Below, in pieces: positions 1 through 64,000 of a stretch of DNA of 64,000 nucleotides. The stretch comes from Octopus bimaculoides (taxonomy: Eukaryota), in NCBI RefSeq assembly GCF_001194135.2, contig NC_068995.1, positions 35,789,235 to 35,853,234 of the forward strand. The letters run 5' to 3'. Each line of letters starts with the position of its first letter. Position 1 is the stretch's first letter. The translations under genes were made by a program, and so were the position numbers. The notes under the pieces were generated by a model. The model worked only from the letters and a program-made list of their open reading frames with translations, ran no database searches and was not told where the DNA came from.

Positions 1-275
1 AGTTTCCATCTAATAAATTTATTCACAAGACATCGGTCAGTCCAGAGCTAAAGTAAAAGACAATTGCTCAAGGTGCCACACAGAAGGACTGAACCACAAA
101 GCACATGCCTGTAATGCAAGCTTCTTAATCGCACATCTATGCCTAATAAGAAATAATATAAATGATATTAAAAAAATGAGTTGCAACAAGACAAAAATGG
201 TAATAGCATTTTTTTCAAGACTGTCATTATTAAATATTACAAATACAAAATACTGTAAATAAAATATTTACTTAC

Positions 276-332
276 ATGGCTTTTATAGATGCAACTAATA
301 CTTTATCATCAACCAATTCCAGAAAATAATCC
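276..332 (-). CDS. CCCH-eTudor gene, last exon visible in window ((K)DYFLELVDDKVLVASIKA); gene continues beyond left edge
   Basis: Acceptor ttttgtttcag, donor GTAAGT. Phase 2/2 joins the previous exon (aa+g = Lys). Peptide fits the eTudor 'EA..YF..LV..K.L.A.I' motif. Confidence 0.85.
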
Positions 333-524
333 CTGAAACAAAAAGGAATTAGAGGTATTTGTTTTCTTATCATCTTCAAAAGATAGCGGAAGAGAATATA
401 ATATATCTCTAAAGAGGACAAATAGAATAGAATTAAGAGAGCTGATATGTACAGCTGATATGAAAAGTTTAGAGGAATGTATAGTTATTTGATAGGTTTC
501 TATGAGAATGTACTATAGTTTTTC

Positions 525-939
525 TACTCTTTACTCTTTTACTTGTTTCAGTCATTTGACTGCGGCCATGCTGGAGCGCCGCCTTTTTTAGCCAAGCAAA
601 TCGACCCCTGGACATATTCATTGGAAGCCTAGTACTCATTCTATCGGGCTCTTTTGCCGAACCGCTAAGTTACAGGGACGTAAACACACCACCATCGGTT
701 GTCAAGCGATGTTGAGGGACAAACACAGACACACAAACATATACATACACATACATATATATATATATATATACATATATACGACGGGCTTCTTTCAGTT
801 TCCGTCTACCAAATCCACTCACAAGGCTGGGGTCGGCCTGAGGCTATAGTAGAAGACACTTGCCCAAGGTGCCATGCAGTGGGATTGAACCCGGAACCAT
901 GTGGTTGGTAAGCAAGCTACTTACCACACAGCCACTCCT
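525..939 (-). mobile_element. tRNA-derived SINE family A (head aggagtggctgtgtggtaag...ggttc; internal CA/TA microsatellite; aaagagt tail)
   Basis: A/B-box-like head and near-identical copies elsewhere in the window. Confidence 0.9.
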
Positions 940-1121
940 GCACCTATACAATATTTGGTGATATTTTCTTTCATATGTTGCAGTCTAGTAAATGAGACAC
1001 ACCTAGAGCAACTGCATATCATATACAGCAACAAAAACATCAATATGATAAATCTTTTTTTAATTTATTCAGCATAATATCAATAAATAAAGCAAGAAAC
1101 TGAAATCCCATTGGTGCTTAC

Positions 1122-1279
1122 TTGGCTTCTTGGGTCCATAAACCATTATCAGAGGCTGAAACTATTCCATTAAGACAACATTCCACAGACTGGTGTGGAA
1201 GATGTGTAAACTGAGGGGCCAGTGACTGTATGTTACTCTCTGGAATCCACTGAACATTTCCAAAATCAATGAAGAATAC
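1122..1279 (-). CDS. CCCH-eTudor gene exon: VFFIDFGNVQWIPESNIQSLAPQFTHLPHQSVECCLNGIVSASDNGLWTQEA
   Basis: Acceptor ctctttgcag, donor GTAAGC, 158 nt, phase 0/2. Contains Tudor 'FxDFGN' and the extended-Tudor 'F..LP.Q..EC.L.G....W..EA' signature. Confidence 0.93.
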
Positions 1280-1554
1280 CTGCAAAGAGCAAAAGATAAT
1301 GCATGACTTGGTGAGAGAAATTTTCTTTCTTGTAAATTCCTATAATGGTAGGATAGGTTGAAAGGTTCTACAGTTCTGCTTACTTAATGCTATATTTTCT
1401 GACACGTAAGTTGAAACTTTTAGACCAAAATTTACAGCTAAAAAAAAAAACAGGTACATCATCTTATACAACAAGATGTCTTTGGAGGACCAAAAATACT
1501 ATGTGAACTGAAGCAGAATTTGGAAAAGTAGTAATGATGTCTGAATGTTTACAC

Positions 1555-2055
1555 TCTCTCTTTACTCTTTACTCTTTAACTTGTTTCAGTCATTTGACTG
1601 AGGCCATGCTGGAGCACCACCTTTAGTCGAGAAAATCGACCCCCAGGACTTATTCTTTGTAAGCCTAGTACTTATTCTATCGGTCTCTTTTTGCCGAACC
1701 GCTAAGTTATGGGGACGTGAACACACCAGCATCGGTTGTCAAGCGATGGTGGGGGGACAAACACAGACACACAAACACACATACACATNNNNNNNNNNNN
1801 NNNNNNNNNNNNNNNNNNNNNNNNNNNNNNNNNNNNNNNNNNNNNNNNNNNNNNNNNNNNNNNNNNNNNNNNNNNNNATATATATATATATATATACATA
1901 TATATACGACAGGCTTCTTTCAATTTCCGTCTTCCAAATGCACTCACAAGGCTTTGGTCGGCCCGAAGCTATAGTAGAAGACACTTACCCAAGGTGCCAC
2001 ACAGTGGGACTGAACCTGGAACCATGTGGTTGGTAAGCAGGCTACTTACCACACA
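1555..2055 (-). mobile_element. SINE family A copy (spans an N gap)
   Basis: High similarity to 525-939. Confidence 0.9.
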
Positions 2056-3415
2056 CAAAATATGCTATGTGAATTGTGAGTGCAAATATTCTGATATCTC
2101 ACATTTTTTCTAATCTAGAGTTTTAGCCACAATGCTCTAGCAATGTAGACATGTAATTCGGCAGTTGATTACATGTCAACAGTGAATATCATTATCTTTG
2201 TCATCACCATTCTTATTATTCTCATCACCTAGATCTGATAGTTCATATTATACCAACTGCGTAGTAAGCTCATAAACATGAGAGTTAAGCTGTTGTTAGA
2301 GACAATGCTTGGCTTTAATTTCAGTCACTTCACAAGGACGAGGTAGATGAGATTTATTGAAGTAAACTGAGTTACTTGGAAGCAGAAAAATCCCTGTAGC
2401 AGCAGATTTAACAATTAATACCTAAACAAACTTAGATATTTCACATGAGCAGAAAATATACCCAAGTAAATAGCTACCATGGAGGAATATGCAATTCTTA
2501 CCTAATGTCAAAATACACTAACTTCTTCAGATGTATACTTTAAAATAAGTTCACAATTTTAGCAGATGTTTTATGGGTGATATATTTCCATATAATTTTA
2601 CATCATGAAAATAATGTATGATTTGGGAATTATTGCCATCAGACTATGAACCAGGAATATCTTTCAAATAAAAGTATTTAGAATTGTAGTTTAAATTTAT
2701 TTCTGTCCTGGTCATTCAGAGTCTGTCCTGGGGGTGACCACAGTATAATACTTATTAATTAGGTGGTAGGAAATGCTACTAGGACTAACTATAAAAGATA
2801 TACTTCTTTTAGTGTAGGCATTATAGAAGACATAATTACTAGCTATTGCTAATTGAAGACATTTTGCAAAATCTTTCTGGTTATGTTTACAAAATACTTT
2901 CTTTAATACTTTGAATATCTAAAATAAATATACTTCTCCATTTTGTTTCCTTTACAAAGACCAGTCTGAAATTTTGAATGTATAAACTGTTATATTATGT
3001 ATTTGCATTAGGAACTGGTATCATCATCGAGTTCCTTCAAATTGCACAAGGGGTGGTTCCTGTCAGCCAGTGTATTTGTTGACTTGTTGCCTGACAAAGC
3101 TGTCAGATCATGTATTATATGAGGAACGATTATATACTTTTTTTCTTATATTTTGCCCGTTTAATTTACATTTCCAGTTTGTGAGGCCAGGAAAACAGTT
3201 TGCTTTTCTTGTAAATATAAACAAGCCGACAACTGTAATAGAATCTGAACTCAAGGCACTGAAAGTAATAGCCCAACAACTTAATCTCACAGCCAAGATA
3301 GCATTGTTAATTCCCCACCACCACCTAAAAAAAGAGAAAGAAACCACATGGAAAACATGAAAGCATATCCAGAAAAGAAGGAGTTGTAAAGTATTTAGAA
3401 CAGTGAAACTCTTAC

Positions 3416-3560
3416 CTTGACCTCGTTTATAACATCATTTACTTCACAAATGCGTGCTCTGTACCAATCTTGATCAACGACAGCTTGGGCTGCAACTAAC
3501 TCACCAATTCCCCAAAACAGATTCTCTTCAGCTTTGGGAAAAGACAACTTATAAAAGTCT
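3416..3560 (-). CDS. CCCH-eTudor gene exon: DFYKLSFPKAEENLFWGIGELVAAQAVVDQDWYRARICEVNDVINEVK (Tudor core)
   Basis: Acceptor ctcttacag, donor GTAAGA, 145 nt, phase 2/0. Tudor 'G.LVAA....D..WYRA.I' motif. Confidence 0.93.
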
Positions 3561-3798
3561 CTGTAAGAGGACAACAAATATAGAAAAGTATTACATAAGA
3601 TACACAGGTTTATACTGAGAAATATTACATAAGATACTTAGACAGTTTTATACAGTGAAGTATTAATTATGATAGACACAGGTTTATATAGAGGAATATT
3701 ACCTAAGATACACAAGTTTACATAGAAAAGTATTATGTCAGAGACATGGGTTTATATAGAGAAATATCACCAAAGATATATAAATATATAGAGAAGTG

Positions 3799-4075
3799 TA
3801 GGGTGTCCCAGAATTAACTATCTATTTCAATGAAACTGAGCAAATTTAAAAACAAACTGATAAAATTTTGTTTATAACTTAATTATGATACCAAAACAAA
3901 TAGATTTATAGATCATTCATCAAAACTTTATTGAAAATTTTCAACAAGTGCTCCATCTGTATCCATGCAAATTCAAATCTATTTTGAAGCATTTCATGAG
4001 TTATCTCTTGCACTGCTAATTGAATGCACTCTTTAAGCTCAACTAAACTATTGTTCCACTCTGAGGATGGAGGTA
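3799..4075 (-). mobile_element. Truncated Tc1/mariner-superfamily transposon end
   Basis: SLVELKECIQLAVQEITHEMLQN (transposase C-terminal motif) and a terminal TA|GGGTGTCCCAGAATT sequence. Confidence 0.65.
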
Positions 4076-5705
4076 GAGAAGATGATTGCAGCCAAATTGA
4101 TAAAAAGCTGTCTTGGACAGATAGGCAGGATCTAACAAGAATGAAAATAAAATTATTAAAAAAAATTATGAAAATATGAAAATTAGAAACAAAATAAAAA
4201 AAATCTATACACTTTATACACTGGATTGTCAAGGAGCCATGAGTAGGGGAAGATAAGGAGGATGCAGAAGAGAGTGAGGCAGGGAAGAGATCAAAGTAGA
4301 GGCAAATTATCACTGATTCAAAAAAATATATTATATTTCTGAGAGAAAAGCAGCAATTACTGGTTTCATATGCAAATTTTTTTTTTTCAAAATTATCAGA
4401 AATTATTTTGAGCTTTTGTCAAGCAAAAACATATATATTGGAGAGAATTTTTCGATATCAAATGTTAATTCTGTCTAAAAGTCACCTCCAACCCTGTTCA
4501 GTGAATGCACACAAGAAATCAAAATTTGGTAATATACATTATTTTAATATACAGTAAAATAAGAAAACTATACTCTCGGCCTTGTAAGTTATCTTCCTTG
4601 TCACCTAGTTTTCTAATTCAGATATGTCGCATACTCACATGTACACACAAGTAAGCATTCATGCATAAACACATGCTCTCTCACACATATACATACATTT
4701 ACTTACTCTCTTGTGCATTAGGTCTTGCAACTGCAAGACCTAATAGAGAAACAGAAAGTGAGAAAGAGAGAGAGGAGTGAGATAATGACAGAGAAGAAAA
4801 AGGAAAGAAATTTCAGAAAAATTCTATAAATCTTGGAAGAGTTTGGAGGAAATTTTAAGGAGAAAAGCTTTAGAAAAATAGAAAATAAATATTTTGGGAC
4901 CAAAAGTTTACTGGAGAAAGAAGAAACTTTTTCCTTGGATGAAAGGAGGCTGTAGGCTGAATAGGTGTCCATTGTCTAAGTATGAATTATGTGTTGTGTA
5001 TGCAGGAGTTCAAGATCTCTGTCTTAGCATTAAAATGCAATCCTATATTTTGCAAGTTTCTATGAATTGTGCTCTTTTCTGCAATATAGAGCTTATATCC
5101 AACTCTTGGCCAGGCAAGTTTTTCATGGAAGACTGGAATTGAACAATATTGCTTGTATGATGATGATGCTCAGTTACAACCATCCCATGATGTCAAGACA
5201 AGGGGTACACACAAACACATACACACAGAGATTGTAATATGCTTCTGAGAAAGACATATCTCTTCTTGAGCCAGTTTCTCTATCTTATAGTTAATAAGGA
5301 AAGCATTGTTTGATGTCTTGCAAACAATTCGCACATGCAAGTGCTACCAGTCAAGAACTCCGCATACCGGAAGCCAGCAAATGTATGGGGTCATCAGGAG
5401 AGAATGCATGCCGTTTCGGAGCCTACCTCTCAACGGCATCAATGCAGACCGGCCCCCCCTCACTGATATGAGGCCCCACTTCCTAGTTCAACCGGTTATT
5501 AAAAACAAAGCTCAATATTTTTCTAGCCATTGCTCATCGTCTCTTTTTAACCAAATCCAGTGGCTTGCATGCAAACACCACAATCTACAACAATTAACAT
5601 TATGAAATATATCCTAAAACCATTGTAAGACAGCAAGACAAAGAAAAAATATGAAGAACTCAAAAAAAAAAACCAGATAAAAGAAAGAAGGAAAAAAGTT
5701 CATAC

Positions 5706-5754
5706 TGTAAATCTTTCTGCAAGTCTGCTAAAGTTTCCTCTTTGTTTTGGTAAT
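5706..5754 (-). CDS. CCCH-eTudor gene 49-nt exon: (D)YQNKEETLADLQKDL(Q), eTudor helix
   Basis: Acceptor tctaatag, donor GTATGA. Phase 1/2 exactly bridges the 6899-7078 and 3416-3560 exons in frame. Confidence 0.85.
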
Positions 5755-6008
5755 CTATTAGACATAAAGAAAATTATAAAATTCATAGCAAAAATAAATA
5801 GAAATAAAGCATTCTCAAAATCCCAATATAAGCAAAGTAGTATGTCATTGCAAAATAATCAACTAAGTAATAAGATGTGCATGTCAGTCAAGTTAACAGT
5901 GTTTCTCTACATATATGTGTGAGTGTATCTAAATGTGTTAAGCTATGAATATGTATGGGTGAACATATGTTGTTTTCTATGTGTGTGTATGTATTTGTGA
6001 AGGCCTCT

Positions 6009-6310
6009 GTGGAGGCATGTGCTTAGTGCTTAGGGTGTTGGATTCACAATCGTAAGATTGTGGTCTTGATTCCTGGACCAGGTAATGCATTGTGTTCTTG
6101 AGCAAGACACTTCATTTCACATTGCTCCTGTCCACTCAGCTGTAGAAATGAGTACCACTAGTGGAGGCACGTTGCTTAGTGGTTGGATTTATGACTCTAA
6201 GATTGTGGTCTTGATCCCTGGACCAGGCGATCCGTTGTGTTCTTGAGCAAAACACTTCATTTCATGTTGCTCCCGTCCACTCAACTGTAGAAATGAGTTT
6301 AACCTGGTGA
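6009..6310 (+). mobile_element. Head-to-tail dimer of tRNA-derived SINE family C 5' halves
   Basis: Two consecutive ggaggca...cttagtg...ttcttgagcaa.acacttcatttca...cactca.ctgtagaaatgagt units. Confidence 0.85.
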
Positions 6311-6529
6311 GGGATGGGCTCCACCAGGCTTTCTCACCCAAGATACGCTGCATGGCTGCAGCATCCCAACAACCTCCAAGGGGTTAAGGGACTTGTCATT
6401 GTCTGTATTTGTATGAATATGTAGCTGAATGTGTTTCTGTTTGTGTAGTTAAAAGTATTTAAGTATGTATAGTTAAATGTATTCATATATGTCTAGATAA
6501 ATGTGTTTCTATAAAATAAAATATAAATG

Positions 6530-6775
6530 TGCCCTTTTAAAGCCTAGCCAGGCTCATGGGCCCAGATTTCCAATATCAATGGTGTATGTGTTCCCCAGCT
6601 GGACGGGACGTCAGTTCATCGCAGTGTTACTCATTTTTGCCAGCTGAGTGGACTAGAGCAATGTGAAATGAAGTGCTTTGCTCAAGAACACAACGCATCA
6701 CCCAGTCCAGGAATTGAAACCACAATCTTACAATCATGATGCTGACACCCTAACCACTAAGCCACACGCCTCCAC
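6530..6775 (-). mobile_element. SINE family C copy, inverted relative to 6009-6310
   Basis: Reverse complement matches the family C head. Another copy at ~59230-59580(+). Confidence 0.88.
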
Positions 6776-6898
6776 AAATGTGTTTCTATACATGTAGTTA
6801 AATGTACATATGAATGATTAAAATGCATGTATAGTTAAAAGTGAGTGATGCATAAAATAGTAGTAGCAACTCCAAAACTAATATGCATATATTCTTAC

Positions 6899-7078
6899 CT
6901 GGCATGTCATGCAGGTCTTTGATAGCATCCTTGCCCCAAGGTAAAATCAAATAAAAGTGAGCAGGATTTATGATAGCGCTAACTTCTACCCCAACTAGAG
7001 AACCAACCAATGGTAGTTCAAATTCAGAACAACTATCATCTTTGCAAACAACTTCTCTTTTGTCAACTGTGAGGCAAT
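6899..7078 (-). CDS. CCCH-eTudor gene exon: CLTVDKREVVCKDDSCSEFELPLVGSLVGVEVSAIINPAHFYLILPWGKDAIKDLHDMP
   Basis: Acceptor ctccttcag, donor GTAAGA, 180 nt, phase 1/1. 'V.VSAIINP.HFY' is the N-terminal strand pair of extended Tudor domains. Confidence 0.92.
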
Positions 7079-7329
7079 CTGAAGGAGATAAGATACATAA
7101 GAAAATAGCAAAATATACTGGGTAAAAATAATGAAAACCAAAAAGAGAGGCAACACATGATTGTAAGTATGCTGACAGTAAAAACATTTTTTTTTATTAC
7201 CATAAACTGTATCAATAGATCGTAAATATACTGGTTTATAACTGGGGCTTGTCTCTAGTTCTAAGGGAAACTATGCGGAAAGCATTGTAAATTATAATCT
7301 AAAAAATACCAACTTCATTATTGTGAGTT

Positions 7330-7527
7330 ATATTTTATCTGTTTCAATCATTAGACTGCATCCATGCTGGAGCACCATCCTTGAAGAATTTTTAGTCCAA
7401 CAGACTGATTCTAGTACTTATGTAATATTTTTCTTTTAAGACTGACACTTATTCTATCAGTTTCTTTTGCTGAACTGGTAAGTTACTGAGATGTAAATAT
7501 ACCAACACCAGTTGTCCACTGGTGATA

Positions 7528-7593
<66 letters not shown>

Positions 7594-7765
7594 GTATATA
7601 TACACACAATAGGCTTCTTTCAGGTTCTGTCTACCAAATCCACTCACAAGGCTTTGGTTAACCTGAGGCTATAGTAGAAGACACTTTCCCAAGGTGCTAC
7701 GCATTGGGACTGAACCCAGAACCATGTGGTTAGGAAGCAAGCTTCTTACTACAAAGTCATGCCTG
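7330..7765 (-). mobile_element. SINE family A copy (older)
   Basis: Same head and body, CpG-decayed. Confidence 0.85.
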
Positions 7766-8327
7766 TTAGATTAGTTGTGCATAACAACTGTTAACTTCAG
7801 TAGAGTATCTTCTTGATAAAAGAGTTAACAGCTAATTACTAGTTGCTTTATAAAGATGATATCAGATTTTTATTTTTAGAGACAGAAATTTCAGAGTTAA
7901 ATGTTAGTATAAAGGATAAATTTCACTTCCTAAAAGTACAAAGACATCATCTTTAAAAACTAAATCCCAGTTCCTTCACAAAGAGTTCATAATAAGCTCA
8001 CAATTAACCTTTAGCACACTGTAAGTGCATCATATCACCGTGTGAGTTTTTTCCCCTATAGTAACAGAGCAGTAGCAGGGGAAACAATTCTAAAGAAAAT
8101 GCAGTATGCGAAAAGTTAAAAAGGTTCAGATATATATAGAATAACTTGAAGCTGTGATAGCCATAACTTTATCAAAGAAGATACCAAATGCTTAAAGACT
8201 CTTTTAGACATACTGGGAGAATTAAATGTATTGACTAGTAGCACAATATAAAATATGTAGTAAAAGTGAAGATTGCATTTATATATTCGTTGTGCTGCTT
8301 ACACTAATAATGTAAGTAAAAACATAC

Positions 8328-8426
8328 CATCTGGTACTCTTATGTGTTTATATGGACATTTTGATCCAAGTTTACATTTTTGACCGTCTCTGTAAAACTT
8401 GCAGATTGTTTTTTCATCATTAACCA
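8328..8426 (-). CDS. CCCH-eTudor gene exon encoding CCCH zinc finger: VNDEKTICKFYRDGQKCKLGSKCPYKHIRVPD
   Basis: Acceptor atttcatttcag, donor GTATGT, 99 nt, phase 1/1, in frame with the next exon. C-x8-C-x5-C-x3-H spacing. Confidence 0.92.
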
Positions 8427-8551
8427 CTGAAATGAAATAAGTCACAAAAAAATAACATTAAAAGATAATAATTAAGAATAAATAAATGAAAGTACAGTGA
8501 ATTTAAATACAGACTGATGCACAATAGTTAATATTAGTCCTGCAGAAGGCT

Positions 8552-8760
8552 GTGAGCTGGCAGAATCATTAGCACGTTGGGCAAAATGCTTAGTGGGATT
8601 TTGTCCATCTTTACGTTCTGAGTTCAAATTCTGCCGAGGTTGACTTTGCCTTTCATCCTTTCGGGGTTGATAAAATAAGTACCAGTTGAGCACTGGGGTC
8701 AATGTAATTGATTTACTGCTTCCCTGAAATTGCTGGCCTTGTGCTAGAATTTGAAATCAA
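8552..8760 (+). mobile_element. tRNA-like SINE family B (gagctggcagaatcattagc...ttctgagttcaaattctgccgaggttgactttgcctttcatcc)
   Basis: Further copies at ~10915-11070, 12505-12715, 19228-19450, 20110-20350(-), 36720-37245, 43945-44190(-), 55090-55305(-), 63770-63860. Confidence 0.88.
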
Positions 8761-9278
8761 TAGTAGTCCTACATCTATGTACTTCTGGAACTTGAGAATA
8801 CCAAATCATACATCAGTGTATGTTACTTTAGGTGTTTGAATCTCCATGTCTAAAATGTTATGTCACTGTTTGTTTATTTGGTAACAAGCTGTAGATCATC
8901 TTTTCTCAGTAAGTAATTAGTAGATGAAAATGATGTAATGGGGGTACATGCATGATTCACTAGGCCTCTTCAGAGATTTACAAAATTCAATTCATGGATT
9001 TTGCAAAATTTAAATACAAATAAAAAAAATATATATATATAAAAATATAAGGCATATAAAAAAAACATACAAAAAGTATATAAAAAAACATATAAAGAGT
9101 CATAAAAACTCATATATACATGCATATGCATGTATACATTACCATATACAGATATACATGAATACAAAAACATAAACACATGAGTACATATGTGTGCTCA
9201 GATGCACATACACAGATGGCTGTACATGCATACCAAAATAGTCAACAGTCACTGTTACCATATGTGAGGGGGACAGAG

Positions 9279-9314
<36 letters not shown>

Positions 9315-9443
9315 NNNNNNNNNNNNNNNNNNNNNNNNNNNNNNNNNNNNNNNNNNNNNNNNNNNNNNNNNNNNNNNNNNNNNNNNNNNNNNNNNNNNNN
9401 NNNNNNNNNNNNNNATATATACATATATATATATATATCTCAT

Positions 9444-9500
<57 letters not shown>

Positions 9501-10178
9501 CGACCATCACTACTTGCATGGGCCAAAGAAATTCACTGAGGCAGGTTTCCTATGGTTGGATACCCTTCTTGGTGCCAACTCTCACCTTATTCTAAGCAAG
9601 GTAATATTTCCACTCGGTTGAACATGATTCAGAGAAGAATAGAAATGAAGGACACCATTTTTATGACAGTAACACACGTTTTACAGCTATGGCACAATAT
9701 TGACACACACACACACACACACACACTGTGATAAGAAATGCATAAAATGTAATTGGTATTTTTAAGCTTTATATACATGTTTCAGTAAACCAACAGCTCA
9801 CATCCCAATGATTATAGCTATAATACTAATGATTTGAGCAGCAGACTTATGGAAGCACACATATAAAACCTAAAAATACCAATTATGTTTTCAGCACCTC
9901 TGATAACTATATAATGTGGCTCAGACTCTGCATTTAGGCCAATCCCACAATATGACAATTGGTTTCAGACCAAGTAGAATATAGAAGTTGAGACTGGAAC
10001 TAATTATGGTGCTCAAATTATCTGGTAACATGTCATGCCTTCCACCACCACTGTATGCATGTATATACATGCTAACACCAGCCCATGCCAGCATCGAAAA
10101 TGGATGTTAACTGGTGGTGATGATGATGATGATGAAGATTTTATATTTATGTGTGTGTGTGAGTGTATGTATATATAG

Positions 10179-10384
10179 CAGGGGTTCCCAACCAGTAGTT
10201 CCTGACCCCCTGTGGGGTCATGAAGCCTTAGAAGGGGAGTCGCTTATCCTTGCTACAAGTGGTTTCGGATAACATTAATTTCAACTCGTCAATATATTTT
10301 TATGCTCTGCTGATAGTAGGGGGTCACGTGGGTTTCAAGCTTTTGGGTAAAGGGTCGCGATGGCAAAACCATTGGGAACCGCTG
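10179..10384. mobile_element. 206-bp hAT MITE
   Basis: TIRs caggggttcccaa / ttgggaaccgctg and exact 8-bp TSD ATATATAG. Confidence 0.9.
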
Positions 10385-10688
10385 ATATATAGAATAATGT
10401 AAATGAGGAAAAGAGAAATTCAAATCGATGTTACAATTATTTCCATAAATGAATACTGTTTATTCCATTTTACATATAAAGTTACGCAATAGATACAAAA
10501 TATGCAACAAAATTATTATTGTTCATTTACTTCATCAGGCATCATGATTTGAAACATGATTGACTAATGAACTAAACCTGCAATGCAAGATAAATTTATA
10601 TTACTTCTTGGGTATATTGACTCTATGTAAATAGACAAAACATATACAGTCTTTCATCAACAACATTTGATATGTCATAAAAGAGTAA

Positions 10689-10909
10689 CCCTTTCGTTAC
10701 CAACCCGGCCAAAGCTGACTCTGGCTCCATAGTACAAATGTCTTGATTTCATAAGTTTTGCATTAAAATATACCACTAAGTCTTAGTTGCAATTTATGTT
10801 CCTAACACTAGCTTAATGATAACCAAATTATTTTACTAAATTCTTTGTTATATTTAAAATAATTGAAAGAAACACAGAGTATCTCAAAATAAATACAGTA
10901 ACGAAAGGG
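10689..10909. mobile_element. TTAA-type (piggyBac-like) MITE, CCCTTTCGTTAC subfamily
   Basis: TIR ccctttcgttac / gtaacgaaaggg, TAA/TTA flanks. Confidence 0.8.
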
Positions 10910-11334
10910 TTAGGGCAGCAAAATCATTAGCACAACAGACAAAATTCTCTTTATGATTTGAGTTCAAATTCCATTGAGGTCGACTTTGCCTTTCGTTCTT
11001 TCAGGATCGATGAAATAAGAATTTGTTGAGCACTGAGGTTGATGTAATTGACTCACCTCGTGCCTATAGTAGGAAGGATATGTTTTATCAATTAGCCAAG
11101 AGAAAAATAAATGAAGCAAAATTTGGTTAGAAACTTTCAAAGTTCAAAAGATATACCATTAAATGCTACTATGTCTTATTTACGATTATCTATTTTCATG
11201 TCTTTAAACATTTAGGATGAAAACAGTCTGGTGGTTTTCATGATAAGAACATCAAAACAGAAAACAAAGCAAAAAATATAGTACATTAATTATTAATATG
11301 TTACACTTTCCTTTATAAATATGTGTGTGTGTAT

Positions 11335-11570
11335 ATACTTTTACACTTTTACACTTTTACTTGTTTCAGTCTTTTGACTGCGGCCATGCTGGAGCACCGC
11401 CTTTAGTCGAAGAAATCGACCCCAGGACTTATTCTTTGGAAGCCTAGTACTTATTCTATCGGTCTCTTTTGCCGAACCACTAAGTTACGGGGACATAAAC
11501 ACACCAGCATCGGTTGTCAAGCGATGTTGGGGGGACAAACACAGACATACAAACACACACACACACATAT
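11335..11570 (-). mobile_element. SINE family A 3' part
   Basis: Near-identical to 525-760. Confidence 0.85.
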
Positions 11571-11818
11571 ATATATATATGGGGAGGGGCTGATCTGTGT
11601 GTGTTCAATTTGTTGTCCTAACACAGTAACAGTCAAAGTAAGCCATGCTTGATGTTATGGTCCTCATATAGCCATTACAGANNNNNNNNNNNNNNNNNNN
11701 NNNNNNNNNNNNNNNNNNNNNNNNNNNNNNNNNNNNNNNNNNNNNNNNNNNNNNNNNNNNNNNNNNNNNNNNNNNNNCACACAGCCACTCTCGGTGCCTT
11801 GTTGTACCACTCTTCTGA

Positions 11819-11861
<43 letters not shown>

Positions 11862-11888
11862 CATACATATATATGTATATATTTATAT

Positions 11889-11924
<36 letters not shown>

Positions 11925-12089
11925 GGGGAGGGGCTGATCTGTGTGTGTTCAATTTGTTGTCCTAACACAGTAACAGTCAAAGTAAGCCATGCTTGATGTT
12001 ATGGTCCTCATATAGCCATTACAGAAAAAGTTAAACATAATATAACACTAACATCTTAAAAGTTCGTGCTACTTGCTTAAACTAAAATA

Positions 12090-12301
12090 TGAGGGGTGCT
12101 GAAAAGTTCCTGGCTTTGGGTAAAAGAAAATACAGAAGGATCAGTTAATCATGATTTTATTCAACATATTCCTCAAATTCACACACTTGTTGCAGCAGTC
12201 CTTCAGTTTATTTAAGCCCTGTAAAAGAACTCAGAAGGTTGGGCTTCCAACCAGGTCTTTCACAACACCCTTAAAGCCAGGAACTTTTCAGCACCCATTC
12301 A
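12090..12301. mobile_element. Mariner-type MITE
   Basis: TA flanks and TIR gggtgctgaaaagttcctggcttt / aaagccaggaacttttcagcaccc. Confidence 0.9.
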
Positions 12302-12899
12302 TACTTCATCACAAATGATATTTACACTGCAGTAATACATGAAACATTGCTACAACTTGAACTGAAGGATCTTGCAAGTCCCTATTACACAAGGGTAAGA
12401 CAACATGTGTCAAACCACAGTGAAGGACTCATAAATATACATAAGACTACAAATCTACTATATAAATACTACAAAGAATATGTTAACATTAACAGAATGT
12501 GAGACAGCAAGCTGGCAGAATCATTAGCATGCTGAGCAAAATGCTTTGTTCCATTTTGTCTGTCTATATTCTGAGCTCAAATTCTGCCATGGTCAACTTT
12601 GCCTTTCATCCTTGTGGGATCAATAAAATAAGTAGAAGTTGAGCACTAGAGTCAATGTAATAGACTTACCCACTCCTCTGAACTTGCTGGCCTTGTGTCA
12701 AAATTTAAAAGCAACATTAACAGAATATGGCAACATACTTCATTTCTATCTTGAATGTTTTATAGCTTGTGTCTGTAAAAATTATTGCACTTGCCAAAAT
12801 TTTTAACTAATGATTTATCAATGCAGAGAAATCTTGAAAATTTGAAAACTGAGCAAAACTGTAATGATTCTAAAACCTAGCCAAAATACAACCGAAATA

Positions 12900-14300
12900 G
12901 CATCAAACACGTCCATGAAATTGCATACATCCTTCCTTACTTTTCACAGTCACACACTAGTATACACCCTCCCTTACACATCACCACACTTGCATACACC
13001 TTCCAAAACACCACCAATACACCATACAAAAAACTTTTTTTAGAAACACTCAACCTTGGATACACAAATCTATACATCATCCTCTCCAACATACTACATG
13101 AACAGCTCTCAACTGTTCTAGCAACACTGCTCAGAAACCTTACATAATGAATAGATGATGGCTTCAACAAAAATTAAAATTATGTGTATCCTTGTAAATA
13201 CCATCAACTTAACATTGTATTAGGAAATAACATAAAACATTAGCTTTTAACTAACTGTCAGGCCACCAACCATATACAATATGGTGTACAAAAGCACATT
13301 CTGAACCATAAATTCATCCTCTTTCTAACAGATATTTTAGATAACATCATATTCTAGTCTGTCCATAAATCATCAAACACAGCTGCACAATTGCTAGCTA
13401 GAAAACTGACTTCATAAGAAATAAGCAAAAAGATGTCTCAATCAAAAGCAACAATTGTTTTCTTATCAGCAACATTGAAAGATGCCTGATACAACCAGAA
13501 ACTCTAAAACAACTTAGAACATAATATACACACATGCAAAACACAAAAATATTAGAAATTACCAATACCTACATCCACAATGTTCACAACACACTTAGTA
13601 CAATGTACAGAAAAAATACTGACAAGCACTCCAGCTGATAAAACAGAAAAGTCACTATTCTAGTATATAAGTAGTATATTAGATTGTTCCAGTTCTACCC
13701 CGACTCACAGTTTTTCCACAACAAACTACAAAGGGAACAAAGAAAAGCCCACTTTGCTTCCCCACAGGTTGCACACATGTGCCACATCATCATCATCATC
13801 ATCATCGTTTAACGTCCGCTTTCCATGCTAGCATGGGTTGGACGATTTGACTGAGGACTGGTGAAACAGGATGGCAACACCAGGCTCCAATCTAAATTTG
13901 GCAGAGTTTTTACAGCTGGATGCCCTTCCTAACGCCAACCACCAACATAGTAAAACAAAAACACTAAAACAAAATGAAAGTACCCGTCAGATTCTGATGC
14001 AAGAAATACAGTTTATTGTTAGATGAAGCTCCAGTCTTTGTAGTCCTTGCCACATCCACAATCCCCACCAAACACTCAGATACATCAACAACACCCTTAC
14101 ACCACTGCTACTATCCTTAGAGTACTATCTCTCCTATTTTTTATAGAGAAACATGCAAACAATCACATCCATCCCAAAATAGCCTTAACAAACTCATAAG
14201 CCCACCACCATTACCACCCTCAAAAAACACATTGCTGAGAGGCACAGCACTAGTAGAAGTTGATAATACCATTTTTTCTGACATACAAGTTTAAATAGTA
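12900..14300 (+). mobile_element. Decayed Penelope-like retroelement relic (with a CAT-tailed element inserted at ~13790-13945)
   Basis: C/A-rich decayed coding texture. GYTNLYI...**IDDGF matches Penelope RT 'SYANLFM...YIDDGF'. Confidence 0.55.
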
Positions 14301-15719
14301 TAACAGTGTACATATGTAATATAAATATAAACATTCAAACATCACCACCATCTTTCCAAATACTGCTGCATTTCACATAGAATTTTTGGTTCTCTAAATT
14401 CATCTTGATGTAGAAGTCAACCCACCTTTTCAGCTGTAAGGTCTGAAAAGTTCATGTTGTAAGCCAGAAAATAAATACAGCAGTTGCAAAATAACAACTA
14501 TCGTATTCCAACCAAATCACCTTGCCTAGGTAAAGGCATTTTATATCTACAATAATGGATCAGTAAACCATACTTGATTATTTCACAGATAATCCAGGTA
14601 GTCAAAGACAGACCTGAACTGATCTGGGGCTCAGTATTATCATTGTGAATATTAACACAAAGTATAGCAGAACAAGTCTGTGAAAAAGCAGAATGTATTG
14701 TTATTTTGATCCAACAGAACTATTCCAGCCATAATCATACCATTTTTAGCTGATGGCAGAGTCCATCCAGGACCACAATACAAAATGTACCCTTTTTCCT
14801 AAGACGGCTGAGTGTGATTTAAAGGATATTAAGATTCAGACTCCCTAATTTTAACAGGTTGAGCAACCGTGTAGAGGCCTCTTCACTGACTCTTATTTAG
14901 TCTAAGTAAACATAAATGCTGATAGCATTCAGACTTCATATTTAACACATTCCAGACATTCTGGAGAGAAACAACTAGATGTGGTGGTCAGTGCAGAGAA
15001 ATAGATGAGGGTAAGGGGCAAACACAATATATGTAACAAGAGAAGAGAGATGAATGAGTAAAGAATGCCCCACAAGACCTATCAAGAAAGGCTATAGAAC
15101 CAGCAGCAGTATAGGTGTAGAGAGAGAGGGGGACAGCATATCACAGGTTGGTGTATCTTTTAAAATAATAACTCCATATTAACTTAATACTGTTGCTTTT
15201 CCGAATAAGGAGAAGTTATTTATTAGTGTTGCATATTCAAGCACCCTTCACTTCATTTACAAAAACAACAAAATTAAGAAATTATTAGAGGAATGAAATA
15301 TATCAACTATGAAAAGGATAATTATACAGTAAAAATATTGAATATTTGAACTAATTAATAGTTAATAATATATACATAATGATGTCTAGCATTGGCACAA
15401 GACTACACATTAGGGAAGCGATAAAGTCTATTACAATTATTCCATCTAAGCAATTTCACTGTCAAGACTTGGGTCAATCCAAGATAATGTTAAGATACCA
15501 CACAATGGGATTGAACCTAGATTTCATCACAGCTAAGAAAAGTTCTTAACCACACAATCATTTCAGCAGGTAAAAGTCCACTGGCTGGATTGTACCTGTG
15601 ATTTAAAGGCCTAATCCAGTCACACTGCATTATACTAACTGGACCTAAGAATTACCTTAAGAGTACATATAAAAAAAAGAAAAAGAAAACTTGTTATTTC
15701 AAGTTTTATAATTTTTTTC

Positions 15720-16180
15720 CAACAAGACTCAGAGTGTACAAGTTCCTGCTGATTTCAATCCTTCAGTATGGGTGTGAAAGCTTGACTCTTACAGCTAACA
15801 TAGAGTGAAGGCACTACACATCCTGCACACAGAGTACAAAATGAACAGCTTTGTCAGGCAGCAAGTTAACAAATATACGAGTAGGCAGGAACCACTTCTT
15901 GCACAAGTAAAAAGACAAAAGCTTGCCTGATACAGTTATGTATTCCACTACAACTCTGTCCAAAACCATTCTTCAGGGTACAGCTGAAGAAGGGTGAAAA
16001 AGAGACAGAGAGAAAATCCTGGTTTGACATCAAGGACTGGGCAGGTCACAACACTGCAAATCTGCTATGCATGACAGAGAACAGAGACCAGTGGTGACAG
16101 CTGACTATGAAAGCATCTAGAGTGACACTCCAATGACTGGCTGCATCAGTTATGGGATCTTGACAATGAGGATGATGCTT
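15720..16180 (+). mobile_element. 3' fragment of RTE/BovB-like LINE
   Basis: Decayed frames read ILQYGCESLTLT..., KRQKLA*YSYV, SKTILQGT.E.G, KSWFD.IKDW. Confidence 0.8.
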
Positions 16181-17229
16181 GTGAAATAATAAGGTAAACG
16201 TTAATCTAATTTATCAAATAAGACAGTTGAAGGATGCAACTGAAAACTGACTAAGAAAACCAACAAAGAATTCATTATACTTATTAATTTCAGAATCAAG
16301 AAAGAAAAAGTTGACCTTCATATGATTTGAACTCTGAATGTTAAGAATCAAAAATAAATGCCACAAGGCATTTGTGTTATGTTCAGAGTGAAATTGGCAG
16401 CACATTGAAAAATGAATACTATGGCATTATCTGCAAGAATACTGCTCACAGAAATACTTTATTTGAGGAACAATAGACAGTAGGGCTCTGTAAACTTTGT
16501 ACAGATCTTTTTTGGCAAGGCATCAGGAAATTTTGTTATAATTTGGGAGACAAGAAAGCTTACAGACGAGGCAATAGTTTATGGCAGTATGCAATGTTTA
16601 GTAGCAGCAGTATAGAGATACAGAATTTTCTAAAACTTATTAATGACTTGTAGGGACCCTGTATTTTGTTATGTAATCATAATATACTACAAAGTATGTT
16701 AAATGCTTTTATAAGACAATACTGTGTTCTACTGTATTAGCAGTGCTATTAAATCACTTGTTAAGGTTGTCTCTACAAATTTTCTATAGAAATTATAACC
16801 AATGCTGTCACTTGTTAAGATTATTTTCTAACACTGAATGGAAAAAATGCCAGCCTTTGTGATGAAGTCTAGGCCAGTTAATAATATATAGGATAATTTA
16901 ATTAATATTAACAGTATCATTATCTACAAGGTTGAGCTCATTCATACATTGTATAATATGCCATCAATTATAAATCCAGCCAAAAATCATAGAAAAGCCT
17001 GTATAACAATGAAGACTTGTAATTAGCAAGAGTTTACATATGATGACTTGTATATTTATTCTTAATCTGTTCTGGCAGATTCAACACTGTTGAGTTTCAT
17101 CACTGGAAAGCAGCTTCACTTTTACAACAAATATACACATAATATATGTATATGTCATAATAGACTCAGCTCATTTGTACCCAATGATGTCGAAACATTA
17201 AACGTCCCGGGATTCAAGTATGTCATCTT

Positions 17230-17612
17230 ATACTTGCTTCAGTCATTAGACTGTGGCCATGCTGGGGCACCACCTTGAAGAATTTTAGTGAAATGAACTC
17301 ACCTCAGTACTTATCTTTAAAGCCTGGTACTTATTCTATCAGTCTCTTTTGCCAAACTACTAAGTAACAGGGCCATAAACACATCAACACCAATTGTCAA
17401 GCAGGGTGGAGTGGGAGGGACAAACACAAACATGCACATGCACACACAAAGATATACGATGGGCTTCCTTCTGTTTCTGTCAATCAAATCTACTCACAAG
17501 GCTTTGGCCAGCCCGAGGCAATAGTAGAAGACACTTGTCGAATGTGTCACACAGTGGAGCTGAACTCAGAACTATGTGGCTGAGAAGCAAACTTCTTACC
17601 ACACAGCCACAA
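17230..17612 (-). mobile_element. SINE family A copy
   Basis: Similarity to 525-939. Confidence 0.85.
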
Positions 17613-17705
17613 ATACATATGTGTTGTAAAGGAAAAGTTGTTCTTCTATGACAAAACACAATAGTGACTAGCATACTCATGTTCAAATCTGCCTAAATGT
17701 ATTAA

Positions 17706-18349
17706 CCCTTTAGCATTTAAACTGGTCATATCCAGCCAAAATATATTTTATGTTCAAAGCAGCCAGATCCAGCCTATCACACCTAACCTTCAATGTCATT
17801 CTAAAAATATACAATCACACCCCCTCCTCTATAAAAAGACACCTGTTTCTGCCTCTCTCTCTGTCACACTCTAACCTTTCATCGTCTCTAACAAAATCCC
17901 CTCTTCCAATACCTCCTTCCCTCTCAAATTCCTTGTCTTGCAAGTAACTTGGTGACCCTGCCAGTGTTGGTGCCATATAAAGGACATCCAGTCCACACTG
18001 TAGACTCTACAGTGTAGAGTGATTGGCATTTGGAGGGGCATCCAGTTGTAAAAACCATGCCAAAACTGACCTCGCTCATGCTGGTGCCACACAGTCTGGT
18101 TGGTGTTAGGAAAGGCACCCAGCTGTAAAAACTCTGCCAAAACAGACACAGTAGCTTGAAGTAGTTTTCTACTTAGCCAGCTCCCGTCGAACTGTCCAAC
18201 CCATGCCTGCATGGAAGGTAAATGTTAAACAATGGTGATAATCATCATTATCATCAAAATTTTGAAGTTACAACATATTGCATGATTTATTAAAAACAAT
18301 GTGAATGAAAAGGCATTATATTTTACAGAATAATCTAAACGCTAAAGGG
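17706..18349. mobile_element. TTAA-flanked CCCTTTAGCATT MITE carrying an internal CAT-tailed element
   Basis: ttaa|ccctttagcatt ... gctaaaggg|ttaa. Confidence 0.85.
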
Positions 18350-21300
18350 TTAACAATAAAGATAGAAGGCATTATTTTGAATCTTACTGTTCACTGTACA
18401 AGTAACAAGTAGGCAGATCAGCTAAATTTACATAATTCTCATACTAATAGAAATCCTTGGTAACACTGAATCTCACTTAGTATCAATTTGTAAGGCTTCT
18501 AGTGTCTCCCAAAGTATGCAACGTACATAAATCAATCGAAGTATCACAGCACAAAGAAACTGTGTAAAATATGCACTGTTAAATATAAATGAAGTACTTA
18601 AAGATCAGTCTTGTGTTATTGTTTAGACTGATACTTCTCATGAAATCAATGAAACATTGATAAAATAAGGTGAAAATATAAGTAAAGAGATAGATAAATA
18701 AATAGAAAATGACAACCTTAACTGAAATAAAAAGCTGATGAATTGGTTTCATTACTGAAAGCATCAGCTCAGTAAGACCAGAATTTCTACTAAAATACAG
18801 TAATAAAATAAACTTGATGCACATCAACCATCTTTATGTTCTCCCTATAAAAGCTGAATAAAAAAGATTTACAGCATTAGTATTGCCAAAGACGTGTGTG
18901 TGTGTGCATGTAATGTGATAACACTTGATTCTAAGAAGTTTATATGCATGGATGTGTGTATTTTAAAAGACATGTTCATGACAGGACAATAAAATACACT
19001 TTCTTTAGAGCCCATTATTCGATTACTGGCATATATATATATATNNNNNNNNNNNNNNNNNNNNNNNNNNNNNNTTATATATACATGTATGCATAAAATC
19101 TGCTGCAAAATGTTACAAAATGTGTACAATTGTGTGTGTGTTGAGAGAAAATTCAAAGGATCTTAACCTAAATATGAAAATGAAATAAATTCAAAAGAAA
19201 TAATTTAAATATTTTTCAATGGAATCAAAGGTGGCAAGCTGGTAGAATCATTAGCATGTCAGTGCCAGGCAAATTGCTTAGCAGCATTTCATCTGTTTTC
19301 ACATTCTGAGTTCTAATTCTGCCCAAGTAGACTTTGTTTTTCATCCTTTTGGGGTTGATAAAATAAGTACCAGTTGAGCATTGTCGTTGATGTAATTCAC
19401 TTACCCTCTACCTTGAAATTGCTGGCCTTGTGCCAAAATTTTAAATCAATATTTTTCGATGGAATCCACTTGTTTCTGCATCTCATTAGCAAATTAACAT
19501 TTGAATGCCATCATATAAATATTCCTGGCTTCTCACAGTTTGTAAAATATTTTTTCTTTCTCAGCCCAGGTTTGATTTTGGAATAAAAATAAAATGGCCC
19601 ACAGTGGATGGGGGCTGTATGTGAAGGTGTGATGATTTATGTGAAACCACATTCAAAATACACCATCTTTGCAATACCAGTAGTGGGATGTGGGATATTG
19701 TTATGAAGGAACAGCTCTCTCTCTCTCTCTCTGAAAGTTATTTTTACATATTTATTTTCTTTGAATAAATAATCATAATATTGAGTGTTTCTCTACTTCA
19801 AGTCAGTTAACAAGATGGCAAGATGCCCTCACAATCCCCAAAACTGTTACATTTTTTGAGCCAATGGTGGTGAGAAGGTTCACATGGACAAAGCCATTTA
19901 AAGCGTTTTTCTTTTGATACAGTCAAAACATAAGATCATAGTTTTGTCTCCACTTTTACTTTTGTATCTTTTAATAGTTTCATGCAGTCATTAGACTGCA
20001 GCCATGCTGGAGTACTGCTTTGTGGTGGGAGGAGGAGATAGTCAAACATATTGCTCCCCTCTCCACCATCACCATACTTTTTATTTACCATACACACATG
20101 GGCTTCTTTCAATTTCTTATTTCTTTATTGCCCACAAGGGGCTAAACACAGAGGGGACAAACAAAGACAGACAAAGGGATTAAGTCAATTACATCGACCC
20201 CAGTGCATAACTGGTGCTTATTTAATCAACCTCGAAAGGATGAAAGGCAAAGTTGACTTCAGCGGAATTTGAATTCAGAACGTAATGGCAGACGAAATAC
20301 CGCTAAGCATTTCGCCTGGTGCGCTAACGTTTCTGCTAGCTCACTGCCTTTCTTTCAGTTTCTGTCAACCAAATTCATTCACAAGGTATTGATCAAGCCA
20401 AAATTATAATAAAAGACACTTGCCAAGGTAGGACTGAACTCAGAACTATGTGGCAGGGAAATAGACTTTTTACCACACACCCATACCTACAACTTACAAT
20501 GGAATAACATTTTGTCATCATCAAAGAGACCCTGAAAGTCTAGTAGCAGTCTGTGCTTTGCATTAGAAGGGGTTGGGTGCTGAGAAAAGAAGTGTTGGTA
20601 CCCACCTTGCTTTTAACTTATACACTTGAAGGTCGATATGTAAAATGCAGACAACTGTTGTTTTTAATCTTTTATAACTATTAACCCTTGCTACAATTTC
20701 TTTTGATTAAAACAGTAATCACTATTTACTTCTTCCTCACAAGGATAATCTTTAGAGAGCTTGTATCAGTAGTTGGATAATCCTTAACATTCATCATAGC
20801 CAAGTGCTTCTCTACCTATACAAAACAATGTGCACTATTTTTTACAGTGTTAAACAAAGTGAAAAAACTTGTGTAGATTCCATCCATATGGCATTCAATA
20901 TCAGCTGAAGTAATACTTTCTTTGATGAAAAATTAGATAACATTTTTGACATTTTGAAAATAGGTCTGCTATATACTGTTTTAACAGTGATAAAAATATA
21001 ATGCATTTGAATGATTCTATTCTCTTTTTACTTTCAAGATGTTGAAGAATGAGACTTTATGTTTCAACCCCATTTCATATTTTTGTAGTTGTGAGATTGA
21101 TGACTTTTGGACTGTCCTTCACATATGTTCTATTTATTGAAGCTGATACTTCATATTTCATATCTCAGTTTCATGTCTCTAATTCTCAGACAAAATATGA
21201 GCAATACAAGAGGGATCCATTATTTCAAGTATATAGAAAAACTAAAATGAAATGGGAGCTTTGATTGGGTGCAGAAGAGTGACTATTTTTTTTTTTAATT

Positions 21301-22281
21301 ATGGAGATAGTGAAATGGAAAAATAAAGCAGTAGAACATGAAAAAATAAAAAATAGTTATGACAAGTGATGAGTCTTGGTTAGGGTTTCAAAAGATGCAT
21401 TCATTTATTACCAGTTGGAACAAAATCTGAAAGATAATGATAACTGACATAGTCGCAAAATGGTATGGTGGATAATATATACACATGAACGCATATACAC
21501 AAAAACAAACAAGCACATATGTATTAAAATGGTGGCTGTGATATGCATATACTACTTGGGCAAACCTACTTCCATGTATTTCTATCCAAAATGAAGCCAC
21601 CTATGAAGTTTAACTTTCAGTTCATGTCTACGAAATTCACTTGCAAGTCATTGGTCAACCCAGAGCTACAGTCAAAGACACTTGTCAATGTGATATGCAG
21701 TAGAAATCAACTCAGAATCATGTTGTTGAGAAGCAAACTTCTTACCACACAACCATCCCTGCAACTTACAATGGAATGAATAACATTTTGTCACCATGAA
21801 AGAGATTCAGAAATTCTCGGAACATTCTGTGCTGTGAATTGAAAGGGGGTGGGGTACTAAGGAAAGAAGTGTTGGTGTCCACCTTGCATTCGGCTTATCA
21901 ATTTGAAGCTCAATATGTAAAATGCAGATGATTTTGAAAGGCATGGGATAACTCATTTAACATACTGTTTAGTCTGTTATCTTTACTGAGTTACGTTATT
22001 TTATGTAAAATGTCATCTCTTCCAAAGACATGTTCGTATTAAGATATTCATCTTAATAAGTATGACATTTTCAATTGTTTCCACAGTCACATGCACTCAA
22101 CCAGTATTCACTTAATAGAGCCATTAGGTGATCCGCTCCTGTTACAGACAATCTCTTGTCAATACTTTGCTTCATTGCATGTAGAATTTGATAGGTCTCC
22201 AAACCTACTTTGAGACATTTTAGTTGATTCTGCTTGTAAGAAACTTTCCTCCTCACAAGAACTCATACACCCATCCCTTAA

Positions 22282-22937
22282 CCCTTTAGCATTTAAACCA
22301 GCCATATCCGGCCTTAATATTTTATCTGTGTTATGTTCTAACTTACCAGATTCAGAGTTTCATACCTAGACTACAATGTCATTCTAAAAAGAAACAGTCA
22401 CATCATTGAAATCTCAAAGTTACGAGTTAATGCATGATTAATTCAAAACAACCATCATCATCATCATTGTTTAACGTCCGCTTTCTATGCTAGCATGGGT
22501 TGGACGATTTGACTGAGGACCGGTGAAACCGGATGGCAACACCAGGCTCCAATCTGATTTGGCAGAGTTTCTACAGCTGGATGCCCTTCCTAATGCCAAC
22601 CACTCAGAGAGTGTAGTGGGTGCTTTTACGTGTCACCCGCACGAAGGCCAGTCAGGTGGTACTGGCAACGGCCATGCTCAAAATGGTGTACTTCATGTGC
22701 CACCTGCACAAAAGCCAGTCCAGGGGCACTGGCAACGATCTCGCTCGAAAATCCTACGAAGGCCAGTCAGGCGGTACTGGCAATGGCCACGCTCAAAATG
22801 GTGTATTTTATGTGCCACCCACACAAGAGCCAGTCCAGGGGCACTGGCAACAATCTCGCTCGAAAATCCTACGAAGGCCAGTCAGGCGGTGAATAAATAA
22901 ACATTGCATTTGACAAAGTAATCTGAATGCTAAAGGG
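22282..22937. mobile_element. TTAA-flanked MITE carrying a CAT-tailed RTE-related element (22455-22890)
   Basis: ttaa|ccctttagcatt ... aatgctaaaggg|ttaa. Confidence 0.88.
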
Positions 22938-23229
22938 TTAAACTTTTCATATATATCTATCTCAGCTCATCAAACTCCATAATGGGGAATTCCAGTCAAA
23001 CATCTTTCTCTTGTTGTGGATTAAAATTGTAAGTTTCTTGTTAAATTCTTCAGTGACTGCTTCACGAGAAATATCAAATCTGTGATGCATATTTAAACTG
23101 TATCTGTGCAGTTTCTACTATTCTCTAATGCCTTGACAGTATTTAATGCTGTTACCTCCTGTATACTCAGAGAGAGTGATTACATCTTAGATACCTCTTA
23201 CAATTCATACTTTCCCTCAGAAGCCTCCT

Positions 23230-23419
23230 CTTATCTTTTACTTGTTTCAGTCACTAAGCTGCAGGCATGCGGGGGAACTGCCTTGAAGAATTTTTAGTCA
23301 AATGAATCTAGTACTTTTTTATAAAACCCGGTACTTATTTTATCAGTCTTTTCTAGCAAACCTGTAAGTTACTTGGACATAAACATAACACTAATTATTG
23401 GTGACAAACACAGACACAA

Positions 23420-23480
<61 letters not shown>

Positions 23481-23640
23481 CTCTCTCTCACACAAACACA
23501 TATGATGGGCTTCTTGCAGTTTTTGTCTCATAACACTTTGGTCTATAGAAGATACTTGCCTAAAGTGCCATGCAGTGGAACTGAATTCAGAACCATGTGA
23601 TTGGGAAGCAAACTTCTTACTACACACTACGCCTGCACCT
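23230..23640 (-). mobile_element. SINE family A copy
   Basis: Similarity to 525-939. Confidence 0.8.
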
Positions 23641-24859
23641 ATCCTTCATCATTTTTGAAACTTTAATCATCTAACAAGATTTACAAAGCCAACCAGCAAT
23701 TTTGTTGGTCAATCTGAAGTTTACGCTTTGTTCTAATCACACCATTTACTCATTAACTTCTCCATGACTCATCCGGAGAATTCTTGAATTCGTTAGCTTA
23801 CAACATTCTGGGATACTCTAAATTCTTCATCTCTTACACTAAGTTCTTGATTGGATTAAGGAATTACGTAATGAATTGAAAATCATAATTCTTTAAAAAG
23901 TGTAAAATGTAATAGTTTGTAGAATCGCAAAAACAAAAACAAAAAAAATCAAAAAGAAGGAATTAAATGGAAAGAATATAAAAGAATAAAACATTTATGT
24001 AGAAAGAGTGAAAGTATGAGAGAATGAGAGCAAATTAATAGAGGAAAAGAAGAAAATGATTTCTGAAACAAGAGAGAAAGAAAGGAAAAGGAAGAATGAA
24101 AAGCTAAATGAAAGATAAACATTAAGAAAATCTTTCAGGATCAGAATATTGTAAATAAGAAATCATTAAAGGGGTTGCGCAGTTAGTTGAAGAGTGGTGG
24201 CATTGGTTATGGTGGTGATGGTATTGGTGGTAGTAGTGGTGATGGTGCTGCTGCTGTTGTTACTGATAGCATGGTGGCATTAACTGTACTGCTGCTGCTG
24301 CTGCAGTACCTGCTGGTGGTGGTGGCAGCAATAGTAGTAGTAGCAACAGTGGTGGTGGTAATGGTGGTGGTCATAATGATTTACAATAATTAACTTTACG
24401 TTGTCAAGGTCAATAGTGGGTAGCATTCACTATCTTATTATCAATGTGTGTGCACAAGAGAGACTGTTTATAATAGTATATGCCTATAGAAATGCACATA
24501 CATATATGCGCATTTAAAAGCAAATACATAGGTATCAGAAAAACGGATATGCTTTACAAAACAGACAAAAATTGTGTGCATCCCTGCATTTCACATTCAT
24601 CAAAAATTGCAACAAGATGAAGTACATTAGGATACAGACTATAAAAGCAAAGTTACTTTGTCGGTCCTGTAGACACACAAGTATATTAACCTTTTTTCAG
24701 ACACAATGTGTTTTGGTATGTGTAGCCAAAAAGACCAAAGTATTTTTTTCTGTTGAAATTGAAAATGATGGGTGCATGTAGAAAACAAAGGATAAATACC
24801 TAAAACTACTTTATAAGTATGTAAAACTATATATATCATATAGTTTTACATTACAGCTA

Positions 24860-25550
24860 CTGAAAGATGATCTCTGATTGGCTCTTACACTTCAAAACGT
24901 TTGTTGCATCAGGCCAATGGATCGGACTCAAAGTCCTTTCAGCTTGTATCACTTGAGCCAATCAATCAGCCTGAGTGTAGGAGTGATAATGGTTATGTCA
25001 ATGGTAAAACCTTCATAGAAACATTCCTAGTCAGTTAATTTATCACAATGTTATTTTAGTTGCTAGGGGTCTTCTTTTCAAAGCAACAGATTTTATCCAT
25101 TCTCCATCTGGATTGGTTAATTATAATGGAGATACAATGAATAATAAATATTTGCATGTTTTTATTCTTTTTTCTTTTTACCATATAATAATATCTACTT
25201 GGAGGATAACAGATAGTGCCAATGATCTTTGCAGGCTGTCCCAGACTGATAATGCTGATGTTCATGTTGATGTAATGATTATTTCCTTTAATCTGTATAG
25301 AGTGATTACTATAGGAAAATCATAGGCAATGAGCATGTTTGAGAAGAATGGAGTTCTGAGAAGAATGTATTAACCAGTGTTTATTGTATGTTTGGATGGA
25401 GTGAAAAAGTAACAAAGAGGAGATATTTTCATGTAATGAAACTGAGTGAAGGAGAATCAGGAACCACTGCAGAAGATGCAGAGAGTAGAAGAAATTTATG
25501 AGCAAGATGGTTGTAGTGTGTTGATGAATGAGGCTGACAATCAATTAGAA
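24860..25550 (-). mobile_element. Decayed Penelope-like element 3' relic
   Basis: Decayed peptides resembling the post-RT 'HP.H...PYSQFLRL' and 'IPLVLTFH...KH' regions, plus terminal cctgatg...aaacgttt motif. Confidence 0.45.
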
Positions 25551-25560
25551 AGGTATTTAA

Positions 25561-25763
25561 CCCTATATCATTTAAACTGGCCCAAATATTCAACCTGTCC
25601 AAACTGGTCAGATGCAGCATCTCACATACAACCTACAATATCATTCTAAAAATGAACAATCACATTATCAAAATCTTGAAGCTATAAGATAATGCATGAT
25701 TAATTTGAAATAATGTGAATAAATAATCATTACATTTGACCAAGTAATATGAATGCTAAAGGG
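25561..25763. mobile_element. TTAA MITE, same family
   Basis: ttaa|ccctatatcattt ... aatgctaaaggg; body matches the other copies. Confidence 0.8.
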
Positions 25764-26329
25764 TGAAGAATGTGGTCAATTATTCTTGTCTACATAGCAG
25801 CTGATCTATTCATATTTCAGCTTTGTAGAGATAGGCAACTAATCATAGCTGATTTTTTTCCCTGAGAGCTTAATTTTGGTGACGTTGCAGATATAAAGTT
25901 ACCATGGTAGATCATCAGATACTCAGAAATGTAACATTTGTAAGGTGTTAGTTGTGTGTTCTTTATGCATAAAGGAAGAGTAATGAAAATTTATATCTTT
26001 GTTGTAACCAATGAATGTGTGTTTATGATATTCAAGGACACTGGATTATGTTCCCACAGGAGAATCTTCAAAATATGTCTGGAGGTAGTGTAAAGCTGAT
26101 ATGAATGAAATCTTTTTACTGAAGTTCTCAAAAGCAAGGAATTTCAGGTTGATGACTTAGAAGTGTAGATCTTCAGAAGATCTATCTCTACAAGAACTAT
26201 ATTGGCTTCCATTGAAAAGGTAAAAGATACAGCAGCTATGAATGACTATTTTCATTACATCTAAAATGTTAGAAATGAAAATCAGTCTTTTATAGTGTTA
26301 AATAATCCTCAAGCAATTATATGTTTGTC

Positions 26330-26560
26330 TTTGCATACAAACATGCATACATATACATGTACAGCTTGTCATGAGGAGGTTGTAAGAGAAAAAGTGTTCA
26401 CAAGGGTAGATGTTGCCTCATTAGAGAGCTCCCATCTTAATGGATACCACTTAATAGGCATAACATTTTCAGTTCCCTATGGCTTCTCTTGAATACCTTA
26501 TTCCGAGTATTGCCTCCAACACTACTGTTGCTTGGTAACAGTAATAAAAGTAAACATAAT
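26330..26560 (-). mobile_element. RTE LINE 3' fragment
   Basis: Decayed 'RELKMLCLLSGI' resembles the RTE 'EMKMLRW..GV' segment. Confidence 0.5.
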
Positions 26561-28418
26561 GAAGTTCAGCTGTGAAAGTATTCAAAAATCTAAAAACAAA
26601 CAAATATACCCCATGGTGAAATAATTTTCTCATAGTTAGGAAGGGCAGCATTGCTTCCATTCACTAATATTTGAAATGAGTTTCAAAATATTTTTCAGAC
26701 AAGTTCAACTTTGAATAAAGGAGTTTCTATCAAGGAAGCAATTGTCAATTCTAAGTGTAAAGTCATTTCTTACATAAACATATAAAATATGAATTAATGA
26801 AACTACACAATGGCTAAATAAATATAAAATTAATTGAAATAAAGGTAAGAAAATATTTATGAAATAAAACTTAAATGAAGTTATGATAGGTAAGATGAAA
26901 CATTACTAATACCATGACAAAATATTTTTTTGTATGGAGCATAAAATTTTTAAAAAGTGGACAGTAAGGGACTGAAAATTAAAACAAGTAAACTTACAAT
27001 AAAGAGATTTAACTCATCAATTGAAGTCATCATACAATTACAATAGGTAGAATTTGTATTTGAAATTCCACATACTTACCATACAGCAAATAGCATGAAA
27101 AACATCTGCATTGCTTGAAACATGAAATGTACTACAGTCCAACAAATGATTCTAATACTTGCAATATATATCTATATTTGGACTGTTTGATAAATATCAT
27201 TTCCTCCACATTCAAAGTAAAGAAGATCAATTTTTAGCAATTAAAGTTGAATTCATTTGTGCAAGTCTTCGATATTTTTTTAATTTTATCTTTTATTTCC
27301 AATTTACTGATCATAGAAGTTGTTTTCATTCCTCTTTACTTAAAAATTCAGAATTATGTAAAAAAACATATTTATAGTATTAATAATTTGTATTTATAAC
27401 TATAATAGAAAATTTTGTAGAAATCTGACAAAAATTAAAGCAAAAAGCATTTATTTACAAATATACTTAAAATCTACCTGAAACACTGAATGCAGAGAGT
27501 TAATTCTGAAGTTTAAATTAACAGAATTGTTGCCACAGGATTAAGAAACTTAAAGTAAACAAAACTAAAAACAATGATATAATTTTATTGATACAGTTTG
27601 TGAAAATATTGTCAATCTGGTTTAAACTGGAAGTTTATTAATTTGTAAGGGCTCATACAAAAACCCAAAACACAGTGTCTTCTTTTGTTTAATTACAATT
27701 ATTATGAGAGTAAAAACTTAAAATGCTAATTCTAAAAGAAATGCAATACAAAAAAACAAAAAACTGTACTAGCTCTTGTTAGAAATATAAACGACCACTT
27801 CATGGAACATACGAGACTGACTAATTAATAGGGAAGTGACCGTATCATGTATCCATTAGTTTGATTTGTGACTTTGCCTGTTGTCAAACGCCTGAACAGA
27901 ATCTCTCTGCATTATTGTCAACCAAATGTATATATTTATTTGTATTATTGTTATCAACCAAATAACTCATGTCTATTTATATGCTAGATGTGTTTGTTTC
28001 TAATTCGAAGATAATTAATTAATACTCTTAGTAAATGCAAGTACAATAAAATAGTCTTTATTGTAGAACCAAAATGGCTAAGTGAATGGTTTAGAGAACA
28101 ACTAATAGATTTTGAGTTCAGTTCTGTTGGAGACGTTTTGTTGTAGATGACATTACAATGTGCTGCTGAAAATATTGCTCTCAGAAGAGGCTGTTAGCAT
28201 TTACAGTCAAAGATAGATAGTATAACTTTAACTGGACAAGTCTAAATCAGTAAGGTTAGTATCAGATCATTTGTCTATAGTACCAGCCATGGATCATCAC
28301 GTTATCTGTTCTCAACAGTTTAATTGTCTAATGCCATAAAACCAAAGTTAAACTCTCAAAAGCCTAGCAAGAAAACACACTTCACAGAGTAATTTCCTCA
28401 TGAATTTCACCTTTGAAC

Positions 28419-28419
<1 letters not shown>

Positions 28420-28490
<71 letters not shown>
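28420..28490. repeat. (AAT)n microsatellite
   Basis: Pure aat run. Confidence 0.98.
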
Positions 28491-28492
<2 letters not shown>

Positions 28493-30300
28493 TAGGAAAA
28501 ACATGCAATTGTAACATATAACTAACTAAAATAGAAAATAATAACTAGATTGGCCTGCAATTCTGGAGAATTTGTGGGATTTGAAAAGTCTGTTTAAAAG
28601 ATATATCTCTTGTCCAGTTAATGTATTTTTCCAGTCACATGTCATCTGCTGTAAAGTCATTGTTAAACATAGAAGTTGCTCAAGCAGCAATGTTACCAGT
28701 AGCAGATTGTAATGTTATGCCAGTGACTAACCAACACATGGTGGAATTCTTGACACTATTAGAACAGTGCACATAACAGTTGAATGGAGATGAAGGCAAT
28801 AGAAGATTGTGTTGTGTAACTGGGCATTGTATTGCCCTCATTGCATTTTCATTTGTAGCTTTTTATTATACACTCTGATTCTTATTTGATAACCAAGTAC
28901 ACAATGATCAAACAGAAATTCCACTCCAGAGCAATGATAGTTTACACAGCATTAACAACCTATTGTGTTTCAGACTAACTTGACTTCAATATTTTTATGG
29001 CTGCTTTCACACTTCAAGTGAGGTCTGTAACAACTTAACAATAAATTACATCAAACTGAGTCAAGTACCTTTTTTCAGAAATACATAGTGAGATGGCAAG
29101 AGAAATTAGTGTGTTTAGCTGCTTAAATATGATTATTTACATGTATTGGTAGTTAAAAAATTGTGCATCAGTGAGTATATGTAATATGGTGTGCTCCAGC
29201 TAAGAAACAATGCTTTGGGACACAAAGCTGGTATAAGAATTTTAAGGAAAATAAAGTGGGAAAACAGGATAGGTAACAGAAATGATATATTTCCTGATGA
29301 TTGGAAAAAGTAAATCAGTAAATTCAGAGAGATGAAGTTTTAAGCAAGAAGGTGGCAAGATGCTAACTAATAATTTACTAATTAAAAAGCAGATACCACA
29401 TTTACTTGGACATTGGATCTCTTATTCAGCATCAATATTCCATCATCATCATTAACTTTAAACAGTGGTAAAGCTTTGATGGAGCATAAATAAACTTAGC
29501 ACAGAGTACACAGTTGTATATTTTACTAAATCAAAAACCACTACATGAGAAATACTATTTCTTAAGTAGATATGAAGTTGCAAGGTTAATAAAATGTGGT
29601 GCTGTGAAGGGCATGTCTTTATCAAGAGCATTAGTAAATAAAGAACATCCCATTTAAATTGAAAGTGGATTTTGAAGTCAACCAAAAACTTAAAGGTTGA
29701 TGTAGATTAACATTTCTTGCTTTTATAAAAATTATAAAAACAGTAAGATTATTAAGGATGACAAAAATTTCAAACAAGTCCATTTTCACTCAATTTTGTG
29801 AACTTCTATAAAAACTTAGAAGTTAGTAATCATATTTCAGCATATGACAAGAGACAGCAGTTGTAGGTTGTGAGAGAATGGTGACATTCCTTTAAAAGTT
29901 TGCAATATCATGGGTACAGCCAATTTGTAGATTAATATATATATATATTCTGTTTTCTTTTGTTTTTTAAAGACATAAATATCACAAATATGTTAGTAGA
30001 ATATTAGTCTCTTTGCTTGAAGAAGTGAAATGAATTGCTGTATTTGATGGCATACAAGACACACACTGTTTCCTTCCAATGTCTCCAAAAATTATCCCAG
30101 ATCTTTTATGCAAAGCTGGGCCTATATTACATGCATCGATATGCTAGAAACTGTTTTTCATAAATATGCACAGCTAGAATTGAGATGCATCTAATTATAC
30201 CTACATGTCCTTTATGCCATCAAATATGTTACGTTCATTTGTAGTGGAGTTGCATGTGTATACACAAACACATATATACCTACATGTGGTTTATTTTAAG

Positions 30301-31497
30301 CTATAAACGTGTCACGATTTCTACAGAACTTTGCTCAAATAAAAGATTGTCATTACAATGAACAGTCATGGATGACTGCTTTGATACCAAATTGTAATTT
30401 GAAGCAAATAAAGATCTGTCCGAATCATATAGTGTTGGTCGGGAATTAGATGTCTGGCAAGAGTGTTGTATATGGATGGGTGCAGTTGCCATAGTGTTTG
30501 CTGTGAAACCAATGTTGTATGTAGAAGACGTGTTTTGACAGCAATATCTCCAGCAGCAGATTGTAAAGTTGTGCCAGTGGCTAGTTACCACACTATTAAT
30601 TTCTTGGCATTGATAAGCATGAAGAACAGCACATGTAATAGACTTGAATAGAGGTAGAAGTAAAAAATAGAGGATTGTATAACTTGGCTTTGTATTGTCC
30701 TCATCACAGAAATAGGAAATGGCAATGTAAAATATCAAAGGCAGATATGTCAACAGCCATACTATAATGTGATACTTTGATATTGAGAGCAATCCTGCAT
30801 ATCTTTTGTATTCTTTACTACTCAGAGTAAGGATGTGATCATTGTTTTGTATCCGTCGGTTTAGGCATTGATAATAAATAAGTAAACAAATAGTGATGAA
30901 AACACAGTTATTCCAAAGTATTCCAACAAATAGCAAGAATGTGGAACTGTAGTAGCAGAAAAACAAGCATGTGTAATCAAACAACACCCATCCCATCTGA
31001 GAAGAGAATCCAATGATAAAAGAACCATTCCAAACAATCACCATGAGAGCAATGACATTTTTCTTGTGCATATGAAACTGCAAGTCAAGCGGCCGTGACA
31101 GCCTCACAGAACTGTCTGCTGTCAACCAGAGCAAAGAAAGTGCTGAGGCTGTTGATGCTGTAATAAGAAGGCTTTCTGACAGAAAACAATCAATAGAACG
31201 AATTTTGCGATATTCTATATATATTGTTTTCACAACGCCAAACAACCCTATGAGGGCATCAGCAACAATCAAACTTCGAACAAAAACTAATGAAGGGCTT
31301 TGACCTCCACTAGCATTTTTTGACTCAATCAGAACAAAACTGTTCAAAATAAAAGACAAGGATCCGAGAACAGCAAATAAAATTTGAATGACAATCAGGT
31401 TATTATCCTCTGGCCACTCCAAAGTCTTCAAATTGGAGCAGTTGGAGAAGATCTTTGAGTAGTTATATCTACAACGCATCTGCATGACAGTGGTCAT
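30301..31497 (-). CDS. Intronless class A (rhodopsin-like) orphan GPCR, 398 aa, MECA/GPR119-like, with degenerate activation motifs
   Basis: Uninterrupted ORF with an in-frame upstream stop and seven hydrophobic segments. N1.50 (ILNSF), SLIVAD (D2.50), C3.25, 'RPL' in ICL2, W4.50 followed by 'SQMGW', Y5.58, P6.50, and helix-8-like 'AYQCQEIN'. Confidence 0.93.
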   Translation of the reverse strand: MTTVMQMRCRYNYSKIFSNCSNLKTLEWPEDNNLIVIQILFAVLGSLSFILNSFVLIESKNASGGQSPSLVFVRSLIVADALIGLFGVVKTIYIEYRKIRSIDCFLSESLLITASTASALSLLWLTADSSVRLSRPLDLQFHMHKKNVIALMVIVWNGSFIIGFSSQMGWVLFDYTCLFFCYYSSTFLLFVGILWNNCVFITICLLIYYQCLNRRIQNNDHILTLSSKEYKRYAGLLSISKYHIIVWLLTYLPLIFYIAISYFCDEDNTKPSYTILYFLLLPLFKSITCAVLHAYQCQEINSVVTSHWHNFTICCWRYCCQNTSSTYNIGFTANTMATAPIHIQHSCQTSNSRPTLYDSDRSLFASNYNLVSKQSSMTVHCNDNLLFEQSSVEIVTRL

Positions 31498-31766
31498 GAG
31501 TAGTGAGACCCAAACAGATTAGATTTATCAGCATAAGTATTCCTCCCAACACTGGGTCTGTGCAACACATTTTATATTTGCTTTTGGTTCAGTTGCAATC
31601 TGGAGAGTCTAGTTAAGGCATTAGCATGAGAAAGAAGATTAAAAAAAACCCCAGAAAACCTGGATGGATTTTCTTTACAATGAATGGTCAAATATACCTT
31701 AAAATCAATCCAACATACAGTTTCACTACACACACAGCATACTAACACTACACTCTTACATATCAT

Positions 31767-31823
<57 letters not shown>

Positions 31824-31932
31824 NNNNNNNNNNNNNNNNNNNNNNNNNNNNNNNNNNNNNNNNNNNNNNNNNNNNNNNNNNNNNNNNNNNNNNNNNNNNN
31901 NNNNNNNNNNNNNNNNNNNNNNNNNNNNNNNN

Positions 31933-31978
<46 letters not shown>

Positions 31979-31985
31979 TCTAGGC

Positions 31986-32232
31986 CAGTCGTCTCTAAAC
32001 ACATTCCTATATTTCACAGACAATCCCTGCCATTTTAATGTGACATTAAAAAAAAAAATTATTATTTAGAGAAAATTTATTCATTTTAAAAAGTACTTTG
32101 AAAATGGTGAATTCCATATTTTTACAAAATAAATTTCTATCAAATTTCATTAAAAGACACTTTATCTTGTAGAACTCCATAAATTTATAATGGAACCCTG
32201 GAGTTCCTTGGAAACCAATTTAGGAAACACTG
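31986..32232. mobile_element. Charlie-type hAT MITE
   Basis: Termini cagtcgtctctaaac / taggaaacactg. Flanks ttctaggc and tcctagac resemble an NTCTAGAN TSD. Confidence 0.7.
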
Positions 32233-33356
32233 TCCTAGACCACACACAAAAAAAGCTACTCTTCATCTGAAAAACAGGTCTTCACTGATCAAGACTCCAG
32301 AATAACTGATCCATTTTTAAACTGTTAATGTTTTTGGTTCCTTTAGCACTGTATGAAGAACACTAAGAAAGTTGCAATTTTTGATAAGCAAAACTTTTGT
32401 TCTTTTCATACACAAAAAAAAAATGCTATCATTACTACAAATGACAAAATATCAAGAGAGTTTGAATGTTATTGCTCTTGATGTAATTGTAATGGTAGTC
32501 AAAACGTTAACTGCTAGTCATTGTGTTGCTGTCACCGACTGTTCAATGTGGTAGTTGTCAGCAGCTGTCTGTGTCCATTCACCGTCGAACTACTGTCTCT
32601 CAACGCTCTCTCAAAGCTCTCTGTTAAGTAGTCAAGGTGTGCTGAATTTATACTGATGGATGGACTCATAAAAAAGTGTGCCAAAAGATGAAATCGTTAC
32701 TGGAGCTTACTCCATATGAACTTGTGAGTGATTGTTCAGATTTTGTTGATCATATAGGCAATATCCTAGTGAATCATGACATCAGGGGTATTGAAGTAAG
32801 TGCTGAACATTCCCACTACAACAATAAGGATAATAAAATTTACTCCTATCAGCAGACTGAAGAAATAAGAATGAAGGGGGAAGTCTTACATGTTTCTATT
32901 CATGAATTATATGCCACAGTATACCTTCAGCTCCATCAAAAGGCCCAGTCCTTGGAGCAGTGTAATGGTTTGTGTACTTCAATGACTGAGATCTATGCCA
33001 GTAGAGTGCAAGGTCGTGGTAAGGCTTCTTATGCTGGATAGGTCAAAAGATAGAGGCAAGACTAATATGGAGCCCTTCTCCCCAGAGGTAAAAATGGGTT
33101 TGCACAGGGCCAACACCACAAACCTGGAAAGAGGCATTTACAGAAACATCGATAGCAATTAAAACCAACAAGACTTTGGAGAGGAAGGCCTTCCTTTAGA
33201 GACAAATAGTGATGGGTGGGCCACACTTTACAGTCCAGAGTTGAGAACAATGAAAAGCCATCCTAGGCCTATGCTCCATAGAGAATGGAAGGCTATGGGA
33301 AACAAGTAATATTTTTGCTATGTTTCCTTCCCAACTAACCAAGAGGTAAAGTTTAA

Positions 33357-33536
33357 CTCTTTAGCATTTAAACCAGCCATATCAGGCTCAAATATTCAAC
33401 TAGTTTTATGTTCACACTGGCATGATCCAACCTCTCACACTTACCCTACCATGTTATTCTTAAAATAAACAATCACGTCATCAAACATGAACAAATAAGC
33501 ATAACATTTGACAGGATAATCTGAATGCTAAAAGGG
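33357..33536. mobile_element. TTAA MITE, same family
   Basis: ttaa|ctctttagcattt ... aatgctaaaaggg. Confidence 0.8.
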
Positions 33537-34176
33537 TTGAAATGACCTTCTTTAAAGATTAACTAACAGAAGAAGAACATTTGACAAAGTACCAACATCT
33601 ATATTTACCTCTTTGAATGCAAAGACACACACACACATATATAACAATCTTAAAGCTCTCCACACACATAAAAAGCTACACATGCACACATGTGCGCAAA
33701 CACACATACACACTCACGCATGCACACACATGTGCACATACTATAATTCATACATATACACACGTACCCTATTGTTACAGCGACATTACACTTTTTAACC
33801 TTTATGTGCAGCATGCACATCGTATTTCCTTTTTTTGCTACATCATCATTGCATTTAATATATTTCATCCACTCGCATGGTACACATGCTGCATGCATCT
33901 CATTGCACATATACAGCTTATTGTTGCATACATATATCACTCCTGTTGTTACTGCTGGCCTGTATGAGGATACCAGTTTGTATATAATGTGTCCATACAC
34001 ACGAATAAAACAGTAAAGATATAAGTTGGAAAAAAGAGTGGATGTGTTTGTGTGCGTGTGCATGAATGCAGGTGTGTGTGCATGTGAAAAAGTAAGAGTA
34101 AAAATATGCTTTTGTCTGTAAGAAACTGAAAGAGAAGGAAACAGAGTGTGTAGTTGTGGGTTAGTGGATGTGTATA

Positions 34177-34217
<41 letters not shown>

Positions 34218-34617
34218 TAAAAGAATGATGCGAAGCACACAAGAGTGTGTGGTGTGTGCATATTTGTGTATAGTGTATATGTGTGTGTGTGTGTGTGTGT
34301 ATGTACACTTGTACATGTATATACATACAGACACGTGTGTATATATATTTTACACACGTGTTTGTATATATGTATATGTGTATGTTTGTGAAAGAGAGAG
34401 GAGACATTTAATGATTCCATCAGAGGAAAGCACTATGGGTCAACTTAATACAGACAGAAATGGCAATTGGTTGATTAAACTGAACAAAAGGAGTTGTCCC
34501 TTGCCTGAGACTAAGGTTGACATGTTGAGAGGATGAAGATGTTGTATGGGCCACCCCCCCCCCCGGCTCCCTTGAGAAAAGCAGAAGCATCAAAACTCCA
34601 TTAATGGACATATACAT

Positions 34618-34652
<35 letters not shown>

Positions 34653-36080
34653 NNNNNNNNNNNNNNNNNNNNNNNNNNNNNNNNNNNNNNNNNNNNNNNN
34701 NNNNNNNNNNNNNNNNNNNNNNNNNNNNNNNNNNNNNNNNNNNNNNNNNNNNNNNNNNNNNNNNNNNNNNNNNNNNNNNNNNNNNNNNNNNNNNNNNNNN
34801 NNNNNNNNNNNNNNNNNNNNNNNNNNNNNNNNNNNNNNNNNNNNNNNNNNNNNNNNNNNNNNNNNNNNNNNNNNNNNNNNNNNNNNNNNNNNNNNNNNNN
34901 NNNNNNNNNNNNNNNNNNNNNNNNNNNNNNNNNNNNNNNNNNNNNNNNNNNNNNNNNNNNNGGAGGGGAGTGGGATAAGGTGGGATGGGGGGGGAGGGGG
35001 TGATATTTGTTGTGACTGTAAATGGTGTAGTGGTGGTGATAACAATTGTTGAATTGTTGCTAAATAGGAGAATCAATGAAACAGAGAAAGGGGAAGAAAT
35101 GAAAGAGAGAGGGGGGAAGAAAGACATAGAGGGAAAGAAAGAGAGAGAGAGAGAGGGAAAGAGACAGAGAGAGAGAGAGAGAGAACAGACACACACAAAC
35201 ATACATGTATTGGTTGTGAAACTACGTAAGTGACTCAGGGGCAGAGAGTTTTGCTTAACAACATATATCAATCGAGTTCTTTTTCTTCTGTTTGTATAAC
35301 ACGAACACACACATACACACACGCATATTCATTACAGGCTTTCCATCTTTGTCTACAAAATCCGTTTGCATGGCTATGGTCTGCCTAGGGCTATAGCAAG
35401 AGACATTTGGCCAAAGTGCCATGCAATGGGATTGAACCCAGTACCATGTGGTTGGGAAGAAGACTTCTTACCACACTATCACACAGCCATGCCTCTGTGT
35501 GTGTGTGGGGGGGGATCTTTTTTAAAATGGGGGCCACATTTTTCATTAACGAAACACTTTGAAACTTGGAACACTGGTAGAATGTGTCATATAAAACATC
35601 TTTTTCTCTTAGTCTTCTTAAAAAAAAAAGAAATCCATAAGTTATTCCATGTTAAAGTTGTCGTATTTCTGTAATTTCAACCAATCACTGACGTCCATTC
35701 AGCCGATATACATTAAGTGCCAACTACATAAACACACGATTCTGAAACAATTAACCCTAACCNNNNNNNNNNNNNNNNNNNNNNNNNNNNNNNNNNNNNN
35801 NNNNNNNNNNNNNNNNNNNNNNNNNNNNNNNNNNNNNNNNNNNNNNNNNNNNNNNNNNNNNNNNNNNNNNNNNNNNNNNNNNNNNNNNNNNNNNNNNNNN
35901 NNNNNNNNNNNNNNNNNNNNNNNNNNNNNNNNNNNNNNNNNNNNNNNNNNNNNNNNNNNNNNNNNNNNNNNNNNNNNNNNNNNNNNNNNNNNNNNNNNNN
36001 NNNNNNNNNNNNNNNNNNNNNNNNNNNNNNNNNNNNNNNNNNNNNNNNNNNNNNNNNNNNNNNNNNNNNNNNNNNNNNNN

Positions 36081-36126
<46 letters not shown>

Positions 36127-36799
36127 ACGCGCGCACATTTATGCTTGTAGTACCAAAGCTGCAAATCTGTTAGTGTGTGTGTGTGTGTGCCCATGCTTTC
36201 TTATTGTATCATTATCTCTAGTTTCACTATCTCTGTTACATTATTTCTTATGTGTCTGTATGTGTGAGAGAGAAAGAAAATGAGAGAGAGAAAGAAAGAG
36301 AGAGAGAGAGAGAGTGAAAGTAACCTGTCTAGGAGTGCAATAACTCTAAAAATAAACAGCATAAAAGAGAATTTTAGTCCTGCTAAACAATGTCTTTATA
36401 ATTGGCAGCACAATAAAATGCAGCCAGTCCTTGATTTTATGATGTTAAGGGCATAGATTAGATAAGATAAACATAAACTTGCCTAAAATCATGTAAGAAA
36501 GGCCTAGCCAAATAACATCAGTGAATTTTCCAATTCTTTCTAGAATGTGTTAAAACATTCCAAAAACATCAAAGAGGCTATATTATGTTCTAACCATAAA
36601 CGAGGAAGCAGAGAAATGTCAGGCTTGTATCACTGCCCACCTTAGAATTTCTATATTTACAACATTCACTCATGGAGTTTTTTTCCCAAGAAATATCTTT
36701 TATTTATTTCATAATTAAGAGTGGCAAACTAGCAGAGTCATTAGCACACAACACGAAACACTTGGCGGCATTTCATCCATCTTCACATTCTGAGTTTAA

Positions 36800-37104
36800 C
36801 CCATAAACTGCTGGGATTTTGCTGTATGTAACACGAACTGCTGAGCCTATTTTGGGTAAAGATCAACATCGATCTATCACTCGAAAAAAATACTCAGTGT
36901 TTCTTAACACCTTCTGTGATTGGCTACACTGTTTCTGGGGTGAAAGGGTATCATGTGTATACATTATACATCATCAAAATTAGGTCAGATCATGCCCTAC
37001 TTCCGTGGCCACGAACATGGCCTGTCACACTGTCACATTGGCCACTGAGGTGGCCTATCACACTGTCACGTTGGCCACTGAGGTGGCCTATCGCAGTTTA
37101 TGGG
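36800..37104. mobile_element. piggyBac-type MITE inserted inside a SINE, with internal 33-bp tandem repeat
   Basis: Perfect 12-bp TIR cccataaactgc / gcagtttatggg, flanks TTAA / ATAA. The host SINE sequence resumes on both sides. Confidence 0.85.
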
Positions 37105-37388
37105 ATAAATTCCAAGGAGGCCAACTTTGTCATTCATCCTTTTGGGTTTGACAAACTAAGTACGAGTTGAGCACTGGGGGGTCGATATATTCGACTTACC
37201 TACTTGCCTGAAATTGTTCACCTTGTGTCAAAATTTGAAATCAATATCTTATATCTGAAATTAATAATGGACTGTCTTTACAATCACAAATCATAGACAG
37301 GCATTTTCAGTTTTCTGTTCCTCTGTACACAAACAAACTTATATCTGCTTAATATAAATTTTAACCATTACATATCCATACAATCTAC

Positions 37389-37469
37389 CTGCTGTTCTTT
37401 TTCTTGTTCCTCCCACAACCTATCTCCGAGCTCCAGGATTTAAACACATGGAGTTATTTCCCATATTTG
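37389..37469 (-). other. Candidate non-coding (5' UTR) exon, possibly of the GPCR
   Basis: Strong acceptor ttttatgttcatttttcag and donor CAG|GTAGAT. Stops in all three frames. Splice-site pattern only, no transcript evidence. Confidence 0.25.
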
Positions 37470-38419
37470 CTGAAAAATGAACATAAAATTTCTGGCTTGT
37501 ATTTTTCCACACAAATTTATTTCTAGTTCACTTTAGTAGTGCTAGCTATTTTTAGTCATGTTCTATGTATTAATATATTGATAATAACTAACTTATTGAT
37601 TTTATGTGTATTTGGTGATTCTGAATTATCTAATCTCTAAATGATTCTGTTTTCCTACATCAATAAATGTATGATCTTGTAAATTTACTTTATTCTTCAC
37701 TATTTTAGCACATATGGGAAAAGGTTATGTTCCACTGAAGAGGTCAAGATGTGACTGAATCTGCCTTGGGTTGTCTTCTCTTACTAACTAAAACATAATA
37801 ATAATAATAATATGTCATAGAGATGTGTGTGTGTGTGTGTGTGTGTGCATGTGTGTATGTGTATTACCTGATTTAAAACAATATCAATTTCTTTTCCATA
37901 CAACATTACTCTCTGGAACTCAGTTGGAACAGTTTGAAACTAGCATTAATCTACTTCAACCACAACCAATTATCATCTTGGGCAAGTATCTTCTACTATA
38001 GCCCTGGGCTGATCAAATCCTTGTGAATGGATTTAGACGGAAATTGAAAGAAGCCTAGAGAGAGAGAGAGAGAGAGAGGGGTGTTTGTTTGTTTGTTACT
38101 GGCTAAAGGGAAAGCCAGCTCTGCCCCACCTCAGACTAAGAAAAAAATTAACGAATCAAGCTGTTTAGACTAAATCATATGATTATTGCTATCATAACAT
38201 TGTTATTTCTGACTAATTATTTCTCTTTAACACATAGCTTCCTTCGTTTCCTTCAGTGATTTGTAATAAGTTTATTGGGTGTTCTCACTGAGTCACCTCA
38301 AATTACATTACACCCAGTTAATACCACATTACAGTTTAGTCTGTCTCACTTCACATCACTCAACAATTAATGTCTCAGGTTCCTTCCTAAATAATAAACT
38401 ACACTAATCATTTTGTTAT

Positions 38420-38790
38420 TTTTGCAGCAGCTGTGGTGGTGTGGAGGTGGCGGTGGTGACAGCTACAGTTGCAATGCTGGTTGTTGTTGTTGTTGGTGGN
38501 NNNNNNNNNNNNNNNNNNNNNNNNNNNNNNNNNNNNNNNNNNNNNNNNNNNNNNNNNNNNNNNNNNNNNNNNNNNNNNNNNNNNNNNNNNNNNNNNNNNN
38601 NNNNNNNNNNNNNNNNNNNNNNNNNNNNNNNNNNNNNNNNNNNNNNNNNNNNNNNNNNNNNNNNNNNNNNNNGAGGCGGCAGCGGTGGAGGAGGAGGAGG
38701 AGGCGGCAGCGGTGGAGGTGGCGGTGGCAGCGGTGGTGGTGGTGGTAGTGGTTAGGGGTAATGCTAGTTGTATGTGGTAGCAGTGGTGGT
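38420..38790. repeat. GGT/GGC/GTT trinucleotide low-complexity tract spanning an N gap
   Basis: Direct reading. Confidence 0.9.
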
Positions 38791-39696
38791 GCTGGTGGTA
38801 ATGACAACAGCAGTAAGAGATATATCATTAATATTCTCTGTGACCATTCAGGTCATTTGTAGTGTTAGAGATGGAAATAAAAACAACCTTTCCACACAGT
38901 AACTTTAATAATATATCATCAGTTTAGTACAGAAGTGACTTTTAGCATGTATGCTATTAGCAGCAGGAACACCACATTGTTCTGCCTCTATCTGCATTTC
39001 AGATCTTGGGCAAAGTGCAAATCATATATCAGTGTTGTCATCATCATCATTATTATTATTGTTATTATTATCGTCATCATTGGCACCACAGTTTATCATC
39101 ATCATCATCATTTTACTCCAACTGTCCATACTGGCATGGGTTAGACAGGCCTGCTCATATAGATGGATCAGTTGGTGGGGAGTGGACATTATTTTGCTTG
39201 TGTTTCATTTTAGGGGCTGGATTTCATTTCATTTTTGGGGCTGCATGCTCTTCCTAACACCAACCATTTTACAGAATGTACTGGCTGCTTGTTTTCATGC
39301 CAACAGAACTAGAGAAATGTCATGTCTTTGACAAAAACTTAAAGGGACTCAAACCTAAAAGGTAGAGCAATGAAAGAGGTAGAAAAGGAATAAGAGTATA
39401 CTGATGACATGGGATAACAACATGACAGACAGTTCAGGAGGGGCGGGTTAACTGAGCACAAGTGGTCTAATGTAGCCACCTACACTTAGATGATGAGAGG
39501 GTCCGATGTGGTCTGAGTACTGAGATGGAAAAGGGGTGGGTGCTGTACCAGAAAACTGCACAAAAGAGTGATGGGGTGAAGGTCAAAACAGGTAGAGAGA
39601 TAAACAGATTAGAAGCGATGCACAGATTTACTGATATCTTAAGTCACTTCAGAGCAAGACAAAGTGTAAATTCAAAAGAGGAGGGTGCAAAAGAGT

Positions 39697-40087
39697 GTTG
39701 TTGTTGTTGGCACTCCATCGCTTACAACGTCGAGGGTTCCAGTTGATCTGATCACCGGAACAGCCTGCTCGTGAAATTAACGTGCAAATGGCTGAGCACT
39801 CCACAGACACGTGCACCCTTAACGTAGTTCTTGGGGAGATTCAGCATGACACAGTGTGAAAAGGCTGGCCCTTTGAATTACAGGCACAACAGAAACAGGA
39901 AGTAAGAGTGAGAGAAAGTTGTGGTGAAAGAGTACAGCAGGGTTCGCCACCACCCCCCCTGCCGGAGCCTCGTGGAGCTTCAGGTGTTTTCGCTCAATAA
40001 ACACTCACAATGCCCGGTCTGGGAATCGAAACCGCGATCCTATGACCGCGAGTCCGCTGCCCTAACCACTGGGCCATTGCGCCTCCA
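39697..40087 (-). mobile_element. Young tRNA-derived SINE family D with (AAC)n tail
   Basis: Head ggaggcgcaatggcccagtggttagggcagcggactcgcggtcataggatcgcggtttcgattccc; CpG-rich. Confidence 0.85.
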
Positions 40088-42263
40088 TGCAAAAGAGTGT
40101 AATCTATTGTAAACAGTAGATAAGTGATAAAGGCATGGGTGAAAGAATGCAATGTTTAGCAACAAAAGCAAGGGCAACAGATGAGCTACAAAGGCAGGGG
40201 CAAGTGAATGCAATGTGTGACAAACAGAAGAGAGAGACCCACTGCCAGTAATATACTACAATGCAATTAATAAAATAAGGGAAGGAGGGTGGGAGGGAGT
40301 GAGAGATGAGTAATAAGAGCATGGGTGCAGGAAGCAAGAAAGATAAAGGCCTAGGCTAAAAGAATATAAAAGACAGTGGATGAGCAAAAGACAGATGAGT
40401 GAAAAAAGGGACAGATGAACAGATAGATAGATTAGAATAGATTTCTCTTCCATGCAGTAGAATATTTACTTTTATTTCATTTTATACAAAATAAATTTGT
40501 AGTCACAACTTCTGAGGATACTAGAGTTGATATGTGTAGACAAGACACATTTTGGTAAATAGCTTTTTATTTGTAGTTTATGATTTTGCAAAGCATAGTG
40601 TTTTCTATTCAATATCAAATAACATTTTGGTTCATTTTAAATTGAAAATATTATTTCACAATAATGTACCAAATTTGAAATTCTGATTTCTAAAAGTATT
40701 GGTTTGTTGATAAAATTTAGTTTTAAATGAAGTGATTGTTCAATTAATATAGAATGCTGATGTCAAATTTATATTGACAATGGGACAATGTTCCAATTCC
40801 TTGATCTGGAAAATATTTTCCAGGAAACAATTTTGGTGAGAAGGCTGTGTTTATAATTTAGATTGATTTGATTTTATTAATTTTTGTACAAAAATATATG
40901 TAGCTGAGTATGACATTTTAATAATATTTTGGCTGAAGAACTTGAAGTATTTGTCCTTCAGAAAGAAATATTGGGGCTAATGCAGAATCACATCTTTCCT
41001 TGAAAAATGTATTTTTTTGAAAACAATTTTTCGGATTTCCTATGTTTTAGATGTCAGAGATTATGAATATGCAAAAAAANNNNNNNNNNNNNNNNNNNNN
41101 NNNNNNNNNNNNNNNNNNNNNNNNNNNNNNNNNNNNNNNNNNNNNNNNNNNNNNNNNNNNNNNNNNNNNNNNNNNNNNNNNNNNNNNNNNNNNNNNNNNN
41201 NNNNNNNNNNNNNNNNNNNNNNNNNNNNNNNNNNNNNNNNNNNNNNNNNNNNNNNNNNNNNNNNNNNNNNNNNNNNNNNNNNNNNNNNNNNNNNNNNNNN
41301 NNNNNNNNNNNNNNNNNNNNNNNNNNNNNNNNNNNNNNNNNNNNNNNNNNNNNNNNNNNNNNNNNNNNNNNNNNNNNNNNNNNNNNNNNNNNNNNNNNNN
41401 NNNNNNNNNNNNNNNNNNNNNNNNNNNNNNNNNNNNNNNNNNNNNNNNNNNNNNNNNNNNNNNNNNNNNNAATTATTAAACACATTAATGTTTGTCTCTC
41501 ATAAAATGGTATATATTTGATTTACATTTAATTATTATTTAGAATTATTTAAGGGAAACACAAGTGAAACACAAATTCTTTTCCCTTTAATGTTTTTGTC
41601 TATATTTAATTTCAATTTGCATATGTTAGTCCATTTGTTACGGTCTCTTTAAGGTAAACAAAATCAAAATTTTAAATTGGAGGTGGGGTGAAATTTGCAA
41701 AGGTAATTTTTTGGGGCATATTTGTAATTACTGACATCTAAAATGTAAGAATCCGAAATTTTTTTTTTCAAAAAATTCCTTTTTTTTGAAGAAGTCTGAT
41801 TCTGCATTAGCTCCAAAATATTTATTGAGGTGATTGTTAATAATTGTAAATTATAGGTGGATTGTACCATACAAAGGATCTTTTGCTGTATTAAATTTTG
41901 CATTGTCATGGTATGTTACCTTTTCTGTTTTATCTATTTGTGTAAGTGCTTCATTATAATATATTGTTGGATAAATTGTTGAAACCTTGCTCATTATATG
42001 ATAAATTAAAAAATTCTAAGAATACATTTTTTACTAAATATTTCATATTAATCAATGCGGTTTGGAACACCTGTACCTTTTGTATTTCAGGCACTATATC
42101 ATCAAACCAGAATCAAAACACAAAGTTATTGATCTTTATATGTATATATCAACAAATTACCCATGGCCATAAGATACCTAATGTTATATAGGAATACACT
42201 ACCCTAAACACTACCAATGATAAATTTTCAGAGGAATGGTCTAAATGAATATAACACATAATT

Positions 42264-42357
42264 CTAAAATACAAACTTAAAACACCATTAAAATACAAAC
42301 TTAAAACATCATTAAAATACAAACTTAAAACACCATTAAAATACAAACTTAAAACAA
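42264..42357. repeat. 24-bp minisatellite (taaaatacaaacttaaaacaccat) x ~3.8
   Basis: Direct reading; gives the LSLYFNGV repeat in the minus-strand ORF. Confidence 0.95.
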
Positions 42358-42399
42358 ACAAATAATTCATCTTTATAGCAATAGTACTCAACTAAAAGA

Positions 42400-44590
42400 A
42401 GTTTAATATTATATCTACCAGTTGTATTCGAGTATAAATATCTATTTTTATAACCATTAAAAGAATTCTTTTCAAATCTTTTTCTCCATATACTCTTTGT
42501 TATTATTGCTCCTGTGCATCTGCCACATACAAATACTACTTTCTCCATTAACCTACTTGTAAAACCACTGCACATCTTGAGTGTCCTTAGCTTGCACTGA
42601 GTATGCTGTATGGAATTTCTACCAACTTTTTTCTGTATAACAAGTAAAGCTATTTTCCTGAAGAGAGTAGAAGAATCCTGTCAGTTTTCCTGCTTACCAG
42701 AACTTTGGTCTTTGCTAAGTAAACTTTAAGGCCCTTTGATTTCAAATTTCGCTTCTACACCTGGAATTCCATTTCTTATTCTACTATAGATTTTGATTTA
42801 AGAATAAGGTCATCAGCATACAGCAATTCCCATGGGCAACTAGACTTAATCTCCTTTATTATGGCTCAAAGGATCACGATGAATAAGAGGCAAATGAGAG
42901 CTGAGCCCTGATAAACTCCTACCTGCACATTAAATTCATAGCTTTACCCATTAATTTTGCCTTACTAACAGTATCTCTGCACATGGTTTGTGTGGTTCTC
43001 ACAAGCCAGTCATCTACCCCTAGCTTCCTCTGTGACCACCATATTGCAGAGAGGACCCTGCTGAAGGCTTTCTCCAGGTTGTCGAATGCTAAACACAGTG
43101 GCTTAATTTTGACTAAATACTCCTCCTGCAATTGCCACACTAGCAAGAGGATATCTCTAATACCTTTTCTCTGGCACAAACCAAACTGCATCTCACTAGT
43201 CTAAATTTTTCTCTAATTAATTGGGCTATAACGCTTTTTTTAACTTTCATGACCTGATTCAGCAATTTGATGCTTTTGTAATTACTTCTATCAAAGGCAT
43301 CCCCTTCATCCTTATAGCAGTTGACTATAATACTACTGTGCCAGTCATTGGTATGACACCTTCCTGTATACTCTGATTGACTATGCAGTTAACTAGGTTG
43401 TATCCAATACTATCAAATATTTTAAGTATCTTAGCAGTAATCCTTGATGAGCCATAGGCTTTTCCTGTTCCCATATCCTTAATTGTCTTATCTATCAAAC
43501 TGTTATCAGCTAGAACTAGAATGGCTGGACCCTCTGTTAAATCCATGCTTGGAAGTCCCTCTTTCACCCATACATTCTACACGTTTAATAACATTTCATA
43601 ATAGTGCTCTCCATGCATCTTTCATTTTAGAATCACTAAATGCAAGTGTACTATTATCCATCTGCACACACTTCTTATCTACAACATCTCAATTCTGATA
43701 CACCATCTTGCAATCCAGAACACCTAATCCTCATACATAGAACACTGGCAAACCTCTTTCTTTCTGTTTCTCCCCTTGTAAAATAATCTTGCTACCTAGC
43801 TTCTCTCCTAATTACCTGATATAATTCTCTACTATCCTCATTCGTTCAAGCCTATCTCTGCAATTGTCTGGCTGGAACATACACCAGTCGCAGATTTGGT
43901 CTGTAACCCTCAGTAGATTGCCTCATAAGAACTTCCAGTTGACTTCTATTATTTATTTCTTTATTGCCCAGAGAGGGCTAAACATAGAGTGGACAAGAAA
44001 GGACAGACAAAGGGATTAAGTTGATTATATCAACCCCAGTGCATAACTGGTACTTATTTAATTGACCCCGAAAGGATAAAAGGTAAAGTTGACCTTGGTG
44101 GAATTTGAACTCAGAATGTAACAGCAGACAAAATACCACCAAACATTTTGCCTGAAGTGCTAATGATTCTACCAGTTCACTGCCCTAATATATATATATA
44201 TCACTGACCTCTATACTATACACCTCTATCTCCGCGTCTATTTCATCAAATGCTTTAGTCAGAACTTCATTAAAACTCTGTGTGTTTAATAAATCCTTAC
44301 TCTTCTGTATCTCCTTTATAATGCTTGTTTGTAACCCTGAATTCTTGAAGCTCTAAGTCTGAAGTCATTAACCAGTAGCCAATGCTGGAGTGTACATTTT
44401 TTATCAGGGAAGGACTCTGCATTTATAACCATACATCTGTCTCGTTTTTTCTAGTGAGAATGCACCCAATCTGACTTGTGTACCTGCCAGACTGATAGGT
44501 GATCATGTGTCTAGCTGGTTCCCTGAAGTTAGTTTTGCAAACTGTTAGGTCATTTGTATTGCAGAACTCCAAAAGCCTTGTTCCCTCCTT
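42400..44590 (-). mobile_element. Decayed RTE-clade LINE (endonuclease C-terminus and RT), interrupted by a SINE at ~43945-44190
   Basis: Translations include QFGLCQRKGIRDILLLVWQLQEEYLVKIKPLCLAFDNLEKAFSRV...WW and EGPAI...KTIKDMGTGKAYGSSRITAKILK, typical RTE ORF segments with stops and frameshifts. Confidence 0.9.
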
Positions 44591-44621
44591 TTATATATAC
44601 ACATATATGCATGGGTGTTTG

Positions 44622-44632
44622 GGTGGGTAGGT

Positions 44633-44695
<63 letters not shown>

Positions 44696-44716
44696 TAGAT
44701 AGATAGATAGATAGAT
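44622..44716. repeat. Compound tetranucleotide microsatellite GGTG/GGTA/GGCA/GACA/GATA
   Basis: Direct reading. Confidence 0.95.
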
Positions 44717-45449
44717 GAAAACTAAATTATGAATTAAATCCAACTCTAATAATGTAAACATTAAATTATGAATTAAAAGCAAATCTAATAACGTAAACAT
44801 TATTGGTTACACACACACATACATAGTGTATGTGTTTTGTTTATACACCCATTTGCTGCAGGATAGCATCCTGGAAGAGCTCCTGACAATACTGAGTGTT
44901 AAAGAACACTAAATGTCCTAGACCAGGTGAGACAACTTGCTTTGTGATGACTGAGAATGATGGATATCAATATTTCACCATTGCTGTATCTCCTCATTGT
45001 GATGTACCTGAAATACCTCAAAAGGAAGCAAATCACCAATCTAGGACATTCATGTAAATAGCATGAAGTCTATTTGCTGATGTGCTGCAGTGTAGCACAT
45101 GTAAAAGAAAATTAAATTAAATTAATTATGTCAACAAACCGGAGACTCTGGTGCAACTGAAGGAGAACATCAACAGAACATAAAATGCTTTACACTTGAC
45201 CACAAACTTAAAGTAATGATATACTACAAAACACCAGAATCAAAGCCTTCTTATCAATAACTACAAATGATCAATGTAATCCAAAAATTCGATTATAGAA
45301 GTGGAAATAGTAGTTTTCAGGACTCTCAATGTTACTTTAGACATATTAGTACAACACTTTTGTAGACTCACCATGCATTAACAACAAGGAGCTATTACAT
45401 AACATTGGACCATACACCACAAAACAAAATATTGGAGGATAACACTTAC

Positions 45450-45519
45450 ATGCTTTGTGGAATTCATCAGAGAAATTGAAGATCAGTCATGGAGGTCATA
45501 CCAATATTTCTATACAATG
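45450..45519 (-). other. Candidate non-coding exon
   Basis: Acceptor gttattttag and donor CAT|GTAAGT. Stops in all three frames. Splice-site pattern only. Confidence 0.2.
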
Positions 45520-46465
45520 CTAAAATAACTATGCAAACAACACACAGACATCAAAGGCCATCATCATCATCACCATCATCGTCATCATGGTCATCATCAT
45601 CATTATCATTATTATTATTATTTCACGTCTGTTTTCCATGCTGGAATGGGTTGGACAGTTTAAAAGGAGATGATGAGCTAGAAAACAGCACCAAGCCCTA
45701 GTGTCGGCTTTGGCATGGTCTCTACGGCTGCATGCTCTTCCTAATGGCAACCACTGCCCAGAATGTACAGGGTGTTTTTTTATGTGGAACCTGCACTGAC
45801 AAGGTCACCAAATAACTTGCATGGCAAAGACCCCCTCGACTGAGATGGGGGAGTGGTATTAAAAGAGGTGGCTGTATGCCAGGTGATGAGAAGTTACACT
45901 ATGATAGGACAGAAACAGGTGTCTTGCTGTAGAGAATACATGGCTAATCTAGAGGAGGAGGAGGAGGAGAAGAAGAAGAAGTGCTAGGGCATACCCAAGT
46001 GGAGTAGTACAAAGGATTAGACAGAGTAAAAGAGCAGGGAGATCAAGAGAGTGTAAAAGGGGAGTAGCAGGATGGCAATGGTACAGTTTGCAGGGAGAGG
46101 AGAGAGAGAGAGATGACAAAATGGTGTTAGGCTGCAAGAGCTGGGGGGGGGGGAGACAAGCATAGTGCAAGATGAGATGCTAAGTGTATTCAATTCTTGA
46201 AAATGAGACTCTGAAGGTTTGGAAATGGTGAAAACAAAGTTGGGAAGTTTATAGCTCCAAACAAGATGTAAAATATCAATATGAAATTGCATAAAATCTA
46301 CAATGAAAAAGATAAAACTAGAACGCAATTATGTATTTAATGAAACACACACACACATATTCACATACTGCATATAGGCAAAGACAAGGTCAAAACAGTG
46401 TTCAATGCTAAGAGAACAGTACTATTTACTATAACAGCTGTTATAATCATCCATGTATCTATCTA

Positions 46466-46547
<82 letters not shown>

Positions 46548-46660
46548 CATATATATATATACATACATATATACATATATATATATACATACATACATAT
46601 ATATATACATACATATATATATACATACATATATATATATATGTATATGTATGTATGTAT
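46466..46660. repeat. (TA)n/(TACA)n microsatellite, representative of many TA/CA/GA tracts, several flanking N gaps
   Basis: Direct reading. Confidence 0.98.
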
Positions 46661-46671
46661 ATATATTTTTT

Positions 46672-46978
46672 CTTTATTTGTGAATTAAGGCTACCATTGG
46701 TTTCATGTAAAGAAAAATAGGAAAATATTTTAGTGTCTTAACAATTTTTCAAGCTAATCATATGGAGAAAACAGTTTCGCTTCATTCACAGGATTTCTTG
46801 TAAATTCGCATAAATAAAACAATTTACGAGAAATCCAATGAATGAAGCGAGACTGTTTTCCAAAATGGAGGCAAACACGTCTCTCAATGTGATCGGATTG
46901 AAAAATTGTTAAGATACTGGGATATTTTCCCACTTTTCTTAGCATGAAGCCAATGGTAGCCTTAATTCACAAATAAAG
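46672..46978. mobile_element. 307-bp foldback / palindromic MITE
   Basis: Perfect 29-bp terminal inverted repeat ctttatttgtgaattaaggctaccattgg. Imperfect pairing continues inward to a 14-nt loop at 46807-46820. Confidence 0.85.
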
Positions 46979-47158
46979 GAATTATATATCCACCAAAGCG
47001 GTGTTGAGCACTCATTTCATCATTCAACATTTACATGTATGAATATATATATATATATATTGACACTCAGAAAAAGTGATTTAAGGTGGAAAAAAGACAG
47101 GGTGTGATGTTTTGAACTTGTTCTTTGTCAGAAAACGGAAGGTAGAAAAAGTCCTGAG

Positions 47159-47195
<37 letters not shown>

Positions 47196-49145
47196 NNNNN
47201 NNNNNNNNNNNNNNNNNNNNNNNNNNNNNNNNNNNNNNNNNNNNNNNNNNNNNNNNNNNNNNNNNNNNNNNNNNNNNNNNNNNNNNNNNNNNNNNNNNNN
47301 NNNNNNNNNNNNNNNNNNNNNNNNNNNNNNNNNNNNNNNNNNNNNNNNNNNNNNNNNNNNNNNNNNNNNNNNNNNNNNNNNNNNNNNNNNNNNNNNNNNN
47401 NNNNNNNNNNNNNNNNNNNNNNNNNNNNNNNNNNNNNNNNNNNNNNNNNNNNNNNNNNNNNNNNNNNNNNNNNNNNNNNNNNNNNNNNNNNNNNNNNNNN
47501 NNNNNNNNNNNNNNNNNNNNNNNNNNNNNNNNNNNNNNNNNNNNNNNNNNNNNNNNNNNNNNNNNNNNNNNNNNNNNNNNNNNNNNNNNNNNNNNNNNNN
47601 NNNNNNNNNNNNNNNNNNNNNNNNNNNNNNNNNNNNNNNNNNNNNNNNNNNNNNNNNNNNNNNNNNNNNNNNNNNNNNNNNNNNNNNNNNNNNNNNNNNN
47701 NCAACTCTCAATTTTCATGCATCCTTATTTTTCCAACCATTATCTACATGAATTACCATTGAACTTTAAAAGCTCAAAGACAATATAATGTATTGGTATA
47801 TTTATTTTTTTATATATTATTTTTTTTATATATTATTTTTTTCATTTTTTACTTTTTTGTAAAAAACATTTTCATTCTCCCTCTTCTTGAAAATTTGCCA
47901 TGCAACGAAAGCCGGTTAGAAATCTTTATTAAAATATTCTTCCAGTTTAGCATTCTGCTTTATTATTATTTTTCATTTTCCTATTATTTCTCCACGTGCG
48001 GTTAACACAACCCCACTATTTACTGACTTATATATATATATACATACACATATATGTTCAACGGGTTTCTTTCAGTTTCCATCACATCAACTAATTTATG
48101 CAGGAGAGATGACAATGCAAGTGTACTGTGAGATATGTGAGATATGGATAACACCCATGTTCTTTTAATGACAGAGACACATAGGAAGTCAGTTATCAGA
48201 ATGCAGGTAGTCGGTGACAAAATGACTGCAAATTACAAAGACTGGAAATGATGATGATGATCCACAACTTAGTAAGCAATCCTTCCTTCCTCAGCCACTG
48301 ATCTGTGAAAGCAGTATTACCACCACCCAAGTTGGTGCAAATCCAAAACAGAAAGGTGCAGGAAATGGAGGCAGGTAGAATTTTGATATTGATTTGCAAA
48401 CAGTTGGAGTACCATCTGGCACCACAATCTTGTATAGGCTACAAGCTTTACAATCATCACTAAACTTATATGAACTGAACTCATAAAAAAATACTCAAGT
48501 GAAAGCATATGAATGTTAAAGTACTCACAACATACAAAAGCATTAAGCAATCTATGTTAGAAAATTAATCTATTATCTTGGCATCAATTACATTATAAAT
48601 ATCAACAAGAAACCACCTGAAATGCTGCAACCCAAATCACAACAGGATACCAACATCACACATTTATACAACAAAACGTGTACTCACATTAAACATACAA
48701 CCTGCAACTCTAACAGAATCCACAACACATATCCTACATTCACAACAAACAACTTTATCAACTAAAATTACTAATATAAATAATTTTTTACAACAAAAAA
48801 CTACACCACTAACATCCCTGCAGCCCCAGAAGTCACATATGAACTAACACAAATAAACCTACAAGCAATACATACATATTCATTCACAAATAAACAAAAA
48901 CTACTACTCAGACACATTCAAACTGTACCGGCACAACTCAGAACTAACTGTTTTTTCCTTAGCATACATATACATATGTGAACTAAATATGGATTACCTT
49001 TACTTTGATCCCATAGTGGCAGCCAATAATTTTGGTAGCTAAGACCTGCCTGAGAGAGGGATTCCACAAAGGGCAATACTCTGAAGGGATCCCTTCAAAG
49101 ACACTAAAACCTGATTAGAACACAATGTAATTAAAAGATATACAG

Positions 49146-49508
49146 CAGTGTTTTCCAACCAATTTTCTCCAACACCCCAGAATAATTTTCCAGAAAAATG
49201 TATGCCCCACCTGTGGTTGGAAAAAAACAACTTTATTTTTAATATTTCATTATAATATACTTTCCTTAAAGAAATATCCACACTAGAGCATTAGAATAGC
49301 ACTATACTGTAACAAACAGTCTTCACACAATATGCTTCGCTGGAGGGATTGGTTTGGCTAGGCTGAGTGTAGGTGTAGTATGTTTGCGGTGTTAAAAAAG
49401 ATTTTCATAATTCTATGTCACACTAAAAAGAAAAAAAATTGGATCCCACACTCCATCATAATTTTTCCAAGCCCCTGTGGGGTGTATGCCTCACATTAGG
49501 AATCACTG
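49146..49508. mobile_element. hAT-type MITE
   Basis: Termini cagtgttttccaacc / attaggaatcactg. TSD decayed. Confidence 0.6.
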
Positions 49509-52485
49509 ATGTATACAATTCATATCAAGCCAATACTGGAGTGGACAAGTAAAACATAAGTTGATGTGACCCAAAATACTGACTAAATGTTTTTGGAAAA
49601 CACAATAAACCAAGAGCTAGAAAGTGTGGAAAAGAAGTGGAAAGACAGACAGAGAATGAATAGAAATTGATGAAGTGATATAGTCAATATGACAAAAACA
49701 AAGGAAGAATAGAGATAAAATAAGAGACAAAAATGGAAAAGAGAGATAAGAGGATAATTGAATATGAAGAAAGAAAAAGACAAACAAAAATGAGATAAAA
49801 TTGTAAAATAAGGAGAAAAGAAAGAAGGATAAATAGTTTTTATATGAAAACAATTTTGAAAAATGCAATGCATTAAAAAAAATAGTTTATAACAGGAAAA
49901 GTAAAAGGATACAAGGCCACCAACCAAAAAATATATCCACTTTGCAAAAATTTTCAGATAATAAGGCAAGTGAAAAATAATAACAAATGACATTAGGTAA
50001 TTATCCAATTGTTTTCTTGTTAGAATATCCAGGTATAGTGTAAGGTGAGGCATTTCACTGAAATAATACCAATTGCTCAGTACAAAGGTGACAATTTATT
50101 GGGTAGTGCCAGTTGTTGGTCAGGAGGAGCAGCCAATGAAATAGGAAGAGATGAGCCACAGAATTAAAGACACTTGCTGGTTGGTTGTTAGCTGGTTCAT
50201 TGTTCAGCTAGTGGAAATCCACACATTTTATATCAATCAGGTTTATTGAAAGTTGAGGTTGCTTTCCATAGAATGTAGGACAAGAGGTTATCCCCTAATT
50301 TTGCACCCACCACTTTATATAGAAACTACTATTGCTTTCTTATTGTTTTTTTTTTATTAAACTCATTCATTTTACTTTTTATTATTTTATTTCTATTAAC
50401 TTTTCTATTGTATTTTAATATTTTCTTTTAATTACAATTAACAACTTAATTAAGGTTGTTGACATGAAATTATAGAAGTATGTGTTACAAATTTTTCAGA
50501 ACAGAAAATTGAGAAAGTTGACTTAGTGGTTAAAAGAGAGTGAGATAGAAGTAATTACTTTTGGCTGTCAATAAATATCATGTAACAGATGTAGAATTTA
50601 ATGTGTTCCATTGTGAGCTTGGATGTAACATACCTTCTAGTTCATATCTTTTCTCTTTCATATTTCAAACTAGATTTTTATCTCAATTTGTGTGCGTGAG
50701 AGAGAGAAAGACAGGTAGTCAGAGACAATGTGTATTCATATGTGCATGTGTTTTTATTTTAGTTACATGAGTGTTTACGCACATGCTATTTATGTAAAAA
50801 TGAAAATAATTTAAACTTTTATCTTTTTAATTAAATAATATTTAAACAGAAATGAACTGATGTAAATGAGTTGAAAAAAATATATATGTATATAAAAACT
50901 AGAATATTGTCAATCCAAGCACGAGAATCACATCAAATAAATTAACTTCAAGAAACAAAAAAGACAATAACAACCACAGCTGATTCTATGGAGTAAATTT
51001 ACGTATTGTATTTTTGTCCTGATTATTATTGCAGTTCAACTTATTTTCAGCATTTGTGCAAATAATTCACAAACATTTATCTAAACCAGTAATTTTTCTC
51101 TTTTTATTTCTTTCCTATTTTTCATTTCTTTTTTTTTTTTTTTTTTTTTTTTTTATAAATCTCAAGACAAGTTTAAAAGGGGCAAAATACAAACAAACCT
51201 AAATAAGTAGAAACAAAAACTGCAGTTATTTATTTTGTCTGGCAGAATAAAAGATTTTACTGCCTACAGTCTAGATAGGTGCAAGAATTTCAGTTGTGCA
51301 TAAAAGCAGAAGTAATGGTTAAGACCAGCAGACATGAAATTATATGCAAAGTAAAATCACTAAGATGATTCTTGTTGGAGAGTAATGAGCAGGAGTACAA
51401 TGTGTCCCTGACAGAAATTACAGTGCTAGAATAGTGACACATACAAACATACATACACACAAACATATATATATGATGGACTCTCCCAACAAAAATGATG
51501 TTTGAGTGTTCAACTTTTGCAAAACATTTCATTTCGAGTTGCCCTGCAATCACTTCAACACCTGACATGTGGTACACTGTGCACCTGTTCAGGCAACATT
51601 GATTTTGATGGAGGAAGAGAGTGAACTAATGTACATCGCATGCATTTGATCACTATAAACAAATCATATACGTATGTATATCAGTACACAAACACTGGTA
51701 TAAATAAACAAACAATGGTGTAGATAAACAAACACTTGTATTTATATATACAATAATTACACACATGTAAAACAAGACAACAAAATCAAAAGTAATATTA
51801 AATGAACAAATACTGTGGAAAAGTGACAGAGTAAAAAGTTATCCATTTCTTTAACATTTCTGATCCAATGACCCCACATTCAGGTCCTATCATTACATAG
51901 GGTACAACAATCACCACTACTTTTTAAAACACTGTCCTTATTAACCAGGTGAAAAGACAAAATCCACCTACAGTAGCAGCAACAAGCAATAACACTCCTT
52001 CGTCAGATTATACAAACTGTGTAATTTCAAAGTGAAAGTAAAAAACAATAACAATATGGAGCAGGTCTTTTTCCTTAGTTAACGACTCTCCTTATGGTCA
52101 ATTAGTGTACAATGTTACAATGTGTGTAATGTAGCCACTCTGTAGGTGGCAGTCAGTAGCAGGAACAATAACATTATTAATAATAGTGCTGGCTGGCCAG
52201 CAGCTACTGGGAATAGCAACAGAGAAATAACAGCTTTCCTATGTACATGTGTGTGTGTGTGTGTGTGCGTGCGCACACATACATAAGTGTGTATGTGCAC
52301 AGATGGAGGCTACATTTGCCTGTACCAACGAATACACATATATATATATATATGTATGCATGTATGTGTGTATGTAGACACACACATACACACATGCTCA
52401 CACACATATAATGTAACCTTAACACTTCAATAGATGTTTGGGTGTTTATACATATGTATACATAAATATGCATGTATGTATATGT

Positions 52486-52525
<40 letters not shown>

Positions 52526-52573
52526 ATAATGATGATAATGATGATTATATGTATGTGCGTGTGTATATATGTA

Positions 52574-52610
<37 letters not shown>

Positions 52611-52636
52611 TTATTTATTTATTTATATTTATATAT

Positions 52637-52757
52637 ATATATGGCCATATCACGTTCGAAACACTAGTTCTTGTCTGTTCATCAAAGTTAAGCAGTGTCG
52701 GGCCTCATTAGCACTTAGATGGGTGACCGCTTAAGAAACCTAGGTGCTGTAAATATT
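52637..52757 (+). pseudogene. 5S rRNA: Full-length decayed 5S rRNA copy
   Basis: tatggccatatcacgttcgaaacactagttcttgtctgttcatcaaagttaagcagtgtcgggcctcattagcacttagatgggtgaccgcttaagaaacctaggtgctgt is colinear with metazoan 5S rRNA. Many differences are CpG->TG/CA/TA, and there is no T-run terminator. Confidence 0.9.
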
Positions 52758-53607
52758 GTCAATCCAAGCACAAGAATCACATCAAATAAATTAACTTCAA
52801 GAAACAAAAAAGTCAATAAAATCTAAAAATATACAAATACCTATCGGTCACAGAAACCTGTGGTATACTGAGGAATCCGCAATATAAATTTACATATATT
52901 AGCCAGAAAAATCTGCGATGTACTGAGTGCACAATAGGTGAACTGCAATGTACTGACTGCATGACAAGTGAACCACGATATGGTGGGGAATTACTGTATA
53001 CCGTGCTCAGGTGCCCAACAACTAAGAAATAACAAGCCATCAGGTGTACTGTTGGCAGATTTCAGGAAGCATGGAAGTTTTGATATATAACTATCATTTG
53101 ATAGAAGGATATGTCTCGTAACTTAAGGTCTTTCATCCATCTTTTGCACATAACATAGGCTAATTACTCTAATGTATGCTTCATATTTGATACAGTTCAA
53201 TGTCTAGTTTAAGAGAAATTTGGTTGATTATTTCAGGTTTGAATAAGCCTTTCATGACAGCTAAACACTTGGTTTTGTGAATATACTAAGGTATCACTCT
53301 GCCCCCTTTGAAAGAAATAGTGAGTGATTTATGAGTTTTGATGGCTATATTTAGCAGGTTGGTCTATCACTCAGAAGTTCTGCAGTAGTTGTTAACCAGG
53401 GCCTGACTTAGGTGAACTCAGGTCACTTAAACCTATGGTAAAAGAAGTTCTGATCACAAGGATAGAAATTCACTCGCACGCATGCACGCAGAGCAAATCC
53501 ACTCACAAGGCTTTGTTTGGCTTGAGGTTACAATAGAAGACACTCACCCAAGATGTGGTTGGGAAGGAAACTTCTTATCACACAGCCACACTTGATTTAC
53601 TTATATA

Positions 53608-54523
53608 TTGGGTTATCTCATAAATAATGTGGTTTTTTCAATTGCATTCAACTAAAAGTTGGAGGAGGATGGGATAAACTACCTGCATCAATGTGTTTTA
53701 AAAGCAGGTAGTAATTTTACCTTGTCCTTATTCTTAATGCAAGTTTTGAAGAATGCAGTTCGATTTTAACTGTTATTTTTTCAAAGCTATAATGGAGCAT
53801 ATTCGGCATATTTTGCTCTATGAGCTCAATAAAGGCAAAAACTGAACAGAAAGTGTGAGGAATATTAATGCAGTATATGGGAATTGGACAATAAGCATAA
53901 GCCAGTGTCAATGGTGGTTCCAGAAATTCTGAGCCAGAAACTACAGCTTAGAAGATGAGCCTTGTCCTGGAAAATCTGCAGAGCTCAACAAGGACATCTT
54001 GCAAAACCCTGGTGGAACAAAATCCCATCATAACTGTTGAGTAACTAGCAGAGAAGCTTGGATTTGGTCATTCAACCATTCATTGGCATCTGCGCTAGAA
54101 GAAAAAGAACCATCTTTGGTTTCGAGACGAAAGGTATTCTTCCATCAGGATAATACTTGGCCACATACAGCAATGATGACATTCCAAAGGCTGGAACAGT
54201 TTGAATGGGAAACGATGCCCGACCCACAATATTCACCAGACATTGCCCCATCTGATTATCATTTATTCCACAGTCTTCAAAATAATTTGGATGGAAAAAA
54301 ATATGAATTCTGTAGATGTGGTCAGAACAGGACTGGAGGAGTATTTTTCATCACAGACAAGTGAATTTTAGAAGAGAGGCCTTGCAAGTCTACCAGATAG
54401 ATGGAAGAGCATTGTAGAAAATGAAGGAGAGGATATTTTAGATTAGAAAAGAACTTCGTTTATCTTAATTTTGAAAAATAAAAGAAGTATAAAAAAACCC
54501 ACATTATTTATGGGATGACTCAA
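53608..54523 (+). mobile_element. Internally deleted, inactivated mariner (DD34D) transposon
   Basis: TA flanks and ~28-bp TIRs (ttgggttatctcataaataatgtgg / ccacattatttatgggatgactcaa). HTH region MEHIRHILLYE... has stops. Catalytic 'HQDN..PH' and 'YSPDIAPSDYHLF' present. Confidence 0.93.
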
Positions 54524-55354
54524 TATTTATTTATTCTTGCTCAAGAAAGAAGCTCATACCTCTTTCTTTTTAACCATTCAATAACATGCACATGATCTTT
54601 GCACAATAAAAAAAGCTAAATAAATCTCTGACATTATCTTGATTGATATTATTCATTATCTCCATAAAAATGGAAGACATGACAAAAAAAATTTTCTCAC
54701 CTTACATTTAGTCTACTACAATAGAAATGAAAAGTATTATTACAGAAAACATTCGATTTGTATAGGAATAGGTTAAACGAAAGCTGAGAAATTTTTTATA
54801 ACTTCCCATCTCATGTCAATAAAGAATAATATTGAGATAATGTATCTTGTCCTATATTTTATTTTTATTATATGCTGTGCAAAGATTGCATGAAAATTAC
54901 TAAATGGCTAACAAAAGTATGAACTTTCCTTTCTCAATAAAAGACAAGATTGTTTTTAAAAAATTTTAAACGCAGCCAGGGCTTACTAACATTGTTAAGA
55001 AGCAATAGTTGACTCAGTAAATGTGTAAATGTACTTTAAAAAGAAGAAAAACTGCTGACATGATAGAAGTAGTGAATTTTAAATATAATAGTGGTTTCAA
55101 ATTTTGGCACAAGGCCAGCAAGTTCAGGGGAGGGAGTAAGTTGATTATATCAACCCTTAGTGATATAAACTGGTACTTATTTTATTGACTCCAACAGGAT
55201 GAAAGGCAAAGTCGACTTTAGCAGAATTTGAACTCAGAACATAAAGACAGACGCAATACTGCTAAACATTTTGCCCAGTGTGCTAACGACTCTGCCAGCT
55301 AACTGCTTTAATTTTGCATATAATAATGAATGCGTGTGTGTGTGTATGCATGCG

Positions 55355-55385
<31 letters not shown>

Positions 55386-56019
55386 GTATATAGGCTTTGG
55401 CATGGCTGTGTGGTTCAGAAGCTTGCTTAGGAACTGTGTGGTTTATGAGTACAGTCCCACTGTGCAGTACCTTGGGTTAGTGTCTTCCACTATAGCTCTG
55501 AGCTGATCAATGCCTTGTGAGTGAATTTGATAGACAAAAATGTATGAAAGCCCATTGCGCGCGCGTGTGCGTGTGTGTTTTTTTGTTTAATATCATTTCA
55601 TAAGGTACAGGATAAATAAAACTACAATACTGTAAAATAAAAATTCACAAAGTGTTTGCTTCTCAAACAGAATTTTATTGAGCTATCTTAGATTTACTGA
55701 ACCCAAAGTGTTTCTTCTTTGGTTTTACACTAACAATTTACCTTCTACTGATAGGATATGGTGTTACCATATTTTCCAGCACACAAGTTGAGGTAGTGTA
55801 TAATACAAACATAGAGCTTAAACATTCAAACATTGTCATTATCTTTCCAACTCTTGCAGCATTTCACATGGTCATCCAAAGTTGTTTTAGTGTATTGGTC
55901 AACCAACGTTTTAGAGCTGTAAATTTTAGTTTGAAAAATTCAACTTGTATGCCAAAGAACACAGAGAGGGACAAATGTAGTAATTCAAACAAAATGATTG
56001 AGTGACAGATCAGCTTTAA

Positions 56020-56437
56020 CTCTTTAGCATTCAGATTATTCTGTCATGTAATATTTATCTATTCACACTGTTTTGAATTAATAATGTATTATCTCATGGC
56101 TTCAAGATGTGATCATTTAGTTTTAGAATGACAGTGTAGAGCAGGTATGAGATGTTGGATCTGGCCAGTTTGATCACAAAAGAGACAGAATATTTTCCAT
56201 TTCGAGCGTGGCCGTTTTCGTGCGGGTGACACGTAAAAGCACCCACTACACTCTCTGAGTGGTTGGCGTTAGGAAGGGCATCCAGCTGTAGAAACTCTGC
56301 CAAATTAGATTGGAGCCTGGTGTTGCCATCCGGTTTCACCAGTCCTCAGTCAAATCGTCCAACCCATGCTAGCACGGAAGGCGGACGTTAAACGATGATG
56401 ATGATGATGATGATGTAGCCAGTTTAAATTTTAAGGG
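56020..56437. mobile_element. TTAA MITE (reverse orientation) with a young CAT/GAT-tailed element at ~56195-56415
   Basis: ttaa|ctctttagcattcagatt...; the insert retains CpGs. Confidence 0.75.
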
Positions 56438-56499
56438 ATTAAACAGTGTGGTGGTAGAAAGTATTCTTTTCCAATTTTCACCTTGTAAATACTTCTTCC

Positions 56500-57990
56500 C
56501 TGATGCATCTCTGTTGCAATGTCAGTTAAACATGGACAGTGCACCACTGCTGTCTGTGACCACACAAAACAGAGAAATGTAAAATCAGACACGAAATATG
56601 TAGTGATCACAGAGATTCAACAATGGATAACCAGCTGTAGAAATCAGAAAGAAGTTGCATTCTTCAATCAACAACTGTGTTTGCAATATTGGTGAAAACT
56701 TAAAACTTGAGCTCCAACATTTTCAGCTATTACAGGATTAGCTAAGAATAGAACAGGCAGAGTAGAAAATATGAAATTCATTTGAAACAAATTGATAGAG
56801 GACATGCATCAACATAACTATTCATACCTGCTATATAACTTTCAAATGAAGATTTATATTATATATTTGATGACCTCAAGGAAACACTGGGTTCTAGTAC
56901 AAAAAATGTAAATGCTGTGGCAGGAGGTGACTATTTTGAAAATTTCACACATTAATCAAAATTGCATCACCTACAGGTAACAGGAGAGTTTGAAATAAGT
57001 CAAAAGTAACTGCAGCAGTTTTAATGAAACATATTATTGATGAAAGGTGATATACACCATAATACTGTTTTAATGTAGAGGTGACAATCTTGCTTTGGAA
57101 ATAAATGCACATTTCTAAAGAAAACACAGCACTTAGTTTCAAGACTGCCACTACTCACATAACTCTCCTATTTGGTGGTAATGTTTCAGAAGATCTACTC
57201 CAAAGTCACTAGTATCATTCTGAGACACCAGGAGTAATGAAAAGATACTCTGAATCTCGTCTTGCTGGTATATGGCAATCAAATATAACAGAGGCTATCA
57301 TCAGGAGTGTTTCAAGATTTTACTTTGTATTTCAGCCCAGCTGTTAAAAGTATTGTCAAGCTAAGAACCTTGAAAATAAAATATTGCTTTTCATGAGCAA
57401 TGCTCCAGGTTACCCATCAAACTTAGATGAACTGACCATCTCCATCCATATCCAACTTAGTTCAACCTGTATAGCATGGAACTATTTTTTCTTTCACTTG
57501 AAAAAATTTAGCAGCTTGGTATGTAGCAGTGAAACATCAAGCTGATAAGGCATCTGTTTTGGAAACCATATCCATTCTTGGTCAATCATCAGATATTAAT
57601 TCTAATAAAAGTCATTGTTTCCCACAGACTTTTTTTTATTTTCTCGTTCTTTGTGGAAAGCCTATTAGTAATATTTTCAGTGAACAGCACTGAGCTTTTT
57701 ATGGAATCATGTTTTGGCAAAATATATCTAGATTCTTCAAAAGGCTATGATTACAAATATACAGAATATTATGAGTCAAATACAAATTTCTACTTCAAGG
57801 GGAGAAGGGGGGTCAGTGAGGGAATGCTTGGATATAATTCTCAAGTTGCATAAACCGTAAAACCACTTTATATACCAATAAATTAATAAAATGGCATTTA
57901 ATTTACACTTCTATTTCACTGATATTTAAAATATTACAATGAAAGAGTAAAAAGAAAAAAAAACTTCTAAAACTGATTATGATGAGCTAT
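56500..57990 (+). mobile_element. Decayed Tigger/pogo transposase relic
   Basis: KILLFMSNAPGYP (cf. KILLLLDNAPGHP), SNLVQPV*HG (cf. SLIQPMDQG), VFQDF..YFSPAVK. Confidence 0.75.
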
Positions 57991-58884
57991 GAATTCTAAA
58001 GTTAACCTGAATATATTGTCTGTAAATAAGTTGAGATAGACATGGTTGGTATGATGAGACAGGTCAGACAGGTAAATAGAGCAGTTCATTTTAGATTTTC
58101 AAACAGCTGTGAAATGATAACGATGATAATGGTGGTGGGGGTGTACCATTGCCACCAACTTTTTTGTTTACAACCAAATATGATCACAGCTATAAAGCAG
58201 TAGTAGTACATACTTTATGTTTACAATCAAGAGTAAAGTATTGAACCAAAATACACAATAATATCAACATGGTAGCCTCTATGTGGTTACTGAACCTGTT
58301 AAAGAGCAGCAGGTTCAGTGACTATTCACTTTCACATCTTATTATTCTGTCATAAGAGAAAAAGGACAGACACACTGGAGAATATAGTCTGAGGCTTGAT
58401 ATGTCTGGAAATAAGATGGAATAATTACAACTGGTTTACCGTTAACTTAAATCCACTTGATTACAACTGATTTAAGACCAAACAACAGCTACAACTGTAT
58501 CATTATATAATTTAGCATCTGCTTTCTATGCTGGCATGGGTTAGATGATTTGGTTGAAACTGGTAAGCTAGAGGGTTACACCAGGTTCCAATCTGATTCA
58601 ACATGGTTTCTACAGCTGAGTGCCCTTCTTAATGCCAACCACTCCAAGAGTGTGATGCGTGCTTTTTACATGCCACCAGCATGAGTGCCAGTTACAGGAC
58701 ACCAGCATTGGCCACAACTATGATTCCACTTGGCTTAATGGGTCTTCTCAAGCATAGCGTATCACCATCACTTACCATTGCCTCCGTGAGGCCCGTGACA
58801 TTTGTATCAGCAGTATAACTGCACTAAAAGTAGATCTGACAAATTTTAAATTTACAATTTTTAGGTTAATATCAAACTCTTTAA

Positions 58885-59100
58885 CCTTTTAGCATTTAAG
58901 CTGGCCATAACCAGCCCAAAATATTCTACCTGTTTTATGTTCAAACTGACTAGATCAAGCCTTTCACACCTATTCCACACTGTCGTTCTAAAAATAAACA
59001 CATCATTGAAATCTCAAAGCAAAATGATAATGCGTGGCTGATTCAAAACAGTGAGAATAATTAGCATTATCTTTGACAGAGTGATCTGAATATTAAAAGG
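58885..59100. mobile_element. TTAA MITE, same family
   Basis: ttaa|ccttttagcattt ... aaaagg|ttaa. Confidence 0.8.
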
Positions 59101-61289
59101 TTAACATTGTTCTTTGACAGTATCAGTCAGAAAATACTGTACAAAGCTAAGATTAAATGTTTCACAACTAATTCATCATAAAGTGGTTACAATTATTATA
59201 ATATAATCAGGAATTATTTTGACAGTTGTGAAGGCACATGGCTCAGTGGTTAGAACGTCAGACTCACAATTATGGGGTAGTGAGTTCGATTACTAAACTG
59301 GGTTGTGTTCTGTTCTTGAGCAAAACACTTTATTTCATGTTGCTCCAGTTCACTCAGCTGTAGAAATAAGTTGCAATGTCACTGGTACCAAGCAGTATCA
59401 GCTTTTGCCTTTCCCTTGGATAATATCAGAGGCTTGGAGAAGGGAGGCTGATATGCAAGGGTGACTGCTGGTCTTCCACAAACAACCTTGCCTGGACTTG
59501 TGCCTTGGAGGGTAACTTTCTGGGAGCAATTCCACGGTCATTCATGACTGAAGGGGGTCTTTACCCTTTTCACCCATTTTGACTGTGTATAATAGGTGAT
59601 TCAATCACCTACAGTGACTTATTAGCATTGATCTTTACTGGCCTTTCAACATCAGCATCATCTGATGTCCATTTTCTGTGTTGGGATGGGTTGGATGGTT
59701 CAACAAGAGCAAAGGAACTAAAGGACTGTGTCAAGCTTCATTCTCTGTTTCAACTGGGTGCCCTTCCTTATGCCAACCACTTTACAGGGTGTACTGAGTG
59801 TTTTTATGTGGCACCAACACTCATGAGAGTAGGGGAGTAGTAGTGAGGGAAGTGTCTTTATTCCAGGTGATGAGAGTTATGATTGAAGGACAGAAACAGG
59901 GTCTGGCGGTAGGGAAGAAACATGGTTACCCCAGTTGAAAAAGAAAGAGAATGGTGGTGAATATGAGACAGGGTGGACCCTAAAATTAAAGGAAGATGAA
60001 TGAAAGAGAAGTGGTATGGGTGGGTATGAAGTATGTTAAATTATTATTTTAGTGATGTGGTCCAATTTATGATGAATAACATCTAATAAAGCCCTCTGCT
60101 CAAAAGAATGTTGCATATACTTGAACTAAGGTCTCATCTACTTTTCAAATCATCATCATCATCATACATCTGTTGTCCATGCTGACTTGGGTTGGATGGT
60201 TTGACCAGGGCTGGTAAGCTGGGAGGCTGCACCAGACTCCAGTCTGAATTGGTATGGTTTTCTATGGCTGGATGCCCTTCCTAATGCCAACCACTCCAAG
60301 AGTGTAATATGTGCTTTTACATGCTACCGGCATAAACTCATTTGTATGAAATGTGAGTGTGTGTGTGTGTGTGTGTGTTTGTGTGTGGAGTGTGTGTGTG
60401 TGTGTGGAGTGTGTGTGTGTGTGTTTGTGTGTGTGGACATTCCCAAACACATCTGTAAATATTCACATGTGTGTATGAGAGTGTGTGTGTATACATATAT
60501 ATACACACACACAAATATGATACACACACACACACACACACATGATACACACACACATACATATATATATACAGACACACACACACCTGTGGAGGTGTGA
60601 GAGGGGGTGAGTGAGTGGATGGATGTGTATATACATACACCCCCACACATACACACATTACAAACTATTCTCTCATACAGCTTTGGAGATGGGTTTTGAA
60701 ATAAAAAGTAAAGAATTGACAAGGTAAGTAAACAGATTAAATGTATGAGTGCACAAATGGATGTTGGCGACACCCCACCACCACCACCACCACCACATCA
60801 ATAAAAGCAGATGACAGCTTGTTGTAAAAATGTAATTGAAAAGAAAAGAGATCAATCACTCCACAAAATACTGAGTCTCTTACTTTGCTAAATAAGCAGA
60901 TATATAGATCTAGTAATGCTAAAGTTATAACATTATACATAATATTATTTATGTAGTTAGCTGTTGGATATTTTTCACTGAAATTTGAAATTAACTGAAG
61001 CTGCTTTGTTGATTAAAATAACATCAACTGATTTACTGACCCTTTTAATACCAGCCCTGATTTTAAGAAAAAAAAACTTCCTGTTTTAAAGTGATCTAAA
61101 TTAAAACCTTCCAAAAATCAATGCTAATTGATGTCCCAGACACCAGTTTAACAATAACAAAGTTTTATTCAACTCTTTCTAACTGAAACAAAGGCAATAT
61201 ATTCCAACAGAAATATCCTAACAGACGAATTGAAAAAAAATTATTATTTTGTTTATTATTACCATTATATGTACCTTCCTTCATTGGAC

Positions 61290-61790
61290 ACTAAACTCCA
61301 CTTGCGAAGACCTGTTGAGGCAAGTGAAATCGAAATCGAATTAAATTCGATGATTGGCACCCATGCCAACGTCTCCTTCATTGGAAACGAAACTCGGCTT
61401 GCGAAGACCTATTGGGGCAAGTGAAAGCGAAACCGTCAATGGTACCTGTGCCCAACATCGCCTTCCTGGCACTTGTGCCGGATGGCATGTATAAAGACAT
61501 TCGAGCGAGATCGTTGCCAGTGCCGCCGAACTGGCTCCTGTGCAGGTGGCACGTAAAATACACCATTTTGAGCATGGCCGTTGCCAGTACCACTTGACTG
61601 GCTTTCGTGCCAGTGGCACGTAAAAGCACCCACTACACTCTCGGAGTGGTTGGCGTTAGGAAGGGCATCCAGCTGTAGAAACTCTGCCAAATCTGATTGG
61701 AGCCTGGTGTAGCCATCTGGTTTCACCAGTCCTCAGTCAAATCGTCCAACCCATGCTAGTATGGAAAGCAAACGTTAAATGATGATGATG
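61290..61790 (-). mobile_element. RTE-related CAT-tailed short element (core ggatgcccttcctaacgccaacc) with extended body
   Basis: Same core at ~13790-13945, 18000-18230, 22455-22890, 45600-45800, 56195-56415, 58510-58800, 59650-59830, 60150-60340, 61800-61990. Confidence 0.85.
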
Positions 61791-62965
61791 ATGATATAAA
61801 TGTACATGATCCCCATGGGTACTGGTGCCACGTAAAAGCACCCAGTACACTCAGTAAAGTGGTTGGCATTAGGAAGGGCATCCAGCCATAGAAACCATGC
61901 CAAAACAGACAACTGGCCCAGCCCTCTGGCTTGCCAGTTCCTGTCAAAACCATCCAACCCATACCAGCAGAGAGAACAGATATTAAATGATGATGAAGAT
62001 GGCAGTAGCAACGATGACGATAACGACAATGAAAGAGATGAGGCTGAGTAAGTTAGTTTGCTGAGATCTACAAAAATGGACTTGCTGAATAGACAGACCT
62101 TCCCCAAAGCTCGAGAAATATGAGTAAATTCATTCAAATTATAAAGGCTCTTGCCAGTAAAAAGGGTTGGGAACCATAGCTGTACATGGTCACAACTCGG
62201 TTGAAATAGCAGGCAAATCTCCCTCGAGAAAATACATCTTACCATATCAAATAATGGAATGATACATTTGAAACATTAGGCATGAAAAATAAAACAAGTA
62301 TAGTCACAGCTAGTATACTGTTGATCAAAGATCTGCTCAATGAGAGCTGACTGAAGTTAAATAACAACTTGCAACATGGCCATCACGACTGTTTTTATCC
62401 CACTTTTAATATTACTATCTTCCGCATATGACTGTCATTACTCTCACAACACCATATTGTCTATTTCTCTCTCAAGCCACTCCACCATCAATACTCTATT
62501 GTCACCCACAACCACCAGCATCACTACTCACTCCTACAACTACTGCCCACTCACATGGTTAAGTAGGCATGTGTTGGTGGTGGAACAATTGCCATTCAGC
62601 ATAATGGTATTTATTGATATTCTCTTTCGCCCATCTTCACACCAATATATATATATATATATATATATATAGATATATTGGTGTGAAGATGGGCTAAAGA
62701 GAATATATACTACATGTATCAACATATAAATTGTATATATAAAAATAACCATTTATATATATAGATAGATAGAAACACATATTCATATCTATATATATAC
62801 ATCTAAATACAGATGTGTGTGTGTGTATGTATTTACATATATATTTATACAGACACACACATATATATATATACTTATGAGTTATCCATATATGTATAAA
62901 TGTATGTACATGTGTATGTATATATATATGCATGTGTGTAAGTGCTTATATAAATAAATAAATAA

Positions 62966-63002
<37 letters not shown>

Positions 63003-63162
63003 TATACACACACGCACACATATATATACACACATACACACAGACATATATACACACACACACACAGACACAAAACCATTATTTACCCATGAACACCAAT
63101 ATTGTTATTTGCATTGATTTTCAAGTTGTAGTTTGTTATCTCTTTAGGTTAGCATGTGGGTG

Positions 63163-63196
<34 letters not shown>

Positions 63197-63681
63197 TAAT
63201 TTTAAAAAGACATTAATGAGTGTCCTTTATATGACATTCTATATGAATGCAAGTGAGAGAAAATAAAGGCAAGACTGTTAAATAAAGAAAGCTCTAAATG
63301 TGTGTACATGTATGAAAGGGTGAGAGAAAGAAACACATATCATCATCATCATCAGCAGCAGCAGCATCATTATCATCATCATCATCAATGACATCATTTT
63401 TATATGCAGTTTCTTCACTCATAGCCATGGGTTGGACAAGACTCACTGAGGTAATGTTCTATGGCCAGATGACCTTGACAAGGCCAACCCTTACTTGTTT
63501 ACAAGTAAGCTATTTATTTCACGTTTCCCACACGAAGTTTCCAGACTTTAATGTTTATGAGGGAGGGAGACAATGTCCACCAGATGATGTTGGCTAACAC
63601 AAACACACACAGTGACAACATATACACATCTGCATGCATGCGGACACAGATACACAAGAGATATACCCACATGTACATGTG

Positions 63682-63721
<40 letters not shown>

Positions 63722-64000
63722 TGTGTGTGTGTGCGTGTGTGTGTGTGTGTGTGTGTGGATTAGGTGAATTGGCAGAGTTGATAGAGTACTTTGAAGTAAT
63801 CATTCCATGTTCTGAGTTCAAACTCAAGCAAGATAGACTTTAATTTTTATCCCTTCATGGTTCATAAATAAAGAACGAGTCCAGAACTGGGCTTAATTTT
63901 TCTCTCTCTTTCCTCCTGGAAGATATTGGCCATAGCCAGACCTAGAGGTGGTTGGGGTGAGCCAGGTTTAGATACTAGGGATATATCATATATGGTGTTG

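What the first reader, a model, noticed from the sequence alone, without database searches (positions are those of the whole stretch)
276..8426. Hidden six-exon gene encoding a CCCH zinc finger fused to an extended Tudor domain (Krimper-like module)
Seen: six small exons, mostly missed by the ORF track, splice in frame with canonical GT-AG sites into ~229 aa: ...CKFYRDGQKCKLGSKCPYKH-30 aa-GSLVGVEVSAIINPAHFY...GELVAAQAVVDQDWYRARI...VFFIDFGN...LPHQSVECCLNGI...WTQEAKDYFLELV. Established: a CCCH finger directly N-terminal to an eTudor occurs in the piRNA factors Krimper (Drosophila) and TDRD12. Inference: as I recall the Krimper sequence (unverified), the ~30-residue spacer and the 'GSxVG' start resemble its ZnF-eTud2 more than TDRD12's atypical Tudor. 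Krimper is usually described from insects, so a molluscan Krimper-type protein would suggest an older ping-pong adaptor module.
Basis: partly seen in the sequence, partly recalled or inferred. Interest (0 to 1): 0.8.

Follow-up and report, generated by a model that had tools for sequence, protein, structure and literature searches.

The report
Zinc-finger–Tudor end of a germline scaffold gene
The six small exons are real. They encode the tail end (a CCCH zinc finger followed by an extended Tudor domain) of a large three-Tudor protein family found in molluscs and amphioxus, most likely a docking scaffold for PIWI proteins; it is built like the fly factor Krimper, but shared descent with Krimper could not be tested.

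Summary
Observation confirmed. On the minus strand, six exons (8426-8328, 7078-6899, 5754-5706, 3560-3416, 1279-1122, 332-276) join in frame through AG/GT sites into 228 aa. Pfam finds zf-CCCH and TUDOR. The peptide aligns without a gap (65% identity, dN/dS about 0.07) to residues 965-1192 of a 1256-aa Sepia esculenta transcript product, which supports all five junctions. The assembly gap 1789-1877 lies in intron 4 inside a SINE microsatellite and removes no coding sequence.

This is a gene fragment. Exon 1 opens in mid-codon behind an acceptor, and exon 6 ends at a donor at the window edge. Orthologues in ten mollusc species and amphioxus are 1233-1915 aa: a conserved N-terminal helical region, three extended Tudor domains, a WDPM/RNSY/DVDD motif, the CCCH finger about 30 aa before the last Tudor, and a tail ending in PG. 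NCBI calls them 'TDRD1-like', but they have no MYND or KH domain.

The Krimper reading is partly supported. The domain layout matches published Krimper. By sequence and by fold, however, the Tudor domain is nearer TDRKH/Papi and TDRD1 than Krimper eTud2, and I could not obtain a Krimper sequence. In cephalopods the last Tudor domain has Ala at the first aromatic-cage position.

The parts
8328..8426 (-). Exon 1 of the fragment (99 nt): ..VNDEKTICKFYRDGQKCKLGSKCPYKHIRVPD, the CCCH zinc finger. It starts with two bases of a split codon behind the acceptor ttcag, so at least one exon lies upstream.
   Evidence: splice sites, frame; zf-CCCH 4.6e-5, aa 5-27; 67% identity to Sepia P0018 residues 965-994.
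6899..7078 (-). Exon 2 (180 nt): the linker after the finger and the first SN-like beta strands of the extended Tudor domain (LPLVGSLVGVEVSAIINPAHFYLILPWG..).
   Evidence: 2.6e-20 against the orthologue profile; AlphaFold strands 60-70 and 73-77.
5706..5754 (-). Exon 3, a 49-nt micro-exon (DYQNKEETLADLQKDL), the start of the linker helix. It is required to keep the frame.
   Evidence: AG/GT, frame; 11 of 14 residues identical to Sepia P0018 1060-1073.
3416..3560 (-). Exon 4 (145 nt): the linker helix and the first half of the Tudor core (GELVAAQAVVDQDWYRARI). It carries Ala135 at the first aromatic-cage position and cage residue Tyr142.
   Evidence: 4.1e-13; alignment A1.
1789..1877 (.). Assembly gap (89 N) inside intron 4, within the microsatellite of one SINE copy. 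It has no effect on the reading frame.
   Evidence: gap list; the flanks are the two halves of one repeat copy; ungapped protein alignment across the exon 4/5 junction.
1122..1279 (-). Exon 5 (158 nt): the second half of the Tudor core (VFFIDFGN, with cage residues Phe160, Phe163 and Asn165) and the start of the C-terminal SN-like part (LPHQSVECCLNGI).
   Evidence: 2.8e-24; 60% identity to Sepia P0018 1119-1186.
276..332 (-). Exon 6 (57 nt): DYFLELVDDKVLVASIKA. It ends at a GTAAGT donor. In the orthologues about 65 more residues follow, so the 3' end of the gene lies beyond window position 1.
   Evidence: 70% identity to P0018 1174-1193; the orthologues continue to a tail ending in PG.

Best explanation
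The six exons are the penultimate part of a cephalopod gene for a large germline-type scaffold protein. The gene belongs to a conserved but unnamed family seen here in bivalves, gastropods, a cuttlefish and amphioxus.

Family layout: a conserved N-terminal helical region of about 86 aa, a long disordered linker, two extended Tudor domains, a conserved WDPM..RNSY..DVDD..GVA..GYK motif, one C-x8-C-x5-C-x3-H finger, about 30 residues, a third extended Tudor domain, and a short tail ending in (V/I/T)PG.

Shown here: the exon structure, the two domains, the collinearity with a real transcript, strong purifying selection, and the family layout.

Inferred from what extended Tudor domains do in TDRD1, TDRKH/Papi, Tudor-SN and Krimper: each Tudor domain docks the arginine-rich, symmetrically dimethylated N-terminal tail of a PIWI protein. 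A three-Tudor protein with a self-associating N-terminus would then hold several PIWI proteins together in nuage during piRNA biogenesis or ping-pong.

The finger most resembles the RNA-binding CCCH fingers of RBM22, U2AF and CPSF30. It may hold an RNA next to the last PIWI-docking site.

In the two cephalopod proteins the last Tudor domain keeps Tyr, Phe, Phe and Asn of the methyl-arginine cage but has Ala where other members have Phe or Tyr. I infer weaker dependence on methylation, as reported for TDRD2.
For: - Exons, splice sites and frame.
- Pfam TUDOR 3e-22 and zf-CCCH 4.6e-5.
- Ten collinear orthologues of 1233-1915 aa cover query residues 1-226 at their C-terminal ends. They are named 'TDRD1-like' or 'uncharacterized' in Argopecten, Mytilus, Haliotis, Patella, Solemya, Sinanodonta, Mercenaria, Pinctada and Branchiostoma.
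- In nine of those ten orthologues Pfam finds TUDOR plus zf-CCCH; Sinanodonta has TUDOR only. Three Tudor domains are found in all but Branchiostoma and Mercenaria. None has MYND, KH, helicase or RING.
- Signature motifs and the PG tail.
- Conserved N-terminal region.
- P0018 is a full-length 4040-nt transcript from Sepia esculenta larval RNA-seq run SRR23936171 (PMC10571815).
- Ungapped 65% identity, pN 0.22 against pS 0.74.
- Extended Tudor fold, with best structural matches TDRD1 eTD3, TDRD2 and Papi, all PIWI-tail binders.
- The finger's best solved relatives are RBM22, U2AF23 and CPSF4.
- Cage residues.
- TDRD2 preference for unmethylated arginine: PMC10212539.
Against: - No upstream exon of the gene was found in the 55.6 kb of window upstream. 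That covers the two other Tudor domains, the WDPM motif and the N-terminal region.
- A same-strand intronless GPCR ORF lies in that interval. The link between this fragment and a long gene therefore rests on homology, not on this assembly.
- There are no expression data for this species.
- PIWI binding, RNA binding by the finger and germline expression are all inferred. The Sepia transcripts come from whole larvae, not gonad.
- The AlphaFold models are only moderately confident (mean pLDDT 62-65) and give no confident packing of the finger on the Tudor domain.
Confidence: 0.8

Rival explanations
1. The family is the non-insect orthologue of Krimper. In that case Krimper would be a reduced, fast-evolving insect version of an ancestral bilaterian protein (helical domain, Tudor domains, CCCH finger, Tudor domain), and this cephalopod gene would act as a ping-pong adaptor pairing two PIWI proteins. 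This extends the best explanation rather than excluding it.
For: - The layouts match point by point. Krimper has a coiled-coil Krimp domain at 1-83, eTud1 at 285-461, a zinc finger within 462-552 and eTud2 at 551-746 as its last domain (PMC12526068). It is listed as ZnF-CCCH (PMC12147562).
- The family has a conserved helical region of about 86 aa at the N-terminus and a CCCH finger about 30 aa before the last extended Tudor domain.
- No other characterised piRNA Tudor protein in the sources I read has this combination.
- The family lacks the defining extra domains of TDRD1, TDRKH, TDRD12, Qin and Vreteno.
Against: - Krimper eTud2 is a weak match: 7e-6 and core only, against 1e-32 for TDRKH. 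By Foldseek it ranks 21-26 at 17-24% identity.
- Krimper eTud1 is not detected by sequence at all.
- The family has three Tudor domains, not two. Its upstream domains keep the four aromatic cage positions, although the middle one often has Asp for the cage Asn. Krimper eTud1 lacks three of the four aromatic residues (PMC8249470).
- No Krimper sequence could be obtained, so neither the finger, the upstream motif nor the N-terminal domain could be compared.
Confidence: 0.4
2. In this species the finger-Tudor module is a separate short gene of about 300 aa with its own small 5' exon, not the tail of a three-Tudor gene.
For: No upstream exon was found in 55.6 kb, and a same-strand GPCR ORF lies at 31518-30304 in between. 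The split first codon is NTG, which would permit A|TG.
Against: Exon 1 has a good internal acceptor and no in-frame ATG of its own. The Sepia transcript carries the module as residues 965-1256 of one 1256-aa ORF. Nine of the ten full-length orthologues place the finger and last Tudor domain at the end of a long protein. The short NCBI models of 255 and 316 aa sit in the same 90% clusters as full-length ones. The window contains ten assembly gaps that could hide small exons.
Confidence: 0.12
3. It is simply a TDRD1 or TDRKH orthologue, as the automatic NCBI names of its relatives suggest.
For: The best solved-structure matches by sequence and by fold are TDRKH/Papi and TDRD1. NCBI names the relatives 'TDRD1-like' and 'TDRKH-like'.
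Against: No MYND finger (TDRD1) and no KH domain (TDRKH) appears in any full-length orthologue at E<=0.01. The family has its own conserved motifs, a CCCH finger and a PG tail. Among the 150 best hits of a search of 1.84 billion representatives, no other protein carried the finger.
Confidence: 0.08
4. It is a decaying pseudogene remnant, or a chance concatenation of open frames.
For: Only part of the gene is visible, and the surrounding DNA is very repeat-rich.
Against: There are no stops or frameshifts in six exons, all ten internal splice signals are canonical, pN/pS is 0.22/0.74 against Sepia, and all 20 family-invariant residues are retained.
Confidence: 0.03

Closest known systems
Unnamed mollusc/amphioxus three-Tudor CCCH family (e.g. 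Sepia esculenta transcript product P0018; XP_069142431.1 Argopecten; XP_071178897.1 Mytilus; XP_067684612.1 Haliotis; XP_035676031.1 Branchiostoma)
   Same: Collinear and ungapped with the Sepia member (65% identity) and 35-42% identical to the others over the whole fragment. It has the same CCCH spacing class, the same ~30-aa spacer and the same Tudor signature (WYRA..VFFVDFGN..LPxQAVEC). All 20 invariant residues are kept.
   Different: Only residues equivalent to about 965-1192 of 1256 are in the window. The upstream Tudor domains, the WDPM/RNSY motif, the N-terminal helical region and the PG tail cannot be seen here. The cephalopod members have Ala instead of Phe/Tyr at cage position 1 of the last Tudor domain.
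Krimper (Drosophila; putative Aedes orthologue Atari)
   Same: The layout as published: an N-terminal coiled-coil domain of about 85 aa, extended Tudor domains, a CCCH-type finger just before the last, C-terminal extended Tudor domain, and a last Tudor domain with a (near-)canonical cage.
   Different: Krimper has two Tudor domains, not three, and its eTud1 has a degenerate cage. Sequence and fold similarity of the Tudor domain is lower than to TDRKH, TDRD1, Tudor-SN and Tudor. Orthology is untested because no Krimper sequence was available.
TDRD1 (mouse/human)
   Same: A multi-eTudor PIWI scaffold. Its eTD3 is the best structural match (Foldseek E 4e-12 to 3e-17, 28-30% identity).
   Different: TDRD1 has an N-terminal MYND finger and four Tudor domains, with no CCCH finger. 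The family here has no MYND.
TDRKH/TDRD2 and Papi/BmPapi
   Same: The best sequence match of the last Tudor domain (profile E 1e-32, 1e-28 and 2e-27). By my own reading of the alignment, TDRKH is likewise non-aromatic at the first cage position (Leu, where this protein has Ala). TDRD2 is reported to prefer unmethylated arginine-rich PIWI tails.
   Different: TDRKH has KH domains, a single Tudor domain and a mitochondrial anchor, and no CCCH finger.
RNA-binding CCCH fingers of RBM22, U2AF small subunit and CPSF30
   Same: The finger matches them best among solved structures (E 2e-5 to 1e-2) and has the C-x8-C-x5-C-x3-H spacing.
   Different: Here a single finger is embedded in a Tudor scaffold. 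There is no evidence of RNA binding.

Membership tests
CCCH (C3H1) zinc finger | C-x7-9-C-x4-6-C-x3-H with aromatic and basic residues; Pfam PF00642 above its cut-off | tested here: met
   CKFYRDGQKCKLGSKCPYKH is C-x8-C-x5-C-x3-H. PF00642 scores 23.7 bits against a cut-off of 20.5. The four ligands are invariant in 11 sequences.
Extended Tudor (Tudor-SN type) domain | Pfam PF00567 match covering the Tudor core plus flanking SN-like elements | tested here: met
   PF00567 at 3e-22, aa 62-195, profile positions 8-121 of 121. AlphaFold gives N-terminal strands, a linker helix, a four-strand core and following strands. All top Foldseek matches are extended Tudor domains.
Extended Tudor (Tudor-SN type) domain | Complete C-terminal SN-like half | not testable with these tools
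   The last ~65 residues lie beyond window position 1. They are present in the orthologues and fold as expected in the P0001 model.
Methyl-arginine-reading Tudor domains | Cage of four aromatic residues plus Asn (Krimper Y624, Y630, Y646, Y649, N651) | tested here: not met
   The window protein has Ala135, Tyr142, Phe160, Phe163 and Asn165, that is three of four aromatics plus Asn. Sepia also has Ala, while most other members have Phe/Tyr.
Mollusc/amphioxus three-Tudor CCCH family | CCCH finger about 30 aa before the last extended Tudor domain, collinear with family members | tested here: met
   Ungapped against Sepia P0018 965-1192. All 20 invariant columns of A1 are kept.
Mollusc/amphioxus three-Tudor CCCH family | Two further upstream Tudor domains, the WDPM/RNSY/DVDD motif and the N-terminal helical region | tested here: not met
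   Not found anywhere in window 8427-64000 on either strand. They may lie beyond the window or in assembly gaps.
Mollusc/amphioxus three-Tudor CCCH family | C-terminal tail ending in (V/I/T)PG | not testable with these tools
   It lies off the window. It is present in all ten full-length members.
Krimper | Zinc finger (CCCH) immediately N-terminal to the last, C-terminal extended Tudor domain | tested here: met
   Window. Krimper: finger between eTud1 and eTud2, within residues 462-552, with eTud2 at 551-746 (PMC12526068); listed as ZnF-CCCH (PMC12147562). This is a comparison of layouts only.
Krimper | N-terminal coiled-coil self-association (Krimp) domain | tested here: inconclusive
   The orthologues share a conserved helical-looking region of about 86 aa at the N-terminus. 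That part of the gene is not in the window, and it could not be compared with the Krimp domain sequence.
Krimper | Sequence orthology (closest characterised relative; reciprocal best hit) | tested here: inconclusive
   Among solved structures Krimper eTud2 ranks below TDRKH, Papi, TDRD1, Tudor-SN, Tudor, Spindle-E and Qin. No reciprocal search was possible, because no full Krimper sequence was reachable.
Krimper | Upstream Tudor domain with a degenerate cage that binds unmethylated Ago3 | tested here: not met
   The family's upstream Tudor domains keep the F/Y, Y, F/Y, F/Y cage. The middle one often has Asp for Asn. This was tested on orthologues, not on the window gene.
TDRD1 | N-terminal MYND zinc finger plus four extended Tudor domains | tested here: not met
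   No MYND hit in any of 11 full-length relatives at E<=0.01; Pfam counts three Tudor stretches in ten of them.
TDRKH/Papi | KH domains plus a single extended Tudor domain | tested here: not met
   No KH hit in any relative.
TDRD12 / Yb family | DEAD-box helicase core and CS domain flanking the Tudor domain | tested here: not met
   No helicase or CS hit. The sources I read list no CCCH finger for TDRD12 (PMC12526068).

The most novel reading that the evidence does not exclude
Krimper is not an insect invention. It would be the reduced insect descendant of an ancestral bilaterian scaffold (N-terminal self-association domain, extended Tudor domains, a WDPM/RNSY motif, a CCCH finger, a terminal extended Tudor domain) that survives with three Tudor domains in molluscs and amphioxus and was apparently lost or reshaped in vertebrates. 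The finger-plus-Tudor unit would then be an ancient, conserved working module of the ping-pong adaptor.
Probability: 0.4. Interest if true: 0.6.

Novelty: new member of a known kind. Interest (0 to 1): 0.4.

Why it matters
For this genome, the result recovers part of a piRNA-pathway-type gene whose exons are too small for an ORF scan. It also shows that the fragment continues off the window at one end and is separated from its 5' part at the other.

More generally, the analysis defines an unnamed, well-conserved protein family that public annotation mislabels as 'TDRD1-like' or 'TDRKH-like'. Its layout is the only one I found that matches Krimper. In the paper library searched here, no paper reports Krimper outside arthropods, and the function of its zinc finger is unknown.

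If the relationship holds, slowly evolving mollusc and amphioxus sequences would offer a way to study what the finger and the motif before it do. The cephalopod-specific loss of one cage residue also gives a simple, testable prediction about methylation dependence.

Tried and rejected
- The word-indexed protein search gave one hit with the peptide and ten or eleven with the profile. None carried a CCCH finger apart from P0001, and no insect Krimper appeared. The tool did not return even the sequences in my own query alignment, so its silence proves nothing. The third search was effectively wasted.
- I could not obtain any Krimper sequence. The PDB constructs exclude the finger, only the five best PDB alignments are printed, the supplement of PMC8249470 holds no sequences, and PMC4545750 is not held.
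- Upstream exons were sought by tblastn with ten orthologues, by short-chunk tblastn and a regular expression, by a full-length profile against all ORF pieces on both strands, and by a motif-only profile. Nothing was found. The best motif hit, MEEYLSSRN at 54232-54098, lies opposite a mariner-like fragment and is noise.
- AlphaFold of the module was meant to show whether the finger packs on the Tudor domain. The finger and linker came out at low confidence, so no conclusion can be drawn.
- A profile of the full-length family against the PDB did not detect Krimper eTud1.
- Rejected: a processed pseudogene (introns are present), a TE-derived ORF (the exons do not overlap the repeat families), and a coding role for the gap.

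Full report
**Observation**

The feature is on the minus strand. Reading the reverse complement, six exons can be defined exactly: 8426-8328, 7078-6899, 5754-5706, 3560-3416, 1279-1122 and 332-276. Each is preceded by a pyrimidine-rich tract and AG, and each is followed by GT (GTATGT, GTAAGA, GTATGA, GTAAGA, GTAAGC, GTAAGT). Joined together they give 688 nt with one open frame of 228 complete codons.

Exon 1 begins with two bases of a split codon directly behind its acceptor and has no in-frame ATG, so it is an internal exon. Exon 6 ends at a strong donor 275 bases from the window edge, so the gene also continues downstream, off the window. This is therefore a fragment of a gene, not a whole six-exon gene.

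**The assembly gap**

The run of N at 1789-1877 lies in intron 4, between 3416 and 1279. Its left flank (1568-1788) and right flank (1878-2065) match, in order and orientation, the two halves of a SINE that is also present at 530-940, 7320-7765 and from 11348. In those copies a CA/TA microsatellite sits where the Ns are. Other gaps in the window (9315-9414, 11682-11777) sit in the same kind of microsatellite.

The encoded protein aligns without a gap across the exon 4/5 junction to a transcript-derived protein. The gap therefore hides no coding sequence and does not affect the frame.

**Is it more than chance?**

Pfam finds TUDOR (PF00567, 3e-22, residues 62-195, nearly the whole model) and zf-CCCH (PF00642, 4.6e-5, residues 5-27), both above their curated cut-offs. 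The finger is C-x8-C-x5-C-x3-H.

An exhaustive search of 1.84 billion representative proteins returned mostly giant multi-Tudor proteins. It also returned ten proteins that cover the query from residue 1-6 to 226 collinearly at their C-terminal ends. The closest, P0018 (1256 aa), is the product of a complete 4040-nt transcript contig from run SRR23936171. A paper identifies that run as Sepia esculenta larval RNA-seq (PMC10571815). The cluster has 51 members drawn from many runs.

The window peptide aligns to P0018 residues 965-1192 with no gap at all: 148/228 identical, 66.5% nucleotide identity, pN 0.22 against pS 0.74, giving a rough dN/dS of 0.07 with synonymous sites near saturation. Because P0018 comes from spliced mRNA, an ungapped alignment across all five junctions is good indirect support for the splice model, including the 49-nt micro-exon. 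A pseudogene or a chance concatenation is excluded for practical purposes.

**What the gene is**

The other collinear hits are from Argopecten, Mytilus, Haliotis, Patella, Solemya, Sinanodonta, Mercenaria, Pinctada and Branchiostoma floridae. They are 1233-1915 aa long and are named 'tudor domain-containing protein 1-like', 'uncharacterized' or 'hypothetical' by their sources. Short partial models in the same clusters are named 'tudor and KH domain-containing protein-like'.

In nearly all of them Pfam finds three Tudor stretches plus one CCCH finger placed just before the last one. None has MYND, KH, helicase, CS, RING or LOTUS.

Aligning the C-terminal modules (alignment A1) and the full proteins (A4) shows a family signature with four parts:
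- A conserved N-terminal region of about 86 residues with a helical-looking pattern (..VxEKxxxIxEQ...LLxxxDxxxFxxxYVxVMQxLDxCxNxCxLLTAxAED).
- Two extended Tudor domains.
- The motif WDPMxEDFxSxRNSYxVDVDDxGVAxxGYKxxDE running straight into the finger, then about 30 residues with conserved T-x-D and LP.
- The last extended Tudor domain and a tail ending in (V/I/T)PG at the C-terminus.

None of the giant multi-Tudor proteins among the 150 best hits has the finger or these motifs. The window protein keeps all 20 invariant residues of A1.

**What is missing from the window**

The ten orthologues used in tblastn, overlapping 80-residue chunks of the Sepia N-terminal 970 residues, a full-length family profile run without filters against every ORF piece of at least 15 aa on both strands, and a motif-only profile all found only the six exons. 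The two other Tudor domains should be easy to see, because they cross-hit exon 5.

So the 5' 75% of the gene is not in 8427-64000. Three possibilities remain: the intron before exon 1 is longer than 55.6 kb, small exons are hidden in some of the ten assembly gaps with the rest lying beyond 64000, or the scaffold is mis-joined. A same-strand, apparently intronless rhodopsin-family GPCR ORF at 31518-30304 (7tm_1, 1.6e-10) lies in that interval. It would be nested if the long-intron reading is right. A stand-alone short gene cannot be excluded, but the internal acceptor, the Sepia transcript and all the orthologues argue against it.

**How it probably works**

The AlphaFold model of the window peptide has mean pLDDT 65, with the Tudor core around 80. 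The model of the complete module of the metatranscriptome homologue P0001 has mean pLDDT 62, with the Tudor and SN-like parts at 75-90. Both show the extended Tudor arrangement: two N-terminal strands, a linker helix, a four-strand core, then SN-like strands and a helix.

Every top Foldseek match is an extended Tudor domain solved with, or known to bind, a PIWI tail: TDRD1 eTD3, TDRD2, Papi, BmPapi, Tudor-SN, Krimper eTud2, Qin and Tudor. By established knowledge of these domains, the likely function is docking of arginine-rich, symmetrically dimethylated PIWI N-termini. A protein with three such domains and a conserved N-terminal helical region is then most simply a multivalent nuage scaffold. 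This function is inferred, not shown.

The cage can be read from the alignment, anchored on the F/Y-x-D-F/Y-G-N motif and on the Krimper numbering Y624, Y630, Y646, Y649, N651 (PMC8249470). The window protein has Ala135, Tyr142, Phe160, Phe163 and Asn165. The first position is Phe or Tyr in eight of eleven family sequences. It is Ala in both cephalopods and is missing in Patella.

By my reading of the alignment, TDRKH also lacks an aromatic residue at that position and is the best sequence match. It is reported to prefer the unmethylated PIWIL1 tail (PMC10212539). I therefore predict reduced methyl dependence for the cephalopod domain.

In the orthologues the two upstream Tudor domains keep the four aromatic cage positions. 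The middle one often has Asp in place of the cage Asn.

Among solved structures the finger's nearest relatives are the RNA-binding CCCH fingers of RBM22, U2AF23 and CPSF4/CPSF30. This suggests, and no more than suggests, an RNA contact next to the last docking site. The models give no confident packing of the finger against the Tudor domain.

**Comparison with Krimper and the other candidates**

[quoted passage not shown] A 2025 survey lists it as ZnF-CCCH with no vertebrate counterpart (PMC12147562).

The layout of the family found here parallels this closely, and it lacks the defining domains of TDRD1, TDRKH, TDRD12, Qin and Vreteno. Several points count against a simple identification:
- A profile of the module scores TDRKH at 1e-32, Papi at 1e-28, BmPapi at 2e-27, TDRD1 at 3e-27, Tudor-SN at 1e-17, Tudor at 8e-14, Spindle-E at 7e-8 and Qin at 7e-7, but Krimper eTud2 at only 7e-6, and over the core alone.
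- Foldseek puts Krimper eTud2 at rank 21-26 with 17-24% identity.
- Krimper eTud1 is not detected by sequence.
- The family has three Tudor domains, and its upstream domains are not degenerate in the way Krimper eTud1 is.

Drosophila piRNA factors evolve fast, so this does not refute common descent.

I could not obtain a Krimper sequence by any route, so the finger, the motif before it and the N-terminal domain could not be compared directly. The recalled 'GSxVG' resemblance is untested. Neither source that describes TDRD12 or the Yb family supports a CCCH finger in it. No paper in the searchable library links Krimper to molluscs.

**Verdict**

However, the object is the tail of a three-Tudor gene from a conserved family that is already predicted, though misnamed and uncharacterised. 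Membership of the Krimper family is unproven.

I file it as a new member of a known kind, a multi-eTudor PIWI scaffold. I put the chance that the family is the ancestral form of Krimper at about 40%. That would be of moderate interest to piRNA specialists.

Noticed in passing
window 30304-31518 (-): A 405-codon stop-to-stop ORF without introns matches the rhodopsin-family 7TM receptor model (PF00001, 1.6e-10, residues 59-287). It lies on the same strand as the Tudor fragment, about 22 kb upstream of its first visible exon, so it is either nested in a very long intron or a separate neighbouring gene.
   Followed up: partly
window 52637-52755 (+): A full-length match to 5S ribosomal RNA (Rfam RF00001, 63.6 bits against a gathering score of 38, model positions 1-120). 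It could be a 5S gene copy or a 5S-derived repeat. No tandem array was seen.
   Followed up: no
window 530-940, 1568-2065, 7320-7765, 11348-11660 and others: A SINE-like repeat family with an internal CA/TA microsatellite occurs in several introns of the Tudor gene and beyond. At least three assembly gaps (1789-1877, 9315-9414, 11682-11777) fall exactly in such microsatellites, so the gaps look like sequencing failures in simple repeats rather than joins of unrelated contigs.
   Followed up: partly
window 3566-3809: A tandem array of about seven units of ~34 nt (AGACACAGGTTTATATAGAGRAATATTACMTAAG-like) starts only 6 nt upstream of the acceptor of exon 4, inside intron 3.
   Followed up: no
window 54041-54361 (+): An ORF piece with ..HQDNTWPHTA..PQYSPDIAPSDYHLFHSLQ.., which I recognise from memory as the C-terminal catalytic region of a mariner/Tc1 transposase. 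Pfam gave no hit at E<=0.01. The weak 'RNSY-motif' hit on the opposite strand (54232-54098) is explained by this element.
   Followed up: partly
window 42900-44600 (-): Several adjacent ORF pieces look like a degraded LINE (endonuclease-like KEGTRLLEFCNTNDLTV.., RT-like ..LCLAFDNLEKAFSRV..). Pfam gave no hit at E<=0.01 for the three pieces tested.
   Followed up: partly
window 6021-6142 / 6182-6298 and 6641-6762: Two direct copies and one inverted copy (84% complementary, about 500 nt apart) of a ~120-nt repeat lie in intron 2 of the Tudor gene. They could form a long hairpin in the pre-mRNA.
   Followed up: no
orthologues P0099, P0101, P0105, P0115, P0117, P0151 (middle Tudor domain): In most bivalve and gastropod members the middle Tudor domain has D-F/Y-G-D instead of D-F/Y-G-N, that is Asp in place of the methyl-arginine-contacting Asn, as TDRKH also does. 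Sepia, Sinanodonta and amphioxus keep Asn.
   Followed up: no

What the first reader, a model, noticed from the sequence alone, without database searches (positions are those of the whole stretch)
30301..31497. Intact orphan GPCR with all three class A activation switches degenerate
Seen: the 398-aa ORF keeps the structural anchors (N1.50, D2.50, C3.25, W4.50, Y5.58, P6.50). However DRY reads DSS (LTADSSVRLSRPL), CWxP reads TYLP, and NSxxNPxxY reads KSITCAVLH. Established: R3.50, W6.48 and NPxxY are central to canonical G-protein coupling. Inference: an ORF this long without lesions in a TE-dense region suggests selection, so this may be a G-protein-independent, decoy/scavenger or accessory receptor of the MECA/GPR119-like branch.
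Basis: partly seen in the sequence, partly recalled or inferred. Interest (0 to 1): 0.75.

Follow-up and report, generated by a model that had tools for sequence, protein, structure and literature searches.

The report
Octopus receptor with rewired activation switches
This is an intact, selectively maintained octopus gene for a class A 7TM receptor, and its "broken" activation motifs are the conserved signature of an apparently undescribed receptor family shared by molluscs and at least one annelid.

Summary
The 398-aa ORF is real. It lies on the minus strand at 30301-31497, in Octopus bimaculoides chromosome CM046615.1. It is a class A 7TM protein (Pfam 7tm_1, 41.6 bits; AF2 7TM core mostly pLDDT >90). 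DRY reads DSS, CWxP reads TYLP and NPxxY reads CAVLH, as reported.

It is not decaying. Eight intact orthologues (three octopods, five decapodiform-like sequences) give dN/dS of 0.07-0.15. All keep the odd motifs.

An exhaustive profile search found about 40 representative relatives. Named members come from Lottia, the chiton Liolophura and the annelid Owenia. The family shares a replacement motif set:
- R3.50 in 1/42, W6.48 in 0/42, Y7.53 in 2/42 (His in 25).
- K/R7.45, K/R2.60 and E/D3.29 in 42/42.
- Usually an acidic residue at 6.40.
- A C-terminal T-x-L motif that resembles a PDZ ligand.

Sequence and fold place the family beside the lipid/adenosine (MECA) receptors and GPR3/6/12/119. The adenosine-contact residues are absent, so the database name "adenosine receptor A2b-like" is not supported.

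The function is untested. I favour a ligand-sensing receptor with a rewired charged core that does not use the canonical class A G-protein switch. G-protein coupling through the rewired core remains a strong rival.

The parts
30301..31497 (-). Single-exon coding sequence of a 398-aa class A (rhodopsin-like) 7TM receptor. ATG is at 31495-31497 and TAG at 30301-30303.
   Evidence: ORF list. Pfam 7tm_1 at 41.6 bits. AF2 gives 7TM plus helix 8, pTM 0.74. The exact protein is on record for O. bimaculoides GCA_001194135.2.
31108..31116 (-). Codons D128-S129-S130, in place of D-R-Y (3.49-3.51).
   Evidence: Alignment to M5 and LPAR1. DS[SC] in all 8 cephalopod orthologues. Position 3.50 is C, S or T in 35/42 family members and R in 1/42.
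30739..30750 (-). Codons T250-Y251-L252-P253, in place of C-W-x-P (6.47-6.50).
   Evidence: Alignment to LPAR1. [TS]YLP in all orthologues. In the family, 6.48 is Y in 24, F in 6 and W in 0 of 42; P6.50 is present in 41/42.
30619..30645 (-). Codons K285-S-I-T-C289-A290-V-L-H293, in place of N7.45-S-x-x-N7.49-P7.50-x-x-Y7.53.
   Evidence: Alignments to LPAR1 and GPR12. Conserved in the orthologues. In the family, K/R7.45 is in 42/42, N7.49 in 4/42, P7.50 in 5/42, and 7.53 is H in 25 and Y in 2 of 42.
31258..31260 (-). Codon D80 (2.50), the acidic residue of the class A sodium pocket. It is the proposed partner of K285.
   Evidence: D2.50 is present in 39/42 family members. S3.39 (S118) is present in 27/42 and S7.46 in 33/42.
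31174..31230 (-). Stretch carrying K90 (2.60; codon 31228-31230), C104 (3.25) and E108 (3.29; codon 31174-31176). These are invariant charged residues in the outer half of the helix bundle.
   Evidence: K/R2.60 in 42/42, E/D3.29 in 42/42, C3.25 in 32/42. The family motif N-C-F-L-x-E-S-L opens TM3.
30304..30321 (-). Codons E393-I-V-T-R-L398, a conserved C-terminal motif resembling a class I PDZ ligand (S/T-x-hydrophobic-COOH).
   Evidence: 5 of 6 residues are identical between octopus and the Sepia-like orthologue, against 14/82 identical in the rest of the tail. [ST]-x-[LVIMF] ends 21/38 non-cephalopod family members.
30290..30295 (-). AATAAA polyadenylation signal, 5 nt after the stop codon.
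   Evidence: Read from the sequence. Identical in O. sinensis and a third octopod.
31600..31650 (-). Candidate 3' splice site of the coding exon: a polypyrimidine tract, CTTAAC, then AG at 31609/31610 and at 31600/31601. This is an inference only.
   Evidence: Conserved in three octopods. In a decapodiform genome, the alignment to the Sepia-like contigs (inferred to be transcripts) stops at ...CGACAG|GATTTTGA, 47 nt before the ATG.
20301..41497 (-). Host gene. A TUDOR-domain gene model spans at least this interval on the same strand, so the receptor gene sits inside it, probably in an intron.
   Evidence: Gene tables for O. bimaculoides (1117-aa product, PF00567) and O. sinensis (666 aa). I did not map its exons in the window.

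Best explanation
This is a functional, single-exon gene of Octopus bimaculoides. It encodes a non-canonical class A 7TM receptor.

**Shown:**
- The protein belongs to a discrete family that appears undescribed. The family is found in molluscs (cephalopods, Lottia, a chiton) and in the annelid Owenia. It branches beside the lipid/adenosine (MECA) and GPR3/6/12/119 receptors.
- The DRY, CWxP and NPxxY microswitches are replaced family-wide, so the replacement was probably already in place in the family's ancestor.
- The replacement set is D-[C/S]-x with a basic residue at 3.53; C-[Y/F]-L-P; and [K/R]7.45-S-x-x-[S/C]-A-x-x-H7.53.
- The family usually also has a basic residue at 6.38 and an acidic one at 6.40 (His in cephalopods).

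**Inferred mechanism:**
- The protein is a cell-surface ligand sensor. It keeps conserved N-terminal glycosylation sequons, C3.25 plus an ECL2 cysteine, invariant K2.60 and E3.29, and a conserved ECL2.
- The invariant Lys/Arg at 7.45 reaches D2.50 and fills the class A sodium pocket as a tethered cation.
- Charged residues at 6.38, 6.40 and 7.53 replace the hydrophobic and tyrosine locks.
- R3.50, Y5.58 and Y7.53 are all missing. So the receptor most likely does not activate G proteins by the canonical class A route.
- It would instead signal through partners that bind its conserved cytoplasmic face and its conserved C-terminal T-x-L motif (PDZ scaffold, arrestin-like).

**My probabilities:**
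- Real, selected receptor gene: 0.95.
- Member of a conserved spiralian family with an ancestral alternative motif set: 0.85.
- Non-canonical, G-protein-independent output: about 0.45.
For: **ORF and fold.** ORF and Pfam match. AF2 gives a 7TM fold, with pLDDT mostly above 90 in the 7TM core and pTM 0.74.

**Selection.**
- Eight intact orthologous ORFs exist.
- NG86 dN/dS is 0.07-0.15, with P from 4e-6 to 1e-35.
- dN is 0.26 of the flanking substitution rate, P=1e-9.
- There are no indels in the CDS, while the flanks carry many.

**Family.**
- The profile search found 31 representatives with E<1e-30 and 60 with E<1e-10. Canonical DRY/CWxP/NPxxY receptors appear only from E of about 1e-12.
- Named members are from Lottia, Liolophura and Owenia.
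- Motif statistics: K/R7.45 42/42, K/R2.60 42/42, E/D3.29 42/42, D2.50 39/42, R3.50 1/42, W6.48 0/42, Y7.53 2/42, D/E6.40 29/42.
- The octopus protein keeps 43 of the 50 family positions that are at least 70% conserved.

**MECA affinity.** By sequence and by fold.

**PDZ-like C-terminus.**

**Transcription.** Full-length contigs of the cuttlefish-like orthologue occur in 34 index blocks (the 10 contigs shown come from 10 runs). These include SRR23936168, SRR23936177 and SRR23936179, whose accessions fall within or next to the range of a Sepia esculenta larval RNA-seq project (PMC10571815, PMC10442824). The project assignment is an inference from accession numbers.

**Sodium pocket.** Position 7.45 lines the pocket next to D2.50 (PMC6037435).
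Against: - No functional datum exists for any member of the family.
- Losing the class A motifs does not prove loss of G-protein coupling. To my knowledge, other GPCR classes couple without them. CXCR6, CCR7 and CCR10 carry R7.45 (PMC6037435), and to my knowledge they are G-protein-coupled.
- The conserved basic 3.53 and 6.38, acidic 6.40 and His7.53 could form a substitute G-protein switch.
- The conserved cytoplasmic loops across paralogues fit a shared transducer such as a G protein just as well.
- The K285-D80 contact is inferred from generic numbering. The tools returned no model coordinates.
- The PDZ reading rests on a short motif. Four of the eight nearest canonical relatives I inspected by eye also end in such a motif.
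- No full-length transcript contig of the octopus protein itself was found.
- Most family members come from unnamed assemblies, so the taxonomic span rests on four named lineages.
Confidence: 0.55

Rival explanations
1. The receptor still couples to G proteins through a rewired core. The family would still activate heterotrimeric G proteins. It would use R/K3.53, R/K6.38, D/E(H)6.40 and H7.53 as a substitute polar switch, much as non-class-A GPCRs use their own networks.
For: - All its nearest relatives are G-protein-coupled receptors.
- ICL1 (S-K-F-x-S-G-G), R74 (2.44), the DK motif at the ICL2/TM4 boundary and the Y-R-T-x-Q-I start of helix 8 are conserved across paralogues and phyla. That points to one shared cytoplasmic partner.
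- The ICL2 proline typical of class A (D-x-x-x-x-x-x-P-L) is kept in 29/42.
- R7.45 occurs in CXCR6, CCR7 and CCR10, which to my knowledge couple to G proteins.
Against: R3.50, Y5.58, N7.49 and Y7.53 are all absent family-wide. From established knowledge, these residues build the active-state G-protein pocket in class A. Also from my own knowledge, the characterised vertebrate class A receptors that naturally lack R3.50 (ACKR1, ACKR2, C5aR2) do not signal through G proteins.
Confidence: 0.33
2. One reading: a decoy or scavenger receptor. It would bind and internalise a ligand of a canonical receptor without signalling.
For: The altered DRY box resembles the atypical chemokine receptors and C5aR2 (established knowledge). 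The C-terminal tail is rich in Ser and Thr.
Against: - To my knowledge, the known decoys are recent offshoots of ligand-defined families and keep CWxP and NPxxY.
- Here the whole TM6-TM7 core is replaced, across a multi-member family spanning two phyla.
- The pocket residues K2.60 and E3.29 are invariant among paralogues. That does not look like tracking of several different ligands.
Confidence: 0.07
3. A ligand-independent 7TM protein. It would be a self-occupied or constitutive receptor, or an accessory or trafficking subunit of another membrane protein held in a PDZ scaffold.
For: - The most conserved block in the family is TM2 to TM4 plus ECL2: N-C-F-L-x-E-S-L, and W-N-x-x-F-x-x-G-F-x-P-x-M-G-W followed by C-x-F-F. 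It is the same in all paralogues. That fits a built-in structural element better than diverse ligands.
- Its relatives GPR3/6/12 are constitutively active (established knowledge).
- The C-terminus resembles a PDZ ligand.
Against: An invariant buried K/E pair and conserved disulfide cysteines fit one shared small ligand equally well. There is no direct evidence either way.
Confidence: 0.12
4. A chance ORF, or a young pseudogene or retrocopy drifting neutrally inside an intron of the TUDOR gene.
For: The gene is a single exon nested in another gene. No full-length octopus transcript contig was found.
Against: - The chance of such an ORF in the window is about 2e-8.
- Eight intact orthologues exist across octopods and decapodiform-like species, with saturated dS between the two groups and dN/dS of 0.07-0.15 within them.
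- The AATAAA signal is conserved.
- There is probable transcript evidence in cuttlefish larvae.
Confidence: 0.01

Closest known systems
MECA-cluster and allied class A receptors: S1PR1-3, LPAR1, CB1/CB2, adenosine A1/A2A/A2B, MC4R, GPR3/6/12, GPR119
   Same: - They are the best matches by sequence. For the single protein, LPAR1 scores 8.8e-7. For the family profile, S1PR1 scores 4e-22, followed by CB2, GPR3, LPAR1 and A2B.
- They are also the best matches by fold, with TM-score 0.70-0.82 on the target.
- Both have 7TM plus helix 8, N1.50, D2.50, W4.50 and P6.50, a short ICL3 and cysteines after helix 8.
- E3.29 is shared with the S1P receptors (alignment).
   Different: - R3.50, W6.48 and NPxxY are missing, and Y5.58 is not conserved.
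- 7.45 is Lys/Arg and 7.53 is His.
- The adenosine-contact positions are not met: 6.55 is I258 rather than N, 7.42 is P282 rather than S, and 7.43 is L283 rather than H.
- R3.28 of the S1P and LPA receptors is Ser here and Pro in most of the family.
- The C3.25 and ECL2 cysteines are present. To my knowledge, the lipid receptors lack them.
Atypical, non-G-protein class A receptors (ACKR1-4, C5aR2)
   Same: They too have a natural alteration of the DRY box under purifying selection.
   Different: - They are not close relatives. None appears in the top 60 rows listed in the sequence searches or the top 50 rows of the fold search.
- To my knowledge, they keep CWxP and NPxxY and are vertebrate offshoots of ligand-defined families.
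- This family has replaced all the switches and spans at least two phyla.
Chemokine receptors with a basic residue at 7.45 (R7.45 in CXCR6, CCR7, CCR10; H7.45 in most others)
   Same: A basic or imidazole side chain sits at 7.45 in the sodium pocket next to D2.50 (PMC6037435).
   Different: Those receptors keep DRY and NPxxY, and to my knowledge they couple to Gi. Here K/R7.45 is invariant across the family and comes with the loss of N7.49, W6.48, R3.50 and Y7.53.
Nearest canonical invertebrate relatives found in the deep search (P0060, P0061, P0064, P0070, P0076)
   Same: 31% identity over TM1-TM5. They have the same MECA-like best hits. Some also end in S/T-x-hydrophobic.
   Different: They carry intact D-R-Y, C-W-x-P and N-P-x-x-Y. 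BLAST finds no alignment across TM6-TM7. So the family's divergence is concentrated in the half that carries the activation switches.

Membership tests
Class A (rhodopsin-like) GPCR, Pfam PF00001 7tm_1 | Profile match above the curated threshold | tested here: met
   41.6 bits against a cut-off of 30.5, covering residues 52-280.
Class A (rhodopsin-like) GPCR, Pfam PF00001 7tm_1 | Seven transmembrane helices plus helix 8, with fold similarity to solved class A receptors | tested here: met
   AF2 helices at 32-62, 68-95, 106-134, 145-168, 185-217, 228-264 and 274-321; pTM 0.74. All 50 best Foldseek matches listed are class A receptors.
Class A (rhodopsin-like) GPCR, Pfam PF00001 7tm_1 | Helix anchors N1.50, D2.50, W4.50 and P6.50, plus the C3.25 and ECL2 cysteines | tested here: met
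   N52, D80, W156, P253, C104 and C177.
Class A (rhodopsin-like) GPCR, Pfam PF00001 7tm_1 | Activation microswitches D/E-R-Y, C-W-x-P, N-P-x-x-Y and Y5.58 | tested here: not met
   The octopus protein has DSS, TYLP and CAVLH. In the family, R3.50 is in 1/42, W6.48 in 0/42, N7.49 in 4/42, P7.50 in 5/42, Y7.53 in 2/42 and Y5.58 in 9/42. It is therefore a structural member of the superfamily and a functional outlier.
Adenosine receptor (the database name is 'adenosine receptor A2b-like') | Adenosine-contacting residues N6.55, S7.42 and H7.43 (established from A2A structures) | tested here: not met
   By offset from P253 and K285, 6.55 is I258, 7.42 is P282 and 7.43 is L283. Adenosine receptors are not the top sequence hits.
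Lysophospholipid (S1P/LPA) receptors | The R3.28 plus E/Q3.29 headgroup pair | tested here: inconclusive
   E3.29 is present and is E/D in 42/42. Position 3.28 is Ser here and Pro in 21/42 of the family, and never Arg. S1PR1 is the best profile hit, but at only about 19% identity.
Lysophospholipid (S1P/LPA) receptors | Activation by S1P or LPA | not testable with these tools
   Needs a ligand assay.
Atypical / decoy class A receptors | Ligand binding and internalisation without G-protein activation | not testable with these tools
   This is a functional definition. Only the altered DRY box is shared.
The spiralian family defined here (provisional) | Signature positions: S-K-F-x-S-G-G in ICL1; R2.44; D2.50; K/R2.60; N-C-F-L-x-E-S-L; D-[C/S]-x; W-N-x-x-F-x-x-G-F-x-P-x-M-G-W; [C]-[Y/F]-L-P; [K/R]7.45-S; H7.53 | tested here: met
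   The octopus protein keeps 43 of the 50 positions that are at least 70% conserved in 38 non-cephalopod members. The changes are A58E, C77I, N103D, P166S, Y187F, T239I and T297C. Profile scores are 131-227 bits for the closest 30 representatives.
The spiralian family defined here (provisional) | C-terminal [S/T]-x-hydrophobic motif | tested here: met
   -V-T-R-L in octopods and -V-T-H-L in decapodiform-like species. The motif ends 21/38 other members.

The most novel reading that the evidence does not exclude
A clade of class A receptors spanning at least molluscs and annelids has dismantled the universal class A activation machinery: the sodium pocket, the R3.50 lock, the W6.48 toggle and the NPxxY/Y5.58 tyrosines. 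In its place it has a tethered cation (invariant Lys/Arg7.45 on D2.50) and a charged 6.38/6.40/7.53 network. It is anchored by a PDZ ligand. This would be a distinct transduction mechanism, either a new way to engage G proteins or G-protein-independent signalling, with a shared unknown ligand class read by the invariant K2.60/E3.29 pair.
Probability: 0.3. Interest if true: 0.75.

Novelty: new variant of a known kind. Interest (0 to 1): 0.55.

Why it matters
R3.50, W6.48 and NPxxY are treated as near-universal parts of the class A activation mechanism. Here is a family that has lived without all of them under strong purifying selection, in at least two phyla. It kept D2.50 and fixed a basic residue beside it. 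That makes it a natural experiment on which parts of the mechanism are dispensable and what can replace them.

The result also corrects an uninformative automatic name ("adenosine receptor A2b-like"). It gives cephalopod and mollusc neurobiology a defined orphan family to deorphanise. The testable handles are K7.45-D2.50, H7.53, K2.60/E3.29 and the C-terminal T-x-L.

For the single octopus gene taken alone, the result is modest. It is an already predicted protein of unknown function.

Tried and rejected
1. **Pseudogene or chance ORF.** Rejected by the eight intact orthologues and the dN/dS values.
2. **Adenosine receptor.** Rejected on the contact residues and the hit order.
3. **Opsin or retinochrome-like protein.** The lysine is at 7.45, not 7.43, and no opsin appears among the listed hits.
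4. **Word-index homologue searches.** The single protein found only 3 clusters. The two profile searches returned 4 proteins each and missed a family that the exhaustive search had found. So I could not get names or taxa for most members. Only Lottia, Liolophura and Owenia are named.
5. **Octopod Logan contigs as transcript evidence.** Contigs L013-L015 end in the genomic GT microsatellite, so they are genomic DNA.
6. **Splicing of the 5' UTR.** Comparing the Sepia-like contigs with a decapodiform genome stops at a plausible AG acceptor. Non-coding divergence could explain that as well. Inconclusive.
7. **Conserved synteny with the TUDOR gene in decapodiforms.** tblastx finds only the receptor shared between L002 and the window. 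Inconclusive.
8. **Pfam scan of six other long ORFs in the window**, to locate TUDOR exons or TE proteins. No hits.
9. **Literature.** Five searches and a reading of Ritschard et al. 2019 (PMC6408891) turned up no description of this family or its motif set.
10. **Coordinates of the AF2 model.** None were returned, so the K285-D80 distance could not be measured.
Full report
**1. The observation**

The window is Octopus bimaculoides chromosome CM046615.1 (GCA_001194135.2), around 35.81-35.83 Mb. An ORF of 398 codons runs from 31497 down to 30301 on the minus strand. At 35% GC the chance of 398 open codons is about 1.6e-13 per start, or about 2e-8 for the window. No other ORF in the window is comparable once gaps and simple repeats are set aside.

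The product matches Pfam 7tm_1 at 41.6 bits against a cut-off of 30.5.
- N52 = 1.50
- D80 = 2.50
- C104 = 3.25
- W156 = 4.50
- Y208 = 5.58
- P253 = 6.50

They also confirm the three substitutions:
- D128-S-S for DRY
- T250-Y-L-P for CWxP
- K285-S-I-T-C-A-V-L-H293 for NSxxNPxxY

Four points need correcting:
- The gene is on the minus strand.
- Y5.58 is not conserved among orthologues.
- The "TE-dense" setting is only loosely true. Intra-window repeats cover 15% of the window and none lie within 26-33 kb.
- "Degenerate" turns out to be the wrong word.

**2. The gene is maintained by selection**

The exact protein and its relatives were traced to DNA. This gave eight intact ORFs of 398-399 codons:
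- O. bimaculoides.
- O. sinensis (XP_036365804, "adenosine receptor A2b-like", 97% identical).
- A third octopod, from genomic reads.
- Four closely related cuttlefish-like sequences.
- A more distant decapodiform-like genome contig.

Octopod and cuttlefish-like proteins are 51-52% identical.

Nei-Gojobori dN/dS values:

| Comparison | dN/dS |
|---|---|
| O. bimaculoides vs O. sinensis | 0.125 |
| Either vs the third octopod | 0.105-0.107 |
| Within the decapodiform-like group | 0.07-0.15 |

Binomial P values run from 4e-6 to 1e-35. The 7TM core is tighter (0.07-0.14) than the tail in octopods (0.23-0.40).

NG86 may inflate dS, so I also compared dN with the substitution rate of the aligned flank (5.2%). 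13 nonsynonymous changes are observed against 49 expected, P=1e-9. The CDS has no indels, while the flanks have many. An AATAAA signal 5 nt after the stop is identical in three octopods.

All eight sequences keep the following:
- D-S-[S/C]
- [T/S]-Y-L-P
- K-[S/A]-I-x-C-A-[V/I]-L-H
- the N-terminal N-x-S sequons
- the post-helix-8 cysteines
- the last six residues E-[I/M]-V-T-[R/H]-L

**3. Transcription**

Full-length contigs of the cuttlefish-like orthologue were found in 34 index blocks (the 10 contigs shown come from 10 runs). Their 5' ends converge within about 40 nt. Three of these runs (SRR23936168, SRR23936177, SRR23936179) have accessions within or next to the range of PRJNA947123. The neighbouring runs of that project are published as Sepia esculenta larval RNA-seq (PMC10571815, PMC10442824).

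That is good but indirect evidence that the orthologue is transcribed. For the octopus protein itself, only genome records carry the exact sequence, so octopus expression remains open.

**4. It belongs to a family, and the odd motifs are that family's signature**

An exhaustive profile search of 1.84 billion representatives found 187 proteins with E<=1e-3. Of these, 31 score E<1e-30 (131-227 bits) and 60 score E<1e-10. Canonical receptors with intact DRY, CWxP and NPxxY appear only from E of about 1e-12.

Named members:
- Lottia gigantea XP_009059354
- the chiton Liolophura sinensis XP_064607425
- the annelid Owenia fusiformis CAH1784437

The rest come from unnamed eukaryotic assemblies.

In a 42-sequence alignment (A2) the key positions read as follows:

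| Position | Residues in 42 sequences |
|---|---|
| 2.50 | D in 39 |
| 2.60 | K/R in 42 |
| 3.25 | C in 32 |
| 3.29 | E/D in 42 |
| 3.49 | D/E in 37 |
| 3.50 | C in 20, S in 12, T in 3, R in 1 |
| 3.53 | R/K in 30 |
| 5.58 | Y in 9 |
| 6.38 | R/K/H in 30 |
| 6.40 | D/E in 29 (His in the four cephalopod rows) |
| 6.47 | C in 24 |
| 6.48 | Y in 24, F in 6, W in 0 |
| 6.50 | P in 41 |
| 7.45 | K in 25, R in 17 |
| 7.46 | S in 33 |
| 7.49 | S in 17, C in 6, N in 4 |
| 7.50 | A in 20, P in 5 |
| 7.53 | H in 25, Y in 2 |

The octopus protein keeps 43 of the 50 positions that are at least 70% conserved in the 38 non-cephalopod members.

The best-conserved block runs from TM2 to ECL2. It contains R-S-L-C-x-x-D, N-C-F-L-x-E-S-L, and W-N-x-x-F-x-x-G-F-x-P-x-M-G-W followed by C-x-F-F. 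ICL1 (S-K-F-x-S-G-G) and the start of helix 8 (Y-R-T-x-Q-I) are also conserved.

A C-terminal [S/T]-x-[LVIMF] ends 21 of the 38 non-cephalopod members, mostly as T-x-L. In cephalopods the last six residues are 5/6 identical, while the rest of the tail is 14/82 identical.

**5. Relatives by sequence and fold**

The family profile hits S1PR1 (4e-22), CB2, GPR3, LPAR1, S1PR3, A2B, GPR12 and A1/A2A.

The AF2 model has mean pLDDT 76.8, mostly above 90 in the 7TM core, and pTM 0.74. Its best structural matches are S1PR1, LPA1, A1, A2B, CB1/2, GPR119, GPR3 and MC4R, with TM-score 0.70-0.82 on the target.

The adenosine name is not: 6.55 is Ile, 7.42 is Pro and 7.43 is Leu.

The nearest canonical invertebrate relatives (such as P0060) align at 31% identity over TM1-TM5 but not over TM6-TM7. 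The family's divergence therefore sits in the half that carries the switches.

**6. How it probably works**

*Shown:*
- It is a selected 7TM membrane protein with class A topology.
- It has a conserved outer-half pocket and a conserved cytoplasmic face.
- It has a motif set that replaces the class A microswitches.

*Inferred:*
- **Tethered cation.** D2.50, S3.39 and S7.46 are kept, but N7.45 is invariably Lys or Arg, and N7.49 and W6.48 are gone. Position 7.45 lines the Na+ site next to D2.50, and His7.45 coordinates Na+ in simulations of chemokine receptors (PMC6037435). I infer that the basic side chain pairs with D2.50 and takes the ion's place.
- **Charged lock.** Basic 6.38, acidic (or His) 6.40 and His7.53 put a charged network where class A has the hydrophobic 6.40 lock and the Y7.53/Y5.58 water bridge.
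- **No canonical switch.** With R3.50, Y5.58 and Y7.53 all absent, the canonical active-state G-protein pocket cannot form as it does in other class A receptors (established knowledge). I therefore favour non-canonical output through the conserved cytoplasmic face and the PDZ-type tail, at probability about 0.45.
- **Main rival.** G-protein coupling through the rewired core has probability about 0.33. Conserved loops across paralogues suggest one shared transducer. R7.45 occurs in CXCR6, CCR7 and CCR10, which to my knowledge couple to G proteins. Other GPCR classes couple without these motifs.
- **Other rivals.** A ligand-independent or accessory role (about 0.12) and a decoy role (about 0.07) cannot be excluded.
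- **Ligand.** The invariant K2.60/E3.29 pair and ECL2 suggest either one shared ligand chemotype or a built-in structural element. E3.29 recalls the S1P receptors, but R3.28 is missing.

**7. Novelty and verdict**

The protein is already predicted in public annotation under an automatic name. I found no paper describing the family or its motif set.

I rate it a new variant of a known kind. It is a structural class A receptor family whose activation machinery has been replaced and then conserved.

The functional guess is plausible but untested, and the decoy flavour has no support. Interest is moderate (0.55). The family is a clean natural experiment for GPCR mechanism, but receptors lacking individual motifs are known and there is no functional evidence yet.

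Noticed in passing
window about 20301-41497 (-), and beyond; L016 and L001: The receptor gene lies inside a TUDOR-domain gene model (PF00567) on the same strand. The model gives a 1117-aa product in O. bimaculoides and a 666-aa product in O. sinensis. The nesting therefore predates the split of the two species.
   Followed up: partly
window 31766-31990, plus N runs at 1789, 9315, 11682, 19045, 34653, 35763, 38500, 41080 and 47196: There are ten assembly gaps (2121 N in all), and those I inspected are flanked by di- or tetranucleotide microsatellites. The (CA)n array with a 109-nt gap sits only about 270 nt upstream of the receptor's ATG. The orthologous microsatellite ends the genomic contigs of a third octopod.
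   Followed up: partly
window about 13786-13942, 22453-22737, 45599-45796, 56220-56417, 58499-58691, 60149-60332, 61397-61795, 61824-62001: A short interspersed element of about 190 bp (72-86% identity between copies) occurs at eight or more places in the window. It also occurs several times in the O. sinensis locus. It looks like a SINE.
   Followed up: no
CDS 30301-31497 versus its flank (L001 11201-15400): Synonymous divergence between O. bimaculoides and O. sinensis (dS 0.11) is about twice the substitution divergence of the adjoining non-coding DNA (5.2%). This may be NG86 bias from transition excess or a local effect. I did not resolve it.
   Followed up: partly
L002 10100-10210; L004 700-780: The alignment between the cuttlefish-like contigs and a decapodiform genome ends at ...TCATCGACAG|GATTTTGA, 47 nt before the ATG. 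That suggests a 5'-UTR intron. Octopods have a conserved polypyrimidine-CTTAAC-AG element about 105-115 nt before the ATG (window 31600-31650).
   Followed up: partly
P0060, P0064, P0070, P0073 (deep-search hits): Several of the nearest canonical (DRY/NPxxY) invertebrate relatives also end in S/T-x-hydrophobic (-TVL, -TNV, -TNF, -SMV). The PDZ-type tail may therefore predate the motif-replaced family.
   Followed up: no
P0034, P0036, P0039, P0046 and others (family members): Some family members carry very long (400-800 aa), low-complexity, Ser/Thr/His-rich C-terminal tails that still end in -DTRM. The cephalopod orthologues have a short tail of about 80 aa.
   Followed up: no
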